Positions 1-64,000 of a stretch of DNA of 64,000 bases are shown piece by piece. The translations under genes were made by a program, and so were the position numbers. Location: the IMG/VR virus record IMGVR_UViG_2534681834_000006; one strand, written 5' to 3'. The DNA is from a virus. Its lineage: Duplodnaviria; Heunggongvirae; Uroviricota; Caudoviricetes. Position 1 is the first letter of the stretch; the number at the start of each line of letters is the position of its first letter. The notes below the pieces were generated by a model. It saw nothing but the letters and a program-made list of their open reading frames with translations. It was not told where the DNA came from and searched no databases.

Positions 1-339
1 TCTCGTTATCCAGAACAACCAGAGTGTTGAATGGGTAGTTTTTCCCTTCCTGCAACTGGCTTTGATCAAGGTCCATTCGGACAGTAATTATCCCGCCTGA
101 GTAGGTTGGAACGAGGTCGATGGTGCAAAATTGACTTGTCAGTTCAGCCAGATCGAAAGCCTTTGGCAGTTCTCCAATCTCATAAGTACCATCTCCTTTC
201 TTAGTAACCAGTGAACTGGTACCGAAAACGGCCTTACTGATTAAAAATCGAGAGCCTTTGTTAATGGACGATTCAGCGCGCCGCTGATAGTAATAGTCCA
301 ACAACTGACTCTTATAGAGGTTTGTTGAGACGTCAGACA
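1..339 (-). CDS. phage tail/baseplate protein, partial (ORF runs off window start)
   Basis: ATG at 337-339 (minus) preceded by AGGGA RBS; frame open to position 1; last visible gene of the minus-strand tail operon. Confidence 0.5.
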
Positions 340-418
340 TGATTTTCCCTAATCAATGTTGTGAAGCCTCATTGTAAGAGAAGTAACTTGTCACCCCGCC
401 CTACGGACGGGGTGATTG

Positions 419-1258
419 TCAGGCGTCGCTATCCAGCAACAAATCATCTGCGCGTGTGCGATCAAACGTAGGTGTCGCTTTCACAATAGTGCCACCAGGC
501 GTTGCGGTGATCGGGGCGCTAATCGACGTAACTCCAGTAAGCGAAGTTGTATCCGAAGTTTCAAACCAGCAGAATGCTTTTTCGGTATCAGAAATCTCGT
601 TCAAAGTGATCATGTCGGCCTGTTCATTTACAACAACCGACAAATAGAGCGTAAGCCCATCAAACACTATATGCAGTGGCAGTAGAGGCTTTACGAACTG
701 ATTAAACTTTCTGAGAATTTCTTCTGTAATTGCGGACTGATCTATCGTGCCAGTAATACCCATTGTCCTAGCCAGGTCGTTTATGGGAATACTGATCATC
801 CCTCTGGAAGTCAGAAACATCTCGCCGAATGTGCCGCCGGTAGTCTCCAGTGTGCTTTCTGGTATTAGAACTGTGCCATAGGGATGACGCTCAAGGTCCA
901 CCGGTGCATATATCGGATCCCATAAAACAGAAATACCGTTAAATTCGCGGTAAATTGTCTGGTTTATAGGGCGTTCAGTTCCCTTAAAGTGGATCTCGTC
1001 AAGCCGCTGTTGTAACAGCATTGGTACGGAAGACGAATTCGACGTTCTGATAGTAAAGAACTGGCCAAGTTCATTTGTCCTGGTCTCCAGATCTTCCTTG
1101 CTCATGGAGAAAATAGACTTCCGGTTGGTAATTCGCTCCAACCATGGGTCAACAAAAGTGTCCATCATTGACTGAACCAAATCAGCCAATGATTTATAGA
1201 GCAATGACTTTTGCTTAGCTGATGTAAGCCGGTTATTAAACCAGGAACGTTGCATCAC
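419..1258 (-). CDS. phage tail/baseplate structural protein
   Basis: 279-aa ORF; 4-nt overlap with upstream gene (translational coupling) inside tail operon. Confidence 0.55.
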   Translation of the reverse strand: MMQRSWFNNRLTSAKQKSLLYKSLADLVQSMMDTFVDPWLERITNRKSIFSMSKEDLETRTNELGQFFTIRTSNSSSVPMLLQQRLDEIHFKGTERPINQTIYREFNGISVLWDPIYAPVDLERHPYGTVLIPESTLETTGGTFGEMFLTSRGMISIPINDLARTMGITGTIDQSAITEEILRKFNQFVKPLLPLHIVFDGLTLYLSVVVNEQADMITLNEISDTEKAFCWFETSDTTSLTGVTSISAPITATPGGTIVKATPTFDRTRADDLLLDSDA

Positions 1259-2688
1259 TCCTCCTCATACGAAATATTAAAGGTGGAGTTTTCTGTATCC
1301 AGATAAACGAAATCGAAAAATCCGTTGGACTCATTCCACTCGACAAATTCCAGATAAAAATCGCGGAAATAGCCAAGCGTTTCGATATACGCCCAAACGT
1401 CTTTTTTCTTAATCAGGATGTACTTACCAACGCGGTTTGGGTCGAAGAAAGCTGAGTCACGCCCGAATTTTGTTTCCAGCGCCGACGTCAGTTCATCGGT
1501 CACGTTTTCAATGGTCAGGCTTGCCGATATCCGCCCGGTGATTGTTATCTTAAATGGTAGTTTTCTGACCTCTTTATAAGAGAATTTCTTGTTCAGCTCA
1601 TTCGGCACCTTCTTAAAGGCAGCCAGGATCATTTCTTCAAGTTCTGACTGACTTTTATTTGGATGCCACCCTGAAATAAATATCTTATTGATATTCTGAA
1701 CATTATAAGCACCATCTAATTTCTCTTGCTGGCCCTCACCCCATGCCTTTACCCAGGACAGGCCTGGGATGTTACGCACCAGAAAATACGTATAATCCCC
1801 GCCCCATACGACCTGATCATCATAGGCAAGGTAATATTGTGCACGGTTACGTGTGATCTCCGTTGTTTCAGCATCGGTACCTGCGGTTATAGGTGTCGTT
1901 GTCTTAACTGAAATCAAATTAGCTAAATTAGCCGCAGAATCGACAGGCGTCAGGTTTTGGCCAGCAACCAGGGTTATATCGCCGTTGGTGCACCATACCT
2001 TAAGCGTAATTGTCGAGCCTTCTGGCGGTATTTGCCCAATTAGCCCATCGCCGAATCGAACCCCCAACTGCTCGGATGGTTTATAAAACTCAACGTAGAC
2101 CTGGCTTTTACTACCGGCTAACCGGAACATAGTGCTGGAAGACCACTGCGTGGTCTTACCATCGGTCGTCACGAATACTTCCAGCTTATAGCAGACAGCA
2201 GTGAGAGCCTTTGATAACACGACTTCCAGAAATTCTTTGGCTGCCGTAACGGTATATGTCACCTCCTGGATTTCCAACTGTGCCACTTCTACCGTACCGG
2301 TGCCGTCAACCAACCTGCATACATCCATAGTCATGTAAGGGTACTGGTCGTCAGATATTAAAGGCATGTTTTTGGGGATTACCGCTGGGGCGTCTTCACT
2401 TGTGGCAGTGATCTCAATCATCCCCGATGACGGTGTTGGCTTGGTACCAACGTAACTATTCGTTTCTGCCGCTGCCAGGATAGAGGAACGCCGCGTCGCG
2501 GTCGATATAAAGCCTTCAGCCAGCGCCGCATCGGCATACTGAAAGCACCTGTAGACAATCTGGGTAATAAACAATGTCAGCATCGAGACAAATTGAGAGC
2601 CGACAAACTTCGACCAGAATGAATCTTTCTCGACAAGCTCTTCAAACTCTGCACGAATACTGTCTTTAGTCGGTGTTGTTTTACTCAT
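1255..2688 (-). CDS. phage baseplate structural protein
   Basis: 477-aa ORF; overlapping start/stop with neighbours; lies between gp25-like gene and tail genes. Confidence 0.55.
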   Translation of the reverse strand: MSKTTPTKDSIRAEFEELVEKDSFWSKFVGSQFVSMLTLFITQIVYRCFQYADAALAEGFISTATRRSSILAAAETNSYVGTKPTPSSGMIEITATSEDAPAVIPKNMPLISDDQYPYMTMDVCRLVDGTGTVEVAQLEIQEVTYTVTAAKEFLEVVLSKALTAVCYKLEVFVTTDGKTTQWSSSTMFRLAGSKSQVYVEFYKPSEQLGVRFGDGLIGQIPPEGSTITLKVWCTNGDITLVAGQNLTPVDSAANLANLISVKTTTPITAGTDAETTEITRNRAQYYLAYDDQVVWGGDYTYFLVRNIPGLSWVKAWGEGQQEKLDGAYNVQNINKIFISGWHPNKSQSELEEMILAAFKKVPNELNKKFSYKEVRKLPFKITITGRISASLTIENVTDELTSALETKFGRDSAFFDPNRVGKYILIKKKDVWAYIETLGYFRDFYLEFVEWNESNGFFDFVYLDTENSTFNISYEEE

Positions 2689-3044
2689 AGCACCACGTCC
2701 TGTGTGATAGTTATATCCCTGATACGAATGGATATTTTCAACTTATCAAAAGCATCTCCCTCGGCAACTGACAAGCCAGAAATCGGTATGTCAGGTAAAT
2801 CTACCGTCAGTTTTTGCAACAGCATTGCCTCAACCGCAATTTGAACATGCGACAAGTTGGTCGGTTCGTGTTTAAACTGCGGTAAAACATTGCCCCATGA
2901 CGGATCCCCGTATACCTCACCCTGATAAGTGTTTAGCCACTCATATAAACGAGCGCCCCAGGCCTCCTCCTGGGACTCATACGTTTTTACGCCGGATAAC
3001 TCCAGCGTCAGCAAAGGATCAATTTCGTTATTGTTGGCCATCAA
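2685..3044 (-). CDS. baseplate wedge protein, gp25/GPW-like (tentative)
   Basis: 119-aa ORF immediately downstream of tape-measure gene; size and position typical of gp25-like baseplate proteins. Confidence 0.4.
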   Translation of the reverse strand: MMANNNEIDPLLTLELSGVKTYESQEEAWGARLYEWLNTYQGEVYGDPSWGNVLPQFKHEPTNLSHVQIAVEAMLLQKLTVDLPDIPISGLSVAEGDAFDKLKISIRIRDITITQDVVL

Positions 3045-6000
3045 TCAACTCTCGCGTAGTCATTCATCAACGGATCATCAATTGACAGTGGTACCGTGCG
3101 CATAACGCCCGGCTGAGGCGTGCTGACCTTTACGACAGTTCCCTGGCCTTTCGCCGAGTCTTTGGTGTGCTCTTCAATCCTGGCAAGTAATGAGGTCATC
3201 TGCGCAAACAGCCGCTTCGTTTCACCATCAAGTGAAACGGTATTATCAGCCAACTGCATTGTCGGCTTGGCACCGGAACCACCAAGGTCACTAATAACCT
3301 GTCCGTCTATCTGCATACGACCGGTTGGTTGCTGCAAATCGTTGGCGGCAGTCGTCACCTGGGACGTGGAGGCTGGTTCAGGCGCATTATTTTTCCGCAT
3401 CCCCGGCGAGTTGCGGAGTTTATCGAATAGTCCATCAATCCCCATTTGTGCGCCGAGTTGGTCAAAGTAACTTGAGTTGCTGGTCACCGGACGCGCCTCT
3501 TCAACTGGCATCGGAGTATCAACATACACATTGCCAGCTGCTGTTGCGGTCCCCTTCCCTCGTGCACGTTCTTCGAGCGTTCCCTGAACGACTTCCCGAC
3601 GCATACCCCGGCCATTCATGAATTTGTTGACCAGATCGTTAACGCCAACAGCATTGCCGATTTTGTCTACCAGACCGCCTTTCTCAAACGGGCTATCACC
3701 AGGGGTAAACGCCAGGCCAGTAGACTGATCGATAACAGCGTTATCAGGCAGTGGTCCCCTCACTCCATATTGCGCCCCACCCTGTGCTCCTGCTCCAGGT
3801 GTATAGATTTCACCACCTAAATAGCGAGCACGATGAGTATTGACCTTGATCGCGTACTCACGGTTTTCTTTCGATAAGTCACCTGTGCCTTTTTTCCACT
3901 TATTGATAGTGCCAAACCCAGCGTTATATGCAGTGATGGCCTCGTTTAAGTCTCCATTGGCTTGCTTCAGATACTTGCTCATGAGAAGAGCCGCAGCTTC
4001 TGCCGATTTCACAGGATCAAACGATTCACCTTCAGCTAAGCCAGTCTCTTCACGAGCAATCCCCGTGAACTGAAACATTCCCAGAGCACCGGTTTGGGAT
4101 TTTGCATACGGATTACCACCAGATTCAGTTGCAGCAATCGCGTAAAGAGTGCCTTCTGGAAGACCATATTTATTCTCTAGTTCAGCAAAATACGGAGCCA
4201 ACTTATCGAGATTTGCCTTACCTTCAGATCCAAGACTTCCGACTTTTACATCCAAGCGGCCATTGTTGTAGGTATCCGCAGCTTTCTGAATGTCATTCCT
4301 GGTGCCAGTGGTATTAAGCGACGATGATGACGAGCTATTTTGACCAATAGCTTTATCAATTTTCTGCAACGCGCTATTGCCCGTTTCTGCGGCATTTGCA
4401 TTGATAATCTGATTCGCAGTTTCTTTAACTGTTTTATTGCTATCTTTCGCCGTGTCCAGTGCCGCATTTATCACGCGGGTAACAATATTAGTCTGTTTGG
4501 CATCGGATTCAGTTTTAGAATCAGATGTCTCCTGGTGGCTATTAACCGGAGCTTTTAACTCTGGAGCGATTTCTTTCGCATTAGCCTCGCCGATCGGATT
4601 GGGTATTTTTGATACAATCATTGCCGCAGGGGTATTTTTAACGGCATCAACCGCTGCATCTAATGCTTTACCAGGTAAATTTTTAACCCCATCCCAAATA
4701 TTACCAGCCGCCTCTTTAATGTGTTTCCCTGGGTTCTTAATGAAATCAATTGCACTATCAATTGCATCACTGAAAACCTGTTTCAGGTTATCAACAGTAA
4801 AGAAGTCTTTGATGGCATCCAGCTTTTCAAGCAGCTTATTAGATGTATCGCTAAACCATGCTGAAACAGCATCACCAATCTTTGCTGTGTAATCTTCGAA
4901 CTTGGTAGAAATGGTGTCGCCAAGGTTAGAAATATATGTTTCTAAGTTGGTAATCCCACTATCAATGGCCTGGGCAATACTTTCCGTCGAAAATGATTGC
5001 AACATATTGCCGATATCCTCAAATCCAAGTGATTTGAGAACCTCACCAATGGCGCTGCTAATACCAGATACCAGTCCCCCCATATCAAGAACATTGGCTA
5101 ACGTATAAGCGGCTTTTTGCTGGAATGATGGATCTTGTCCTGATTTAAGCCCAAACGCTCGACGTTGCGCTTCTGTATCATTCCAACCGGTTACCGCATC
5201 ATAAATACCTCCAGCCACTGTGCCGACTAAGGGAATTGCGCGTAACGCCCCTTTACCAACTGCCTTTAATCCAAGTTTACCTGCTGCCCGGGCAGCCAAA
5301 TCTCCACCTTCATGGGCGATAGTCTTCTTGCCACCACCGCGTAGCATTCCTACAAGTTTCTTTGCCCCCAGAGCGCCAAAAGCGAGTGCTCCAGCTTTTT
5401 TCAGCATGCCACGCCCCATTAACAACGACGCGACGCCACCGGCCCCCTTCCCTAACAGGCTAAATAGTTTGGACAGCAAGCCGCCCTTCTTTTTCCCGGT
5501 GTTTTTGGCTATCTGATCAAGGGCGCTGAGAATCTTGTCATTGCCCTCTTTAATTTCGCTGGTCTGCTCCTGAAGTTCCTGAACTGTCCGTTTTTGGGTG
5601 TTAACCTGAACGACATCGGCACTATTTTGCGATTTACGCCTAAAAAAACCTTTTCTACGGCTGTTATCGTCATTGCCACGAATCACATCGGCAATAGACT
5701 TTCTGGCACCATTAAGCGATCCACCAACTTCTTTTGATATCCCGCCAAGCTCCTTCCCTGCTGCCCACAATGGACCAGCAACGGCATAACCTAACGCATC
5801 AACGGCACGAGTCTCTGAAGGGTTACCTATGCCTTCAGCTACTTTTGACAGTTTTTTTAATAAACCTGATTCAGCATTTAGACGCTCATCATCCTCTTTG
5901 CGCCTGGCCTTTTCAGCACGTTCAGCACGGGCATCTTCCGCTGCGGCCTTACTCCCTGACTTTCCAATAAAACGACCACGCGCATCGCGTTGGTTTTGGC

Positions 6001-6730
6001 TTTTTTGCGCACCGCCTTTTTGATCGAACATTTCGCGAGCGTGTTCGGCTGCTTCGGTCCGTTGTGCCTTTATATCCTCTGGTATAGCCTTCCTGCGTCG
6101 TTTTTTACCCTTTGGTGTAGTTGATTTGGCCTGCTGTTCCTGTTGAGCAATGCCCTCCTGAACTACACGAGAAACGTCCCCTAAATTAAGCCGTTTCATT
6201 GCGTCAACAATAGGGTCTACTGATGGCGCATTGGCCACAAAGTCTGGCCGGGAATTTTCGATTGTTCGATTTAATGCCGACACACTGCGAGATACTGGGT
6301 CAACCGTTGCAACGCGTTCCCCTTTCAAATCACGAGCGAGTTTGACCGTTTCTAACCGCTGTGCTTTAACATCCTCTGTTATTGCCTCTCTTCGTCTATT
6401 TGGGGGATTGTGCGCTGTTGGTGCAGCCTGCTGTGCACGGTTAGTGACTTTGTCCTCCCGTATACGAGAAACGTCCCCTAAATTAAGCCGTTTTATTGCG
6501 TCAACAATAGGGTCCACTGATGGCGCATTGGTCACAAAGTCAGGACGTGAATTTTCGATTGTGCGATTTAATGCCGACACACTGCGAGAGACAGGATCAA
6601 CAGTTGCAACTCGTTCCCCTTTCAAATCTTCAACAGCTTCCCGAATACCTGCAAGCTCTTCCAGCTCTTTCGCGCTGGCGGTTTCAACTGTCCTTATAAC
6701 ATCGTCAATATTGGCGTTTTTTCTTTCCAT
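3041..6730 (-). CDS. sit: tail tape-measure / structural injection protein with lytic transglycosylase domain (P1 Sit-like)
   Basis: 1229-aa ORF; N-terminal repeat region, Gly/Ala/Lys-rich central part, coiled-coil segments, and a soluble lytic transglycosylase-like segment (ESGGNPYAKSQTGALGMFQF... AYNAG). Confidence 0.85.
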   Translation of the reverse strand: MERKNANIDDVIRTVETASAKELEELAGIREAVEDLKGERVATVDPVSRSVSALNRTIENSRPDFVTNAPSVDPIVDAIKRLNLGDVSRIREDKVTNRAQQAAPTAHNPPNRRREAITEDVKAQRLETVKLARDLKGERVATVDPVSRSVSALNRTIENSRPDFVANAPSVDPIVDAMKRLNLGDVSRVVQEGIAQQEQQAKSTTPKGKKRRRKAIPEDIKAQRTEAAEHAREMFDQKGGAQKSQNQRDARGRFIGKSGSKAAAEDARAERAEKARRKEDDERLNAESGLLKKLSKVAEGIGNPSETRAVDALGYAVAGPLWAAGKELGGISKEVGGSLNGARKSIADVIRGNDDNSRRKGFFRRKSQNSADVVQVNTQKRTVQELQEQTSEIKEGNDKILSALDQIAKNTGKKKGGLLSKLFSLLGKGAGGVASLLMGRGMLKKAGALAFGALGAKKLVGMLRGGGKKTIAHEGGDLAARAAGKLGLKAVGKGALRAIPLVGTVAGGIYDAVTGWNDTEAQRRAFGLKSGQDPSFQQKAAYTLANVLDMGGLVSGISSAIGEVLKSLGFEDIGNMLQSFSTESIAQAIDSGITNLETYISNLGDTISTKFEDYTAKIGDAVSAWFSDTSNKLLEKLDAIKDFFTVDNLKQVFSDAIDSAIDFIKNPGKHIKEAAGNIWDGVKNLPGKALDAAVDAVKNTPAAMIVSKIPNPIGEANAKEIAPELKAPVNSHQETSDSKTESDAKQTNIVTRVINAALDTAKDSNKTVKETANQIINANAAETGNSALQKIDKAIGQNSSSSSSLNTTGTRNDIQKAADTYNNGRLDVKVGSLGSEGKANLDKLAPYFAELENKYGLPEGTLYAIAATESGGNPYAKSQTGALGMFQFTGIAREETGLAEGESFDPVKSAEAAALLMSKYLKQANGDLNEAITAYNAGFGTINKWKKGTGDLSKENREYAIKVNTHRARYLGGEIYTPGAGAQGGAQYGVRGPLPDNAVIDQSTGLAFTPGDSPFEKGGLVDKIGNAVGVNDLVNKFMNGRGMRREVVQGTLEERARGKGTATAAGNVYVDTPMPVEEARPVTSNSSYFDQLGAQMGIDGLFDKLRNSPGMRKNNAPEPASTSQVTTAANDLQQPTGRMQIDGQVISDLGGSGAKPTMQLADNTVSLDGETKRLFAQMTSLLARIEEHTKDSAKGQGTVVKVSTPQPGVMRTVPLSIDDPLMNDYARVD
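6167..6628. repeat. two ~165-bp near-identical direct repeats spaced 297 bp apart inside sit (encode duplicated 55-aa block DLKGERVATVDPVSRSVSALNRTIENSRPDF...GDVSR)
   Basis: copies at ~6167-6331 and ~6464-6628 differ at only a few positions; visible in both DNA and protein. Confidence 0.85.
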
Positions 6731-6811
6731 GATCTTATCGCCTACCGTTTCGGTTTAAGTTTTTCTTCCAGTTTCTCCAACAGGAAAAACGCATAGGATT
6801 CAGTAAGCCTT

Positions 6812-7693
6812 TCAGCGTCCTGAATCGGTATACCCCCATACAAAACCAGGTTGGACACTAAGGTCTGATAGCTTTTCAATCCCCACCTGTGGAATGAAGT
6901 CGGTAGCCCGAAAGGGCACCCACAGACGGGTATATGCACCCTCTGTGGACTCCTTTTTATCCTGATTTGGGCATTTATGCGGCGGGAGACGAAGACGCAT
7001 TTCACCTTTATCGATGTAGCACGGTAAACCATGTTCGAGCTTTTCATGAGCCAGTCGGATGTGTGCCGCCAGCTTCATAAATTCAGTATCAATGGCCATC
7101 CGTTTAATCGTTTCATAACGACGCTCAGCCTGATCTTCACGAGTACCGCTAACATCGTTATAAAGCTCACACTGATAAGCGAATTCCCAAAAACGCAAAT
7201 CAACGATCGCTTCTTTGAATTCCGCGTCGTCTTCAGGTGGCAATGCTGCACGGCGCATCTCCAGCATTTCCATTGCCCAACCATCAAGCGGCACGATACG
7301 CCATTGATAAGGTACTCCCTCTACAGACACCTCAATATCGTCAATGAAAGGTTCCACTTCCAGGACCTGGATATCTTCAGCCAGAGCATTCATATCGCAA
7401 TCGTAATAATGCTCTTTACCGCAATGTTTACAGGTGTAGGTGAATGTCTCGACCGGTGTTTCACGGGAGCCGGTAAATATCCACCATAACGCGGTAATCC
7501 GGTCCTGCGCCGTCCATGTCAGGGGATCATGTTTCGCGGGTTCAGCCAGCAAGGCTTTTAAATACGCCGTTGTCTGTTGTTCTTGTTCCTCCGGTGTTAT
7601 CGAGTTGAAACGCATCGCATCAGCAATATTTGGCTGACGGAACTGGATCAATTCAGTTGGCCGCGATGGTAGCGGGAAAAGAGGTAAAAGCAT
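6812..7693 (-). CDS. hypothetical phage protein (Cys-pair containing, CKHCGKEHYYDCD)
   Basis: 293-aa ORF in tail operon. Confidence 0.5.
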   Translation of the reverse strand: MLLPLFPLPSRPTELIQFRQPNIADAMRFNSITPEEQEQQTTAYLKALLAEPAKHDPLTWTAQDRITALWWIFTGSRETPVETFTYTCKHCGKEHYYDCDMNALAEDIQVLEVEPFIDDIEVSVEGVPYQWRIVPLDGWAMEMLEMRRAALPPEDDAEFKEAIVDLRFWEFAYQCELYNDVSGTREDQAERRYETIKRMAIDTEFMKLAAHIRLAHEKLEHGLPCYIDKGEMRLRLPPHKCPNQDKKESTEGAYTRLWVPFRATDFIPQVGIEKLSDLSVQPGFVWGYTDSGR

Positions 7694-7707
7694 CCTTGCT
7701 CCTTAAT

Positions 7708-8319
7708 TCAAAGAGAAAAGCTAAAGCCCAGAAGGGAAGCCAAAGAACTTGAGGATTGGTTAAACGTGCTGTGCAATGCGAAGGTCATTGGGAATGACTT
7801 AAATTCAGTAACCTGATCTCGCGCATAGGTGACATCGCCGGTAGTGACCGGGAATACCGTCATCTCATTTTCCAGTTTGGTTAAGCCGGAAGACAGCAAC
7901 CGATAAATACGCACATTGAGCAAATATTTAGACGGTATATTCCCGGTACCGTCCGGATTGATCACCCGACTTTTTGCCGTCTTAAACCAGTCCAAAACGA
8001 GGCCATCAACGGTATCCCTGACCATCATTGTTATCTGCCCAGGCGAACGCTCCGTTGGTTGAAGGATATTCCCTCCGCCGATTTTAATCGTTTCATATTC
8101 GATGCTGTAATCGTGGTAGGTAATATCTTTGGCAAAGAAGTCTGCCCCCTCCAGTCCATCAACTTCGACAGAGAACTGCCATCCTTGCGCGAACAGCATT
8201 TTGTTCATGATGATTGACGTCAGCTTACCAACTTCCCGTTCACCAACGCCGGAGCCAAATAATGTCGTCGTTAATGCCGAAGATACATAAGACTTTACTG
8301 AAGCAACATTAAACCCCAT
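7708..8319 (-). CDS. putative tail tube protein
   Basis: 203-aa ORF in tail operon; size and composition consistent with tube proteins; assignment tentative. Confidence 0.4.
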   Translation of the reverse strand: MGFNVASVKSYVSSALTTTLFGSGVGEREVGKLTSIIMNKMLFAQGWQFSVEVDGLEGADFFAKDITYHDYSIEYETIKIGGGNILQPTERSPGQITMMVRDTVDGLVLDWFKTAKSRVINPDGTGNIPSKYLLNVRIYRLLSSGLTKLENEMTVFPVTTGDVTYARDQVTEFKSFPMTFALHSTFNQSSSSLASLLGFSFSL

Positions 8320-8329
8320 ATCAGCCCTC

Positions 8330-8920
<591 letters not shown>

Positions 8921-8976
8921 TTAACAGATTCTACGAGTTGTCATTTGTGACAGTATGCTCGCAATCGTAGTGATTA

Positions 8977-9516
8977 CTACCACCAACTGCTAGCTTTCTT
9001 CTCTCTAGCTTTTCCTTCGCTTTGCAGTAAATCTTTACTTCCTGTAGAAATATTTCTATTTGCATCAGCCTCAGACTGAATTACATCTGTCTTAGCTGCT
9101 CTCTCCTTCAACTCCTGCTCTATAAAATCGTTTTCTCGCTGGACACGAGCCGCTTTTGCTTGCAGTTCGAGTTTCATGCTTTCGAGTTGCAGCTTGCGAA
9201 GCTCATCCTCATAAGCTTGATCTCGCTTCTTGTCATTTGCTAGCTCGGCTTCTCGTTTCGCTCTACGTTCATTTTCTGCAGCAACACGCTGTTTTTCGCG
9301 TGCAGCAGCGGCAGATGCTGCTTTTTCTCTTCTAATACGTTCAGCTTGTGCTTGTTGGCGAATAAGTTCTTTTCTGGCATCCTCAGCTTGCTGCTCTTTA
9401 GCTCGCCCTTCATTTTCCGCTTGAGCAATAGCAGCAATTTGACTTTGCAACGAGTTAGCCAAGGCAGTGCCTACACTAAACGTAGAAAAGATTAGAAATA
9501 AAATAATTTTATTCAT
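8977..9516 (-). CDS. secreted coiled-coil protein (TolA-like Lys/Glu/Ala-rich repeats)
   Basis: N-terminal signal peptide MNKIILFLIFSTFSVGTALA; long charged helical region. Confidence 0.6.
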   Translation of the reverse strand: MNKIILFLIFSTFSVGTALANSLQSQIAAIAQAENEGRAKEQQAEDARKELIRQQAQAERIRREKAASAAAAREKQRVAAENERRAKREAELANDKKRDQAYEDELRKLQLESMKLELQAKAARVQRENDFIEQELKERAAKTDVIQSEADANRNISTGSKDLLQSEGKAREKKASSWW

Positions 9517-9519
9517 AAA

Positions 9520-10041
9520 TTATTTCTTTTCTGGACAAGTAGCATTTGGCTGAATTCGAGTTTCATTATCTTTAGTTGAAATAAGCACAGCAAGCCCCGT
9601 TGTAAACTGGCATGCTTTACCAACTTGAGTTGAAGTGAACACCTTAGTTCCTTCTTTATAAGTCAGTGAAACACCTTCAACAATTGTTTTATCACTAACC
9701 AAAGAACCAGCCGCTGCACCAAGAGCCGCACCACCAGTACCGCCAGCTACAGCACCCAGTGTCGATGTGCCTTTAACATTATAACCGGCAACGCCCCCAG
9801 CAACAGCTCCCAGTACCGCACCAAATGTCTGTGCCGCTTCTTTATTAGCTTTATTATCAACTTTCACTTTAGCTGGAAGCACAGAGATAATATTGACTGT
9901 CTTTGTTTCCTGCTTCGAATTCAATTGAGCGGTATCATAAACATCGGCAGCATAATCAGCACCGCTAGATTGACACCCAGAAAGAAGAATTGCAGATACA
10001 ACAAGAGCGCATAAAGTATACTTTTTAGACATAAGAATCAT
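9520..10041 (-). CDS. lipoprotein with glycine-zipper domain (SlyB/Pcp-like)
   Basis: lipobox LLSGC after signal peptide; GAVAGGVAG...GAVAGGTGGAALGAAAGS glycine zipper. Confidence 0.65.
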   Translation of the reverse strand: MILMSKKYTLCALVVSAILLSGCQSSGADYAADVYDTAQLNSKQETKTVNIISVLPAKVKVDNKANKEAAQTFGAVLGAVAGGVAGYNVKGTSTLGAVAGGTGGAALGAAAGSLVSDKTIVEGVSLTYKEGTKVFTSTQVGKACQFTTGLAVLISTKDNETRIQPNATCPEKK

Positions 10042-10322
10042 CCCAGAAAAACAAAAACCGGCGAGAAGTTACCACAAGAACGGAAAGTAAACAAGAATAC
10101 TCCCATTGACTTATATCAATTAATCAACTTTTTATAAGCTATCCCTAACTTATTGTGTATAGCTGAAAAGTCAGAGACAAGTTCACCATCTGCATTATTT
10201 CTTAAGTTAATAGTTTATTGCTAACTTAATTTATGTATCGACTATTGATATCCATCTTAAAGTTACAATATCCATCTGCATTATTTTTCATCACAAATAA
10301 TATATCTATTGCACGACACTAA

Positions 10323-10339
10323 TCTGCTCTAATAAATTT
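10323..10339 (+). promoter_or_regulatory. C1 repressor operator-like 17-mer (Op51 position, upstream of immI)
   Basis: tcTGCTCTAATAAATTT, 2 mismatches to ATTGCTCTAATAAATTT. Confidence 0.6.
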
Positions 10340-10399
10340 GTATTTTTAAGTCGCGAATGCTATCTTTTTGCATCATATTGACCTTTTAATCGTTCAGGC

Positions 10400-10650
10400 T
10401 TATAGTTTCGCCGTCGTAGCAAATTCTGCGACCGGGTTTAGCAGCCTGAATACTTACGCGGACAACCGCAGATTTCCGATATTGCGGTATTTTTGTGTCC
10501 GTAAACCACGTTACGCCCGAATTATGGTGGGGCGTGATGGGGAGGCTTCGGCCTGCTGGTTTCGTAAGTGCCAGTCTGCTAACCCCGTCACGTCCTGCCA
10601 CCTGTTTAGCAGCGGGTCGCAGGTTGTTTATCAACTTACGAGGCCGTAAC
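10400..10650 (+). ncRNA. immI leader; candidate location of c4-type antisense RNA (not resolved)
   Basis: non-coding structured leader between operator and icd; exact RNA ends cannot be set from sequence alone. Confidence 0.2.
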
Positions 10651-10651
10651 T

Positions 10652-10873
10652 ATGGTTAATGCCAATCCTTGCGCACGCCAAGAATTCATCTGGCGTTTCT
10701 ATTCCTGCAAAAAACACCACTATCACTTCGTCATCGCAGCAACAGAAGACGAAGCACGCTCTCAATTGCCTGATGGCCCCTGCATTTTTACTGCCCGTTT
10801 TTCAACTAACTCGCGCAATTCACTTAGTTACTGGAACCTCCCCTTCTCTGCCGACGTTCAGGGGGTTTTATGA
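10652..10873 (+). CDS. icd: Icd-like small protein overlapping ant start
   Basis: 73-aa ORF ending in ATGA overlap with ant1 start; matches P1 immI arrangement. Confidence 0.6.
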   Translation: MVNANPCARQEFIWRFYSCKKHHYHFVIAATEDEARSQLPDGPCIFTARFSTNSRNSLSYWNLPFSADVQGVL

Positions 10874-11913
10874 AAAAACCTCTCGTCACCCGTAATGACA
10901 TAGCCGAAGCGATCGCCCTGCATACTGCCTGTATGCCGACACGGGAGATCCCCGGCGCAATTGCCAACTATTTCATGATAACCAGACGTTTTTATACCCG
11001 AACAGATAAGGCTGTGATCAACAGGCTACTGATAGCCGAGATCAGGGATTATTTGATTGAACAAGGACGTCTACGTTACGCAACGGTGGCAGCAGAAATG
11101 AGAAAGGAGGCACATAGAATGACCAGTAATAATTTGAATGTTAAAAAACCAGCATCTGTTGCTTCAGCTACGCCATCACCAGCTGTGAATGTTATCTCCA
11201 ACACTGGAGACACAATCGACAGCCAGACGCTGTTAAAGATGGTCAATGAAGCGCGTAAGTTATGTGGGGAACCAGAGGTTCGGAACAACAAATTCATCAA
11301 AAAAATACTCGACGAATTAGAAGGTGAGGACGGTTACACAAAAAGTGCAACCGTGCCGCCAGGTGGCGGTACGCCTATGGTTGTCATAACCATGACCTAC
11401 AAACAAGCCCTGCGAGTCGCCGCGCGCGAGTCAAAAGCAGTCCGCCGTTCGCTGATCGACAAACTGGAAGAATTGCAGCAGGCAAACTCCCCTGCCCCAT
11501 CGATCCCCCAAACATTACCAGACGCTCTACGCCTGGCTGCCGAGTTGGCAGAACAGAAAATGCAGTTGGAACAACAGCTGGTGGCCGCAGCCCCTAAAGT
11601 CGATTTTGCCGACCGGGTATCAGCGGCTAATGGAATCCTGATCGGGAACTTTGCAAAGGTCGTTGGACTTAAGCAAAACGCCCTTTTCTCATGGTTGCGC
11701 CAGAACGGCATTCTCATGGCTTTTGGTGCGCGCAAAAACGTACCGCGCCAACAGTACATCAACGCCGGGTATTTCACGGTGAAAGAAGTGGTGCTGGATG
11801 ATGAAAATGGCTACCAGATACGGCTGACGCCCCAATTAACGGGTAAAGGCCAGCAGTGGTTAACTCGCAAGCTACTTGATGCTGGTTTGTTAAAACCAGT
11901 AGCAATAGGTTAA
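10870..11913 (+). CDS. ant1: antirepressor Ant
   Basis: 347-aa ORF; C-terminal ~130 aa shared with KilA C-terminus (Ant/KilA-C domain). Confidence 0.75.
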   Translation: MKKPLVTRNDIAEAIALHTACMPTREIPGAIANYFMITRRFYTRTDKAVINRLLIAEIRDYLIEQGRLRYATVAAEMRKEAHRMTSNNLNVKKPASVASATPSPAVNVISNTGDTIDSQTLLKMVNEARKLCGEPEVRNNKFIKKILDELEGEDGYTKSATVPPGGGTPMVVITMTYKQALRVAARESKAVRRSLIDKLEELQQANSPAPSIPQTLPDALRLAAELAEQKMQLEQQLVAAAPKVDFADRVSAANGILIGNFAKVVGLKQNALFSWLRQNGILMAFGARKNVPRQQYINAGYFTVKEVVLDDENGYQIRLTPQLTGKGQQWLTRKLLDAGLLKPVAIG

Positions 11914-11924
11914 CAAAAGAAAAA

Positions 11925-11950
11925 ACCTGCCAGCAAACTGGCAGGTTTCT
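11925..11950 (+). terminator. hairpin terminator after ant
   Basis: ACCTGCCAG-CAAA-CTGGCAGGT stem-loop followed by TTCT. Confidence 0.4.
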
Positions 11951-11990
11951 GAGCAGATCGTCCAACCCGATCTGGATCGAGTTAGAAAAA

Positions 11991-12007
11991 TTTGCTCTAA
12001 TAAATTT
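11991..12007 (+). promoter_or_regulatory. C1 operator-like 17-mer upstream of kilA-repL
   Basis: tTTGCTCTAATAAATTT, 1 mismatch. Confidence 0.65.
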
Positions 12008-12076
12008 CGTTTTCTAAGTGCAAAGAATCACCATTTCGAGCTGGTGATTGAAGGTTGATGCAAATTTGGAGAAAAA

Positions 12077-12877
12077 ATGCAACAAACATTCAATGCGGAT
12101 ATGAATATATCAAACCTTCATCAAAATGTCGATCCTTCAACCACTCTGCCCGTTATTTGTGGTGTTGAAATTACGACCGACCGCGCTGGCCGTTACAACC
12201 TTAATGCTCTACACAGAGCGAGCGGACTCGGTGCCCATAAAGCGCCAGCTCAATGGCTAAGAACGCTGTCAGCTAAACAGCTCATCGAAGAGCTTGAAAA
12301 AGAAACTATGCAGAATTGCATAGTTTCGTTCGAAGGCCGTGGCGGCGGCACTTTTGCCCATGAATTGCTCGCTGTGGAGTACGCAGGCTGGATTTCTCCC
12401 GCGTTTCGGCTGAAGGTAAACCAGACATTTATCGACTATCGAGCTGGAAGATTACAACCTGCTATTCCGCAGAGTCTCCCTGAAGCTCTCCGTTTGGCTG
12501 CCGACCTGGCAGAGCAAAAGCAACGGCTGGAGCAAAAAATGCTTATGGATGCACCTAAAGTCGAATTCGCCGAACGCGTTGCTACCGCCAGCGGGGTTCT
12601 AATCGGCAACTATGCCAAAGTGCTCGGCCTGGGCCAAAACTATCTCTTCACCTGGTTGCGTGATAACGGAATTCTGATCGCAACCGGTGAACGCAGGAAC
12701 GTCCCCAAACAAGAATACATATCCCGTGGGTATTTCACCCTTAAAGAAACCGTGATCGATACAAGCAATGGAAGCAGGATTTCTTTCACGACTCGTATAA
12801 CCGGCAAAGGTCAGCAGTGGCTTATGAAGCGATTGCTTGATGCTGGTGTGCTGGTGCCTGTCGCGGCGACGCGCTAA
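12077..12877 (+). CDS. kilA: KilA (KilA-N domain protein with Ant-like C-terminal domain)
   Basis: 266-aa ORF; position before repL; C-terminus paralogous to Ant. Confidence 0.75.
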   Translation: MQQTFNADMNISNLHQNVDPSTTLPVICGVEITTDRAGRYNLNALHRASGLGAHKAPAQWLRTLSAKQLIEELEKETMQNCIVSFEGRGGGTFAHELLAVEYAGWISPAFRLKVNQTFIDYRAGRLQPAIPQSLPEALRLAADLAEQKQRLEQKMLMDAPKVEFAERVATASGVLIGNYAKVLGLGQNYLFTWLRDNGILIATGERRNVPKQEYISRGYFTLKETVIDTSNGSRISFTTRITGKGQQWLMKRLLDAGVLVPVAATR

Positions 12878-12906
12878 CAGACGTAGTAAGAACCACCAGC
12901 ATTGTA

Positions 12907-13752
12907 ATGCTGGCTAAAGTCACTTTCCTGAGCTGTATAACGATGAGCGATTTTACTTTTTCTGGCTATGAATTGGCCTGCTTTGTAACACACTCCGGTC
13001 TATCCCGTAGCGCCGGGCATATCTTGTCGCAATGTGCAAATCTCGCGGCAACAACCAGTGAATACTTCATTCACAAGCCTCACCGCCTGATCGCGGCAGA
13101 AACTGGTTATAGCCAATCAACCGTCGTTCGTGCATTCCGTGAAGCTGTAAACAAAGGAATCCTGTCTGTAGAGATTGTTATCGGCGATCACCGTGAACGT
13201 CGCGCTAACCTGTACCGGTTTACACCATCCTTTTTGGCCTTCGCACAACAAGCCAAAAATGCGCTGATTGAAAGCAAATTAAAGATCTCTTCAGCGGCAA
13301 CCAAGGTTAAAGCTGTTCTCGCTAAGACATTGGCTTTATTTAATTTTTTATCCACACCCCCATGTCAAAATGATACCCCCTCCCCCTGTCAGGATGACGT
13401 GGCAATAAAGAATAAGAAGTCACAAGTTAAAAAAACAAAAAGATCAGTTTCCGGCGGTGCCGGAACGACCAGACTCAAAAAATTGACTTCATGGATCGCT
13501 GAGGCAAAAGCAAAGGCTGACAATCTGCGGTTATCCAAAAAACGCGCTCAAAAACATGAGTTCAAGCAGAAAGTAGAGGCGGCAGCGCGGAAATATGCTT
13601 ACCTGAAGGACAAGCGTTCTCCTGATATTGGCGGGATATCAAACTTCGATAATCTGCCGCATTGCATGACGGTAAACGAAGCTCTTAATGCGGTTTTAGC
13701 CAAAAATAAAGATAACGAACAATGGGGTATACCGGCAGGATTCAGAGGGTGA
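12907..13752 (+). CDS. repL: lytic replication initiator RepL
   Basis: 281-aa ORF directly after kilA in an operator-controlled operon, as in P1. Confidence 0.7.
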   Translation: MLAKVTFLSCITMSDFTFSGYELACFVTHSGLSRSAGHILSQCANLAATTSEYFIHKPHRLIAAETGYSQSTVVRAFREAVNKGILSVEIVIGDHRERRANLYRFTPSFLAFAQQAKNALIESKLKISSAATKVKAVLAKTLALFNFLSTPPCQNDTPSPCQDDVAIKNKKSQVKKTKRSVSGGAGTTRLKKLTSWIAEAKAKADNLRLSKKRAQKHEFKQKVEAAARKYAYLKDKRSPDIGGISNFDNLPHCMTVNEALNAVLAKNKDNEQWGIPAGFRG

Positions 13753-14048
13753 TAGATTGCTCTAATCTGGAGTCACCTGGCGTTTTCGGTTTGAGGTCGG
13801 AGATGCAATCTGATTTTTTACAGTTAGCGATCGCTTTTGCAGGATATGTTTGTATTGGCTTCTGTGTATACATGATCAGCCGAAAAATGCTTGTCGATAT
13901 CGACCGCAAAGAACAAGCAGAGGAGATCTTAGTATGGATTTTCTTTGGCGCGGTCTGGCCATTAGGGATCATGTTTGCTGCAACATTTCTTCTGATGTGG
14001 ATATTCACCCTTCCAGGTGATTTCTATAGAAAAAAAGCCAGACATTGA
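13722..14048 (+). CDS. small two-helix membrane protein
   Basis: hydrophobic segments IAFAGYVCIGFCVYMI and IFFGAVWPLGIMFAATFLLMWIF; start codon uncertain (alternative at ~13803). Confidence 0.4.
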   Translation: MGYTGRIQRVIDCSNLESPGVFGLRSEMQSDFLQLAIAFAGYVCIGFCVYMISRKMLVDIDRKEQAEEILVWIFFGAVWPLGIMFAATFLLMWIFTLPGDFYRKKARH

Positions 14049-14229
14049 TACAATCGTTGCGGGTGCTTGAGGCTATCTGCTTCAGGCATTACCCGAAAAG
14101 CAGATAGAAGAAAGCCCCAGATAACATTACGCGTCCTGCAAGACGCTTAACATTAATCTGAGGCCATATCTATGCTTAGCATACGTAGATTAGCCTCTTA
14201 CCGACCAAAAGGTCAAGGAGAAGCAGGCT

Positions 14230-14385
14230 ATGAAGCAGCATAAAGCGATATTAATCGCTCTGATCGTCATCTGTTTAACCGTCATTGTGACGGCACTGGT
14301 AACGAGGAAAGACCTCTGCGAGGTACGAATCCGAACCGGCCAGACGGAGGTCACTGTCTTCACAGCCTACGAATCTGAAAGGTAA
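14230..14385 (+). CDS. hok: Hok/Gef family type I toxin (51 aa)
   Basis: MKQHKAILIALIVICLTVIVTALVTRKDLCEVRIRTGQTEVTVFTAYESER; classic Hok/Gef motif; not in ORF track because shorter than 60 aa. Confidence 0.85.
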   Translation: MKQHKAILIALIVICLTVIVTALVTRKDLCEVRIRTGQTEVTVFTAYESER

Positions 14386-14397
14386 GAGACCTGGCGG

Positions 14398-14407
14398 GGA
14401 GAGATCC
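14398..14407. repeat. left target-site duplication GGAGAGATCC of IS186-like element
   Basis: identical 10-mer at 15746-15755 directly abutting the other IS end. Confidence 0.75.
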
Positions 14408-15745
14408 CATAAGCGCTAACTTAAGGGTTGTGGTATTACGCCTGATATGATTTAACGTGCCGATGAATTACTCTCACGATAACTGGTCAGCAATTCTGGC
14501 CCATATTGGTAAGCCCGAAGAACTGGATACTTCGGCACGTAATGCCGGGGCTCTAACCCGCCGCCGCGAAATTCGTGATGCTGCAACTCTGCTACGTCTG
14601 GGGCTGGCTTACGGCCCCGGGGGGATGTCATTACGTGAAGTCACTGCATGGGCTCAGCTCCATGACGTTGCAACATTATCTGACGTGGCTCTCCTGAAGC
14701 GGCTGCGGAATGCCGCCGACTGGTTTGGCATACTTGCCGCACAAACACTTGCTGTACGCGCCGCAGTTACGGGTTGTACAAGCGGAAAGAGATTGCGTCT
14801 TGTCGATGGAACAGCAATCAGTGCGCCCGGGGGCGGCAGCGCTGAATGGCGACTACATATGGGATATGATCCTCATACCTGTCAGTTCACTGATTTTGAG
14901 CTAACCGACAGCAGAGACGCTGAACGGCTGGACCGATTTGCGCAAACGGCAGACGAGATACGCATTGCTGACCGGGGATTCGGTTCGCGTCCCGAATGTA
15001 TCCGCTCACTTGCTTTTGGAGAAGCTGATTATATCGTCCGGGTTCACTGGCGAGGATTGCGCTGGTTAACTGCAGAAGGAATGCGCTTTGACATGATGGG
15101 TTTTCTGCGCGGGCTGGATTGCGGTAAGAACGGTGAAACCACTGTAATGATAGGCAATTCAGGTAATAAAAAAGCCGGAGCTCCCTTTCCGGCACGTCTC
15201 ATTGCCGTATCACTTCCTCCCGAAAAAGCATTAATCAGTAAAACCCGACTGCTCAGCGAGAATCGTCGAAAAGGACGAGTAGTTCAGGCGGAAACGCTGG
15301 AAGCAGCGGGCCATGTGCTATTGCTAACATCATTACCGGAAGATGAATATTCAGCAGAGCAAGTGGCTGATTGTTACCGTCTGCGATGGCAAATTGAACT
15401 GGCTTTTAAGCGGCTCAAAAGTTTGCTGCACCTGGATGCTTTGCGTGCAAAGGAACCTGAACTCGCGAAAGCGTGGATATTTGCTAATCTACTCGCCGCA
15501 TTTTTAATTGACGACATAATCCAGCCATCGCTGGATTTCCCCCCAGAAGTGCCGGATCCGAAAAGAAGAACTAACTCGTTGTGGAGAATAACAAAAATGG
15601 TCATCTGGAGCTTACAGGTGGCCATTCGTGGGACAGTATCCCTGACAGCCTACAAAACGCAATTGAAGAACGCGAGGCATCGTCTTAACGAGGCACCGAG
15701 GCGTCGCATTCTTCAGATGGTTCAACCCTTAAGTTAGCGCTTATG
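14408..15745 (+). mobile_element. IS186-like insertion sequence (IS4 family), 1338 bp, intact
   Basis: 23-bp perfect terminal inverted repeats CATAAGCGCTAACTTAAGGGTTG / CAACCCTTAAGTTAGCGCTTATG; single transposase ORF; 10-bp TSD; inserted in G-run/C-run hairpin. Confidence 0.85.
14457..15737 (+). CDS. IS186-type transposase (DDE, IS4 family)
   Basis: 426-aa ORF filling the IS; true start may be an internal ATG. Confidence 0.8.
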   Translation: MPMNYSHDNWSAILAHIGKPEELDTSARNAGALTRRREIRDAATLLRLGLAYGPGGMSLREVTAWAQLHDVATLSDVALLKRLRNAADWFGILAAQTLAVRAAVTGCTSGKRLRLVDGTAISAPGGGSAEWRLHMGYDPHTCQFTDFELTDSRDAERLDRFAQTADEIRIADRGFGSRPECIRSLAFGEADYIVRVHWRGLRWLTAEGMRFDMMGFLRGLDCGKNGETTVMIGNSGNKKAGAPFPARLIAVSLPPEKALISKTRLLSENRRKGRVVQAETLEAAGHVLLLTSLPEDEYSAEQVADCYRLRWQIELAFKRLKSLLHLDALRAKEPELAKAWIFANLLAAFLIDDIIQPSLDFPPEVPDPKRRTNSLWRITKMVIWSLQVAIRGTVSLTAYKTQLKNARHRLNEAPRRRILQMVQPLS

Positions 15746-15755
15746 GGAGAGATCC
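15746..15755. repeat. right target-site duplication GGAGAGATCC
   Basis: direct repeat of 14398-14407. Confidence 0.75.
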
Positions 15756-15800
15756 CCGCCACTCTTCGTGTGTCAGGTATCCTCAATGCACCCTTTCCTC

Positions 15801-15829
15801 TCCAAATAAAAAAGCTCCCGAAGGAGCTT
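15801..15829 (-). terminator. rho-independent terminator at end of minus-strand structural operon
   Basis: AAGCTCC-CGAA-GGAGCTT hairpin followed on minus strand by TTTTTTATTT. Confidence 0.7.
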
Positions 15830-15849
15830 TAAAATACAAGGGATGACTC

Positions 15850-16359
15850 TTAATCCCAATCAATCCAGTTGTAGACGATACGAAGTGACGGGCGCACAGC
15901 AGCAGTCACATCTTCGGTACTAAAGTCGATTGCATCACTGTAGATTTTGCAGTCCAACATTTCAATTGTTGTAGCAGCTTTTGTCACAGCGTTAACCCCG
16001 GAAGATTTGGATTCAGGGGTAGCAGCCATCGTGATATCAACATAGTCCTTCGCCGCAATGCGATCTTTAATGAACTGAAGAATATCGCCTTCGATAGTCT
16101 CCACGCACTGGACCTGGATTTCCCCGGAGTTACGGATTGGACCGTGCTGGTTGAACTTCACACCATTCGGACCATAGTCCTCCACATCCTCGCGGGTCAT
16201 TTCAGGAATTTGCGACGTGCGAACCAGTACGCTGATATCTTCATGGCCTGCAAAAGTGAGCTGGAATTCAGAAGATACCAGTCGTTCGCCTTTGGCCGCG
16301 TTGGCAGTATAGCGGCCCTTAATAAATTTACGGTTTCCCTTAGTGTTATTGTGCCCCAT
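15850..16359 (-). CDS. phage structural protein (possible tail tube-like)
   Basis: 169-aa ORF, last gene of operon before terminator. Confidence 0.45.
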   Translation of the reverse strand: MGHNNTKGNRKFIKGRYTANAAKGERLVSSEFQLTFAGHEDISVLVRTSQIPEMTREDVEDYGPNGVKFNQHGPIRNSGEIQVQCVETIEGDILQFIKDRIAAKDYVDITMAATPESKSSGVNAVTKAATTIEMLDCKIYSDAIDFSTEDVTAAVRPSLRIVYNWIDWD

Positions 16360-16370
16360 ATAAAATCCTT

Positions 16371-16952
16371 TTACTGGAACGCCCGAACAATATCGGAGCT
16401 ATTATATATCGAAGAACCGGTCAACTGGAGGTTGACGGTGTTTTTCAGGAAATGCCCATTGCTGTCCCTGGGCGCATCGAGATCGAAACTTATGTCCTGG
16501 ATAGCGACATCAATGATGTTGATCCGGCGACCAATGTTTAGCGTCACACGCTCCGGGATTCGACCACCAATGCTGGCATCTTTAAGTTCCGGGCTAATCA
16601 TCGCTGACAATGCGGCGATAGCTCCTGAAACCTCCGTGAATGGGTCAAACAAAGCGATGAAAGTTACTGGCAGCGTGAAAGTCGGCGGTGTTCCCCCCTC
16701 CCAAACCATTAAGCTGTTCCAACGGGCCACCGACGTTGTTTCAGTACCAACCTGCGCAAAACCACTGAAAGCACCAGCAACAGACCCCATGGACATACCG
16801 GTAAACGGCGCTTCCCAATTCTGGGCCATGTTCATTGCTGCCCCCTGGCTGATATATCCGGTAACCTGGTACTGAGAGTTCGTTAAAGTAACTTTCAGAA
16901 ATGGCGATACACCGTCAGCCTGGCTGTAAACCCCATAAGGTATAGGTGCCAT
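16371..16952 (-). CDS. phage structural protein
   Basis: 193-aa ORF in structural operon. Confidence 0.45.
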   Translation of the reverse strand: MAPIPYGVYSQADGVSPFLKVTLTNSQYQVTGYISQGAAMNMAQNWEAPFTGMSMGSVAGAFSGFAQVGTETTSVARWNSLMVWEGGTPPTFTLPVTFIALFDPFTEVSGAIAALSAMISPELKDASIGGRIPERVTLNIGRRINIIDVAIQDISFDLDAPRDSNGHFLKNTVNLQLTGSSIYNSSDIVRAFQ

Positions 16953-16987
16953 TCAAGTTAAAGGCCGGAGTTCTCCGGCCTCCTCCT

Positions 16988-17803
16988 TTAGCCAAGGCGC
17001 TTACGGCGCAGTTTCATTGACTTTTTGCGGGCAAGTTTTGCCGCGCCGGTCTGGGCTTTTCGACGCGCTTTTTTCAGCGCCGATTTTTGAGCCGCAGTCA
17101 GACGTTTTTTACGCAGGCGTTTACGGATGAGTTTGATCTCACCGTTACGAACAACCTTCTTAAATGCTTCAGTCAGCATTTCATCAGAAGTGCCAGCAAC
17201 AACAAACGCCGCTTCCAGTTCGTCGCGGTCGTCGCTATCTAAACCAGCGATAGAGGCACCAACATCAGCAGCAGCGTCGTCGTCTTCATCGTCAGCCAGT
17301 GCTTCGATCAGGTCATCATCTACACCGCATGCTGCGAGGAAGTCAGCAACATTTGCCCATGCTTCGTTATAGGCATCGTCCTGTTCTTCTGTAACTTCGG
17401 AGTCGTCGTCATCAGAGATACCAGCGATAGCCTGAACGAAACCATCAAGGGAGTCGAAAGTCAGATCACCGCTATCAGCCCAGGAGAAAACGGCGTCGGC
17501 CGCATCACTCAACGCATTCTGCATAGCACTTCGATTTGCAGCTTCCAGAATCATCTGGTGCGCCTGTTCGACGGTCCATTCTTTACCATCTTTCCCTTCC
17601 AGGATTTGCTCAGGAGCCGGATCAGATGGAACATTATCGTTAGTCTGTGCCGCCGGTTCCGGATTATTATTAATAACCGGATCTGTTGGCGGTTCGGCGC
17701 TTGCTCGGGCAGACTCCATCAGCTGCACAGGATCAGAGTTCAAAGCGAAACGGGACAGTCCATTCCCCAAAAATGCCCCGGATTGAAAAAAGTTTTTGCT
17801 CAT
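16988..17803 (-). CDS. acidic protein with strongly basic C-terminal tail (scaffold/internal-protein-like)
   Basis: 271 aa; Asp/Glu-rich core; C-terminus KLIRKRLRKKRL...RKKSMKLRRKRLG. Confidence 0.5.
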   Translation of the reverse strand: MSKNFFQSGAFLGNGLSRFALNSDPVQLMESARASAEPPTDPVINNNPEPAAQTNDNVPSDPAPEQILEGKDGKEWTVEQAHQMILEAANRSAMQNALSDAADAVFSWADSGDLTFDSLDGFVQAIAGISDDDDSEVTEEQDDAYNEAWANVADFLAACGVDDDLIEALADDEDDDAAADVGASIAGLDSDDRDELEAAFVVAGTSDEMLTEAFKKVVRNGEIKLIRKRLRKKRLTAAQKSALKKARRKAQTGAAKLARKKSMKLRRKRLG

Positions 17804-17812
17804 TGTATTCCC

Positions 17813-19402
17813 TTACTTAATAAGCAGCGGTACGCCCTGGATACGACGGGCTACGCCAGTCGGGCAGCAGGCCCAGACTACTTCCCATTTATCGAATTCC
17901 GCCTGCGTAACTTTCAGCACATACGGTTCTGTACCGTCAGCATCGGGATCACGAGGAGCCACCAGAGCGCCGGAGGCGACAAAGCGATCTAAAAGTTTGG
18001 TCATCCCTTTAGTCAGGCCAGCCGCAGTAATACCGTCCGGGCTATGCTTCATCTGTCGGGCTAACTGGACAAAGAAACGGCTGATTGCATTCATCAGGGA
18101 TGGGACGTGCTGGAAGTGCAGATAGTTATCCTGCGTGCAGCAAGTTAAAGCATCGTCGATGATCATCTGGCCAGAGGTGCCAACAGATACTTTATTGAGA
18201 CGGCCCTTGACCATTGCTTCTTCGTCCGGGGTATCTTCCGGATACAGCGGTTGAATTGACGCACGAGCAATGACGGCACGTTCTTCACCAGCCGGTGAGT
18301 AATGCCAACCGCCGACATCAGAGTTTTTCTTGACGCCATGAGCTTTCGCCGCATACGCCACGCCAGACAGACCAAAGACCACACGGGATTGGGTCCATTT
18401 GTCTTTGCAGGAGAACGGGTAGTGATAGACAGAACAGCTTACATAATCGGTACCAAGTAAACCGGTACCCTCAACAGCTGTTAGTGCTTCTGCGTACCTT
18501 AATGTCGGTTTGACATCAAAGAAGCCATCAATCAGGCGATCTGCACAGATTTTACCTAATGCGGTGATAGCCGCATTGTCATAGCAGCCCAGGCCAAGAA
18601 CAGCGGTGTACATGTACGGCGCATTGTTCAGCACTTTCACCGCACGCAGGTACGCAGCGGTTGAGATTTTCGACTGATCACCGTTGGTACCACCAGTGAA
18701 CGCCAACGATTTTTTGTTTGTTACTTTCGCTGTAGAAATCAGATCTTCATTAACAACCGCGCGCAGATATTTAGAACGAGCTTCCAGAGCCGTAGGCAGA
18801 TAACACAAGCGGCCCATGTCATCTTTCGCTTCTTCCGCCAAAGACACAGTGTGTGTCTCCAGGGTCGTTACCACACCAAGCGAAGTCGTCTGGGTCAGTT
18901 TTAAGATGAAGCGTTCATTACTCGCGCTGTCCGCTGTTGCCGTTTCGATGGTTAACTCACGGGTAGGTGAAATACACGGATCACCATCATCAACGTAGAT
19001 AGCAAAGGCTTCGCCGCTATCAAGTTCAATTTCAGAACCGTATGGCAACGCACTGTAAGCCGGTTCGCCTGATTCATCGAACATAATAATCGGGAACTTC
19101 GCATCATCCGGAACAGCACGGACAACATAACCAGACGTTTGCTGAATAGCTTCGTATACATGGCGAATTGGTTCGAACTGTGGGCCGGAAGACGGCTTCA
19201 GCGGTTCGCCGAGAACATCTTCGTAATTGGACTCAGTAACCGCAAGAACAGTAAACGGCTTGCCACGCGCAAATACGCCAATACCAGCCCACAAGCTGCT
19301 ATTTAATGCAACACCGGTAGATAACGTCGCATCGGCATTGATCGGGCTAACCGCGACGCCGGATGCATTACCTAATGACTGTTGAATTGAATATTGAGAC
19401 AT
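17813..19402 (-). CDS. putative tail sheath protein
   Basis: 529-aa ORF; size and position next to head gene; assignment tentative. Confidence 0.4.
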   Translation of the reverse strand: MSQYSIQQSLGNASGVAVSPINADATLSTGVALNSSLWAGIGVFARGKPFTVLAVTESNYEDVLGEPLKPSSGPQFEPIRHVYEAIQQTSGYVVRAVPDDAKFPIIMFDESGEPAYSALPYGSEIELDSGEAFAIYVDDGDPCISPTRELTIETATADSASNERFILKLTQTTSLGVVTTLETHTVSLAEEAKDDMGRLCYLPTALEARSKYLRAVVNEDLISTAKVTNKKSLAFTGGTNGDQSKISTAAYLRAVKVLNNAPYMYTAVLGLGCYDNAAITALGKICADRLIDGFFDVKPTLRYAEALTAVEGTGLLGTDYVSCSVYHYPFSCKDKWTQSRVVFGLSGVAYAAKAHGVKKNSDVGGWHYSPAGEERAVIARASIQPLYPEDTPDEEAMVKGRLNKVSVGTSGQMIIDDALTCCTQDNYLHFQHVPSLMNAISRFFVQLARQMKHSPDGITAAGLTKGMTKLLDRFVASGALVAPRDPDADGTEPYVLKVTQAEFDKWEVVWACCPTGVARRIQGVPLLIK

Positions 19403-19462
19403 AACTTTCCCTGTTATGCGCCCCGCACGGGGGCGCTATGTTAAACGGAGAACTTCCCCTGA

Positions 19463-42775: not shown

Positions 42776-43108
42776 TTGCATGCAACGCCTAACGGAGGGA
42801 AACGTTCAAAAGCAACCGCCGGGAAAATGAAGGCTGAAGGGCAGAAAAAAGGTTATCCGGACATGAGTCTCGATAAAGCATGCGGTATTTATCACGGCAT
42901 GCGAATTGAGCTTAAAGAACCAAATGGTAAAGCCCCGACGAAAGAGCAGATCGCCTGGATGCGCAGGCTTAGAGAGGAAGGTTACTACGTCGTTCTTGCG
43001 TATGGTGCAGAACAAGCGATAACCGCCATCCTGGAATACATAAGCCTTAAGAAGGGTGAGGCTATTGAGCATGTATTGAACGGCGACAAGTGGTTGTATG
43101 CTGCTTAA
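42776..43108 (+). CDS. VRR-NUC domain nuclease (PD-(D/E)xK)
   Basis: 110 aa; PDMS...IELK motif arrangement typical of VRR-NUC. Confidence 0.55.
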   Translation: MHATPNGGKRSKATAGKMKAEGQKKGYPDMSLDKACGIYHGMRIELKEPNGKAPTKEQIAWMRRLREEGYYVVLAYGAEQAITAILEYISLKKGEAIEHVLNGDKWLYAA

Positions 43109-43271
43109 AATAATAAATTAATTAGTGCACATGTGCTCTTTGATATAGCGCACATTAACATCGGGAGAATAATAGTGTCATTCAAGGTTAATTATGAATC
43201 GCTGGCATCGATCATGCCGCGTAATGAACAGGAAGCAGATGCTGAAGTGGACCCGGTAATCGCTGAAATGA

Positions 43272-43934
43272 ATGCTCGCCTGGAGGCTGAATTTGCAGCT
43301 GAGAATGAACATACCACCCAGGGCGACTAGGACTGTTTTTTGTGTCGGTAGCGGTCCGTCACTCACTCGTGAGGACTGTGCTGCTATAGAAAAAACTGGC
43401 TGTTCAATCATTGCGGTTAACAATTCCTGGCTGATGTTCGATGACATTTATGCCTTATACGCCGGTGATTTGTCATGGTGGAAGCAATACGGTTCCACCA
43501 TACCGGGAGGGAGGTTCCGCAAAGTGACAGCCAACCTGGCGGCGGCGAAATCATTTTCGTTGGAGTACAGGCGATATTGTAGACCGGCGGAAGGGGTAAA
43601 TAGCGGCGCGCAGGCTATCAGTCTGGCTGCTGAATCAGGGGCTGAAGTAGTGGTATTAGTCGGCTATGACTGTTCTCTGCAAAACGGCCTTCATTGGCAT
43701 GGCGCGCACCCTCAAGCCCTACGGAATCCAACGCAGGTGTCTATTTCAAAATGGCAACAGCAGTTCCTGGATACCCGCAAAAAACACGCAGATTTACATA
43801 TTTTGAATGCAAGTAGGAGCAGTGCAATTCAATGTTTCCCAAGAATAAATTTAGAGGCAGTGATCGCGTTATTATCGTCGGCAGTGGCCCAAGCGCCGCA
43901 AACTTTGTTGCGCCGCGCGGAGTGCCGATTATAG
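43272..43934 (+). CDS. Rossmann-like protein, paralog A (MptE/DUF115-like, tentative)
   Basis: VGSGPS...IIAVNN...VVLVGYDCS motifs; start uncertain. Confidence 0.45.
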   Translation: MLAWRLNLQLRMNIPPRATRTVFCVGSGPSLTREDCAAIEKTGCSIIAVNNSWLMFDDIYALYAGDLSWWKQYGSTIPGGRFRKVTANLAAAKSFSLEYRRYCRPAEGVNSGAQAISLAAESGAEVVVLVGYDCSLQNGLHWHGAHPQALRNPTQVSISKWQQQFLDTRKKHADLHILNASRSSAIQCFPRINLEAVIALLSSAVAQAPQTLLRRAECRL

Positions 43935-44458
43935 CGGTCAATGGGGCTATCGACTGGCTTAACCGCGCTTCTTATTTTTTCACACTTGATCCATCGCCAG
44001 ACAATATGCGGCGCGTTGGTCGTGGCCGCCGTCGCCGTGGTGTTTGTTATTGCATGGCACTACCCGATGTTAAAGAACGTGAAGTCAGAGACGGCATTCT
44101 GTGCTTCCGTCGTGTGGCTGAACGCGGCACAGAGCCAAAAAATACGAATTCTCCCGAGTGGTGGGCGTGGCGCTGGTCCGCACATTTCGGCCTTTGCGAA
44201 GATGAGAATGAAATTGCCAGCGGCAATAGTGCATATGGTGCTCTGAACCTGGCTTTCCATATCGGATTCAAACATGTAGCCCTGGTGGGCGTTGACGCTA
44301 CGCAAGAACTACGCGTTCACTCCGGCGGCACGCCAAAAAATCTAAGTCACCTGCCTTTGTTATTCCAGTCTGCGCGTGAACAGATTGACGTTGTTTCATG
44401 CGGGAAAATGGGAGGTATTCCGCAGATGACTCTTAAAGAATGGCTGAAGAATACATGA
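43832..44458 (+). CDS. Rossmann-like protein, paralog B
   Basis: VGSGPS...IIAVNG...VALVGVD motifs; start overlaps 3' end of paralog A by about 100 nt. Confidence 0.45.
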
Positions 44459-45132
44459 TGGCACCCACAATTTATCACCGTATCGACGGTACCAAATACA
44501 GGAATGTCTGGGTTGTTGGTGATCTGCATGGTTGCTACACCAGACTGATGTCCGAACTCCATCGTGTGGATTTTGACCCGGCGCAGGATTTACTGATATC
44601 GGTCGGCGACCTTATCGATCGCGGTACTGAAAATGTCGAATGTCTGGAACTATTGCAGATGCCCTGGTTCAGGGCAGTGATGGGGAACCATGAGCGGCTG
44701 ATGATTGATGCGTTAAGTCCAGATGGCAACGTGAATAACTGGCTAATGAATGGCGGACAATGGTTCTTCATGCTGGACACTGATCAGGAAATATTAGCCT
44801 GGGCGCTGGTGGAGCTGGTAAAGCGTCTGCCCTATATCATTGAGTTGAACACCGGGCAAGAAACTATCGTTATAGCCCATGCCGACTATCCGGATAATGA
44901 ATACCAATTCGGTAAGGAGGTGCCGCTTTTCAACGTTGTCTGGGCGCGCGAGCGTATCAGTGATTCGATGGATGATATTGGTGGCGAAATTTCGGGCGCA
45001 GATCGTTTTATCTTTGGTCACACTCCGGTGAAAAGCCCGAAGACATTCTGGAATCAGCAGTATATCGACACTGGTGCCGTATTTTGCGGAAACCTGACAT
45101 TGATGAAAGTGAAAGGTGATGGTGCAGCATGA
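44440..45132 (+). CDS. ppp: serine/threonine protein phosphatase (lambda-PPase-like metallophosphatase)
   Basis: GDLHGC, GDLIDRG and GNHE metallophosphatase motifs. Confidence 0.85.
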
Positions 45133-45830
45133 AGATTGCTTTAGTTTTTCGCTCTGGTGGTGACTATAACGCTTCCGATGTGCAGTGGCTGGTTAATCAA
45201 CTGCCAAAAGGCTATGAAATTATTTGCCTGACAGACCTGAAGCGTTTACATGTACCTGGCGTCAAAGTTGTCCCATTGATCAACCAGTGGCAAAAGTGCC
45301 GTGGCTGGTGGGCGAAAATCGAGTTGTTCCGACCGGATATAACAGATGATCTGTTCTATCTGGATTTGGACACAGTTATTGCCGGTGATATACGCCCAAT
45401 CCTTGAGAATCCACCAACCAGCTTCACCATGCTTAGGGATTTTTACCATCCACAATATCGTGGTAGCGGTGCCCTGTGGATACCAAATAGTGTAAAAGCG
45501 CATATCTGGAGTTCATTCTGGCAAGATCCGGAAGGTTGGATTTCTCGTTGTGTCACTACTGAGTGCTGGGGTGATCAGGGGTTCTTACGGAAGGTTATGG
45601 GCGATGATACACCAGCATTTCAGGATCTGTATCCAGGATGGTTTGTAAGTTACAAGGCCGATGTTGTGGAACCTGGTTCAAAATATGCGAGCGCGCGTTA
45701 CTCCAGGGGGAATGGGGCATTACCAAAGGACTGCCGAATAATCTTTTTCCACGGCAAACCGCGACCTCGCGAAGTGTCAGAGGATTGGCTTCCCCTTATT
45801 AGCTCGTTTTTTGAGCGAGAATCAGAATAA
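45129..45830 (+). CDS. hypothetical protein
   Basis: 233-aa ORF, start overlaps ppp stop. Confidence 0.5.
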
Positions 45831-45831
45831 T

Positions 45832-45848
45832 ATTGCTCTAATAATTCC
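45832..45848 (+). promoter_or_regulatory. C1 operator-like 17-mer
   Basis: ATTGCTCTAATAAtTcc. Confidence 0.5.
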
Positions 45849-45856
45849 ATATTTTT

Positions 45857-45889
45857 AAAACGTGATGTACACTCATCACGTTTTTTATT
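45857..45889 (+). terminator. rho-independent terminator flanked by two operator-like sites
   Basis: AAAACGTGATG-TACACT-CATCACGTTTT hairpin plus T-run. Confidence 0.7.
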
Positions 45890-45897
45890 AGAGCAAT
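45881..45897 (-). promoter_or_regulatory. C1 operator-like 17-mer (inverted)
   Basis: reverse complement reads ATTGCTCTAATAAAaaa. Confidence 0.5.
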
Positions 45898-46189
45898 CAA
45901 AAAGGTGCACTATGTGGCCATTCCGACGGAAATATCACTACTGGCTGATCGCCTTTGTTACGCCGACCGGCGGTATCAGGCATGTCATCACCAGGTATCG
46001 CAACAAGAGACTCACCTTAGCCAGAATTTTACAGGCTGCCATAGGTGAGGGACTGGATACAAATTGCGTAGTCCTTCCTCCTTCATACTTAGGAAAAATG
46101 ACCGAAGCACAAGCTAATACGGAACTTTGAAATGAGCACTTCAGCACAAAACCAATCAATCGAAAATGTATCTATCCCTGATGTCCTGA

Positions 46190-47395
46190 ATGCCGGTATC
46201 CCGGCCATTATCCAGAACATCCGGGCCGCGCAACGCCGCGTTAGTTGTGATGACCTCACAGCACGTTTTTTTTGATAATGCGGTTCAGTCAGCGGAGATG
46301 CTTCACGCACAGCTTATTGATGTTTATAACGCAGAAGCTGATAGCCATAACTCCCTGGTAGATGCAGCTGAAAATATGCAGTTGGATCTCGGTCTGAAGG
46401 GTAAAGAAATTGAAGAGCTTCAGCTGCAAATTGAACATTTGAAACGCCAGCAACAGGACGCGATCGACGATGCGACGCATGACGCCAACCAGCGTGCTGA
46501 TAATGCCGAACGTATAAGCATTGAGCTGGAAACAAAACTCAATGAAATGACCGCGATGGTTGAACTGCGGAACTCACAGATTTCAACGCTAAAATCTCAA
46601 TATAAAGAGATCATGAAACTTGATCCTTTTAACCTTGAGAAACGCTATAACAAAGCTAAAAGCGAGCGACAGGAACTGCGTAAGCAGGTCGCCGACCTTA
46701 ACCAACAGCTCAAAAAAACTATTAAAGATGCAAGCGAAGCGCGCGTGGCATTTGCTAATAAAAAAGCAGAGGTTACCGCGCTGGTTAATGAGAATGCCAA
46801 ATTTGCGACGCTCAAGAAGGAAATGTATGGCATTACTGAGCGCCGTTTCCCTGCAAGCAAACTTCATCCGACGTTAGGGCAAATCTCCTTCTTCCCGCGC
46901 CTCCTGGCTTATGGGATCTCATCGCCTAAAGAGTTCAATAACGAGCGTCCTTATATCGTTTCTAAGCTGGACTTTGCTTATCAGTTCTGCTGCGACATGG
47001 GCTATGCCATTGATATCCGAATCAACGAATGGTTGATGCCAAACTTCCAGCCGTTGGCAATTTTCCGCGAGTTCCAGCCGGAAGGTTGGGTAGAGTTCTT
47101 CCATGAATTGATCTGTAAAGAGATGGAAAGCCGCCGCCCGGAACTGGTCCGTCGAGTTGAGTGGGCGCAAGAGGTTATGTTAGCAGATGCAGAGCTGCCG
47201 TTCGAACCGGAATTCATTGATGATCTGGCAACTAAAGGGCTGCATACCCTGTTTGATGTGGTTACCCGCCGTCATGAGCAGTTGGTTGTCGAATTGGGTT
47301 TAGAGGAAACTGCGGCAAGAAGACTTCTCGATGTTTGCTATGCACGTAGCGATGCATGGGAAAAAGAGAACGGCGGCACTATTTACGTTCGCTGA
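46190..47395 (+). CDS. coiled-coil protein
   Basis: ORF of up to 401 aa; N-terminal half predicted coiled coil; start uncertain (ATG near 46295). Confidence 0.5.
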   Translation: MPVSRPLSRTSGPRNAALVVMTSQHVFFDNAVQSAEMLHAQLIDVYNAEADSHNSLVDAAENMQLDLGLKGKEIEELQLQIEHLKRQQQDAIDDATHDANQRADNAERISIELETKLNEMTAMVELRNSQISTLKSQYKEIMKLDPFNLEKRYNKAKSERQELRKQVADLNQQLKKTIKDASEARVAFANKKAEVTALVNENAKFATLKKEMYGITERRFPASKLHPTLGQISFFPRLLAYGISSPKEFNNERPYIVSKLDFAYQFCCDMGYAIDIRINEWLMPNFQPLAIFREFQPEGWVEFFHELICKEMESRRPELVRRVEWAQEVMLADAELPFEPEFIDDLATKGLHTLFDVVTRRHEQLVVELGLEETAARRLLDVCYARSDAWEKENGGTIYVR

Positions 47396-47417
47396 TAGTT
47401 ACAGTGTCACTTTTAAT

Positions 47418-47448
47418 GCTGGTGGAGTGCTCCCACCAGCATTTTTTT
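47418..47448 (+). terminator. rho-independent terminator
   Basis: GCTGGTGG-AGTGCT-CCCACCAGC followed by ATTTTTTT. Confidence 0.7.
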
Positions 47449-47467
47449 CGTCCAATGAGGAGGGCAT

Positions 47468-47974
47468 TTGAGTATTTTCAATAAACACGCACACCAGGAA
47501 CGTCCGTACATCGTCATAGTAGATATTGATGGGACGATATCAGAGGCAACGGAAGACAGGCTGCATTTACTTCCACCACCTGGCAAAGGTGCATTAACAG
47601 AGCACTGGAACGAGTTTAACCTTGCCTGTGACACTGATGCTCCCATCACTCCAGTTATTGATATGGTGCGCCAGTTGTCCGGCATTTACACCCTCTGGTT
47701 TGTAACCGGGCGCTGTGAGATAGCCAGGGATAAAACACGAGCCTGGTTGCGTAAGCACGTAACAAATGGGGCTGAGCCTTTGCTATCTATGCGTCCTGCC
47801 ACCGATGACAGAAATGACGGTCCAGCAAAGATTGATCTCCTGAAGAAAATTGGTCTAAGTAAAATTGCGTTCGCGCTGGAAGATAAGATTGAAGTGGCGC
47901 GTGTTTTCAGGAGTCACGGCGTACTTACGTTAATGGTCAGGGAGTATGAAAACGCGCTTCTCCATCAACAATAA
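47468..47974 (+). CDS. HAD-superfamily phosphatase-like protein
   Basis: 168 aa; N-terminal DIDGT motif (DxDGT). Confidence 0.6.
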   Translation: MSIFNKHAHQERPYIVIVDIDGTISEATEDRLHLLPPPGKGALTEHWNEFNLACDTDAPITPVIDMVRQLSGIYTLWFVTGRCEIARDKTRAWLRKHVTNGAEPLLSMRPATDDRNDGPAKIDLLKKIGLSKIAFALEDKIEVARVFRSHGVLTLMVREYENALLHQQ

Positions 47975-47990
47975 TTGCTCTAATAAGTCT
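47974..47990 (+). promoter_or_regulatory. C1 operator-like 17-mer
   Basis: ATTGCTCTAATAAgTcT. Confidence 0.5.
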
Positions 47991-48238
47991 TGATTTTTAA
48001 AACAGAGAAAGTGAAAATAAAAACATGCCGCAAGGCGCGGCATGTATCCAATCAATCACAGGAGCTGAAAATATGAACACGGCATTCAAAATCATTATGG
48101 CCGCGATCTATTTCTGGCTGTTCTCTATCATTTTTGGCGGCATCGTTGCGCATGGGTAAGGGGAGTATATTAGCCATTTGGAACCCCACGGTCTCTTGCG
48201 GGTTTAATTAAGAACCCGCAAGAAAAACACGAATTGGG

Positions 48239-51200
48239 CTATATTTTTCCGCCTACGCCTTTAAACTTCTCAATAAACGAGACGATTTTCTGGAAAACTG
48301 CCTGTTTTTTCGTTTTATATTGCGGATTCAACGGACTAAGTTTTGGTAATGTTTCGTTTAATTCTGTGCCATTTTCGGTGGCGTATTCGCGTTTTAAAGA
48401 CGTGCGAATATAGCGTTTTGCTGCTTCTTCATTGAGGTTTTCTTCTTTTATCAATGCTTCTGCTTCACGTTGCTGTTCGCGTTGAGCAAACGTAAAGAAT
48501 GCCTCAATGATACTGGCTTTGTCTGGTAAATCATCCAGGTTCGTTTGCTGAATAAAATCGACCACCAGGCCCTCTTTCGCCCGGTTTCCCAGGCTTGAAC
48601 GAATTAAGCGTTTGACCTCTTCGATCATTTCGCCCTTGCCTTTATTTTGTCTGTTGTGTTCGAAAATCAGTCCAAGGATATAATCCAGGTTTATTTCCTG
48701 AGACTTCAGCAAATCGACCTCAAAAACTACATCATCCCAGTCAGTGGTTGATTTCTCTTTTTTCTCAGCTTCTTTCTCACGGCGCTGCCAGTCGCGAATA
48801 TCGTTATAGGCAGAACGATAATCCTGAATCTTGCGATCAGCAGGGAGACGAATTGTTTGCAATTCAGCGAACTTTTCATCATCCACATAATGTTCTGCTT
48901 TGAATTTTTCTACCGCAACAGGATCGCTAAGATCGATTTGTTGCAGGGCTTTTAGCGTGGCAAATTCATCATAGTTTTGCAGGATGTTCTCGGCACGCAG
49001 GTATTCGCCAAACAGTTTAACGAAGTCTTTCTTCTCTTTTTCACTTTCAATACTGGTAGGGTCAGGGAACCGTTGTTCCAGTTCTGAAACTACTGTCATG
49101 AAGCCGCGTTTAGCTTCACCAGTGGCAGCATCAGTAAAGCCTTCCATATACTCTGCATAACTCTTTTCTAAAACCACATTTTTGGTATTTTTGTCACCAA
49201 ACAGCGTTATGGCATCAATGGTTGAGCGTTCCAGATCCCGGAACGTGACGATATTACCGAAGGTTTTAGTCGCGTCATAAATGCGGTTGGTGCGGGAGAA
49301 TGCCTGCATCAGGCCGTGAAAACGCAAGTTTTTATCGACGAATAGCGTGTTCAATGTTGGAGCGTCGAAGCCGGTTAAAAACATCCCAACGACAATTAAC
49401 AGATCGATATCCTGATTTTTAACCCGTTGGGCTAAATCACGATAGTAGTTCTGAAAACCGTTACTGTCGGTACTGAAGTTAGTTTTAAAATAGCTGTTAT
49501 ATTCACGAATTGCAGCGTCGAGAAACTCTTTAGCACTGCTGTCCATTGCGCTGGTATCAAAAGTTTCATCGGAAATTTCACCAATGGCATTTTGTTCTTC
49601 ATTAGCGGCAAAGGAGAAGATTGTCGCAACACGTAGTGGTTTATAGGTAGCAGATTTATAAGCGGCTTCCTCTTGTAACCGTTTAAACGTCGCGTAATAG
49701 GCTTTCGCGGCATCCACGCTGCTCACTGCCAGCATGGCATTAAAACCTTTGGAGCCAGGGAAAGTACGGTGGGTTTTCTGGCGGAAGTTATTCAGGATAT
49801 ATTGCGTAATTTCCTGAATACGCATGGGATGAAGGAACGCCTGCTGATTTTCAGCCGCACTCAGTTTTTTCTCGTCAGTTTCTGTCTCTAAAGACTTAAA
49901 CTGTGGCCGCACATCGTTGTAGTCCACCTTGAATTTAAGCACTTTTTCATCACGAATCGCATCGGTAATAACATATGAATGCAATTCACGGCCAAATACG
50001 CTGGCGGTCGTTTCTGAGCCTAAGGCGTTTTCCGGGAAAATAGGTGTGCCGGTAAAACCAAACTGATAATAGCGTTTGAATTTCTTCTTCAGGTTTTTCT
50101 GTGCTTCTCCAAACTGGCTGCGGTGACATTCATCAAATATAAACACCACTTGCTGATTGTATACAGGCAGGTCGCTTTCTGCTTTCATCAGGTTATTAAG
50201 TTTCTGAATAGTGGTGACGATAATTTTGTTATCGTCCTTATCCAGATTTCGTTTAAGACCTGCGGTATTTTCCGAGCCGTTGACGCTGTCTGGCGAAAAA
50301 CGCTGATATTCCTTCATGGTCTGGTAATCGAGGTCTTTCCTGTCGACCACAAAGAAAACTTTATCAATAAAGTCCAGTTCTGTTGCCAGACGCGCGGCTT
50401 TAAAGCTGGTCAGGGTTTTACCGGAACCCGTGGTGTGCCAGATATACCCACCGCTTTCCGGTTTTGACCAGTTCTTCGCTGTAAAGGAGCTCTTAATTTT
50501 CCACAGAATGCGCTCGGTGGCGGCAATCTGGTACGGTCGCATCACCAGTAGCGTCTGACTACTGTCAAAAACGCTGTAGTTCACCAGAACATTCAGCAGA
50601 GTATGTTTCTGGAAAAAGGTAGCGGTAAAATCTTTGAGGTCTTTAATCAGCGTGTTGTCTGATTTCGCCCAGTTCATGGTGAAGTCAAAACTATTTTTAT
50701 CGCGCTTTGTGGTGTTGGCAAAGTAACGGGTATCGGTGCCGTTAGAAATGACAAACAGTTGCAGATACTTAAACAGGGAATTTTCGCTGTTAAAACTCTC
50801 TTTACTGTAACGATGTATCTGGTTGAAAGCCTCACGAATCGCCACGCCGCGCTTTTTCAGTTCGATTTGCACCAGAGGCAAGCCATTAACCAGGATAGTT
50901 ACGTCATAACGGTTAGCGTGAGAACCTGCCTGTTCAAACTGCTGGATAATCTGCACTTTGTTGCGCATGAGATTCTTTTTATCTATCAGATAGATGTTCT
51001 CAAGACGCCCGTCGTCAAAAATAAAGTCGCAAATATAGTCGATATGGATTTTACGGGTCTTATCCAGAATGCCATCGCTCGGGTTGTCCAGATACTGCTC
51101 CGTGAAACGCCGCCACTCGCTGTCATTAAACACCACACCATTGAGGCTCTGAAGCTGTTCCCGAACATTGGACAGCATAGCCGACTGAGATTTTACGGAT

Positions 51201-51415
51201 ATAAATTCATAGCCCTGATTCCGCAGGTCCTGAATCAGTTCACGTTCCAGGTCCGATTCGCTCTGGTAGCTGTCGCCTGTTGGCTCAGCTTTGATGTACT
51301 TATCAAGGACGATAAAGTTATTGGATTCAGCAATAGTGTGTGTCTGATGAGTCATAGCGCATCCTTTGTGCCGTCTGGCAAGGGCCGGAAGGGAGTTAAG
51401 GGTGACTTCCGGCAC
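48239..51415 (-). CDS. hsdR: type I restriction endonuclease subunit HsdR
   Basis: 1058 aa; helicase motif I HTTGSGKT and motif [11 protein letters not shown]. Confidence 0.9.
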
Positions 51416-51476
51416 GTAAAAAATAGTCTATATACAGACCGGATGTTAAGGTGGTCCGGTCGGTAGCAATGGTCAA

Positions 51477-52733
51477 TTAATTACTGACAGTTTCAGGTTT
51501 CGGGAAACTGAACAGTAAGTCACGATAGTACTCGTATTGTTTCTGGCGCAACTCGATTTCACGCGGGAGACCTTCGGTGATGGAGTTGGTCAGGGTGTCG
51601 AATTTATCGAGCAGAGCAGATATTCGCTCTTGTTTCTGTTTATCAGGCAATGGCACTGGTAATGTTTTTATAATATCTGCATTCAAGTTACTGACCGACC
51701 CGCTATTGATTTTACTTTCCCAATAATTTTTCACCTTTTTTGATGAAAGATAGTGATACAGATAATCAGCATTTAATTTTTCACCAAAATTGCTGATTGA
51801 TGCCCATCCATCATGGATAGCTCCGGTTATCCTTAAAATATATGGTCTGCCAAAGCTCATAGAGTTAGAAATGACGAAATCACCGGGGTTCAAGATTCGC
51901 GATTTTTGGGCACCCTCTGCAGTTATTTTTTGTAAGGTTTTGTCAATGTATTTAGAGCCGGGGATAGTATCTCCGATTTTAATCCATGGGATACCATTTC
52001 CTTGTTCAGTAAGATAATTAACAATTGGCCTGGGGGATGCCCCACGTTGTATTTTGGCTACTTCTCCCAATGCCTTCCACTCAACCTCACCCTCTTTAAA
52101 ACTCAGCAACTGGTCGCGATAGTAGTTGTACTGTTTTTTACGCATGTTAAGCTCAGCGGTAAGCTCAGCGGTAAGTGCAGTAAATTTGTCCAGAATCCGA
52201 ACGATTTCAGACTGGATGGCGAGGGATTTTTCCGGATTATCCGGGCAGGGAATTGGGATGAGTAGTTTTGACATCAATGCATTTGAGCTTAGATTCGGTT
52301 GTGCTCCGCCCCCGGCGAGGATATAAATAGTCTCTGTATTTAACAATAAAAAATGGTATAAATAATTATTGTTTAGAATATTTTCTTTGGGTATGAATTT
52401 TCCAACCCGTTGGTTAAGATAACATTTTGTTCCTTTTTTATAAATTCCCACTTTTCCTGTAGTGGCACCTGACATTGCAATCAATATATTTCCCATAGAT
52501 ACCTCAAAGGAGGATAAATCTTCCTTGTAATCATTTAGTGAAAAGTATTTCACCTCATCTAAGTCAACATTAAATCCATCTATATTTGTGATTCTAACTA
52601 TCGGTAACCCAGTTTCTTTAAATAAGCTGCTTTTAAATGCAAATCCATTTTTAAAATCACAAACATCCTTCAAGGGTTTCCACTCAACCTCAACCCCATC
52701 CAGCAATTTTTCCAGATAACTCAACTCGCTCAT
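51477..52733 (-). CDS. hsdS: type I restriction-modification specificity subunit HsdS
   Basis: 418 aa; two target-recognition-domain halves; 4-nt overlap with hsdM. Confidence 0.85.
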
Positions 52734-54286
52734 TTCTGCACCTCGCAGCCTTCAATTTCAGCCACAATCGCATCAATATCTTTACGCAACTGGTCGATTT
52801 TGCTGACCGTGATTTTCAGCTCTGCATTCAACTCAGCGATATCGATAATTTCGCGAGTATCTTTCGCTTCAACATAGCTGCTCACCGACAGGTTATAGTC
52901 ATTAGCAACAACGGTCTCAAACGCGACTGATTTCGCCAGATGAGCAACATCTTCCTTGCTGGCAAATACCTGCATAATCTGTTCGATATGGGCATCGGTC
53001 AGGATATTGTTGTTGGTCTCTTTTTTGAATAGTTCGCTGGCGTCAATAAACTGAACTTTTGTATCTGTTTTATGTTTAGACAACACCAGAATGTTTACGG
53101 CAATGGTGGTGCCAAAGAACAGGTTCGGTGCCAGTGAAATCACGGTTTCGACATAGTTATTATCAACCAGATACTGACGGATTTTCTGCTCCGCGCCGCC
53201 ACGGTAAAAAATACCCGGGAAGCAAACAATCGCAGCACGACCTTTGGCAGAAAGATAGTTCAGCGCATGTAGTACAAAGGCGAAGTCAGCTTTTGATTTG
53301 GGGGCCAGAACGCCAGCCGGGGCAAAACGTTCATCGTTAATCAGCGTCGGGTCATCGCTGCCAATCCATTTCACCGAATACGGCGGGTTAGAAACGATGG
53401 CATCAAACGGTTTTTCATCTCTGAAGTGTGGTTCAGTCAGCGTATTGCCCAGCTTGATATCAAACTTGTCGTAGTTGATGTTGTGCAAAAACATGTTCAT
53501 ACGCGCCAGGTTATAGGTCGTATGGTTGATTTCCTGACCAAAAAAACCTTCTTCGATGATATGGTCATCAAACTGTTTTTTAGCCTGCAACAACAGCGAA
53601 CCGGAGCCTGCTGCCGGGTCGTAGATTTTGTTAACGTGGGTCTGCCCGTGCATAGCCAGTTGTGCAATCAGCTTAGAGACGTGCTGCGGTGTAAAGAACT
53701 CGCCGCCGGACTTACCGGCATTCGCGGCATAGTTAGAAATCAGGAACTCATAGGCGTCACCGAACAGATCAATCTGATGTTCGGTGAAGTCACCAAGTTT
53801 TAACCCTTCAACCCCTTTCAGAACCGCAGCCAGGCGGGCATTTTTATCTTTAACGGTGTTACCCAGGCGGTTACTGGTGGTATCGAAATCAGCAAACAAA
53901 CCTTTGATGTCTGCTTCTGAAGGGTAGCCGTAAGCAGAACTTTCGATAGCAACGAAGATACTGTTTAAATCTGCATTCAGTCTGTCATTGGTATTTGCTT
54001 TCGCAGCTACGTTGCAGAAAAGCTGGCTTGGGTAGATGAAGTAGCCTTTGGTTTTGATGGCATCGTCTTTAATGTCATCAGTAATTACGCTGTCATCCAG
54101 TGCTGCATAACAGATGCTGTCATCATCGGCTTCCATATAGCTGGAAAAATTTTCGCTGATAAAACGATAAAAAAGCGCGCCCAGAACGTACTGCTTAAAA
54201 TCCCATCCATCGACTGAACCCCTGACATCGTTAGCAATTTGCCAGATCTGGCGATGAAGTTCTGCACGTTGTTGAATACTTGTCAT
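52730..54286 (-). CDS. hsdM: type I N6-adenine DNA methyltransferase subunit HsdM
   Basis: 518 aa; AdoMet motif [10 protein letters not shown] and catalytic NPPY. Confidence 0.9.
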
Positions 54287-55418
54287 TTTCTTCCACTTAT
54301 TTCAGGCTTAAGTAATTGGCGGTGATTCTACAGCAACTTTGATGCTTTAGCAGTTCGGACATTAGGCAACGAATGACCTAATTAGAGCTTTTTGGAAAAG
54401 CGGTATTGTCGGTGCGATGATAGCTATGTTTGGGTTCGCGATGGTGCAATACAATGACGGTGAAAAGGTAAGCATCCAGTCTGATGGCTGGTATGGGCTG
54501 GATAGCCTGCAAAAAACCGCAGATAAAGCCTGTCAGCAATATGGAAAGTCTAAAGCCGTATATCAGCATAGCGCGAACGCTAATCCACATCTCGCGCCCG
54601 GCACGGGCGTTCAGAACACTATTTGGAAATGCGAACCATAACGCAGGTTGGCTTTTTACATCTTGGGCCGAATACTGATTCCGCGCTAAGTTGTTTGTGC
54701 GGAAGTGACACTGTGGAGCTTAGAAATAGTAAATACTGGTGGGCAACAAATTGAGCCTTCACACGCTCACCAGCACACACAAAAAATGGTTAAACAGCAA
54801 GGGAATTAATATCTCAGCGCGACATTAAATAAGCCAGCGCACGCCTCTGTTTATCACTGACTTGAAAAACCATATCAGAACCACGATGAAGACAATCGCC
54901 AGCACTTGGCTAAGAACAGGCGCATTTAAAAATGCACTTAGAAACTGAAAAAATACAATCATCAGGGTAATCCTCGTCAAATGTAAAGCTGTGTGCTCTC
55001 ACGTTGACGTAGAAACCCAACCTCTATATAGTTGGATTCGGTGAAAGAAAGTCGTTAACGTGAACTTACGGCACATGTTTTCGGTATAAAAATCAGGGAA
55101 CTGTGAATTCCTTGATGTAGTTGGGGCCTGTAATGCAGGCCCTATCTATTAATGTCATGATTACATCTCAAATTTTCTCCTTATCATTATTATTTAATAA
55201 AATTCAATTAATAAAATATCCATTTCCTGTGTGTGCAAACACAGTATGAGGAAAATGGCCTCGTTGCAAGTGCATAACTTTGTGGATAACTCTGAAGGCG
55301 AATTTACATTTCGGCGCACCGCAAGCCAGATAAGCTGTGCGCAAAAAGCAATGGGGTGAGAAAAAAACTTTGAAGATATTGCGGCGACTAAATAATAGCC
55401 GTTATTCAATTATTCTGG

Positions 55419-55670
55419 ATGGGATTTAATATGAACGAATGGAACATAGCAGCCAAAAGCCAGGAAGAAAGGAATAAAGTTAACGTTGACCTGGCTGCCA
55501 GGGGGGTTGCCTACAAAGAGCGATTGAACATACCTGTCATAGCTGAACAGGTAGCCCGCGAGCAACCAGAGAATCTGCGCACCTATTTCATGGAACGTCT
55601 ACGGCACTACCGGCAGTTAAGCCTCCAGTTGCCAAAAGGGAACGATCCGGCATATCAGAAAACAGAATAG
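55419..55670 (+). CDS. hot: DNA polymerase III theta-subunit homolog
   Basis: 83 aa; KVNVDLAA(R/A)GVA(Y/F)KERxNxPVIAE...REQPE aligns with E. coli HolE. Confidence 0.8.
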
Positions 55671-55681
55671 TTGTTAGGCTA

Positions 55682-56044
55682 TTACGCAATGCCCGCGCCA
55701 TTCATAGCGGGTTTTAAGCCATATTCACCGTTGTAGAAATTACTCATGTTCCATTCATTGGGAAGCTCTTTTCTGTCCAATGTATAGTGGCGTACGATAT
55801 AACGATCTTCATCTTCTTCGATGGACAGGCGGACATAGCCAATGTGAATTACCGATACGGGCGGCGTCCGTATTGCATAGATGTCGCGGAGATATACCGG
55901 TAGCTCGACAAATGCGTCAGGTGCATCTGTGATGCTCATTTTTTCACAGTATTCATATAACGCATCGTTGATATCGTTAAGAGATTCATGATCGTATATT
56001 TCCAGGTAATTACCGCGATCGCGATGGTACTCGATTTTAGCCAT
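55682..56044 (-). CDS. hypothetical protein
   Basis: 120-aa ORF, second gene of divergent operon next to LexA box. Confidence 0.5.
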   Translation of the reverse strand: MAKIEYHRDRGNYLEIYDHESLNDINDALYEYCEKMSITDAPDAFVELPVYLRDIYAIRTPPVSVIHIGYVRLSIEEDEDRYIVRHYTLDRKELPNEWNMSNFYNGEYGLKPAMNGAGIA

Positions 56045-56629
56045 TCAAAATCCCCTGTTATCGTTTTGCATTTCTCTAATCCGGTTCAGAACTACTTCAT
56101 GCTGGGCTTGGATAGCGGCTTTTTCGTTTTCAAGTCGGGCAATAGACATCTCTAATTCTTTGCTGTACCAGGCGAGTTGGGCCAGGTTCATCCGGTTGTG
56201 GTCGAGAGTTGGAGACACTTCGACGCGATCCCTTTCTTCCTGCTTTAATGAGAAGAGATTCATCTCATCCCTAGAGGAAAATTCAGCAACAATTTCTTGT
56301 TGATGATCCGGTCGCTGCGGCATCCTCGCCAGTATAAATGGCGGTTCTTTTGAAAACATGAATGTCGGTTCATAACGTGTTTTTACCCAGCTTGCCTGCT
56401 GTCTTTCGGCAAGTTCACAGGCTTCATCATAGTTATTTGCCAAACCAAGCACGGATGGACGGTCCCACGCCCCACCATTCAGACAATAAACTACAATTTT
56501 CCCGTCAGGTTGTGTAACCCCATATGGATGGTCCCACCAGGCGTCCAACTGAGCTTTAGAGCGTTTCTCGTTAGGAGTGCAGTCAAAATTTTTGGGCAAT
56601 ACAGGATCGAGAGGAATGCGGGCAGGCAT
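56045..56629 (-). CDS. hypothetical protein (probably LexA-regulated)
   Basis: 194-aa ORF; C-terminal coiled coil; promoter region contains LexA box. Confidence 0.5.
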   Translation of the reverse strand: MPARIPLDPVLPKNFDCTPNEKRSKAQLDAWWDHPYGVTQPDGKIVVYCLNGGAWDRPSVLGLANNYDEACELAERQQASWVKTRYEPTFMFSKEPPFILARMPQRPDHQQEIVAEFSSRDEMNLFSLKQEERDRVEVSPTLDHNRMNLAQLAWYSKELEMSIARLENEKAAIQAQHEVVLNRIREMQNDNRGF

Positions 56630-56766
56630 AGCTAATTCCTTATTAACTGATTGGCAACGAGGTTACGCTGATCCGTTGGTGATGAATAGTAGCAAAGCGC
56701 ACAAAATCATCTGCGGTGGTTGATGTACATAACGCGTTTGCACCAAAGGTGTCTCTTTAATGTATG

Positions 56767-56782
56767 CTGTATAAATGAACAG
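56767..56782. promoter_or_regulatory. LexA box (SOS operator) between divergent genes
   Basis: CTGTATAAATGAACAG = CTGT-N8-ACAG. Confidence 0.75.
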
Positions 56783-56803
56783 TATTATTGAGGTGAAAAC
56801 GCT

Positions 56804-57193
56804 ATGGGCTTCCCTTCTCCTGCGGCGGATTATGTTGAAAGCAGAATTTCTCTTGATCAGCAACTAATCAGGCATCCATCAGCGACCTACTTCATGCGGG
56901 CGGCAGACAGCCATCACCGCGAGGGAATATTGCAGGGTGCTTTGCTGGTGGTTGATTCTTCGCTTACTCCAGTTGATGGTTCGCTGCTTGTGTGCGCTAT
57001 GGAGGGTGAATATCGCATAAAGAGATACCGAAAGTATCCGCGCCAGCACCTGGAGGATTTAAGCACCGGGAAGAAAGAGGCGTTACCAGTAGATGACGAT
57101 GGTTACACGGGCAGTAATGCTGTTTTTGGTGTGATCACTCATGTCATCAATGATGCCCGAAGTGGGGAATTTGATGATTGTCCGGTTATTTAA
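56804..57193 (+). CDS. humD: UmuD-like protein (S24 peptidase C-terminal domain)
   Basis: 129 aa; UmuD'-like core; LexA box upstream. Confidence 0.8.
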   Translation: MGFPSPAADYVESRISLDQQLIRHPSATYFMRAADSHHREGILQGALLVVDSSLTPVDGSLLVCAMEGEYRIKRYRKYPRQHLEDLSTGKKEALPVDDDGYTGSNAVFGVITHVINDARSGEFDDCPVI

Positions 57194-57265
57194 GCTGCAA
57201 AGTGCTGGTGCTTTATGCCTGTGAAGTTTATAATTGTGTACACATAACGAGTACACGAGGTGTTT

Positions 57266-57487
57266 ATGCAATCCATTAACTTCCGTACCGCGCGCGGCAA
57301 CCTTTCTGAAGTGCTCAACAATGTTGAAGCCGGGGAAGAGGTTGAAATCACCCGCAGAGGCCGTGAGCCAGCAGTAATTGTCAGCAAGGCTACTTTTGAA
57401 GCCTACAAAAAAGCGGCGCTGGATGCTGAATTTGCATCCCTGTTTGACACCCTGGACTCCACCAACAAGGAACTGGTTAACCGATAA
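57266..57487 (+). CDS. phd: antitoxin Phd
   Basis: [73 protein letters not shown]; stop overlaps doc start (ATAATGA). Confidence 0.9.
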
Positions 57488-57867
57488 TGAGGCATATATC
57501 ACCGGAAGAACTTATTGCGCTTCATGATGCGAATATAAACCGCTACGGCGGCTTGCCGGGAATGTCAGATCCGGGTAGGGCAGAGGCCATTATCGGGAGA
57601 GTTCAGGCCAGAGTTGCCTACGAAGAGATCACCGACCTTTTCGAAGTCTCCGCCACCTACCTGGTGGCTACAGCGAGAGGGCATATATTCAATGATGCCA
57701 ATAAGCGTACCGCGCTAAACAGTGCGCTGTTATTTCTACGCCGTAACGGGGTGCAGGTATTTGATTCACCTGAACTGGCAGACCTTACCGTAGGGGCTGC
57801 GACCGGAGAGATATCTGTATCTTCTGTCGCCGACACGTTACGTAGATTGTATGGTTCCGCGGAGTAG
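57487..57867 (+). CDS. doc: toxin Doc (Fic-fold kinase)
   Basis: 126 aa with [11 protein letters not shown] Fic-like motif. Confidence 0.9.
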
Positions 57868-58051
57868 ATTAATGGCACGTAAATACAACAAATTGTCCCG
57901 TGAAGCGTTAAAGATGCTTCTTGATGGCGTGAGTCGCCGCGAGGTAAAGCAATACCTGGTTGGTAAGCAAATTGGTGCCAGGACCGCTATTGCTGTGTTA
58001 TGCCGTCAGGAAATGGTTGTGCTTAAACAGAGAATGCCGGGCAGCAGATAA
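57851..58051 (+). CDS. small hypothetical protein
   Basis: 66-aa ORF overlapping doc end. Confidence 0.4.
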
Positions 58052-58078
58052 AGCCCAATCAGTGATTAAAGGTGTGAT

Positions 58079-59122
58079 GTGAAAGCCGTAATTACTCCAT
58101 TTGTACAGAAAGAGCTTGGCCTCGCCACGTTCAAAGTGGACCAGGAGGTCAGAAAGCTGGTGGAGGCTGGCCGTAAATTTATTATGGAGCCGGTGCCGCG
58201 TGAGTTAATCGAGCACATGGACGACGGCCTCGTTGTTTCCGAGCAAACTATGGCAACAAATGAGGCGTTGCAGCCGTTTTTTAACAGCGATGAACTGTTT
58301 CGCCGTATTGGTGGAATTGACTCGCTGGTGGCGTGGTTGCGCAGGAAAGAGGGGCAATGCCAGGCCGCAGATCGTAGTTGGTGTGACAACCATATTGTCC
58401 ACGCTGAACGAGACAATAGCGCGGTGTTGTTGTGCTGGCATCACGATAACCATTACCGGATGCGTGGTTTTAATGAGCTGAAAGAAACGCTGCATAATAA
58501 TCGCGTTAACTGGATACTGGATGTCGCCCGTCAGGAAATGGGGCTTTCAGATGGCCATGATTTAAGTATTCAGGAACTGTGCTGGTGGGCTTTCATGCGC
58601 AACATGATGCACCTGATGCCGGAAGAAGTCTGCCGCATATCAATAAATAAGATGAAGGCTACTCCGCAGGATAGCGGACCTCTGAAAGAGGCGGATATTC
58701 GCCCGTATGACGATCGCGCTATAGCATATGTTCAGATGATGGAAGAACGCGCCGCGCCGATGCGTGCAAAAGTATGTCCTGTGGATGTTGACTCCGACCC
58801 AGGTATGGCGCATTTCAAAATACCAAAACTTCAATCGCTAAAATTACCTGAGTACATGGACTTTGTTGCTTCCCGTCCATGCTGTGGCTGTGGAGCTGCG
58901 GGAGCTGGCGCTCACATTACGCCTTATATCGTTCGTCATAGTCGATTATGCGCGCATGACATTTATGCTATTCCTCTGTGCCAGTCATGCCAGCGTGATA
59001 TTGAGCGTGACCGCGATAATTGGGAGAAAACACACGGTAGGCTGGCGATGCATCAACGATTGTTCTTTGATTACGCGCTTGGAGTCGGCGCTATCACAAG
59101 TCACTCGTCGAGCGTTAGATAA
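58079..59122 (+). CDS. hypothetical protein with Cys-rich C-terminus
   Basis: 347-aa ORF (non-ATG start in track); [12 protein letters not shown]...CQSCQRD cluster. Confidence 0.5.
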
Positions 59123-59123
59123 A

Positions 59124-59140
59124 ATTGCTCTAATGTATTG
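59124..59140 (+). promoter_or_regulatory. C1 operator-like 17-mer upstream of lpa
   Basis: ATTGCTCTAATgtATTg. Confidence 0.5.
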
Positions 59141-59210
59141 CTATTTATTTAATCGAGGGTATTATATTCCACGTTGATTAGTTGACATGGGCTAATCAGT
59201 AGGTGACAGG

Positions 59211-59663
59211 ATGTTACTTAACTGGCAGGGACGCCACTTCATGGAAATAAATCACTCACGAATAACATCGTACGAGATTGCGGATTACATGATCCGCACT
59301 AAATCTCTTCTATCAGCGAAAGAACTCGCAGCAATTCTTGAAAAGGAATACCCGCATCTGGATGTCGATAAGCGCGATGTTTATCTGCGCTTAAAGGCTA
59401 TCGCTGTGTCTAAGTATTCGTCTGTTTTGATTGATGACAGTACACGCCCACGTAGATTTCAGATCCACTCTCTGAATCCTGAATTCTTTCGCCGTAGCCG
59501 CGCTCCGCGCCGGTTTGATGAAAAACTCCAGAACGAACTCTATATGACGCAGGACGAAAAGGAACGCCGGGAGCACCAGCCTTGGGTAATGGCGCGTCAA
59601 CTTTTCAATAAGGTGGCCCGTCAGCACCGTCATTACGGTAATGCCACATCCGCACGTATCTGA
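59211..59663 (+). CDS. lpa: late promoter activator
   Basis: 150-aa ORF between an operator and pacA, as in P1. Confidence 0.65.
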   Translation: MLLNWQGRHFMEINHSRITSYEIADYMIRTKSLLSAKELAAILEKEYPHLDVDKRDVYLRLKAIAVSKYSSVLIDDSTRPRRFQIHSLNPEFFRRSRAPRRFDEKLQNELYMTQDEKERREHQPWVMARQLFNKVARQHRHYGNATSARI

Positions 59664-59748
59664 TTGATTGCTTGCCCGTTCCGGGCCTTTTGACATGTGA
59701 CTTTCGTTACCCTCGCGTCAAAAAGAGTTTTTACGAAAGGAAGCATAA

Positions 59749-60942
59749 GTGACCTGGGACGATCACAAAAAGAATTTTGCTCGCCTGGCGCGAGATGGTG
59801 GTTACACCATCGCACAGTATGCCGCCGAGTTTAATCTTAACCCTAATACCGCACGTCGTTATCTCCGTGCCTTCAAAGAAGACACCAGGACTGCGGACAG
59901 CCGCAAGCCAAATAAGCCAGTCAGGAAGCCACTAAAAAGCATGATCATTGATCACTCTAATGATCAACATGCAGGTGATCATATTGCGGCTGAAATAGCG
60001 GAAAAACAGAGAGTTAATGCCGTTGTCAGTGCCGCAGTCGAGAATGCGAAGCGCCAAAATAAGCGCATAAATGATCGTTCAGATGATCATGACGTGATCA
60101 CCCGCGCCCGCCGGACCTTACGTGATCGCCTGGAACGCGACACCCTGGATGATGATGGTGAACGCTTTGAATTCGAAGCTGGCGATTACCTGATAGATAA
60201 CGTTGAAGCGCGGAAGGCCGCGCGCGCTATGTTGCGTCGGTCCGGGGCTGATGTTCTGGAAACCACTCTTCTGGAAAAGTCTCTCTCTCATCTCCTTATG
60301 CTGGAGAACGCCAGGGATACGTGTATTCGCCTGGTGCAGGAAATTCGCGATCAGCAAAAAGACGATGATGAAGGAACTCCGCCTGAATACCGTATCGCGA
60401 GCATGCTAAACAGCTGTTCCGCGCAGATAAGCAGTCTGATCAACACCATTTACAGCATCCGGAATAACTATCGAAAAGAAAGCCGGGAGGCGGAAAAGCA
60501 CGCTTTATCTATGGGGCAAGCTGGCATTGTTAAGCTGGCATACGAACGAAAGCGTGAAAATAACTGGTCAGTGCTGGAAGCAGCTGAATTCATCGAGGCG
60601 CATGGCGGGAAAGTGCCGCCCCTGATGCTGGAGCAAATCAAAGCCGATCTGCGTGCTCCTAAGACCAATACCGATGATGAGGAAAGGCAAACAGCCGTCG
60701 GTGGCCCTTCTCTTGAAGATCTGGACAAAGTTGCGCGAGAACGGGCCGCCAACCGCCGCGCCGATGCCGCATTGTGGATTGAGCAGCGTAGGGAAGAAAT
60801 CGCCGATATCGTTGATACAGGCGGTTATGGAGATGTTGATACTGAAGGTGTATCAAACGACCCATGGCTGGAACAAGACCTGGACGAAGACGAGGAGGAA
60901 GACGAAGAAGTTACCCGCAAGCTATACGGGGATGATGATTAA
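59749..60942 (+). CDS. pacA: terminase small subunit PacA
   Basis: 397-aa ORF containing the GATC-hexamer pac site; followed by overlapping pacB. Confidence 0.85.
59941..60128 (+). promoter_or_regulatory. pac: pac packaging site: two clusters of TGATC(A/G) hexamers inside pacA
   Basis: TGATCA at 59941, 59948, 59960 and 59975; TGATC(G/A) at 60072, 60084, 60095 and 60123. Confidence 0.8.
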
Positions 60943-62426
60943 TGGCCAGAAGTTGCGTAACGGATCCACGTTGGCGCGAGCTGGTGGCGCTATATCGTTA
61001 TGACTGGATTGCTGCCGCTGATGTTTTGTTCGGCAAAACACCTACCTGGCAGCAGGATCTGATTATTGAGTCTGTGCAGGAACAGGGTAGCAAGACATCT
61101 GTTTCGTCTGGTCACGGTACCGGGAAATCAGACATGACTTCTATCATGATCATGTTGTTCATAATCATGTATCCCGGTGCCCGCGCCATTATCGTTGCGA
61201 ACAAAATTCAGCAGGTAATGACCGGTATATTCAAGTACATCAAGATAAACTGGGCTACTGCCACCAGCCGTTTTCCATGGCTTGCTGATTATTTTGTTCT
61301 GACAGAAACCGCTTTCTATGAGGTTACTGGTAAAGGTGTATGGACTGTAGTACCGAAGGGCTTTCGTCTGGGAAGTGAAGAAGCTCTCGCCGGTGAACAC
61401 GCAGATCATCTTCTGTATATTATCGATGAAGCCTCCGGTGTCAGTGATAGAGCTTTCGGTATCATCACCGGTGCTCTTACCGGACAGGATAACCGCATCT
61501 TATTACTGTCACAGCCTACACGCCCAAGCGGCTATTTCTACGATACTCACCATAAACTGGCCAAGCGTCCTGGTAACCCAGATGGCGTTTATACGGCGAT
61601 CACGCTTAACAGTGAGGAATCACCGCTGGTAACGCCAGAATTTATCAAAATGAAGCTGGCGGAGTACGGCGGGCGTGATAACCCTATGTACATGATTAAG
61701 GTGCGTGGCCTATTCCCTAAATCACAGGACGGCTTCCTTCTTGGACGTGATGAGGTTGAACGTGCAACGCGGCGGAAAGTTAAGATTGCCAAAGGATGGG
61801 GCTGGCTTGCATGTGTGGACGTTGCTGGTGGTACGGGACGGGATAAGTCAGTTATCAATATCATGATGGTGTCCGGCCAGCGAAATAAACGCCGTGTAAT
61901 CAACTATCGAATGCTGGAATACACAGACGTTACAGAAACGCAGCTTGCCGCCAAAATTTTCGCAGAATGTAATCCTGAGCGATTCCCAAATATCACCATA
62001 GCGATAGACGGCGATGGCCTGGGTAAAGCAACGGCGGATCTGATGTACGAGTATTATGGTATTACCGTACAGCGTATACGCTGGGGTAAAAAGATGCATA
62101 GCCGTGAAGATAAGAGCCTGTACTTTGATAAGCGTGCTTATGCCAACGTTCAAGCCGCAGAGGCCGTAAAATCAGGTCGTATGAGACTGGATAAGGGTAA
62201 TGAAACTATTGAGGAAGCGTCGAAAATCCCTGTAGGGATTAACTCCGCAGGTCAATGGAAGGTGATGAGTAAGGAGGATATGAAGAAAAAACTCAACCTG
62301 CACTCACCAGACCATTGGGATACATATTGTTTCGCTATGCTGGCGGATTATGTTCCCCAGGATGAAGTGCTTAGCGTCGAAGACGAAGCGCAGGTTGATG
62401 AAGCTCTGGCATGGCTTAATGAATAA
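60942..62426 (+). CDS. pacB: terminase large subunit PacB
   Basis: 494-aa ORF overlapping pacA stop; terminase-like ATPase region. Confidence 0.85.
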
Positions 62427-62476
62427 CTCATTGACCATGCCGGATAGAAACTATTGCGCGCTTTCGGGGTTGTCGT

Positions 62477-63301
62477 TTACTGGCTGCCCCTTCTTAGTTT
62501 TACGGCTGCGCGTAACTGATGCGGCTGATTTGACCTTTTTCTCTTCGCGAGTGATGGCAATTTGTTTTTTACATTTTCAATATCTGCCAGGCGATATATT
62601 TTTGCCTGCGGCCAGCGGTCGCAGATGATCGGTTCTATAGAGTCATAAAGGCTAAATTTTGCTTTCTCGAATTCACCGTTGATGATGATTCCATCACGGA
62701 GAGTTTCATCGCAGATAAACACACCACACAGCGGCACATGGTAACTAACTGATTTACCATCATTGTAGTTAGGGCTACTGGAAATGTAATGGACGCGCAG
62801 CATTGTTTCGCTAAAGCCGTGTACACGCATACGGAATTTTTCATCCTCCGGGTACTGCTTCATTAGCTCTTTTGTTGCTTCCAGGTTCTCTATGTATTTC
62901 GCACTGTGCTCATTGATCCCCGCGCTTTTCTGGATGCGAATGTCCTTATCAATCAGATGAATAATGCGGCCAGCGGTCATGTTGACGCTGTTCACAGCTT
63001 CTGTCTGATAAGTTGTAACCTTACGCACACCGCGAAGGATGTTAGGCACTGGATATAAAATAGTCTTTGGGATATTGAGGTCTGGGTACTGTTCCAGTTC
63101 CCGCGCCATTAAAGTCCATTTATCAATTTCAGCCTGAATGCTGTCAGTTTCTTTGAACGGCAGAACGACAACCGGGCGTACAGGACGACCGTCGCTGGCG
63201 GCATCAACGTGTTGGGCGCGTGCAACAGCTTTTTTTAGAAAGAGATCCCTGAAGCTGACGAACTCCTGGTACAGTTGTTCGCCGTAGACATAATTTATCA
63301 T
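62477..63301 (-). CDS. c1: primary immunity repressor C1
   Basis: 274 aa starting MINYVYGEQLYQEFVSFRDLFLKKAVARAQ; convergent with pacB; preceded by coi. Confidence 0.85.
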   Translation of the reverse strand: MINYVYGEQLYQEFVSFRDLFLKKAVARAQHVDAASDGRPVRPVVVLPFKETDSIQAEIDKWTLMARELEQYPDLNIPKTILYPVPNILRGVRKVTTYQTEAVNSVNMTAGRIIHLIDKDIRIQKSAGINEHSAKYIENLEATKELMKQYPEDEKFRMRVHGFSETMLRVHYISSSPNYNDGKSVSYHVPLCGVFICDETLRDGIIINGEFEKAKFSLYDSIEPIICDRWPQAKIYRLADIENVKNKLPSLAKRKRSNQPHQLRAAVKLRRGSQ

Positions 63302-63411
63302 TGATCCTCCTCCAGAATTGACATGGCCAACAACTCACAGCGGATTACACTGGGAGTTGTTGGCCACCATTATAGAAGGATCCAACGAAAATAATAGATT
63401 TATTAGTGCAT

Positions 63412-63621
63412 TTATTGTGAGTCTGGCTGGTTAGTGGCCATGAGATATTCGATTGTGTCAGTGAGATCATCCAGGTCGTCTTGGGTGATGCGGTACTCCT
63501 GATTGGATATCTTTGAGTAGTGTTCAGCAATGGCGCGGGCAGCGTCGGTTTCGGCGGGGTCTACAGATAAAGCGTTAGAGCAATGTCTAACGTCGTCGAT
63601 GGTTGGTGGAATGAAAGCCAT
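63412..63621 (-). CDS. coi: C1 inactivator Coi
   Basis: 69-aa ORF upstream of c1. Confidence 0.75.
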   Translation of the reverse strand: MAFIPPTIDDVRHCSNALSVDPAETDAARAIAEHYSKISNQEYRITQDDLDDLTDTIEYLMATNQPDSQ

Positions 63622-63859
63622 AATTATGCCTCACTGTATTGACAACACAGAGCCTGAAGCTCTGACCTACTGTTTCACCCATGATCCATGCTGGGGTAAT
63701 CTAACAACATTGCGCTGTGTGTAAGATGAGCAATGCATAGCTGTAATGCCGTTGTATAAGGTTTCCCTGTTTGCTCATTTCCTTCTGAGCCGCTCTACAA
63801 CGCTGAAGACACATTAAATAGTGAATCCAAAGTCGTATTACGAAACGGCGGCAAAACTA

Positions 63860-63876
63860 TAATTTATTAGAGCAAT
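63860..63876 (-). promoter_or_regulatory. C1 operator-like 17-mer (Op99 region)
   Basis: reverse complement reads ATTGCTCTAATAAATTa. Confidence 0.65.
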
Positions 63877-63942
63877 TGTCAAACAACTATGAAAAACAAT
63901 CCAGTTTTTGGCTGGTGGAGTGGGATTTTTCTCTCAAAATTT

Positions 63943-63959
63943 ATTGCTCTAATAATTCT
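63943..63959 (+). promoter_or_regulatory. C1 operator-like 17-mer (Op99 region)
   Basis: ATTGCTCTAATAAtTcT. Confidence 0.55.
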
Positions 63960-64000
63960 TGATTTTTATGCGCAGCTGGACGTAAACTCCTCTTCAGACC

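Follow-up and report, generated by a model that had tools for sequence, protein, structure and literature searches.

A yfgH-yfgI-like pair of envelope-protein genes in the sim hot-spot of P7-type P1-like phage-plasmids

Two adjoining minus-strand open reading frames, set 3 nucleotides apart (9520-10041, then 8977-9516), are found in a stretch of viral DNA of 64,000 nucleotides (IMG/VR record IMGVR_UViG_2534681834_000006, referred to here as the window). The segment from 8977 to 10320 is 99-100% identical to its counterparts in P7, SJ46, RCS47, JL22 and other P1-like phage-plasmids, and by its sequence the window is a P1-like phage-plasmid of the P7 type. In the GenBank record of P7 the two genes are named upf50.5 (the lipoprotein gene, annotated as an ‘outer membrane lipoprotein of unknown function’) and upf50.0 (the helical-protein gene, a ‘membrane protein of unknown function’), and both have marked signal peptides and are noted there as similar to E. 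coli K-12 proteins; existing annotation, in that sense, already covers the two genes and their envelope character. An initial annotation of the window, made from the letters alone, had described two adjoining genes for exported proteins, one with a lipobox (LLSGC) and one with a cleavable signal peptide, and the P7 record agrees with it; that annotation missed both the existing P7 entries and the core chromosomal counterpart of the pair. The features of the locus are:

8903-8937, minus strand: hairpin with a 12-bp stem, between the pair and tubA/pmgC (RNA fold of -30.3 kcal/mol, z = -6.1)
8928-8947, minus strand: late promoter LPsit of the tubA/pmgC-tub-pmgB-sit operon, and left recombination boundary (P7 and P1 annotation, alignment)
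8949-10324, minus strand: exchangeable cassette of 1.38 kb, the P7-type allele of the sim hot-spot (alignments to P1)
8977-9516, minus strand: yfgI-like gene (P7 upf50.0), 179 aa, for a Sec-exported DUF5384 protein (Pfam, homology to YfgI)
9520-10041, minus strand: yfgH-like gene (P7 upf50.5), 173 aa, for a putative outer-membrane lipoprotein of the SlyB/YfgH glycine-zipper family (homology, profile, fold)
9694-9834, minus strand: predicted glycine-zipper helical hairpin, residues ~70-116 of the lipoprotein, with overlapping G/A/SxxxG/A/S motifs (motif scan)
10042-10322, minus strand: the cassette’s own AT-rich upstream (regulatory) region, 281 bp
10101-10123, minus strand: conserved non-coding block TTAATTGAYATnnGTCAATGRGA, containing the imperfect palindrome TTGATATAAGTCAA; candidate operator or promoter element
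10186-10200, no strand assigned: direct repeat copy 1, CCATCTGCATTATTT (coding strand AAATAATGCAGATGG), from an exact-match search
10272-10286, no strand assigned: direct repeat copy 2, overlapping the -10 element of the sole leftward promoter-like match
10323-10339, plus strand: C1 operator Oc4 of the immI (c4-icd-ant) operon, and right recombination boundary (P7 annotation)

The limits of the cassette were placed by alignment to P1, in which homology stops at about 8948, just past the -22 box of LPsit, and restarts at about 10325, inside Oc4. It is on the basis of these two points that the cassette is seen to replace the simABC segment of P1, where, according to the P1 annotation, simA, simB and simC fill the same interval on the same strand as the pair; the earlier impression that the orientation differed from that of sim was mistaken. 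Downstream of the pair, on the same strand and beyond LPsit, come tubA/pmgC, tub, pmgB and sit, and the placement of the pair upstream of tail genes, as first described, was accurate. The accompanying phrase ‘head of the tail operon’ was imprecise, the late promoter being downstream of both genes. Beyond Oc4, matches to Rfam locate the a1/b1 targets of the C4 RNA at 10400-10452 and the RNA itself at 10520-10605.

The upstream region differs in composition from its surroundings (33% GC, versus about 47% in the flanks) and has no counterpart in the alignment to P1. The 15-nucleotide direct repeat that had been noticed within it was recovered in exactly two copies, with no further copy anywhere in the 64 kb, even when 2 mismatches were allowed; as a rough estimate, the chance of an exact 15-mer pair in some 280 AT-rich bases is below 1e-3. 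The repeat had been assigned to a C1 operator region, when in fact it belongs to cassette-specific DNA: a consensus search found no C1 operator in 10042-10322, the nearest (and the sole one nearby) being Oc4, which has 2 mismatches to the consensus and falls outside the range first indicated. Elements related to the repeat (GCAGATG/GATGGATA) are partly retained in the allele of an E. albertii P1-like element, and the block read from 10123 to 10101 is shared by the window and that allele despite the saturation of synonymous sites in the genes themselves; a similar palindrome lies upstream of a copy in a Salmonella prophage.

A scan for promoters and terminators across 8850-10450 returned one weak leftward candidate (10308 to 10280), no better than those found in shuffled sequence, and no convincing sigma-70 promoter could be assigned by eye upstream of the pair; the region was also compared by eye with site patterns of the sigma-E, ArcA and SdiA types. 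With the late promoter downstream of the pair and no C1 operator in the 281 bp before Oc4, the two proteins are nevertheless probably made in the lysogen, from transcripts that would run leftward out of the cassette’s own AT-rich region rather than from the late promoter, and expression would thus be autonomous to the cassette. Because the promoter scan performed no better than chance, we only infer that this expression accompanies lysogeny. The stem of the hairpin at 8903-8937 is kept in P1, where changes are confined to the loop, and since its 5′ arm holds the -10 element of LPsit, only transcripts reading through from the cassette would form it; it may serve to insulate the late operon.

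The product of the first gene begins with MILMSKKYTLCALVVSAILLSG|C, in which the lipobox cysteine (Cys23, encoded at 9973-9975) is invariant among 37 homologs. It is followed by Gln at +2 and Ser at +3, with no Asp, and the protein should be sorted to the outer membrane in view of this Gln. Its true start is probably the ATG at 10032 (M4), which would give 170 aa, as the homologs measure 170-172 aa. It is 67% identical to YfgH of E. coli K-12. A search of the PDB with the single sequence yielded only noise, and SlyB was instead reached with a profile of the YfgH family built from 37 YfgH-like sequences, which matched SlyB over its full length (E = 2.1e-9, profile positions 9-162 of 171); the comparison with SlyB had been proposed in the initial annotation. 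The monomer model is of low confidence (pLDDT 55), and with that model the top Foldseek match in the PDB was again SlyB (7ojf_A, E = 1.4e-5, probability 1.00, TM 0.56-0.60). The modelled order, at the same low confidence, is strand, helix, helix and strands, so that the two helices fall between beta segments. On grounds of profile, fold and motif, the lipoprotein is assigned to the SlyB/YfgH family as a full-length glycine-zipper protein.

Weak Pfam matches to Rick_17kDa_Anti and to TraT were also returned. Membership of the TraT family was rejected at 23.1 bits against a cut-off of 31 (PF05818), with no match by the family profile, and a TraT-like fold was rejected as well (Foldseek 9fs5_A, E = 0.51, TM 0.27, not significant).

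The second product begins with MNKIILFLIFSTFSVGTALA|N, a standard Sec signal cleaved at A-L-A|N that occupies residues 1-20 (9457-9516) and leaves a mature part of 159 aa. It matches the Pfam family DUF5384 (PF17358) with E = 3e-43 and 147.8 bits, against a gathering cut-off of 25, contains the motif TDVxQSxADxxRN that is conserved in that family, and is 47% identical to YfgI of K-12. An AlphaFold model of the mature protein (pLDDT 90) consists of one helix running through residues 2-158 (157 residues, about 24 nm). The N-terminal half of this helix is charged, rich in Ala and Gln, and contains 11% hydrophobic residues, a composition that looks like that of a single alpha-helix or of a spacer of the TolA-domain-II type, while the C-terminal half is conserved and has weak heptad character.

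The chromosomal counterparts, yfgH-yfgI, stand beside guaA in 5420 of 5426 complete E. coli genomes examined by BLAST; yfjS and yfjT were discarded as candidate K-12 homologs when BLAST returned yfgH and yfgI instead. The initial view that the two products are envelope proteins and not virion components is borne out by this homology to host YfgH (SlyB-like) and YfgI (DUF5384). The DUF5384 family is small, with 1.84 billion representatives yielding 314 clusters at 50% identity, and no YfgH-YfgI fusion occurs among the 314 cluster representatives; a match of 409 aa that might have been one proved to be a DUF5384 domain fused to an unrelated repeat stalk. A survey of operon order was made at 78 loci drawn from contigs of one genome per species, in Gammaproteobacteria and a few Alpha- and Betaproteobacteria, and in 75 of the 76 informative loci a yfgH-like gene lay immediately upstream of the DUF5384 gene on the same strand. 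Coupling this strict predicts that both proteins act together. The phage pair resembles the E. coli YfgH-YfgI pair in families, gene order, tight spacing, export signals and lengths (170-173 and 179 aa, against 172 and 179 aa), and differs from it in sequence (67% and 47% identity, respectively), in its separate mobile clade, in its upstream region and in being carried at a phage-plasmid hot-spot rather than in the chromosome. Judged from these comparisons, the pair represents a phage-lineage version of an envelope operon that is conserved in bacteria.

Neighbour-joining trees of the two proteins are congruent, and in both the mobile clades stand apart from the core Enterobacteriaceae clade. 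One mobile group contains the P7-type copies, that of the E. albertii P1-like element and one island copy; its sister group consists of copies located at prophage ends in Salmonella and E. coli, adjoining tail-fibre genes. A second mobile clade is made up of copies from a 115-kb Enterobacter contig and from a Salmonella contig of about 102 kb; the latter bears a Rep3 replication gene, and we read it as an SSU5-like phage-plasmid. Where synonymous sites are unsaturated, dN/dS is 0.05-0.10, a range that points to purifying selection on the mobile copies and therefore indicates that they encode working proteins that travel as a pair. The only non-punavirus match in the phage collection, TL-2011b, was set aside, as what matches there is host flank (yfgG-yfgH-yfgI) taken into the prophage record, and not phage cargo.

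The locus that the pair occupies is a swap hot-spot. When the flanks of the cassette were searched against PLSDB, 629 plasmids were recovered; 167 of these carry the P7-type cassette (all at 99% identity or above), 137 carry the full sim segment and 81 a different pair (215 and 158 aa), which makes the P7-type cassette the commonest single allele at the hot-spot among those counted. Its carriers are mostly E. coli and Salmonella from the gut and from livestock. Another type comprises four genes, one of which encodes an SH3-domain protein. In the E. albertii allele, judged from its gene list only, a yfgHI-like pair is accompanied by YfjT-family and SH3 proteins. In four other cassette types whose translations were inspected, nearly all proteins have a signal peptide or membrane segments. 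The SimA protein of P1 (52 aa) is identical to the N-terminus of proteins of 212-215 aa and then diverges, and for this reason looks like a remnant. Cassettes of the sim type share the 5′ end of simA beside Oc4, whereas the P7-type cassette brings its own upstream region of 280 bp. A published survey of P1-like phage-plasmids counts simABC among their eight variable regions, and the P7-type allele is not described there (PMC9603915).

According to a 2025 preprint, YfgH of E. coli is an outer-membrane protein that protects cells from SDS/EDTA and from knock-down of genes for outer-membrane biogenesis. Depletion of LpxC, LptD or BamA induces it and makes it necessary; BamA, LptD, OmpF/C/A, LamB and TonB-dependent receptors are pulled down along with it; and mutations in clsA suppress the effect of its loss. 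Rings like those of SlyB are predicted for it by AlphaFold3, at the level of prediction only, and YfgI is not mentioned in the preprint (all from bioRxiv 10.64898/2025.12.22.696046). For yfgI, the one phenotype returned by our literature search is the sensitivity of a mutant to nalidixic acid (PMC3536626). No paper in the searched literature uses the term ‘DUF5384’, and nothing was found on phage-borne copies of yfgHI.

Among better-known systems, the lipoprotein is close to the ring-forming SlyB (PDB 7OJF/7OJG), with which it shares, at about 24% identity, full-length homology and a common order of parts: lipobox, DVY motif, beta strand, glycine-zipper hairpin and C-terminal beta domain. YfgH-type proteins differ from SlyB in a conserved pair of cysteines in the C-terminal domain and in the obligate DUF5384 partner gene. 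TraT of the F plasmid (PDB 9FS5) is a further outer-membrane lipoprotein that forms oligomers; its membrane domain is helical, and it is weakly similar in Pfam to the lipoprotein of the pair. It is nonetheless of another size, has no partner gene, and falls short on family score and fold alike. Cor, Llp and Bor are small outer-membrane lipoproteins expressed by temperate or infecting phages, which block receptors or protect the host and are often encoded beside tail-fibre genes, a position that the yfgHI-like copies of other prophages share. Each of them, however, is a small protein that acts singly, either binding one receptor (FhuA) or making the host resistant to serum.

The reading that we favour, at a probability of roughly 60%, is that the pair works in the manner of YfgH and SlyB, as a ring together with a YfgI-type rod that would reinforce or remodel the outer membrane of the lysogen. 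The pair would then be an accessory (‘moron’) cassette carried in the sim hot-spot of P7-type phage-plasmids. By homology to SlyB and YfgH, the lipoprotein, once sorted to the outer membrane, would insert its glycine-zipper helical hairpin and assemble into rings enclosing outer-membrane proteins, LPS and patches of phospholipid, while the second protein would extend as a Sec-exported helical rod of about 24 nm cooperating with the ring on the periplasmic side. Its gene starts 3 nt past the stop of the first, which suggests translational coupling. A second, diverged YfgHI system of this kind might reinforce or remodel the host outer membrane, and the pay-off could be tolerance of envelope stress, possibly with less entry of other phages. 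The term ‘envelope-modifying module’ used at the outset stands on this evidence, because the two proteins are homologous to host envelope proteins. Against a purely stabilising role it may be observed that the hosts already possess a core yfgHI, which leaves the added value of a second copy in doubt, and that sim is what this locus otherwise contains, a point in favour of a more specific role in exclusion.

Such a role, in which the pair would be a functional replacement for Sim dedicated to superinfection exclusion, is the main alternative, though a tentative one. P1 Sim confers superimmunity, or superinfection exclusion, acting on superinfecting P1 after adsorption. The SimA, SimB and SimC proteins are exported, as are the products of the pair, and occupy the same slot between Oc4 and LPsit; here the ring and its periplasmic rod would either block DNA delivery or mask the receptors of P1-like phages, other phages, colicins or conjugation. 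The precise replacement of simABC in the same orientation is what such an idea would lead one to expect, as is the predominance of exported or membrane proteins in the four other inspected cassette types, and among the outer-membrane proteins bound by host YfgH are phage receptors. Copies in other prophages stand beside tail-fibre genes, where morons of the cor/bor/lom type are classically found. A precedent exists in TraT, where a chromosomal family of ring-forming outer-membrane lipoproteins has been co-opted by plasmids for surface exclusion (PMC11733297). Yet the proteins are unlike Sim, as had been suspected (best blastp match to SimA, SimB or SimC, E = 0.13 over 30 residues, with different Pfam content), neither matches a PADLOC-DB family at E<=0.1, and an NCBIfam search gave nothing useful for either. 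The core chromosomal homologs, moreover, are stress-protection genes not known to affect phage, and no paper tying yfgH or yfgI to phage resistance was found in the literature search. The exclusion candidate first proposed is plausible as a hypothesis on grounds of position, and position by itself is weak evidence. In its boldest and equally unsure form, the idea is that temperate phages and phage-plasmids have repeatedly captured a dedicated mobile yfgH-yfgI lineage, and that in P7-type elements this outer-membrane ‘armour’, built of a ring-forming lipoprotein and a rod spanning the periplasm, possibly took over from Sim as the exclusion device; were that so, it would parallel the co-option of TraT and provide a first function for DUF5384/YfgI.

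The remaining explanations are harder to reconcile with the data. It is improbable that the pair brings about a conversion to virulence or host interaction, for instance by making the host resistant to serum or complement or helping it to survive in the gut, as TraT, Bor and Rck do. The rck gene is a classic SdiA-regulated complement-resistance gene. The orthologs of yfgHI in S. Typhi, srgIL, are regulated by SdiA/AHL (PMC11619404), and the mainly gut and livestock origin of the carriers, together with the sub-threshold similarity to TraT in Pfam, points the same way; but TraT membership fails on both score and fold, and the YfgH/YfgI family is also present in many bacteria that are not host-associated. 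Somewhat more improbable again is a function in the lytic cycle, in which the pair might hold the outer membrane together until lysis or act as spanin-like or anti-spanin partners: a lipoprotein with a periplasmic helical protein, encoded just upstream of late genes, superficially recalls an o-spanin with its i-spanin. The genes lie, however, outside any lysis cassette, between immI and the tail genes, and the late promoter is downstream of them; the lipoprotein, as a SlyB homolog of 150 aa, does not resemble the short proline-rich o-spanin (Rz1) of the two-component (Rz/Rz1) type; the partner has a cleavable signal peptide in place of the N-terminal anchor of an i-spanin; and the operon is kept in core bacterial genomes where no phage is involved. 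In P1, knock-down of the sim genes at this locus by CRISPRi left plating unaffected (PMC10695390). A place in the virion is effectively excluded, even though record OR339795.1 labels the products ‘minor tail protein’ and ‘tail tip protein’ and tail genes adjoin: the export signals and the homology to host envelope proteins speak against it, the pair is absent from P1, which builds the same tail, and the locus is interchangeable.

Among the common vehicles of resistance genes in E. coli and Salmonella are the P1-like phage-plasmids. If the reinforcing or remodelling function favoured above does alter the outer membrane of their lysogens, the fitness of the host under bile, detergent or antibiotic stress could change, as could its susceptibility to other phages (a matter of relevance to phage therapy) and the competition among P1-like elements themselves. 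The cassette also offers a natural gain-of-function handle on YfgH and YfgI, the former characterised only in the 2025 preprint. To the existing P7 annotation the present analysis adds the link to YfgH and SlyB, the strict coupling of yfgH to yfgI, the mobile clade and the finding that sim is replaced exactly. The label ‘DNA methyltransferase’, which PHROG and RefSeq attach to the lipoprotein, is a misannotation.

When the cassette itself (window 8977-10300) was used as the query against the PLSDB plasmid collection, all 168 matches were at least 99% identical, whereas a query that included the flanking backbone (7950-8948 and 10325-11320) returned matches of which most were 95-99% identical. 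The comparison suggests that the cassette is either of more recent origin than the surrounding backbones or more mobile than they are. A composite cassette occupies the same locus in a P1-like plasmid of E. albertii (L008), with a yfgH-like gene that is 88% identical:

L008 4032-8298: 107-aa ORF, yfgH-like gene, yfgI-like gene, 118-aa ORF, YfjT-family gene (PF27224) and 389-aa SH3_3 protein

The modules of the sim hot-spot appear to be mixed and matched. Other P1-like cassettes encode longer exported proteins whose N-terminus (MRKLLLPLLFMAGTVNAASSVKEICTDYTKYLGHVY) agrees with SimA of P1 itself (52 aa; L002 4271-4429); beyond that stretch the sequences diverge:

L004 1544-2191 and L007 8910-9548: exported proteins of 212-215 aa that share the SimA N-terminus

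P1 simA has the appearance of a remnant, truncated when cassettes recombined.

The terminal part of the phage TL-2011b record (NC_019445.1 41360-42935) is the host yfgG-yfgH-yfgI locus, and the label 'DNA methyltransferase' attached to its YfgH is wrong; PHROG 1277 and the RefSeq entries for P7 and SJ46 repeat this mislabelling.

Among 182 full-length DUF5384 (YfgI-family) representatives, 114 end in two aromatic residues (the window protein ends in SWW), and four (P0265, P0279, P0308 and P0331) carry an additional C-terminal transmembrane helix followed by lysine-rich residues. In these four, the added segment positions the conserved C-terminus at the inner membrane. The sequences hint that YfgI rods are oriented with the C-terminus toward that membrane and could span the periplasm.

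Downstream of the pair, the late promoter LPsit overlaps a predicted RNA structure:

8903-8937 (-): hairpin with a 12-bp stem (RNA fold -30.3 kcal/mol, z=-6.1)

The stem is kept in P1, where differences from the window are confined to the loop. Since the 5' arm holds the LPsit -10 element (TAGAAT), late transcripts would begin inside the hairpin and would lack its stem; read-through transcripts of the upstream cassette would form it. The hairpin may be an insulator or a terminator.

Elsewhere in the window, three further features were recorded:

14061-14235 (+): sok antitoxin RNA (Rfam RF01794, 114.9 bits)
33760-34587 (+): second lipoprotein ORF, 275 aa (MKKTLISAAIILGSLCLTG, then C)
32256-32328, 32334-32406 and 34615-34687: three tRNA genes

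The sok RNA lies closely 3' of repL (12907-13752), at the position of the variable rlfA/rlfB region of P1; a further hot-spot of P1 thus seems to be taken up by an addiction module of the hok/sok type. The 275-aa lipoprotein, encoded among the three tRNA genes, proved unrelated to the YfgH family when compared with the family HMM.

Follow-up and report, generated by a model that had tools for sequence, protein, structure and literature searches.

An IS186 insertion separates a hok toxin gene from its fold-back inhibition element in a P1-type phage-plasmid

The 64,000-nucleotide stretch of viral DNA analysed here ("the window"; IMG/VR record IMGVR_UViG_2534681834_000006) is a P1-type phage-plasmid (Punavirus), and shares the gene order icd-ant-kilA-repL ... 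bplB with records that are 99-100% identical to it. It contains a C4 antisense RNA (10520-10605) and three tRNA genes (tRNA-Asn, tRNA-Thr and tRNA-Met(CAT)). According to the annotation of homologous records, a hok toxin locus lies between repL and bplB (kilA-repL-hok-bplB), and a hairpin terminator separates its 3' end from the convergent bplB-like gene (Table 1).

Table 1. Features of the hok locus and its IS186 insertion, in window coordinates.
Feature	Position	Strand	Basis
hok promoter-like site, TAGAAA-16 nt-TACAAT, TG ahead of -10	14027-14054	+	consensus scan
hok mRNA leader including Sok-target region	14061-14235	+	Rfam RF01794 'sok'
tac element, hok mRNA 5' end, GGGTGCTTGAGG	14061-14072	+	first bases of RF01794 match; identical to K-12 hokC
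predicted Sok antisense RNA, 77 nt	14104-14180	-	homology to annotated K-12 sokC
mok leader ORF, 23 codons	14172-14243	+	translation; ATG 14172
hok toxin ORF, 51 aa	14230-14385	+	translation; Pfam HOK_GEF
target hairpin left arm GGCGGGG + spacer	14393-14407	+	left duplication copy 14398-14407
IS186, 1338 bp	14408-15745	+	IRL 14408-14430, IRR 15723-15745
IS186 transposase ORF, 424 aa, DDE_Tnp_1, YREK motif	14463-15737	+	body + conserved C-terminal tail in one frame
C6 run (C7 in K-12 IS186), sets transposase frame	15539-15544	+	sequence + K-12 comparison
right duplication copy + hairpin right arm CCCCGCC	15746-15760	+	duplication 15746-15755, arm 15754-15760
fbi (fold-back inhibition) element CCTCAATGCACCC	15781-15793	+	best duplex with tac in 14386-15800
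hairpin terminator	15811-15830		minus-strand terminator scan
bplB-like gene	15850-16359	-	annotation of homologous records

A first-pass annotation of this DNA had reported a 51-residue toxin of the Hok/Gef family, and both translation and a Pfam search bear this out. We assessed membership of the family by length (about 50 residues), a match to the HOK_GEF profile, an N-terminal transmembrane helix and a conserved cysteine. The protein scores 76.3 bits with HOK_GEF (PF01848), for which the cut-off is 22 (E-value 1.3e-21); the match spans positions 2-42 of the 42 in the profile, and the ...RKDLCEV... segment is kept. The ORF carries no disabling change: relative to Hok from sites that lack the insertion described below, the sole differences are Q4H and I/M7.

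The leader of the hok mRNA matches the full length of the Rfam RF01794 model at 114.9 bits (gathering score 59), and the promoter-like site lies just 5' of position 14061, where the model begins, and can be aligned with the promoter region of K-12 hokC. The first-pass annotation had suggested looking upstream for the mok/sok antisense promoter. A minus-strand promoter is predicted for Sok (-35 TTGACC at 14216-14211, an 18-nt spacer, -10 TAATCT at 14192-14187); we placed it by homology to sokC, as a promoter scan of the window did not pick it up, and its -10 matches at three of six positions. Sok RNA itself is predicted to fold into a single-stranded 5' tail and a long hairpin. The mok frame overlaps the start of hok, with its stop codon 11 nt past the hok AUG. 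A single-nucleotide polymorphism at 14241 (T, A being the common allele) creates both this stop and the Q4H change in Hok, leaving mok shorter than in the common allele, and this truncation might by itself change hok translation, independently of any insertion. Weak Rfam matches to CRISPR-DR46, ceN48 and sbrA fell below the gathering score and overlapped the terminator or the leader, and were dismissed.

The hok stop codon ends at 14385, and after 22 bp an insertion sequence begins. The element agrees with its earlier description in its length of 1338 bp, its spacing from hok and its perfect terminal repeats (IRL, CATAAGCGCTAACTTAAGGGTTG, is the exact reverse complement of IRR at 23 of 23 positions), and in the 10-bp direct duplication GGAGAGATCC at 14398-14407 and 15746-15755. 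It had been called IS186-like, and it is identical to K-12 IS186A at 1338 of 1339 positions, including the inverted repeats; the single difference is a C deleted from a C-run. The insertion splits a GGCGGGG-AGAGAT-CCCCGCC hairpin (G4-N6-C4), with the duplication central within it. Both the G-run/C-run target proposed earlier and a duplication in the 10-12 bp range of IS186 are therefore present in the window copy, and most of the other complete IS186 copies that we examined are in similar sites. The reconstructed target CTGGCGGGGAGAGATCCCCGCC exists as a real uninterrupted site in 188 E. coli records and 6 IMG/VR contigs. Since IS186 is multicopy and homopolymer lengths (C6 versus C7) are error-prone, one might suspect a repeat misplaced during assembly, but this is extremely improbable: the duplication is clean, dozens of independent complete assemblies have this junction, IMG/VR has it too, and it has been published for the plasmid pSvP1 from PacBio data (PMC6906374).

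The earlier description of the element as intact holds for its ends and its ORF, but not for the transposase frame, which is 424 aa compared to 370 aa in the reference, a consequence of the 1-nt homopolymer difference. The protein has a DDE_Tnp_1 domain (Pfam, 2.4e-26), and the IS4 family motif, defined in PMC2266710 as Y-(2)-R-(3)-E-(6)-K, is present in it as YRLRWQIELAFKRLK, which is conserved in our alignment A1. In IMG/VR we found the C7 form 41 times and the C6 form 0 times, so the C6 run may be a plain sequencing error, but the exact 424-aa protein occurs on 130 public contigs, including a finished O104:H4 genome.

Transposase genes of the IS186 clade have a conserved C-terminal tail that follows CCC_U(GA) in the +1 frame. 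K-12 IS186 and 57 of 71 scorable relatives have the tail in that frame, whereas in the window copy the body and the tail are fused into a single 424-aa frame. The putative shift site is mostly CCC_UGA, and is CCC_AGA in E. coli IS186. On this comparative evidence we lean slightly towards the view that IS186-clade transposases need a conserved +1 shift at an in-frame CCC-then-U, joining the catalytic body to a tail of about 55 aa. The IS4 family is described as having a transposase gene without a frameshift (PMC2266710). Our literature search found no explicit report of a frameshift in IS186 or IS4; the GeneTack survey contains unnamed +1 clusters in DDE_Tnp_1, so a frameshift of this kind may already have been detected at the database level.

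The first-pass annotation had pointed to the same configuration at chromosomal hok loci of E. coli K-12. The parallel is real, although the window locus itself is on a phage-plasmid and not on a chromosome. K-12 hokC (gef)/sokC belongs to the same Hok subfamily and aligns with the window from the promoter to the hairpin; IS186A follows its stop codon at a distance of exactly 22 bp, as in the window, and the 10-bp duplication is likewise centred in a GGCGGGG-N6-CCCCGCC hairpin. It differs in being chromosomal, in the opposite orientation of the IS relative to hok, and in the C7 run of the IS, and a 1-nt difference joins mokC and hokC into one frame. At K-12 hokE/sokE, IS186B has the same orientation as in the window and lies 21 bp past the stop codon in a GCGGGG... 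site, but this locus encodes a different Hok subfamily and is also chromosomal. The P1-like plasmid pSvP1 (NZ_MN510446.1, our record L005) has the same locus, hok allele and 10-bp repeat as the window, but its IS is in the opposite orientation and has the C7 run. The paper describing pSvP1 gives the 10-bp repeat of its IS186B as GGATCTCTCC, on the other strand, does not mention hok, and blames the IS for the loss of rlfA/rlfB/pmgF (PMC6906374). Our sequence comparison indicates that IS186 is not the cause of the proposed replacement of these genes, because the 188 empty sites have the same hok module without the IS.

The insertion is recurrent. Complete E. coli genomes gave 248 P1-type sites, of which 60 hold an IS186 (16 in the orientation seen in the window and 44 in the opposite one) and 188 are empty, and IMG/VR contains 7 occupied and 6 empty P1-type sites. 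We inspected 13 IS186 copies, including those at K-12 hokC and at a prophage hok; in further occupied P1-type sites that we sampled, the position of the IS was the same in 11 of 11 and the duplication was identical in 10 of 11. In phage contigs, 15 of the 23 complete IS186 copies adjoin a hok ORF, involving at least five different variants of the hok hairpin, and several of the non-hok targets also have the form G>=4-N6-C>=4. The recurrence appears to stem from a preference of IS186 for the hok hairpin as a target. SaiSree et al. reportedly gave the IS186 target consensus in 2001 as (G)>=4 N3-6 (C)>=4, which our own list of targets supports, and a hot spot described in that year is said to have received insertions in both orientations. 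That hot spot, from a 2001 study cited in PMC3861542 and PMC3045373, was a GC-rich G-run/C-run target with repeated insertions; there the consequence was disruption of a promoter, whereas in the window a 3' regulatory element of an mRNA has been separated from it.

It is conceivable that the recurrence also reflects selection for disarming hok, with a benefit from losing the toxin's hair-trigger, beyond the target preference of IS186 alone. The high occupancy in P1-type plasmids and phage contigs would fit this idea, as would the presence of IS elements adjacent to, and not within, three K-12 hok genes; one of these three elements, in the account of Pedersen & Gerdes 1999, is reportedly IS150, which has another target preference. 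We nevertheless consider selection an unlikely contributor, because the position and the 10-bp duplication are alike in nearly all sampled copies and non-hok targets share the same form, so that target specificity alone explains the position.

We do not take orientation alone as proof of independent insertions, because the IS elements of the window and of record L001 have opposite orientations even though the two have in common a rare hok allele (H4), the rare C6 variant of the IS and the duplication. This pair raises the possibility that the two orientations arose by inversion in place, or by re-insertion of one original copy, and the terminal repeats are perfect over 23 bp. We judge this only somewhat unlikely, given that repeats of 23 bp offer very little length for homologous inversion and that independent insertions are in any case proven by the occupied sites in different hok loci and hairpin variants.

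The R1 hok/sok system and the window share a promoter, tac, a mok frame overlapping hok, an antisense Sok, a GC hairpin after the stop codon and an fbi that pairs with the 5' end (PMC9841398). The R1 mRNA is contiguous, whereas in the window fbi is cut off by the IS and mok has 23 codons. The tac-fbi duplex has a predicted energy of -20.6 kcal/mol, the best in the interval 14386-15800 and a value reached by only 2 of 2000 shuffles. In the reconstructed empty-site mRNA, where fbi is contiguous, tac (14061-14072) pairs with 15781-15793 in the minimum free energy structure with a probability of 0.9-1.0. In the window the complementarity is still present, but the insertion has moved fbi 1348 bp further from the body of the mRNA, which answers the earlier proposal that uninterrupted loci be compared and agrees with its expectation that the 3' fold-back element is affected. 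The extent given at that time, 14050-15760, holds all the features then described, but fbi lies just beyond its end. A duplex scan found no substitute fbi inside the IS, the best duplex with tac there being -15.2 kcal/mol compared to -20.6 kcal/mol. We folded IS-bearing transcripts with seven different ends (14407-14800), and in five of them nucleotides 1-12 fold locally onto approximately nucleotides 20-34, as they do in reconstructed mRNAs without fbi; in the other two, with ends at 14520 and 14700, tac has other predicted partners. With the IS present, the 5' end is thus predicted to fold mostly like that of the processed, active mRNA, though a long IS-bearing transcript could find other partners for tac in vivo.

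We consider it probable that the hok locus has been disarmed in its regulation while keeping its coding capacity, as at K-12 hokC and hokE, by a target-driven insertion. In the mechanism that we propose, a simple insertion of IS186 into the hok locus between repL and bplB would have followed recognition of the G4-N6-C4 hairpin, which in hok loci is found some 22 bp beyond the stop codon. The event duplicated the central 10 bp of the hairpin and moved fbi away from the remainder of the mRNA by a further 1348 bp, with the hok promoter, tac, the mok start, the Sok gene and the hok ORF all remaining. The hok transcript would then run into the IS without reaching fbi, and the fold predicted for its 5' end is therefore, from the outset, the 'open' one of the 3'-processed mRNA. 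By the R1 model, such an mRNA would be immediately accessible to Sok and to ribosomes, and the stable inert reservoir needed for post-segregational killing could therefore not accumulate. The separation of fbi and the thermodynamically predicted refolding support the first-pass suggestion that the insertion probably alters toxin regulation. The sequences show directly how the locus is built, what the target was, that fbi is displaced and that the insertion recurs, and from them we infer the effects on mRNA fate and on killing.

Published accounts of K-12 point the same way: in a passage of PMC7232551 that cites Pedersen & Gerdes 1999, hok loci are said to be inactivated by IS elements, and the fbi of gef/hokC is thought to be disrupted by IS186 (PMC3562002). 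The IS186-bearing gef gene is still transcribed and still under antisense RNA control (PMC3562002), so 'disarmed' should not be read as silent. This last result would also fit a functionally neutral insertion, in which hok/sok still serves as an addiction or defence module, with transcripts that end or are processed within the IS and with regulation by Sok and mok being enough. As that explanation would need, the insertion has left the promoter, the start of mok, Sok and the hok reading frame intact, and the persistence of the insertion in about a quarter of P1-type plasmids (60 of 248) is equally compatible with neutrality. We regard neutrality as quite improbable, because the R1 model demands tac-fbi end-pairing for storage of inert mRNA (PMC9841398), the IS offers no replacement for fbi, and K-12 loci with the same lesion are called non-functional in the passage mentioned above (PMC7232551).

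The window locus is a new instance of a known and recurrent configuration and not a new kind of system. The main value of the hok finding is tidy annotation: of the hok genes annotated as 'type I toxin HokD' on P1-type phage-plasmids, about one in four may be crippled in its regulation. The empty and occupied alleles also form a natural matched pair for the contribution of fbi outside plasmid R1. The side observation on the transposase would, if true, matter more than the hok finding. In that case the 370-aa InsL of current annotation would be what is made without the shift, and the full-length protein would have about 424 aa; for a classic E. coli insertion sequence, the product given in the reference annotation would be a truncated one. 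The IS186 copies flagged as 'frameshifted' would then be those with the complete frame, and the C6 copy in the window would be a version fused at the DNA level and possibly deregulated. E. coli elements would contain a utilised site of the CCC_UGA type, and a family for which the lack of a frameshift is given as a hallmark would turn out to use programmed +1 frameshifting.

The hok–IS186 junction is as the first-pass annotation had described it for 14050-15760: a 51-aa Hok/Gef toxin ORF followed, after a 22-bp gap between its stop codon (ending at 14385) and position 14408, by a 1338-bp insertion sequence with perfect 23-bp inverted repeats and a 10-bp target duplication. That observation is confirmed, and its interpretation is supported. 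The element, called IS186-like, is IS186: it differs from K-12 IS186A at a single position, a run of six Cs (C6) in place of seven (C7) in the transposase gene; it encodes a DDE_Tnp_1 transposase with a YREK motif. Deleting IS186 and one duplication copy regenerates CCTGGCGGGGAGAGATCCCCGCCA, a hairpin with a 9-bp stem; 188 E. coli records and 6 IMG/VR contigs have this context with no insertion, in agreement with the proposed GC-hairpin target in the hok 3' region. The parallel drawn with K-12 (MG1655) is also real. At hokC, IS186A lies exactly 22 bp past the stop codon, as in the window, with the duplication GGATCACTCC inside GGCGGGG-N6-CCCCGCC, but its orientation relative to hok is the opposite one, whereas at hokE IS186B lies 21 bp past the stop codon in the same orientation as in the window. 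The window is a further instance, on a phage-plasmid, of this known configuration.

Positions of features in the window
Feature	Position	Strand	Basis or detail
P1 immI C4 antisense RNA and a1/b1 targets	10400-10605		
Promoter-like TAGAAA-16-TACAAT	14027-14054		Promoter scan
hok mRNA leader	14061-14235		Rfam sok/hok-leader model, 114.9 bits
Predicted Sok	Complement of 14104-14180	-	Alignment to K-12 hokC/sokC
mok	Starts 14172, stops 14241-14243		23 codons; ends 11 nt past hok AUG
hok ORF	14230-14385	+	51 aa; Pfam HOK_GEF, E = 1.3e-21
Direct 10-bp duplication GGAGAGATCC	14398-14407 and 15746-15755		Flanks IS186
IS186 element	14408-15745		1338 bp; perfect 23-bp terminal inverted repeats (CATAAGCGCTAACTTAAGGGTTG)
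Three phage tRNA genes (Asn-GTT, Thr-TGT, Met/Ile-CAT)	32256-34690		

Apart from the insertion, the hok locus is complete. It can be aligned with K-12 hokC/sokC from the promoter through the hairpin. The mok start is at 14172, and Sok, as predicted from this alignment, has a minus-strand promoter (TTGACC-18-TAATCT). Predicted Sok folds into a single-stranded 5' tail followed by a long hairpin. Relative to K-12 hokC there is an 18-nt insertion at 14129-14146 (ACGCGTCCTGCAAGACGC), which forms a small extra hairpin within the Sok-target/Sok region, so the predicted Sok is 77 nt long rather than 59 nt. A SNP at 14241 (T in the window, A in the common allele, e.g. the empty-site plasmid pPE15-92K) both creates the mok stop codon and changes Gln4 of Hok to His (Q4H). 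The T is shared with the ETEC1731 plasmid NZ_CP122822.1 and with pSvP1 (NZ_MN510446.1), and Q4H aside, Hok matches the protein of uninterrupted sites.

In the restored mRNA's minimum-energy fold, tac (the first 12 nt, GGGUGCUUGAGG) pairs with CCUCAAUGCACCC at 15781-15793, with pair probabilities of 0.9-1.0 and for every 3' end chosen beyond 15793. This duplex (-20.6 kcal/mol) is the best tac partner within 14386-15800; the strongest inside IS186 reaches -15.2. When the downstream 85 nt were shuffled 2000 times, its energy was reached just twice. On these folding models, 15781-15793 is therefore the fold-back inhibition (fbi) element of the window's hok mRNA. IS186 moves it 1348 bp further from the rest of the mRNA. 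When IS-bearing transcripts were modelled to seven ends (14407-14800), the 5' end mostly folded locally onto nt 20-34, as it did in restored mRNAs cut before fbi. Scanning the + strand from the hok stop codon to the transposase gene revealed no intrinsic terminator, so hok transcription probably reads into IS186.

In the established R1 model, tac–fbi end-pairing closes full-length hok mRNA to ribosomes and Sok, and slow 3' trimming later opens it (PMC9841398). By that model, an mRNA that never contained fbi would be open from birth, and for as long as the cell kept the plasmid, Sok would bind the message and it would be degraded; no stable reservoir would be left, and plasmid-free segregants would not be killed. 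This expected loss agrees with reports that K-12 hok loci with IS elements are non-functional (PMC7232551), and with the suggestion that in gef/hokC the fbi is disrupted by IS186, gef being reported as still transcribed and antisense-regulated (PMC3562002).

The C6 run (15539-15544) fuses two reading frames, giving a transposase ORF of 424 aa (14463-15737), versus 370 aa for the C7 K-12 InsL. The NCBI pipeline labels C6 copies 'frameshifted', but the extra 54-residue tail suggests the opposite: it shows homology to the C-terminal ends of distant IS4-family transposases of 425-440 aa (E = 1e-11 and 3e-7 in BLASTP with the tail alone), sharing S-x-WR, AI-x-G and E-P-R-R-R with them. The annotated ORF terminates at ...CCC TGA in nine closer relatives (54-85% identity). 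In seven of them, which lie on long enough contigs, the +1 frame carries the tail onward until a stop within the right inverted repeat; in the other two the contig ends with the tail frame still open. Among 71 scorable loci from an unselected sample of 79 in species-representative genomes, the tail was in the +1 frame in 57, fused in 13 and in the +2 frame in one (a weak match). U comes directly after an in-frame CCC at 25 of the 27 +1 junctions in the non-redundant set (next codon UGA 13, UGG 6, UCA 3, UGU 2, UCU 1); the E. coli IS186 junction is CCC_AGA. CCC_UGA is documented as +1 shift-prone: Listeria phages make use of it, and at E. coli pheL its efficiency is 15% (PMC5009743). Sequence comparison thus suggests programmed +1 frameshifting in IS186-clade transposases, in a family of which, according to a review, 'absence of frameshift' is a hallmark (PMC2266710). 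We found no explicit description of the +1-frame tail in the IS186/IS4 frameshift literature; in a large survey, the DDE_Tnp_1 transposases include +1 clusters that are not named (PMC3711429). C6 copies are rare (0 versus 41 for C7 in IMG/VR), yet the form is present on 130 public contigs; the window's own copy may be genuinely fused or may reflect an error in homopolymer length. Two other hok-adjoining IS186 copies (L009 and L013), annotated as frameshifted, are 1338 bp long with a C7 run and so have a 1-nt deletion elsewhere, which may be genuine decay or a homopolymer error in long-read assemblies.

The window is a P1-type phage-plasmid. The sequences on either side of the hok–IS186 region match many plasmids of E. 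coli and Salmonella, and Punavirus records, at 99-100% identity; homologous records have the gene order icd-ant-kilA-repL-(small ORF)-hok-bplB, and the C4 antisense RNA with its a1/b1 targets and the three tRNA genes confirm the backbone. The small ORF (108 aa, 13722-14048, + strand), called 'hypothetical' or 'membrane domain protein' in homologues, had no match in a Pfam search; a variant backbone, seen as E. coli records with 88% coverage in junction searches, has a deletion in this region. The same insertion has already been published for the P1-like plasmid pSvP1, where IS186 has the opposite orientation and a C7 run. The pSvP1 paper does not mention hok, and it explains the absence of rlfA, rlfB and pmgF by IS186B insertion (PMC6906374). 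Because the duplication is clean and the small-ORF and hok module occupies the same place in 188 IS-free plasmids (region 13722-16359), module replacement and IS insertion are separate events, and the swap is older than the insertion and independent of it.

Using 1108-nt junction queries that required the P1-specific upstream flank, we found IS186 at 60 of 248 P1-type hok sites in complete E. coli genomes, in the window orientation in 16 records and the opposite one in 44; 188 were empty. By exact pattern, IMG/VR has 7 sites with the element and 6 without it. In a sample of eleven more occupied P1-type sites, drawn from several backbones, IS186 is always at the identical position, and ten have the identical duplication (the other differs by 1 nt in one copy). 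In the empty site of pPE15-92K, a T for C at the equivalent of 15757 (right hairpin arm CCCTGCC) leaves a C-run of three, and IS186 may therefore target some empty sites less readily. The ETEC1731 plasmid shares the window's rare hok allele, rare C6 element and duplication, and its base-identical IS186 (4209-5546, flanks 100% identical) is inverted. Orientations within one allele therefore need not be independent, and this pair suggests that the element inverted in place, or was excised and inserted again, rather than arriving a second time in an unrelated event. Across phage contigs, IS186-adjoining hok genes have at least five distinct hairpin variants, so IS186 has certainly hit hok hairpins independently; several non-hok targets are likewise G>=4-N6-C>=4. 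A hok ORF ends toward the element in 15 of the 23 complete IS186 copies in the phage-contig loci retrieved, a proportion somewhat inflated because seven of these loci were fetched by the hok junction pattern itself. Two points are added to the earlier descriptions: in phage DNA, IS186 lands mainly in the hok 3' hairpin, and roughly one P1-type plasmid in four has the insertion.

Follow-up and report, generated by a model that had tools for sequence, protein, structure and literature searches.

An intact type IC restriction-modification block beside pap in a P1-like plasmid prophage, with recognition domains unlike those of EcoR124I

We asked whether the hsd genes that stand beside pap in a P1-like genome form a complete restriction-modification system, to which family they belong, and how they relate to the genes that reference P1 carries at the same place. 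The window, that is, the whole stretch of 64,000 nucleotides analyzed (IMG/VR record IMGVR_UViG_2534681834_000006), carries hsdM, hsdS, and hsdR head to tail on the minus strand, according to its ORF listing. The gene order is M-S-R, with a 4-nt overlap between hsdM and hsdS, in which the stop of the former overlaps the start of the latter (ATGA), and a 121-bp gap ahead of hsdR. Pfam, NCBIfam, and PADLOC each assigned the three products to type I M, S, and R subunits, and the ORFs as read in the window contain neither frameshifts nor internal stops. A preliminary description had proposed a complete and intact type I system with NPPY in HsdM, helicase motifs in HsdR, and two target recognition domains (TRDs) in HsdS, and all of this was borne out. 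The M-S-R order with a separate promoter for hsdR is typical of type IC. Families of these enzymes are defined via complementation, cross-hybridization, antibody cross-reaction, and sequence (PMC3874165); judged by the last of these, the window system is a type IC (EcoR124-family) restriction-modification system with three intact genes.

The restriction and translocase subunit gene, hsdR, was located at 48239-51355 (minus strand) from its match to EcoR124I HsdR, Pfam domains, and motifs. The ORF was listed as 48239-51415, from a GTG farther upstream, but translation really begins at the ATG at 51355 and yields a product of 1038 aa, as in EcoR124I HsdR. Pfam recognized the domains HSDR_N, SWI2_SNF2/ResIII, T1R_D3, and EcoR124_C (PF12008, E = 1.5e-71, residues 748-1051), and the NCBIfam hsdR model scored 767 bits against a cut-off of 285. 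The PD-(D/E)xK nuclease region is present as RYDVT(149)...QIELK(163) with QxxxY at about 178, as are the SF2 motor motifs TGSGKT at 309 and DECH at 408. The protein matches EcoR124I HsdR (PDB 2w00) end to end (2288 bits, ~99% identity). We counted 11 substitutions in 1038 residues, none of them in the nuclease or helicase motifs, from an alignment printed to about residue 968; the last one (D977E), which lies beyond that point, is tentative. In the gap between hsdS and hsdR, the promoter scan and the sequence point to a weak sigma-70-like site, TTAACA-18-TATTTT (51420-51449, minus strand), which by inference only may be the separate promoter of hsdR; sites in the sigma-70 scan were no more numerous than chance, and none made a convincing hsdR promoter.

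The N6-adenine methyltransferase subunit gene, hsdM (52730-54286, minus strand, 518 aa), was identified by its EcoR124 HsdM match, Pfam (N6_Mtase, PF02384, E = 2.5e-121, and HsdM_N), and NCBIfam (646 bits against a cut-off of 243). Its product has the AdoMet motif DPAAGSG at 223 and the catalytic NPPY at 300 of gamma-class N6-adenine methyltransferases, and differs from EcoR124 HsdM (chain 7bst_D) at 8 of 518 residues (~98.5% identity), starting two codons later. Upstream lies a leader (54287-54387, minus strand), the presumed promoter region, which junction comparisons delimit as the final portion of the block held in common with the usual hsdM-phd junction type.

The specificity subunit follows the same scaffold with different recognition domains. 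The 418-aa product of hsdS (51477-52733, minus strand), defined by alignment to the EcoR124 HsdS chain 7bst_A, Pfam, and a module analysis that took in 120 homologues, contains two Methylase_S stretches in Pfam. Both TRDs are full length on the alignment to 7bst_A: TRD1 covers aa ~20-150 (52284-52676) and TRD2 aa ~220-355 (51669-52076), both on the minus strand. In its conserved N-terminal, central, and C-terminal regions, the protein matches EcoR124I exactly or with one residue changed. The 12-bp unit ACCGCTGAGCTT occurs twice (52149-52172, minus strand) and encodes TAELTAEL (aa 188-195), so the count of TAEL repeats equals the two of EcoR124I; the number of these repeats determines spacer length in type IC HsdS (PMC3874165). 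The TRDs themselves are unrelated to the GAA and RTCG readers of EcoR124I, with few identical residues in the aligned segments, so the recognition sequence must be a different one. The EcoR124I specificity (GAA N6 RTCG), considered as a candidate for the window HsdS, was rejected as the TRD segments diverge and only the conserved regions align well. The system is thus type IC by its conserved EcoR124I scaffold but, with both TRDs divergent, not of EcoR124 specificity. The earlier claim of TRDs of unknown specificity stands only in a limited sense: the HsdS does differ from characterized enzymes, but the protein is a common RefSeq entry, an identical HsdS being already recorded there on 91 + 21 contigs.

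To the left of the hsd genes, the DNA is that of P1. A C1 repressor operator, ATTGCTCTAATAAGTCT (47974-47990, plus strand), the homologue of P1 OpmgT/Op88 by alignment, P1 annotation, and operator scan, has two mismatches from the consensus and one from P1 Op88; the window contains 13 operator matches against 0.27 expected by chance. The predicted sigma-70 promoters P2pmgT and P1pmgT (~47975-48018, plus strand, from the P1 annotation) overlap the operator and are directed rightward at the 3' end of hsdR. The terminator scan revealed an intrinsic-terminator-like hairpin with a T-run (48023-48045, minus strand) that suits leftward transcripts such as hsdR read-through; it is located in the P1-homologous flank, and its sequence is kept in P1, phi456, and pRHB34-C14_2 on alignment. 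This leftward hairpin is the sole canonical terminator that the scan found between the Op88 promoters and hsdR, with no canonical rightward one there, such that promoters and gene are convergent. A hydrophobic ORF of 28 aa (MNTAFKIIMAAIYFWLFSIIFGGIVAHG; 48073-48159, plus strand), whose ribosome-binding site is AGGAG, recurs in P1, phi456, and pRHB34 on alignment and had no match in Pfam, NCBIfam, or PHROG; on this side of the hsd block, it closes the series of elements in common with P1. The nearby pmgS has a homopolymer frameshift, either real damage or a sequencing error in the window sequence.

Alignment to P1 stops at 48164, so that the left edge of the block is 48164/48165, after the 28-aa ORF. 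This junction is exactly P1 84482, the point at which, according to the P1 annotation, homology to the DNA downstream of EcoDXXI and R124/3 hsdR ends. The flanks of P1-homologous DNA described for type IC loci (Tyndall et al., 1997) are here the P1 genome itself. On the other side, homology to phi456 and 673R5 extends to ~54387-54391, and the homology breaks against P1, phi456, and 673R5 define a block of ~6.2 kb (~48165-~54387) which takes the place of pmgT-pmgU-pmgV; P1 homology resumes at 54768 (BLAST). The right edge, at ~54387, lies ~1 kb before hot, with two elements between. One, abutting the edge, is a 74-aa ORF of the phrog_7757 family (54417-54641, plus strand, PHROG E = 3e-54) that gives an 88% DNA match to plasmids without hsdM at the same position; the annotation of its pPK5074-69kb homologue has 14 more codons, so its 5' end may have been lost at the junction. 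The other is an AT-rich stretch (54768-55418, plus strand) ~82% similar to P1 upfM-upfN-upfO with the late promoter LPhot (BLAST, P1 annotation), and the GC profile falls to 0.38-0.39 at 54750-55500. Next comes hot (55419-55670, plus strand, DNA_pol3_theta E = 2.6e-32), a DNA polymerase III theta homologue that belongs to the backbone and lies outside the system. The preliminary description had bounded the block by a C1 operator-like site at about 47974 and by an AT-rich region; both are real, but neither is the true edge. It had also placed the cargo in the late-gene region: the block is indeed non-core cargo, but the label is loose since the neighbors are C1-operator-controlled pmg and pap genes and the late-promoter gene hot.

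The description of the site as a variable locus proved sound. Reference P1 has pmgT-pmgU-pmgV there, such that the placement is not identical, and the pap-hsdR junction of the window is found in ~258 of 590 pap-bearing PLSDB plasmids (~44%). The stretch pmgT-humD is a recognized variable region of P1-like plasmids (PMC9603915), and pSvP1 carries a type I system in place of pmg genes (PMC6906374). Other P1-like type IC blocks (pSvP1/pR15_MCR-1 in PMC6906374, phi456, vB_EcoM-673R5, pRHB34-C14_2, and the AW1.7 plasmid) have the same pap-proximal junction and 95-97% DNA identity to the window block. The AW1.7 plasmids share its hsdS allele (98.4% nt identity), whereas 673R5 and pRHB34 have different alleles with TRDs 20-30% identical to those of the window. 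Most of these relatives, unlike the window, join hsdM straight to phd, the common right junction (661 plasmids); the form that retains hot-lxr-humD is rare (18 plasmids). Carriers of the block include P1-like, conjugative, and mobilizable plasmids as well as chromosomes. As early as 1997, type IC hsd loci had been linked in print to flanking P1 DNA (Tyndall et al., as cited in PMC12707154); with this link and pap-adjacent hsd in hundreds of sequenced plasmids, the arrangement is an already known one, real but ordinary.

Among characterized systems, EcoDXXI (plasmid-borne, TCA N7 RTTC) is likewise type IC, and its flanking P1 DNA ends at the left junction of the window, P1 84482, in the P1 annotation. 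Upstream of its hsdM, EcoDXXI joins the phd region (P1 87969), whereas the window keeps hot-lxr-humD between hsdM and phd; its HsdS has three TAEL repeats against two (PMC3874165). EcoR124I and EcoR124II (plasmid R124, the type IC prototype; PDB 2w00, 7bst) have the gene order of the window, and EcoR124I also has P1-derived DNA downstream of hsdR; its carrier is a conjugative plasmid, that of the window system a P1-like prophage plasmid. EcoP1I, the type III res-mod system of reference P1, is similarly restriction-modification cargo at a variable region of the P1 prophage (PMC9603915), but it is another type of enzyme at another locus, next to mat (P1 3.5-9.7 kb) and outside the window. An exchange of defense cargo with this type III system had been suggested. 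The closest full relative of the window is without EcoP1I. The res/mod pair has a different variable locus, the type III res gene occurs in 108 plasmids against 590 with pap, most P1-like plasmids being without res/mod, and res and hsd occur together in at least two (NZ_CP073986.1 and CP142560.1), which argues against a strict swap.

From what was observed of the genes (their integrity, motifs, and near-identity to EcoR124I) and of the block's junctions and distribution, the best explanation is, with considerable confidence, that a P1-like plasmid prophage here carries a functional type IC system as accessory cargo. Its activity, expression, spacing, and biological role we infer by analogy; PMC3874165 and PMC12707154 describe the mechanism, the TAEL rule, and how restriction is alleviated in type IC. 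If the system works as EcoR124I does, HsdM and HsdS made from their own promoter would assemble an M2S1 methyltransferase, the two TRDs would read a bipartite asymmetric target, and the two TAEL repeats would keep the methylated adenines at the 7-nt spacing of EcoR124I (conventionally given as an N5-N6 spacer), with N6-adenine methylation on both strands. HsdR, from its own promoter, would bind in two steps, R1 and then R2, and an unmodified target would trigger ATP-hydrolyzing DNA pulling and cleavage at a distance. In a lysogen, unmodified incoming phage or plasmid DNA would be restricted while host, prophage, and progeny DNA would be marked, and entry into a new host would be tolerated through the assembly-limited, ClpXP-independent restriction alleviation of type IC enzymes. 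The block occupies the known pap-phd variable region of P1-like genomes in place of pmgT-pmgV.

Intact genes may still give a restriction-negative phenotype: HsdR may be poorly expressed or assembled, such that the block acts in modification only, as a methyltransferase and epigenetic marker, or is silent, decaying neutral baggage. The relatives show that the system can be dispensed with, and it is often disrupted in them. IS1203 lies inside hsdR of the 100% identical plasmid NZ_CP122822.1 (ETEC1731), phi456 has an IS within hsdS, and the hsdR and hsdM calls of 673R5 are fragmented; these IS insertions indicate that selection for restriction is not strict. The lack of a convincing hsdR promoter in the sigma-70 scan agrees with a silent enzyme, as does the passage of type IC enzymes through a cleavage-incompetent R1 complex (PMC12707154). 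Yet the 3.1-kb hsdR ORF is unbroken here, where broken copies are easily found elsewhere, and its catalytic motifs are all intact, with the few substitutions counted above against an enzyme of proven activity, so we consider this reading improbable. Less credible still, and in our view scarcely to be expected, is insertion of the block by its own machinery, as a discrete mobile cassette of transposon or integron type. The ends are sharp and reproducible across contexts, and the range of carriers, from P1-like plasmids to chromosomes, would suit such an element, but neither transposase nor integrase appears in the block interior (ORF list, Pfam), and its ends show no terminal inverted repeats (best 15/40 matches, raw count) and no flanking direct repeat. 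Moreover, where non-P1 plasmids carry the block, fragments of P1 flank accompany it, an arrangement that favors recombination of a larger P1 segment over precise excision.

The age of the block is a closer matter, and here we see a possible, although doubtful, alternative to recent gain, namely that the block is an old pap-phd allele of the P1 lineage, with both pmgT-V of P1 and the common hsdM-phd cassette as derived states, the cassettes on conjugative plasmids (for example, those carrying EcoDXXI and R124) included. The window form, which retains hot-lxr-humD, would then be near the ancestral one, and the hsdM-phd form would have arisen from it by a 2.8-kb deletion; a single deletion of 54388-57183 indeed turns one into the other, and the end of the block is the same within a few nucleotides in both junction types. 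P1 itself keeps the flank seen downstream of EcoDXXI and R124/3 hsdR, including a hairpin terminator that faces leftward transcripts, yet it has no leftward gene there, and hsd sits at this site in ~44% of pap-bearing plasmids. Against this age speak the rarity of the window form (18 versus 661 plasmids) and the GC content of the block, 0.41-0.45 against 0.47-0.49 in the flanks, as expected for foreign DNA. Homologous recombination in hsd and its flanks can also shuffle contexts, such that the direction of change is not readable from two junctions.

Two proposals go beyond the preferred reading of a functional accessory block. The more modest one is that the window retains the arrangement from before the deletion, ancestral to the hsdM-phd cassette whose later spread reached conjugative plasmids. 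The other starts from the convergent layout and seems to us rather unlikely: upon induction, loss of C1 would allow antisense transcription through the 28-aa ORF into hsdR, such that restriction would decrease during lytic growth. If true, this would tie the activity of a cargo restriction-modification system to the lysis-lysogeny switch of the phage.

The three hsd genes of this P1-like (Punavirus) genome are head-to-tail open reading frames on the minus strand, with pap (47468-47974) as their left neighbour and hot (55419-55670) as their right. hsdM (52730-54286) encodes 518 aa and overlaps by 4 nt hsdS (51477-52733; 418 aa), and hsdR (48239-51355) encodes 1038 aa counted from its ATG, whereas automatic ORF calling starts it further upstream, at a GTG (51415). 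Pfam identified N6_Mtase and HsdM_N in HsdM, two Methylase_S stretches in HsdS, and HSDR_N, SWI2_SNF2/ResIII, T1R_D3 and EcoR124_C in HsdR, the NCBIfam hsdM and hsdR models scored far above their cut-offs, and PADLOC assigned the type I methyltransferase, specificity and restriction endonuclease subunits. HsdM carries the catalytic motifs DPAAGSG and NPPY, and HsdR the D...ExK nuclease region, QxxxY, TGSGKT and DECH. All of this confirms the preliminary description of a complete type I hsdM-hsdS-hsdR set with catalytic motifs: the block is a real, intact type IC restriction-modification system on a P1-like prophage.

On sequence grounds, the assignment to type IC comes from the likeness to EcoR124I. 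HsdR aligns end to end with that of EcoR124I (PDB 2w00; 2288 bits), and we counted 11 substitutions, none in the motifs and the last one past the end of the alignment listed. HsdM shows 8 differences from EcoR124 HsdM (7bst_D) in 518 residues, and its start lies two codons downstream. In HsdS, the N-terminal, central and C-terminal conserved regions are nearly residue-identical to those of EcoR124I and there are exactly two TAEL repeats, as in EcoR124I (ACCGCTGAGCTT twice, at 52149-52172), whereas both target-recognition domains (TRD1 and TRD2) diverge from their EcoR124I equivalents.

The point of practical use is the target sequence read by the HsdS allele (RefSeq WP_001293041.1). Half-site spacing in type IC enzymes is set by how many TAEL copies HsdS has: EcoR124I, with two copies, recognises GAA N6 RTCG with an adenine interval of 7 nt, and EcoR124II, EcoDXXI and EcoprrI, with three, have an 8 nt interval (PMC3874165). 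Since two TAEL copies set this spacing in type IC, we infer by analogy that the adenine interval of the window allele would be 7 nt. We also sought the specificity in solved structures by searching PDB sequences with each TRD alone; beyond the EcoR124 conserved segments there were only weak matches, to the M. jannaschii S subunit (of unknown specificity) and to EcoKI TRD1 (E ~6e-5), too distant for half-site transfer. Neither TRD thus has a near relative among the solved S subunits whose specificity is known. The 120 best homologues of the large protein search bear no specificity names, all being labelled 'restriction endonuclease subunit S', the EcoDXXI and EcoprrI HsdS are not among the homologues retrieved, and we found no relevant literature on methylomes of EcoR124-type systems on E. 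coli plasmids.

The HsdS allele is not new, and public databases already contain the hsd protein sequences. RefSeq includes the identical protein, which occurs on 91 contigs of the large protein search, and a near-identical one occurs on 21 further contigs; of 5,426 complete E. coli genomes, three records have the full hsdS allele (ETEC1731, 100% identity; two AW1.7 records, 98.4%). Among the 120 homologues each TRD is paired with many different partner TRDs, and module shuffling is already known for the type IC S family (Gubler et al. 1992, as cited in PMC12707154). In five homologues (P0058, P0078, P0079, P0104 and P0108) the N-terminal half of the window HsdS is found as the C-terminal half, behind a first TRD of another kind; the moved stretch comprises 13 residues, TRD1 and 26 residues and is 88-100% identical to the window. 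Therefore, in nature, whole half-subunits of type IC S genes pass from one position to the other. The P1-like phage vB_EcoM-673R5 was considered as a carrier of the window allele and rejected, its HsdS being of equal length (418 aa) but with TRDs just 22-28% identical. The pap-phd region is a hotspot of hsdS allele shuffling by TRD exchange.

The alignment with P1 places the left end of the block differently from the earlier proposal, which had it bounded by a C1 operator-like site at about 47974. The operator (47974-47990) has one mismatch from P1 Op88, the operator for the C1 repressor upstream of pmgT, and P1 homology runs beyond it up to 48164/48165, so that the homologous flank includes the operator, the predicted PpmgT promoters, a hairpin and a conserved 28-aa ORF. 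At 48164/48165, which corresponds to P1 84482, P1 enters pmgT and the window enters the hsdR 3' end; the notes in the P1 annotation of 96-98% identity to DNA downstream of EcoDXXI and R124/3 hsdR stop exactly at 84482. On the right, P1 homology restarts at 54768, just past P1 pmgV, at about 82% identity. As homology ends before pmgT and resumes after pmgV, the block replaces pmgT-pmgU-pmgV relative to P1. After the block come, in order, a phrog_7757 ORF, an upfM-upfO-like AT-rich stretch, hot, an extra 120-aa ORF, lxr and humD. The AT-rich stretch before hot that had been taken as the right boundary is thus present, but the block ends at about 54387, with the phrog_7757 ORF between. In the P1-like phages phi456 and vB_EcoM-673R5 the match to the block extends to about 54387-54391 and continues from window position 57184, the end of humD upstream of phd; this junction is of the EcoDXXI type noted at 87969 in the P1 annotation.

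Several small elements lie at these junctions. The 28-aa hydrophobic ORF (48073-48159, plus strand), downstream of the C1-controlled PpmgT promoters, has a strong AGGAG ribosome-binding site and no family match; it is conserved in P1 (unannotated there), phi456 and the P1-like pRHB34-C14_2, and falls inside P1 84263-84482, annotated as 96-98% identical to the DNA downstream of EcoDXXI and R124/3 hsdR. Between Op88 and this ORF, a canonical leftward hairpin with a T-run (48023-48045, minus strand), part of the P1 backbone, would terminate hsdR transcripts of the window after antisense passage over the small ORF. P1 retains the hairpin despite having no leftward gene there, and it may be a relic of an hsd-bearing P1 ancestor. 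On the other side, the phrog_7757 ORF of unknown function (54417-54641, plus strand) directly abuts the block. Its homologue is annotated 14 codons longer in pPK5074-69kb and NZ_CP072804.1, and copies 88% identical are found at the same variable region, ahead of hot or lxr, in the P1-like plasmids NZ_CP077708.1 and NZ_CP072804.1, where no hsdM adjoins them; the N-terminus of the window ORF may have been lost through the junction together with a 1-nt deletion. On the other strand from the P1 upfM-upfO annotations is a very hydrophobic 45-aa ORF (MIVFFQFLSAFLNAPVLSQVLAIVFIVVLIWFFKSVINRGVRWLI; 54829-54966, minus strand), directly preceded by a promoter-like site (54987-54958). Pfam gave no match for it, and it may encode a small membrane toxin or be open by chance. 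The 120-aa ORF (phrog_5797, unknown function; 55682-56044, minus strand) is inserted between hot and lxr, and 400 bp there (55662-56061) have no counterpart in reference P1.

In the wider window, the 17-bp C1 operator consensus (at most three mismatches) gave 13 matches, among them 31569-31585, 45832-45848, 45881-45897 and 63860-63876, against 0.27 expected by chance; therefore the P1 C1 regulon layout is conserved across the window. A promoter scan returned 16 sites against 15.1 expected, no more than chance would give, and Rfam reported no family at threshold in 44000-64000. A T-run some 48 codons into pmgS (46132-47395, plus strand) contains a +1 frameshift, because of which the ORF finder lists only 46190-47395; frame 0 reads ...TARFF and two stops, frame +1 ...FFDNAVQ onward, as in P1. 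In the 100% identical plasmid NZ_CP122822.1 of ETEC1731, the closest complete relative, pmgS is annotated 'frameshifted'. Either this putative head-morphogenesis gene is truly defective, or the homopolymer was misread in sequencing.

How the block came to its place was weighed against two alternatives. Defence-cargo exchange with the P1 type III system, as had been suggested, is contradicted by the separate location of EcoP1I res/mod, another variable locus at P1 3.5-9.7 kb, outside the window, and strict exchange is rejected by the co-occurrence of res with the pap-linked hsd block in at least two plasmids (NZ_CP073986.1 and CP142560.1). P1-type res is found in just 108 PLSDB plasmids, and res/mod adjoining mat is absent from NZ_CP122822.1. 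At that position near mat, this plasmid has a 103-aa ORF and Icd-like, KilAC antirepressor-like, HTH and DUF3944 genes, followed by a large 'N-6 DNA methylase' (P1 darB-like). The type I and type III systems are independent cargo and not alternatives at one site. Transposon-like cassette ends were likewise rejected, as the block ends have no inverted repeats (best 15/40 matches) and no flanking duplication; no recombinase genes lie inside the block, which has a lower GC content (0.41-0.45) than its flanks. The simplest explanation is that the block spreads through recombination of P1 segments.

That the block is cargo at a variable locus, as the preliminary description held, is borne out by the P1 alignment, in which synteny differs from reference P1, by PLSDB junction counts and by variable region 8 of P1-like plasmids (pmgT...humD; PMC9603915). 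By megablast with at least 80% of each query covered, pap occurs in 590 PLSDB plasmids, the pap-hsdR junction in 258, the hsdM-phd junction in 661, many of them conjugative or mobilizable, and the hsdM-phrog_7757-hot junction of the window in 18; therefore the type IC block is among the commonest fillings of this region. pSvP1 has type I restriction-modification genes in place of pmg genes (PMC6906374), and enterobacterial type IC hsd loci flanked by P1 DNA were described by Tyndall et al. 1997, as cited in PMC12707154. The rare junction keeping hot-lxr-humD is the sole slightly unusual point of the window. Because a single 2.8-kb deletion would convert it into the common hsdM-phd form, the window layout may be closer to the ancestral one; contexts may also be shuffled by recombination.

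The hsd system is dispensable, and the block is often damaged in relatives: NZ_CP122822.1 is 100% identical over 47000-56000 (9 kb), yet IS1203 splits its hsdR; phi456 has an IS transposase in hsdS, mis-annotated as 'baseplate hub'; and in vB_EcoM-673R5 the hsdR and hsdM calls are fragmented.

By near-identity to EcoR124I, an M2S1 methylase would mark a bipartite target on both strands, HsdR would join the complex in two steps, and the R2 complex would translocate and cut unmodified DNA; activity and promoters are likewise predictions. Entry of type IC systems into new hosts involves assembly-limited, ClpXP-independent restriction alleviation (PMC3874165, PMC12707154). A lysogen should then have an extra bipartite m6A motif and a barrier against unmodified phage or plasmid DNA, and transducing or progeny particles would bear the hsd-specified modification; the biological role would presumably be lysogen defence, marking of progeny DNA and possibly plasmid stabilisation. 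Both the kind of system and its location are already known, so that current understanding is unchanged and the value is mainly in correct annotation; the block also illustrates at genome scale the old inference that the P1 lineage is the home of type IC hsd loci and the source from which they spread.
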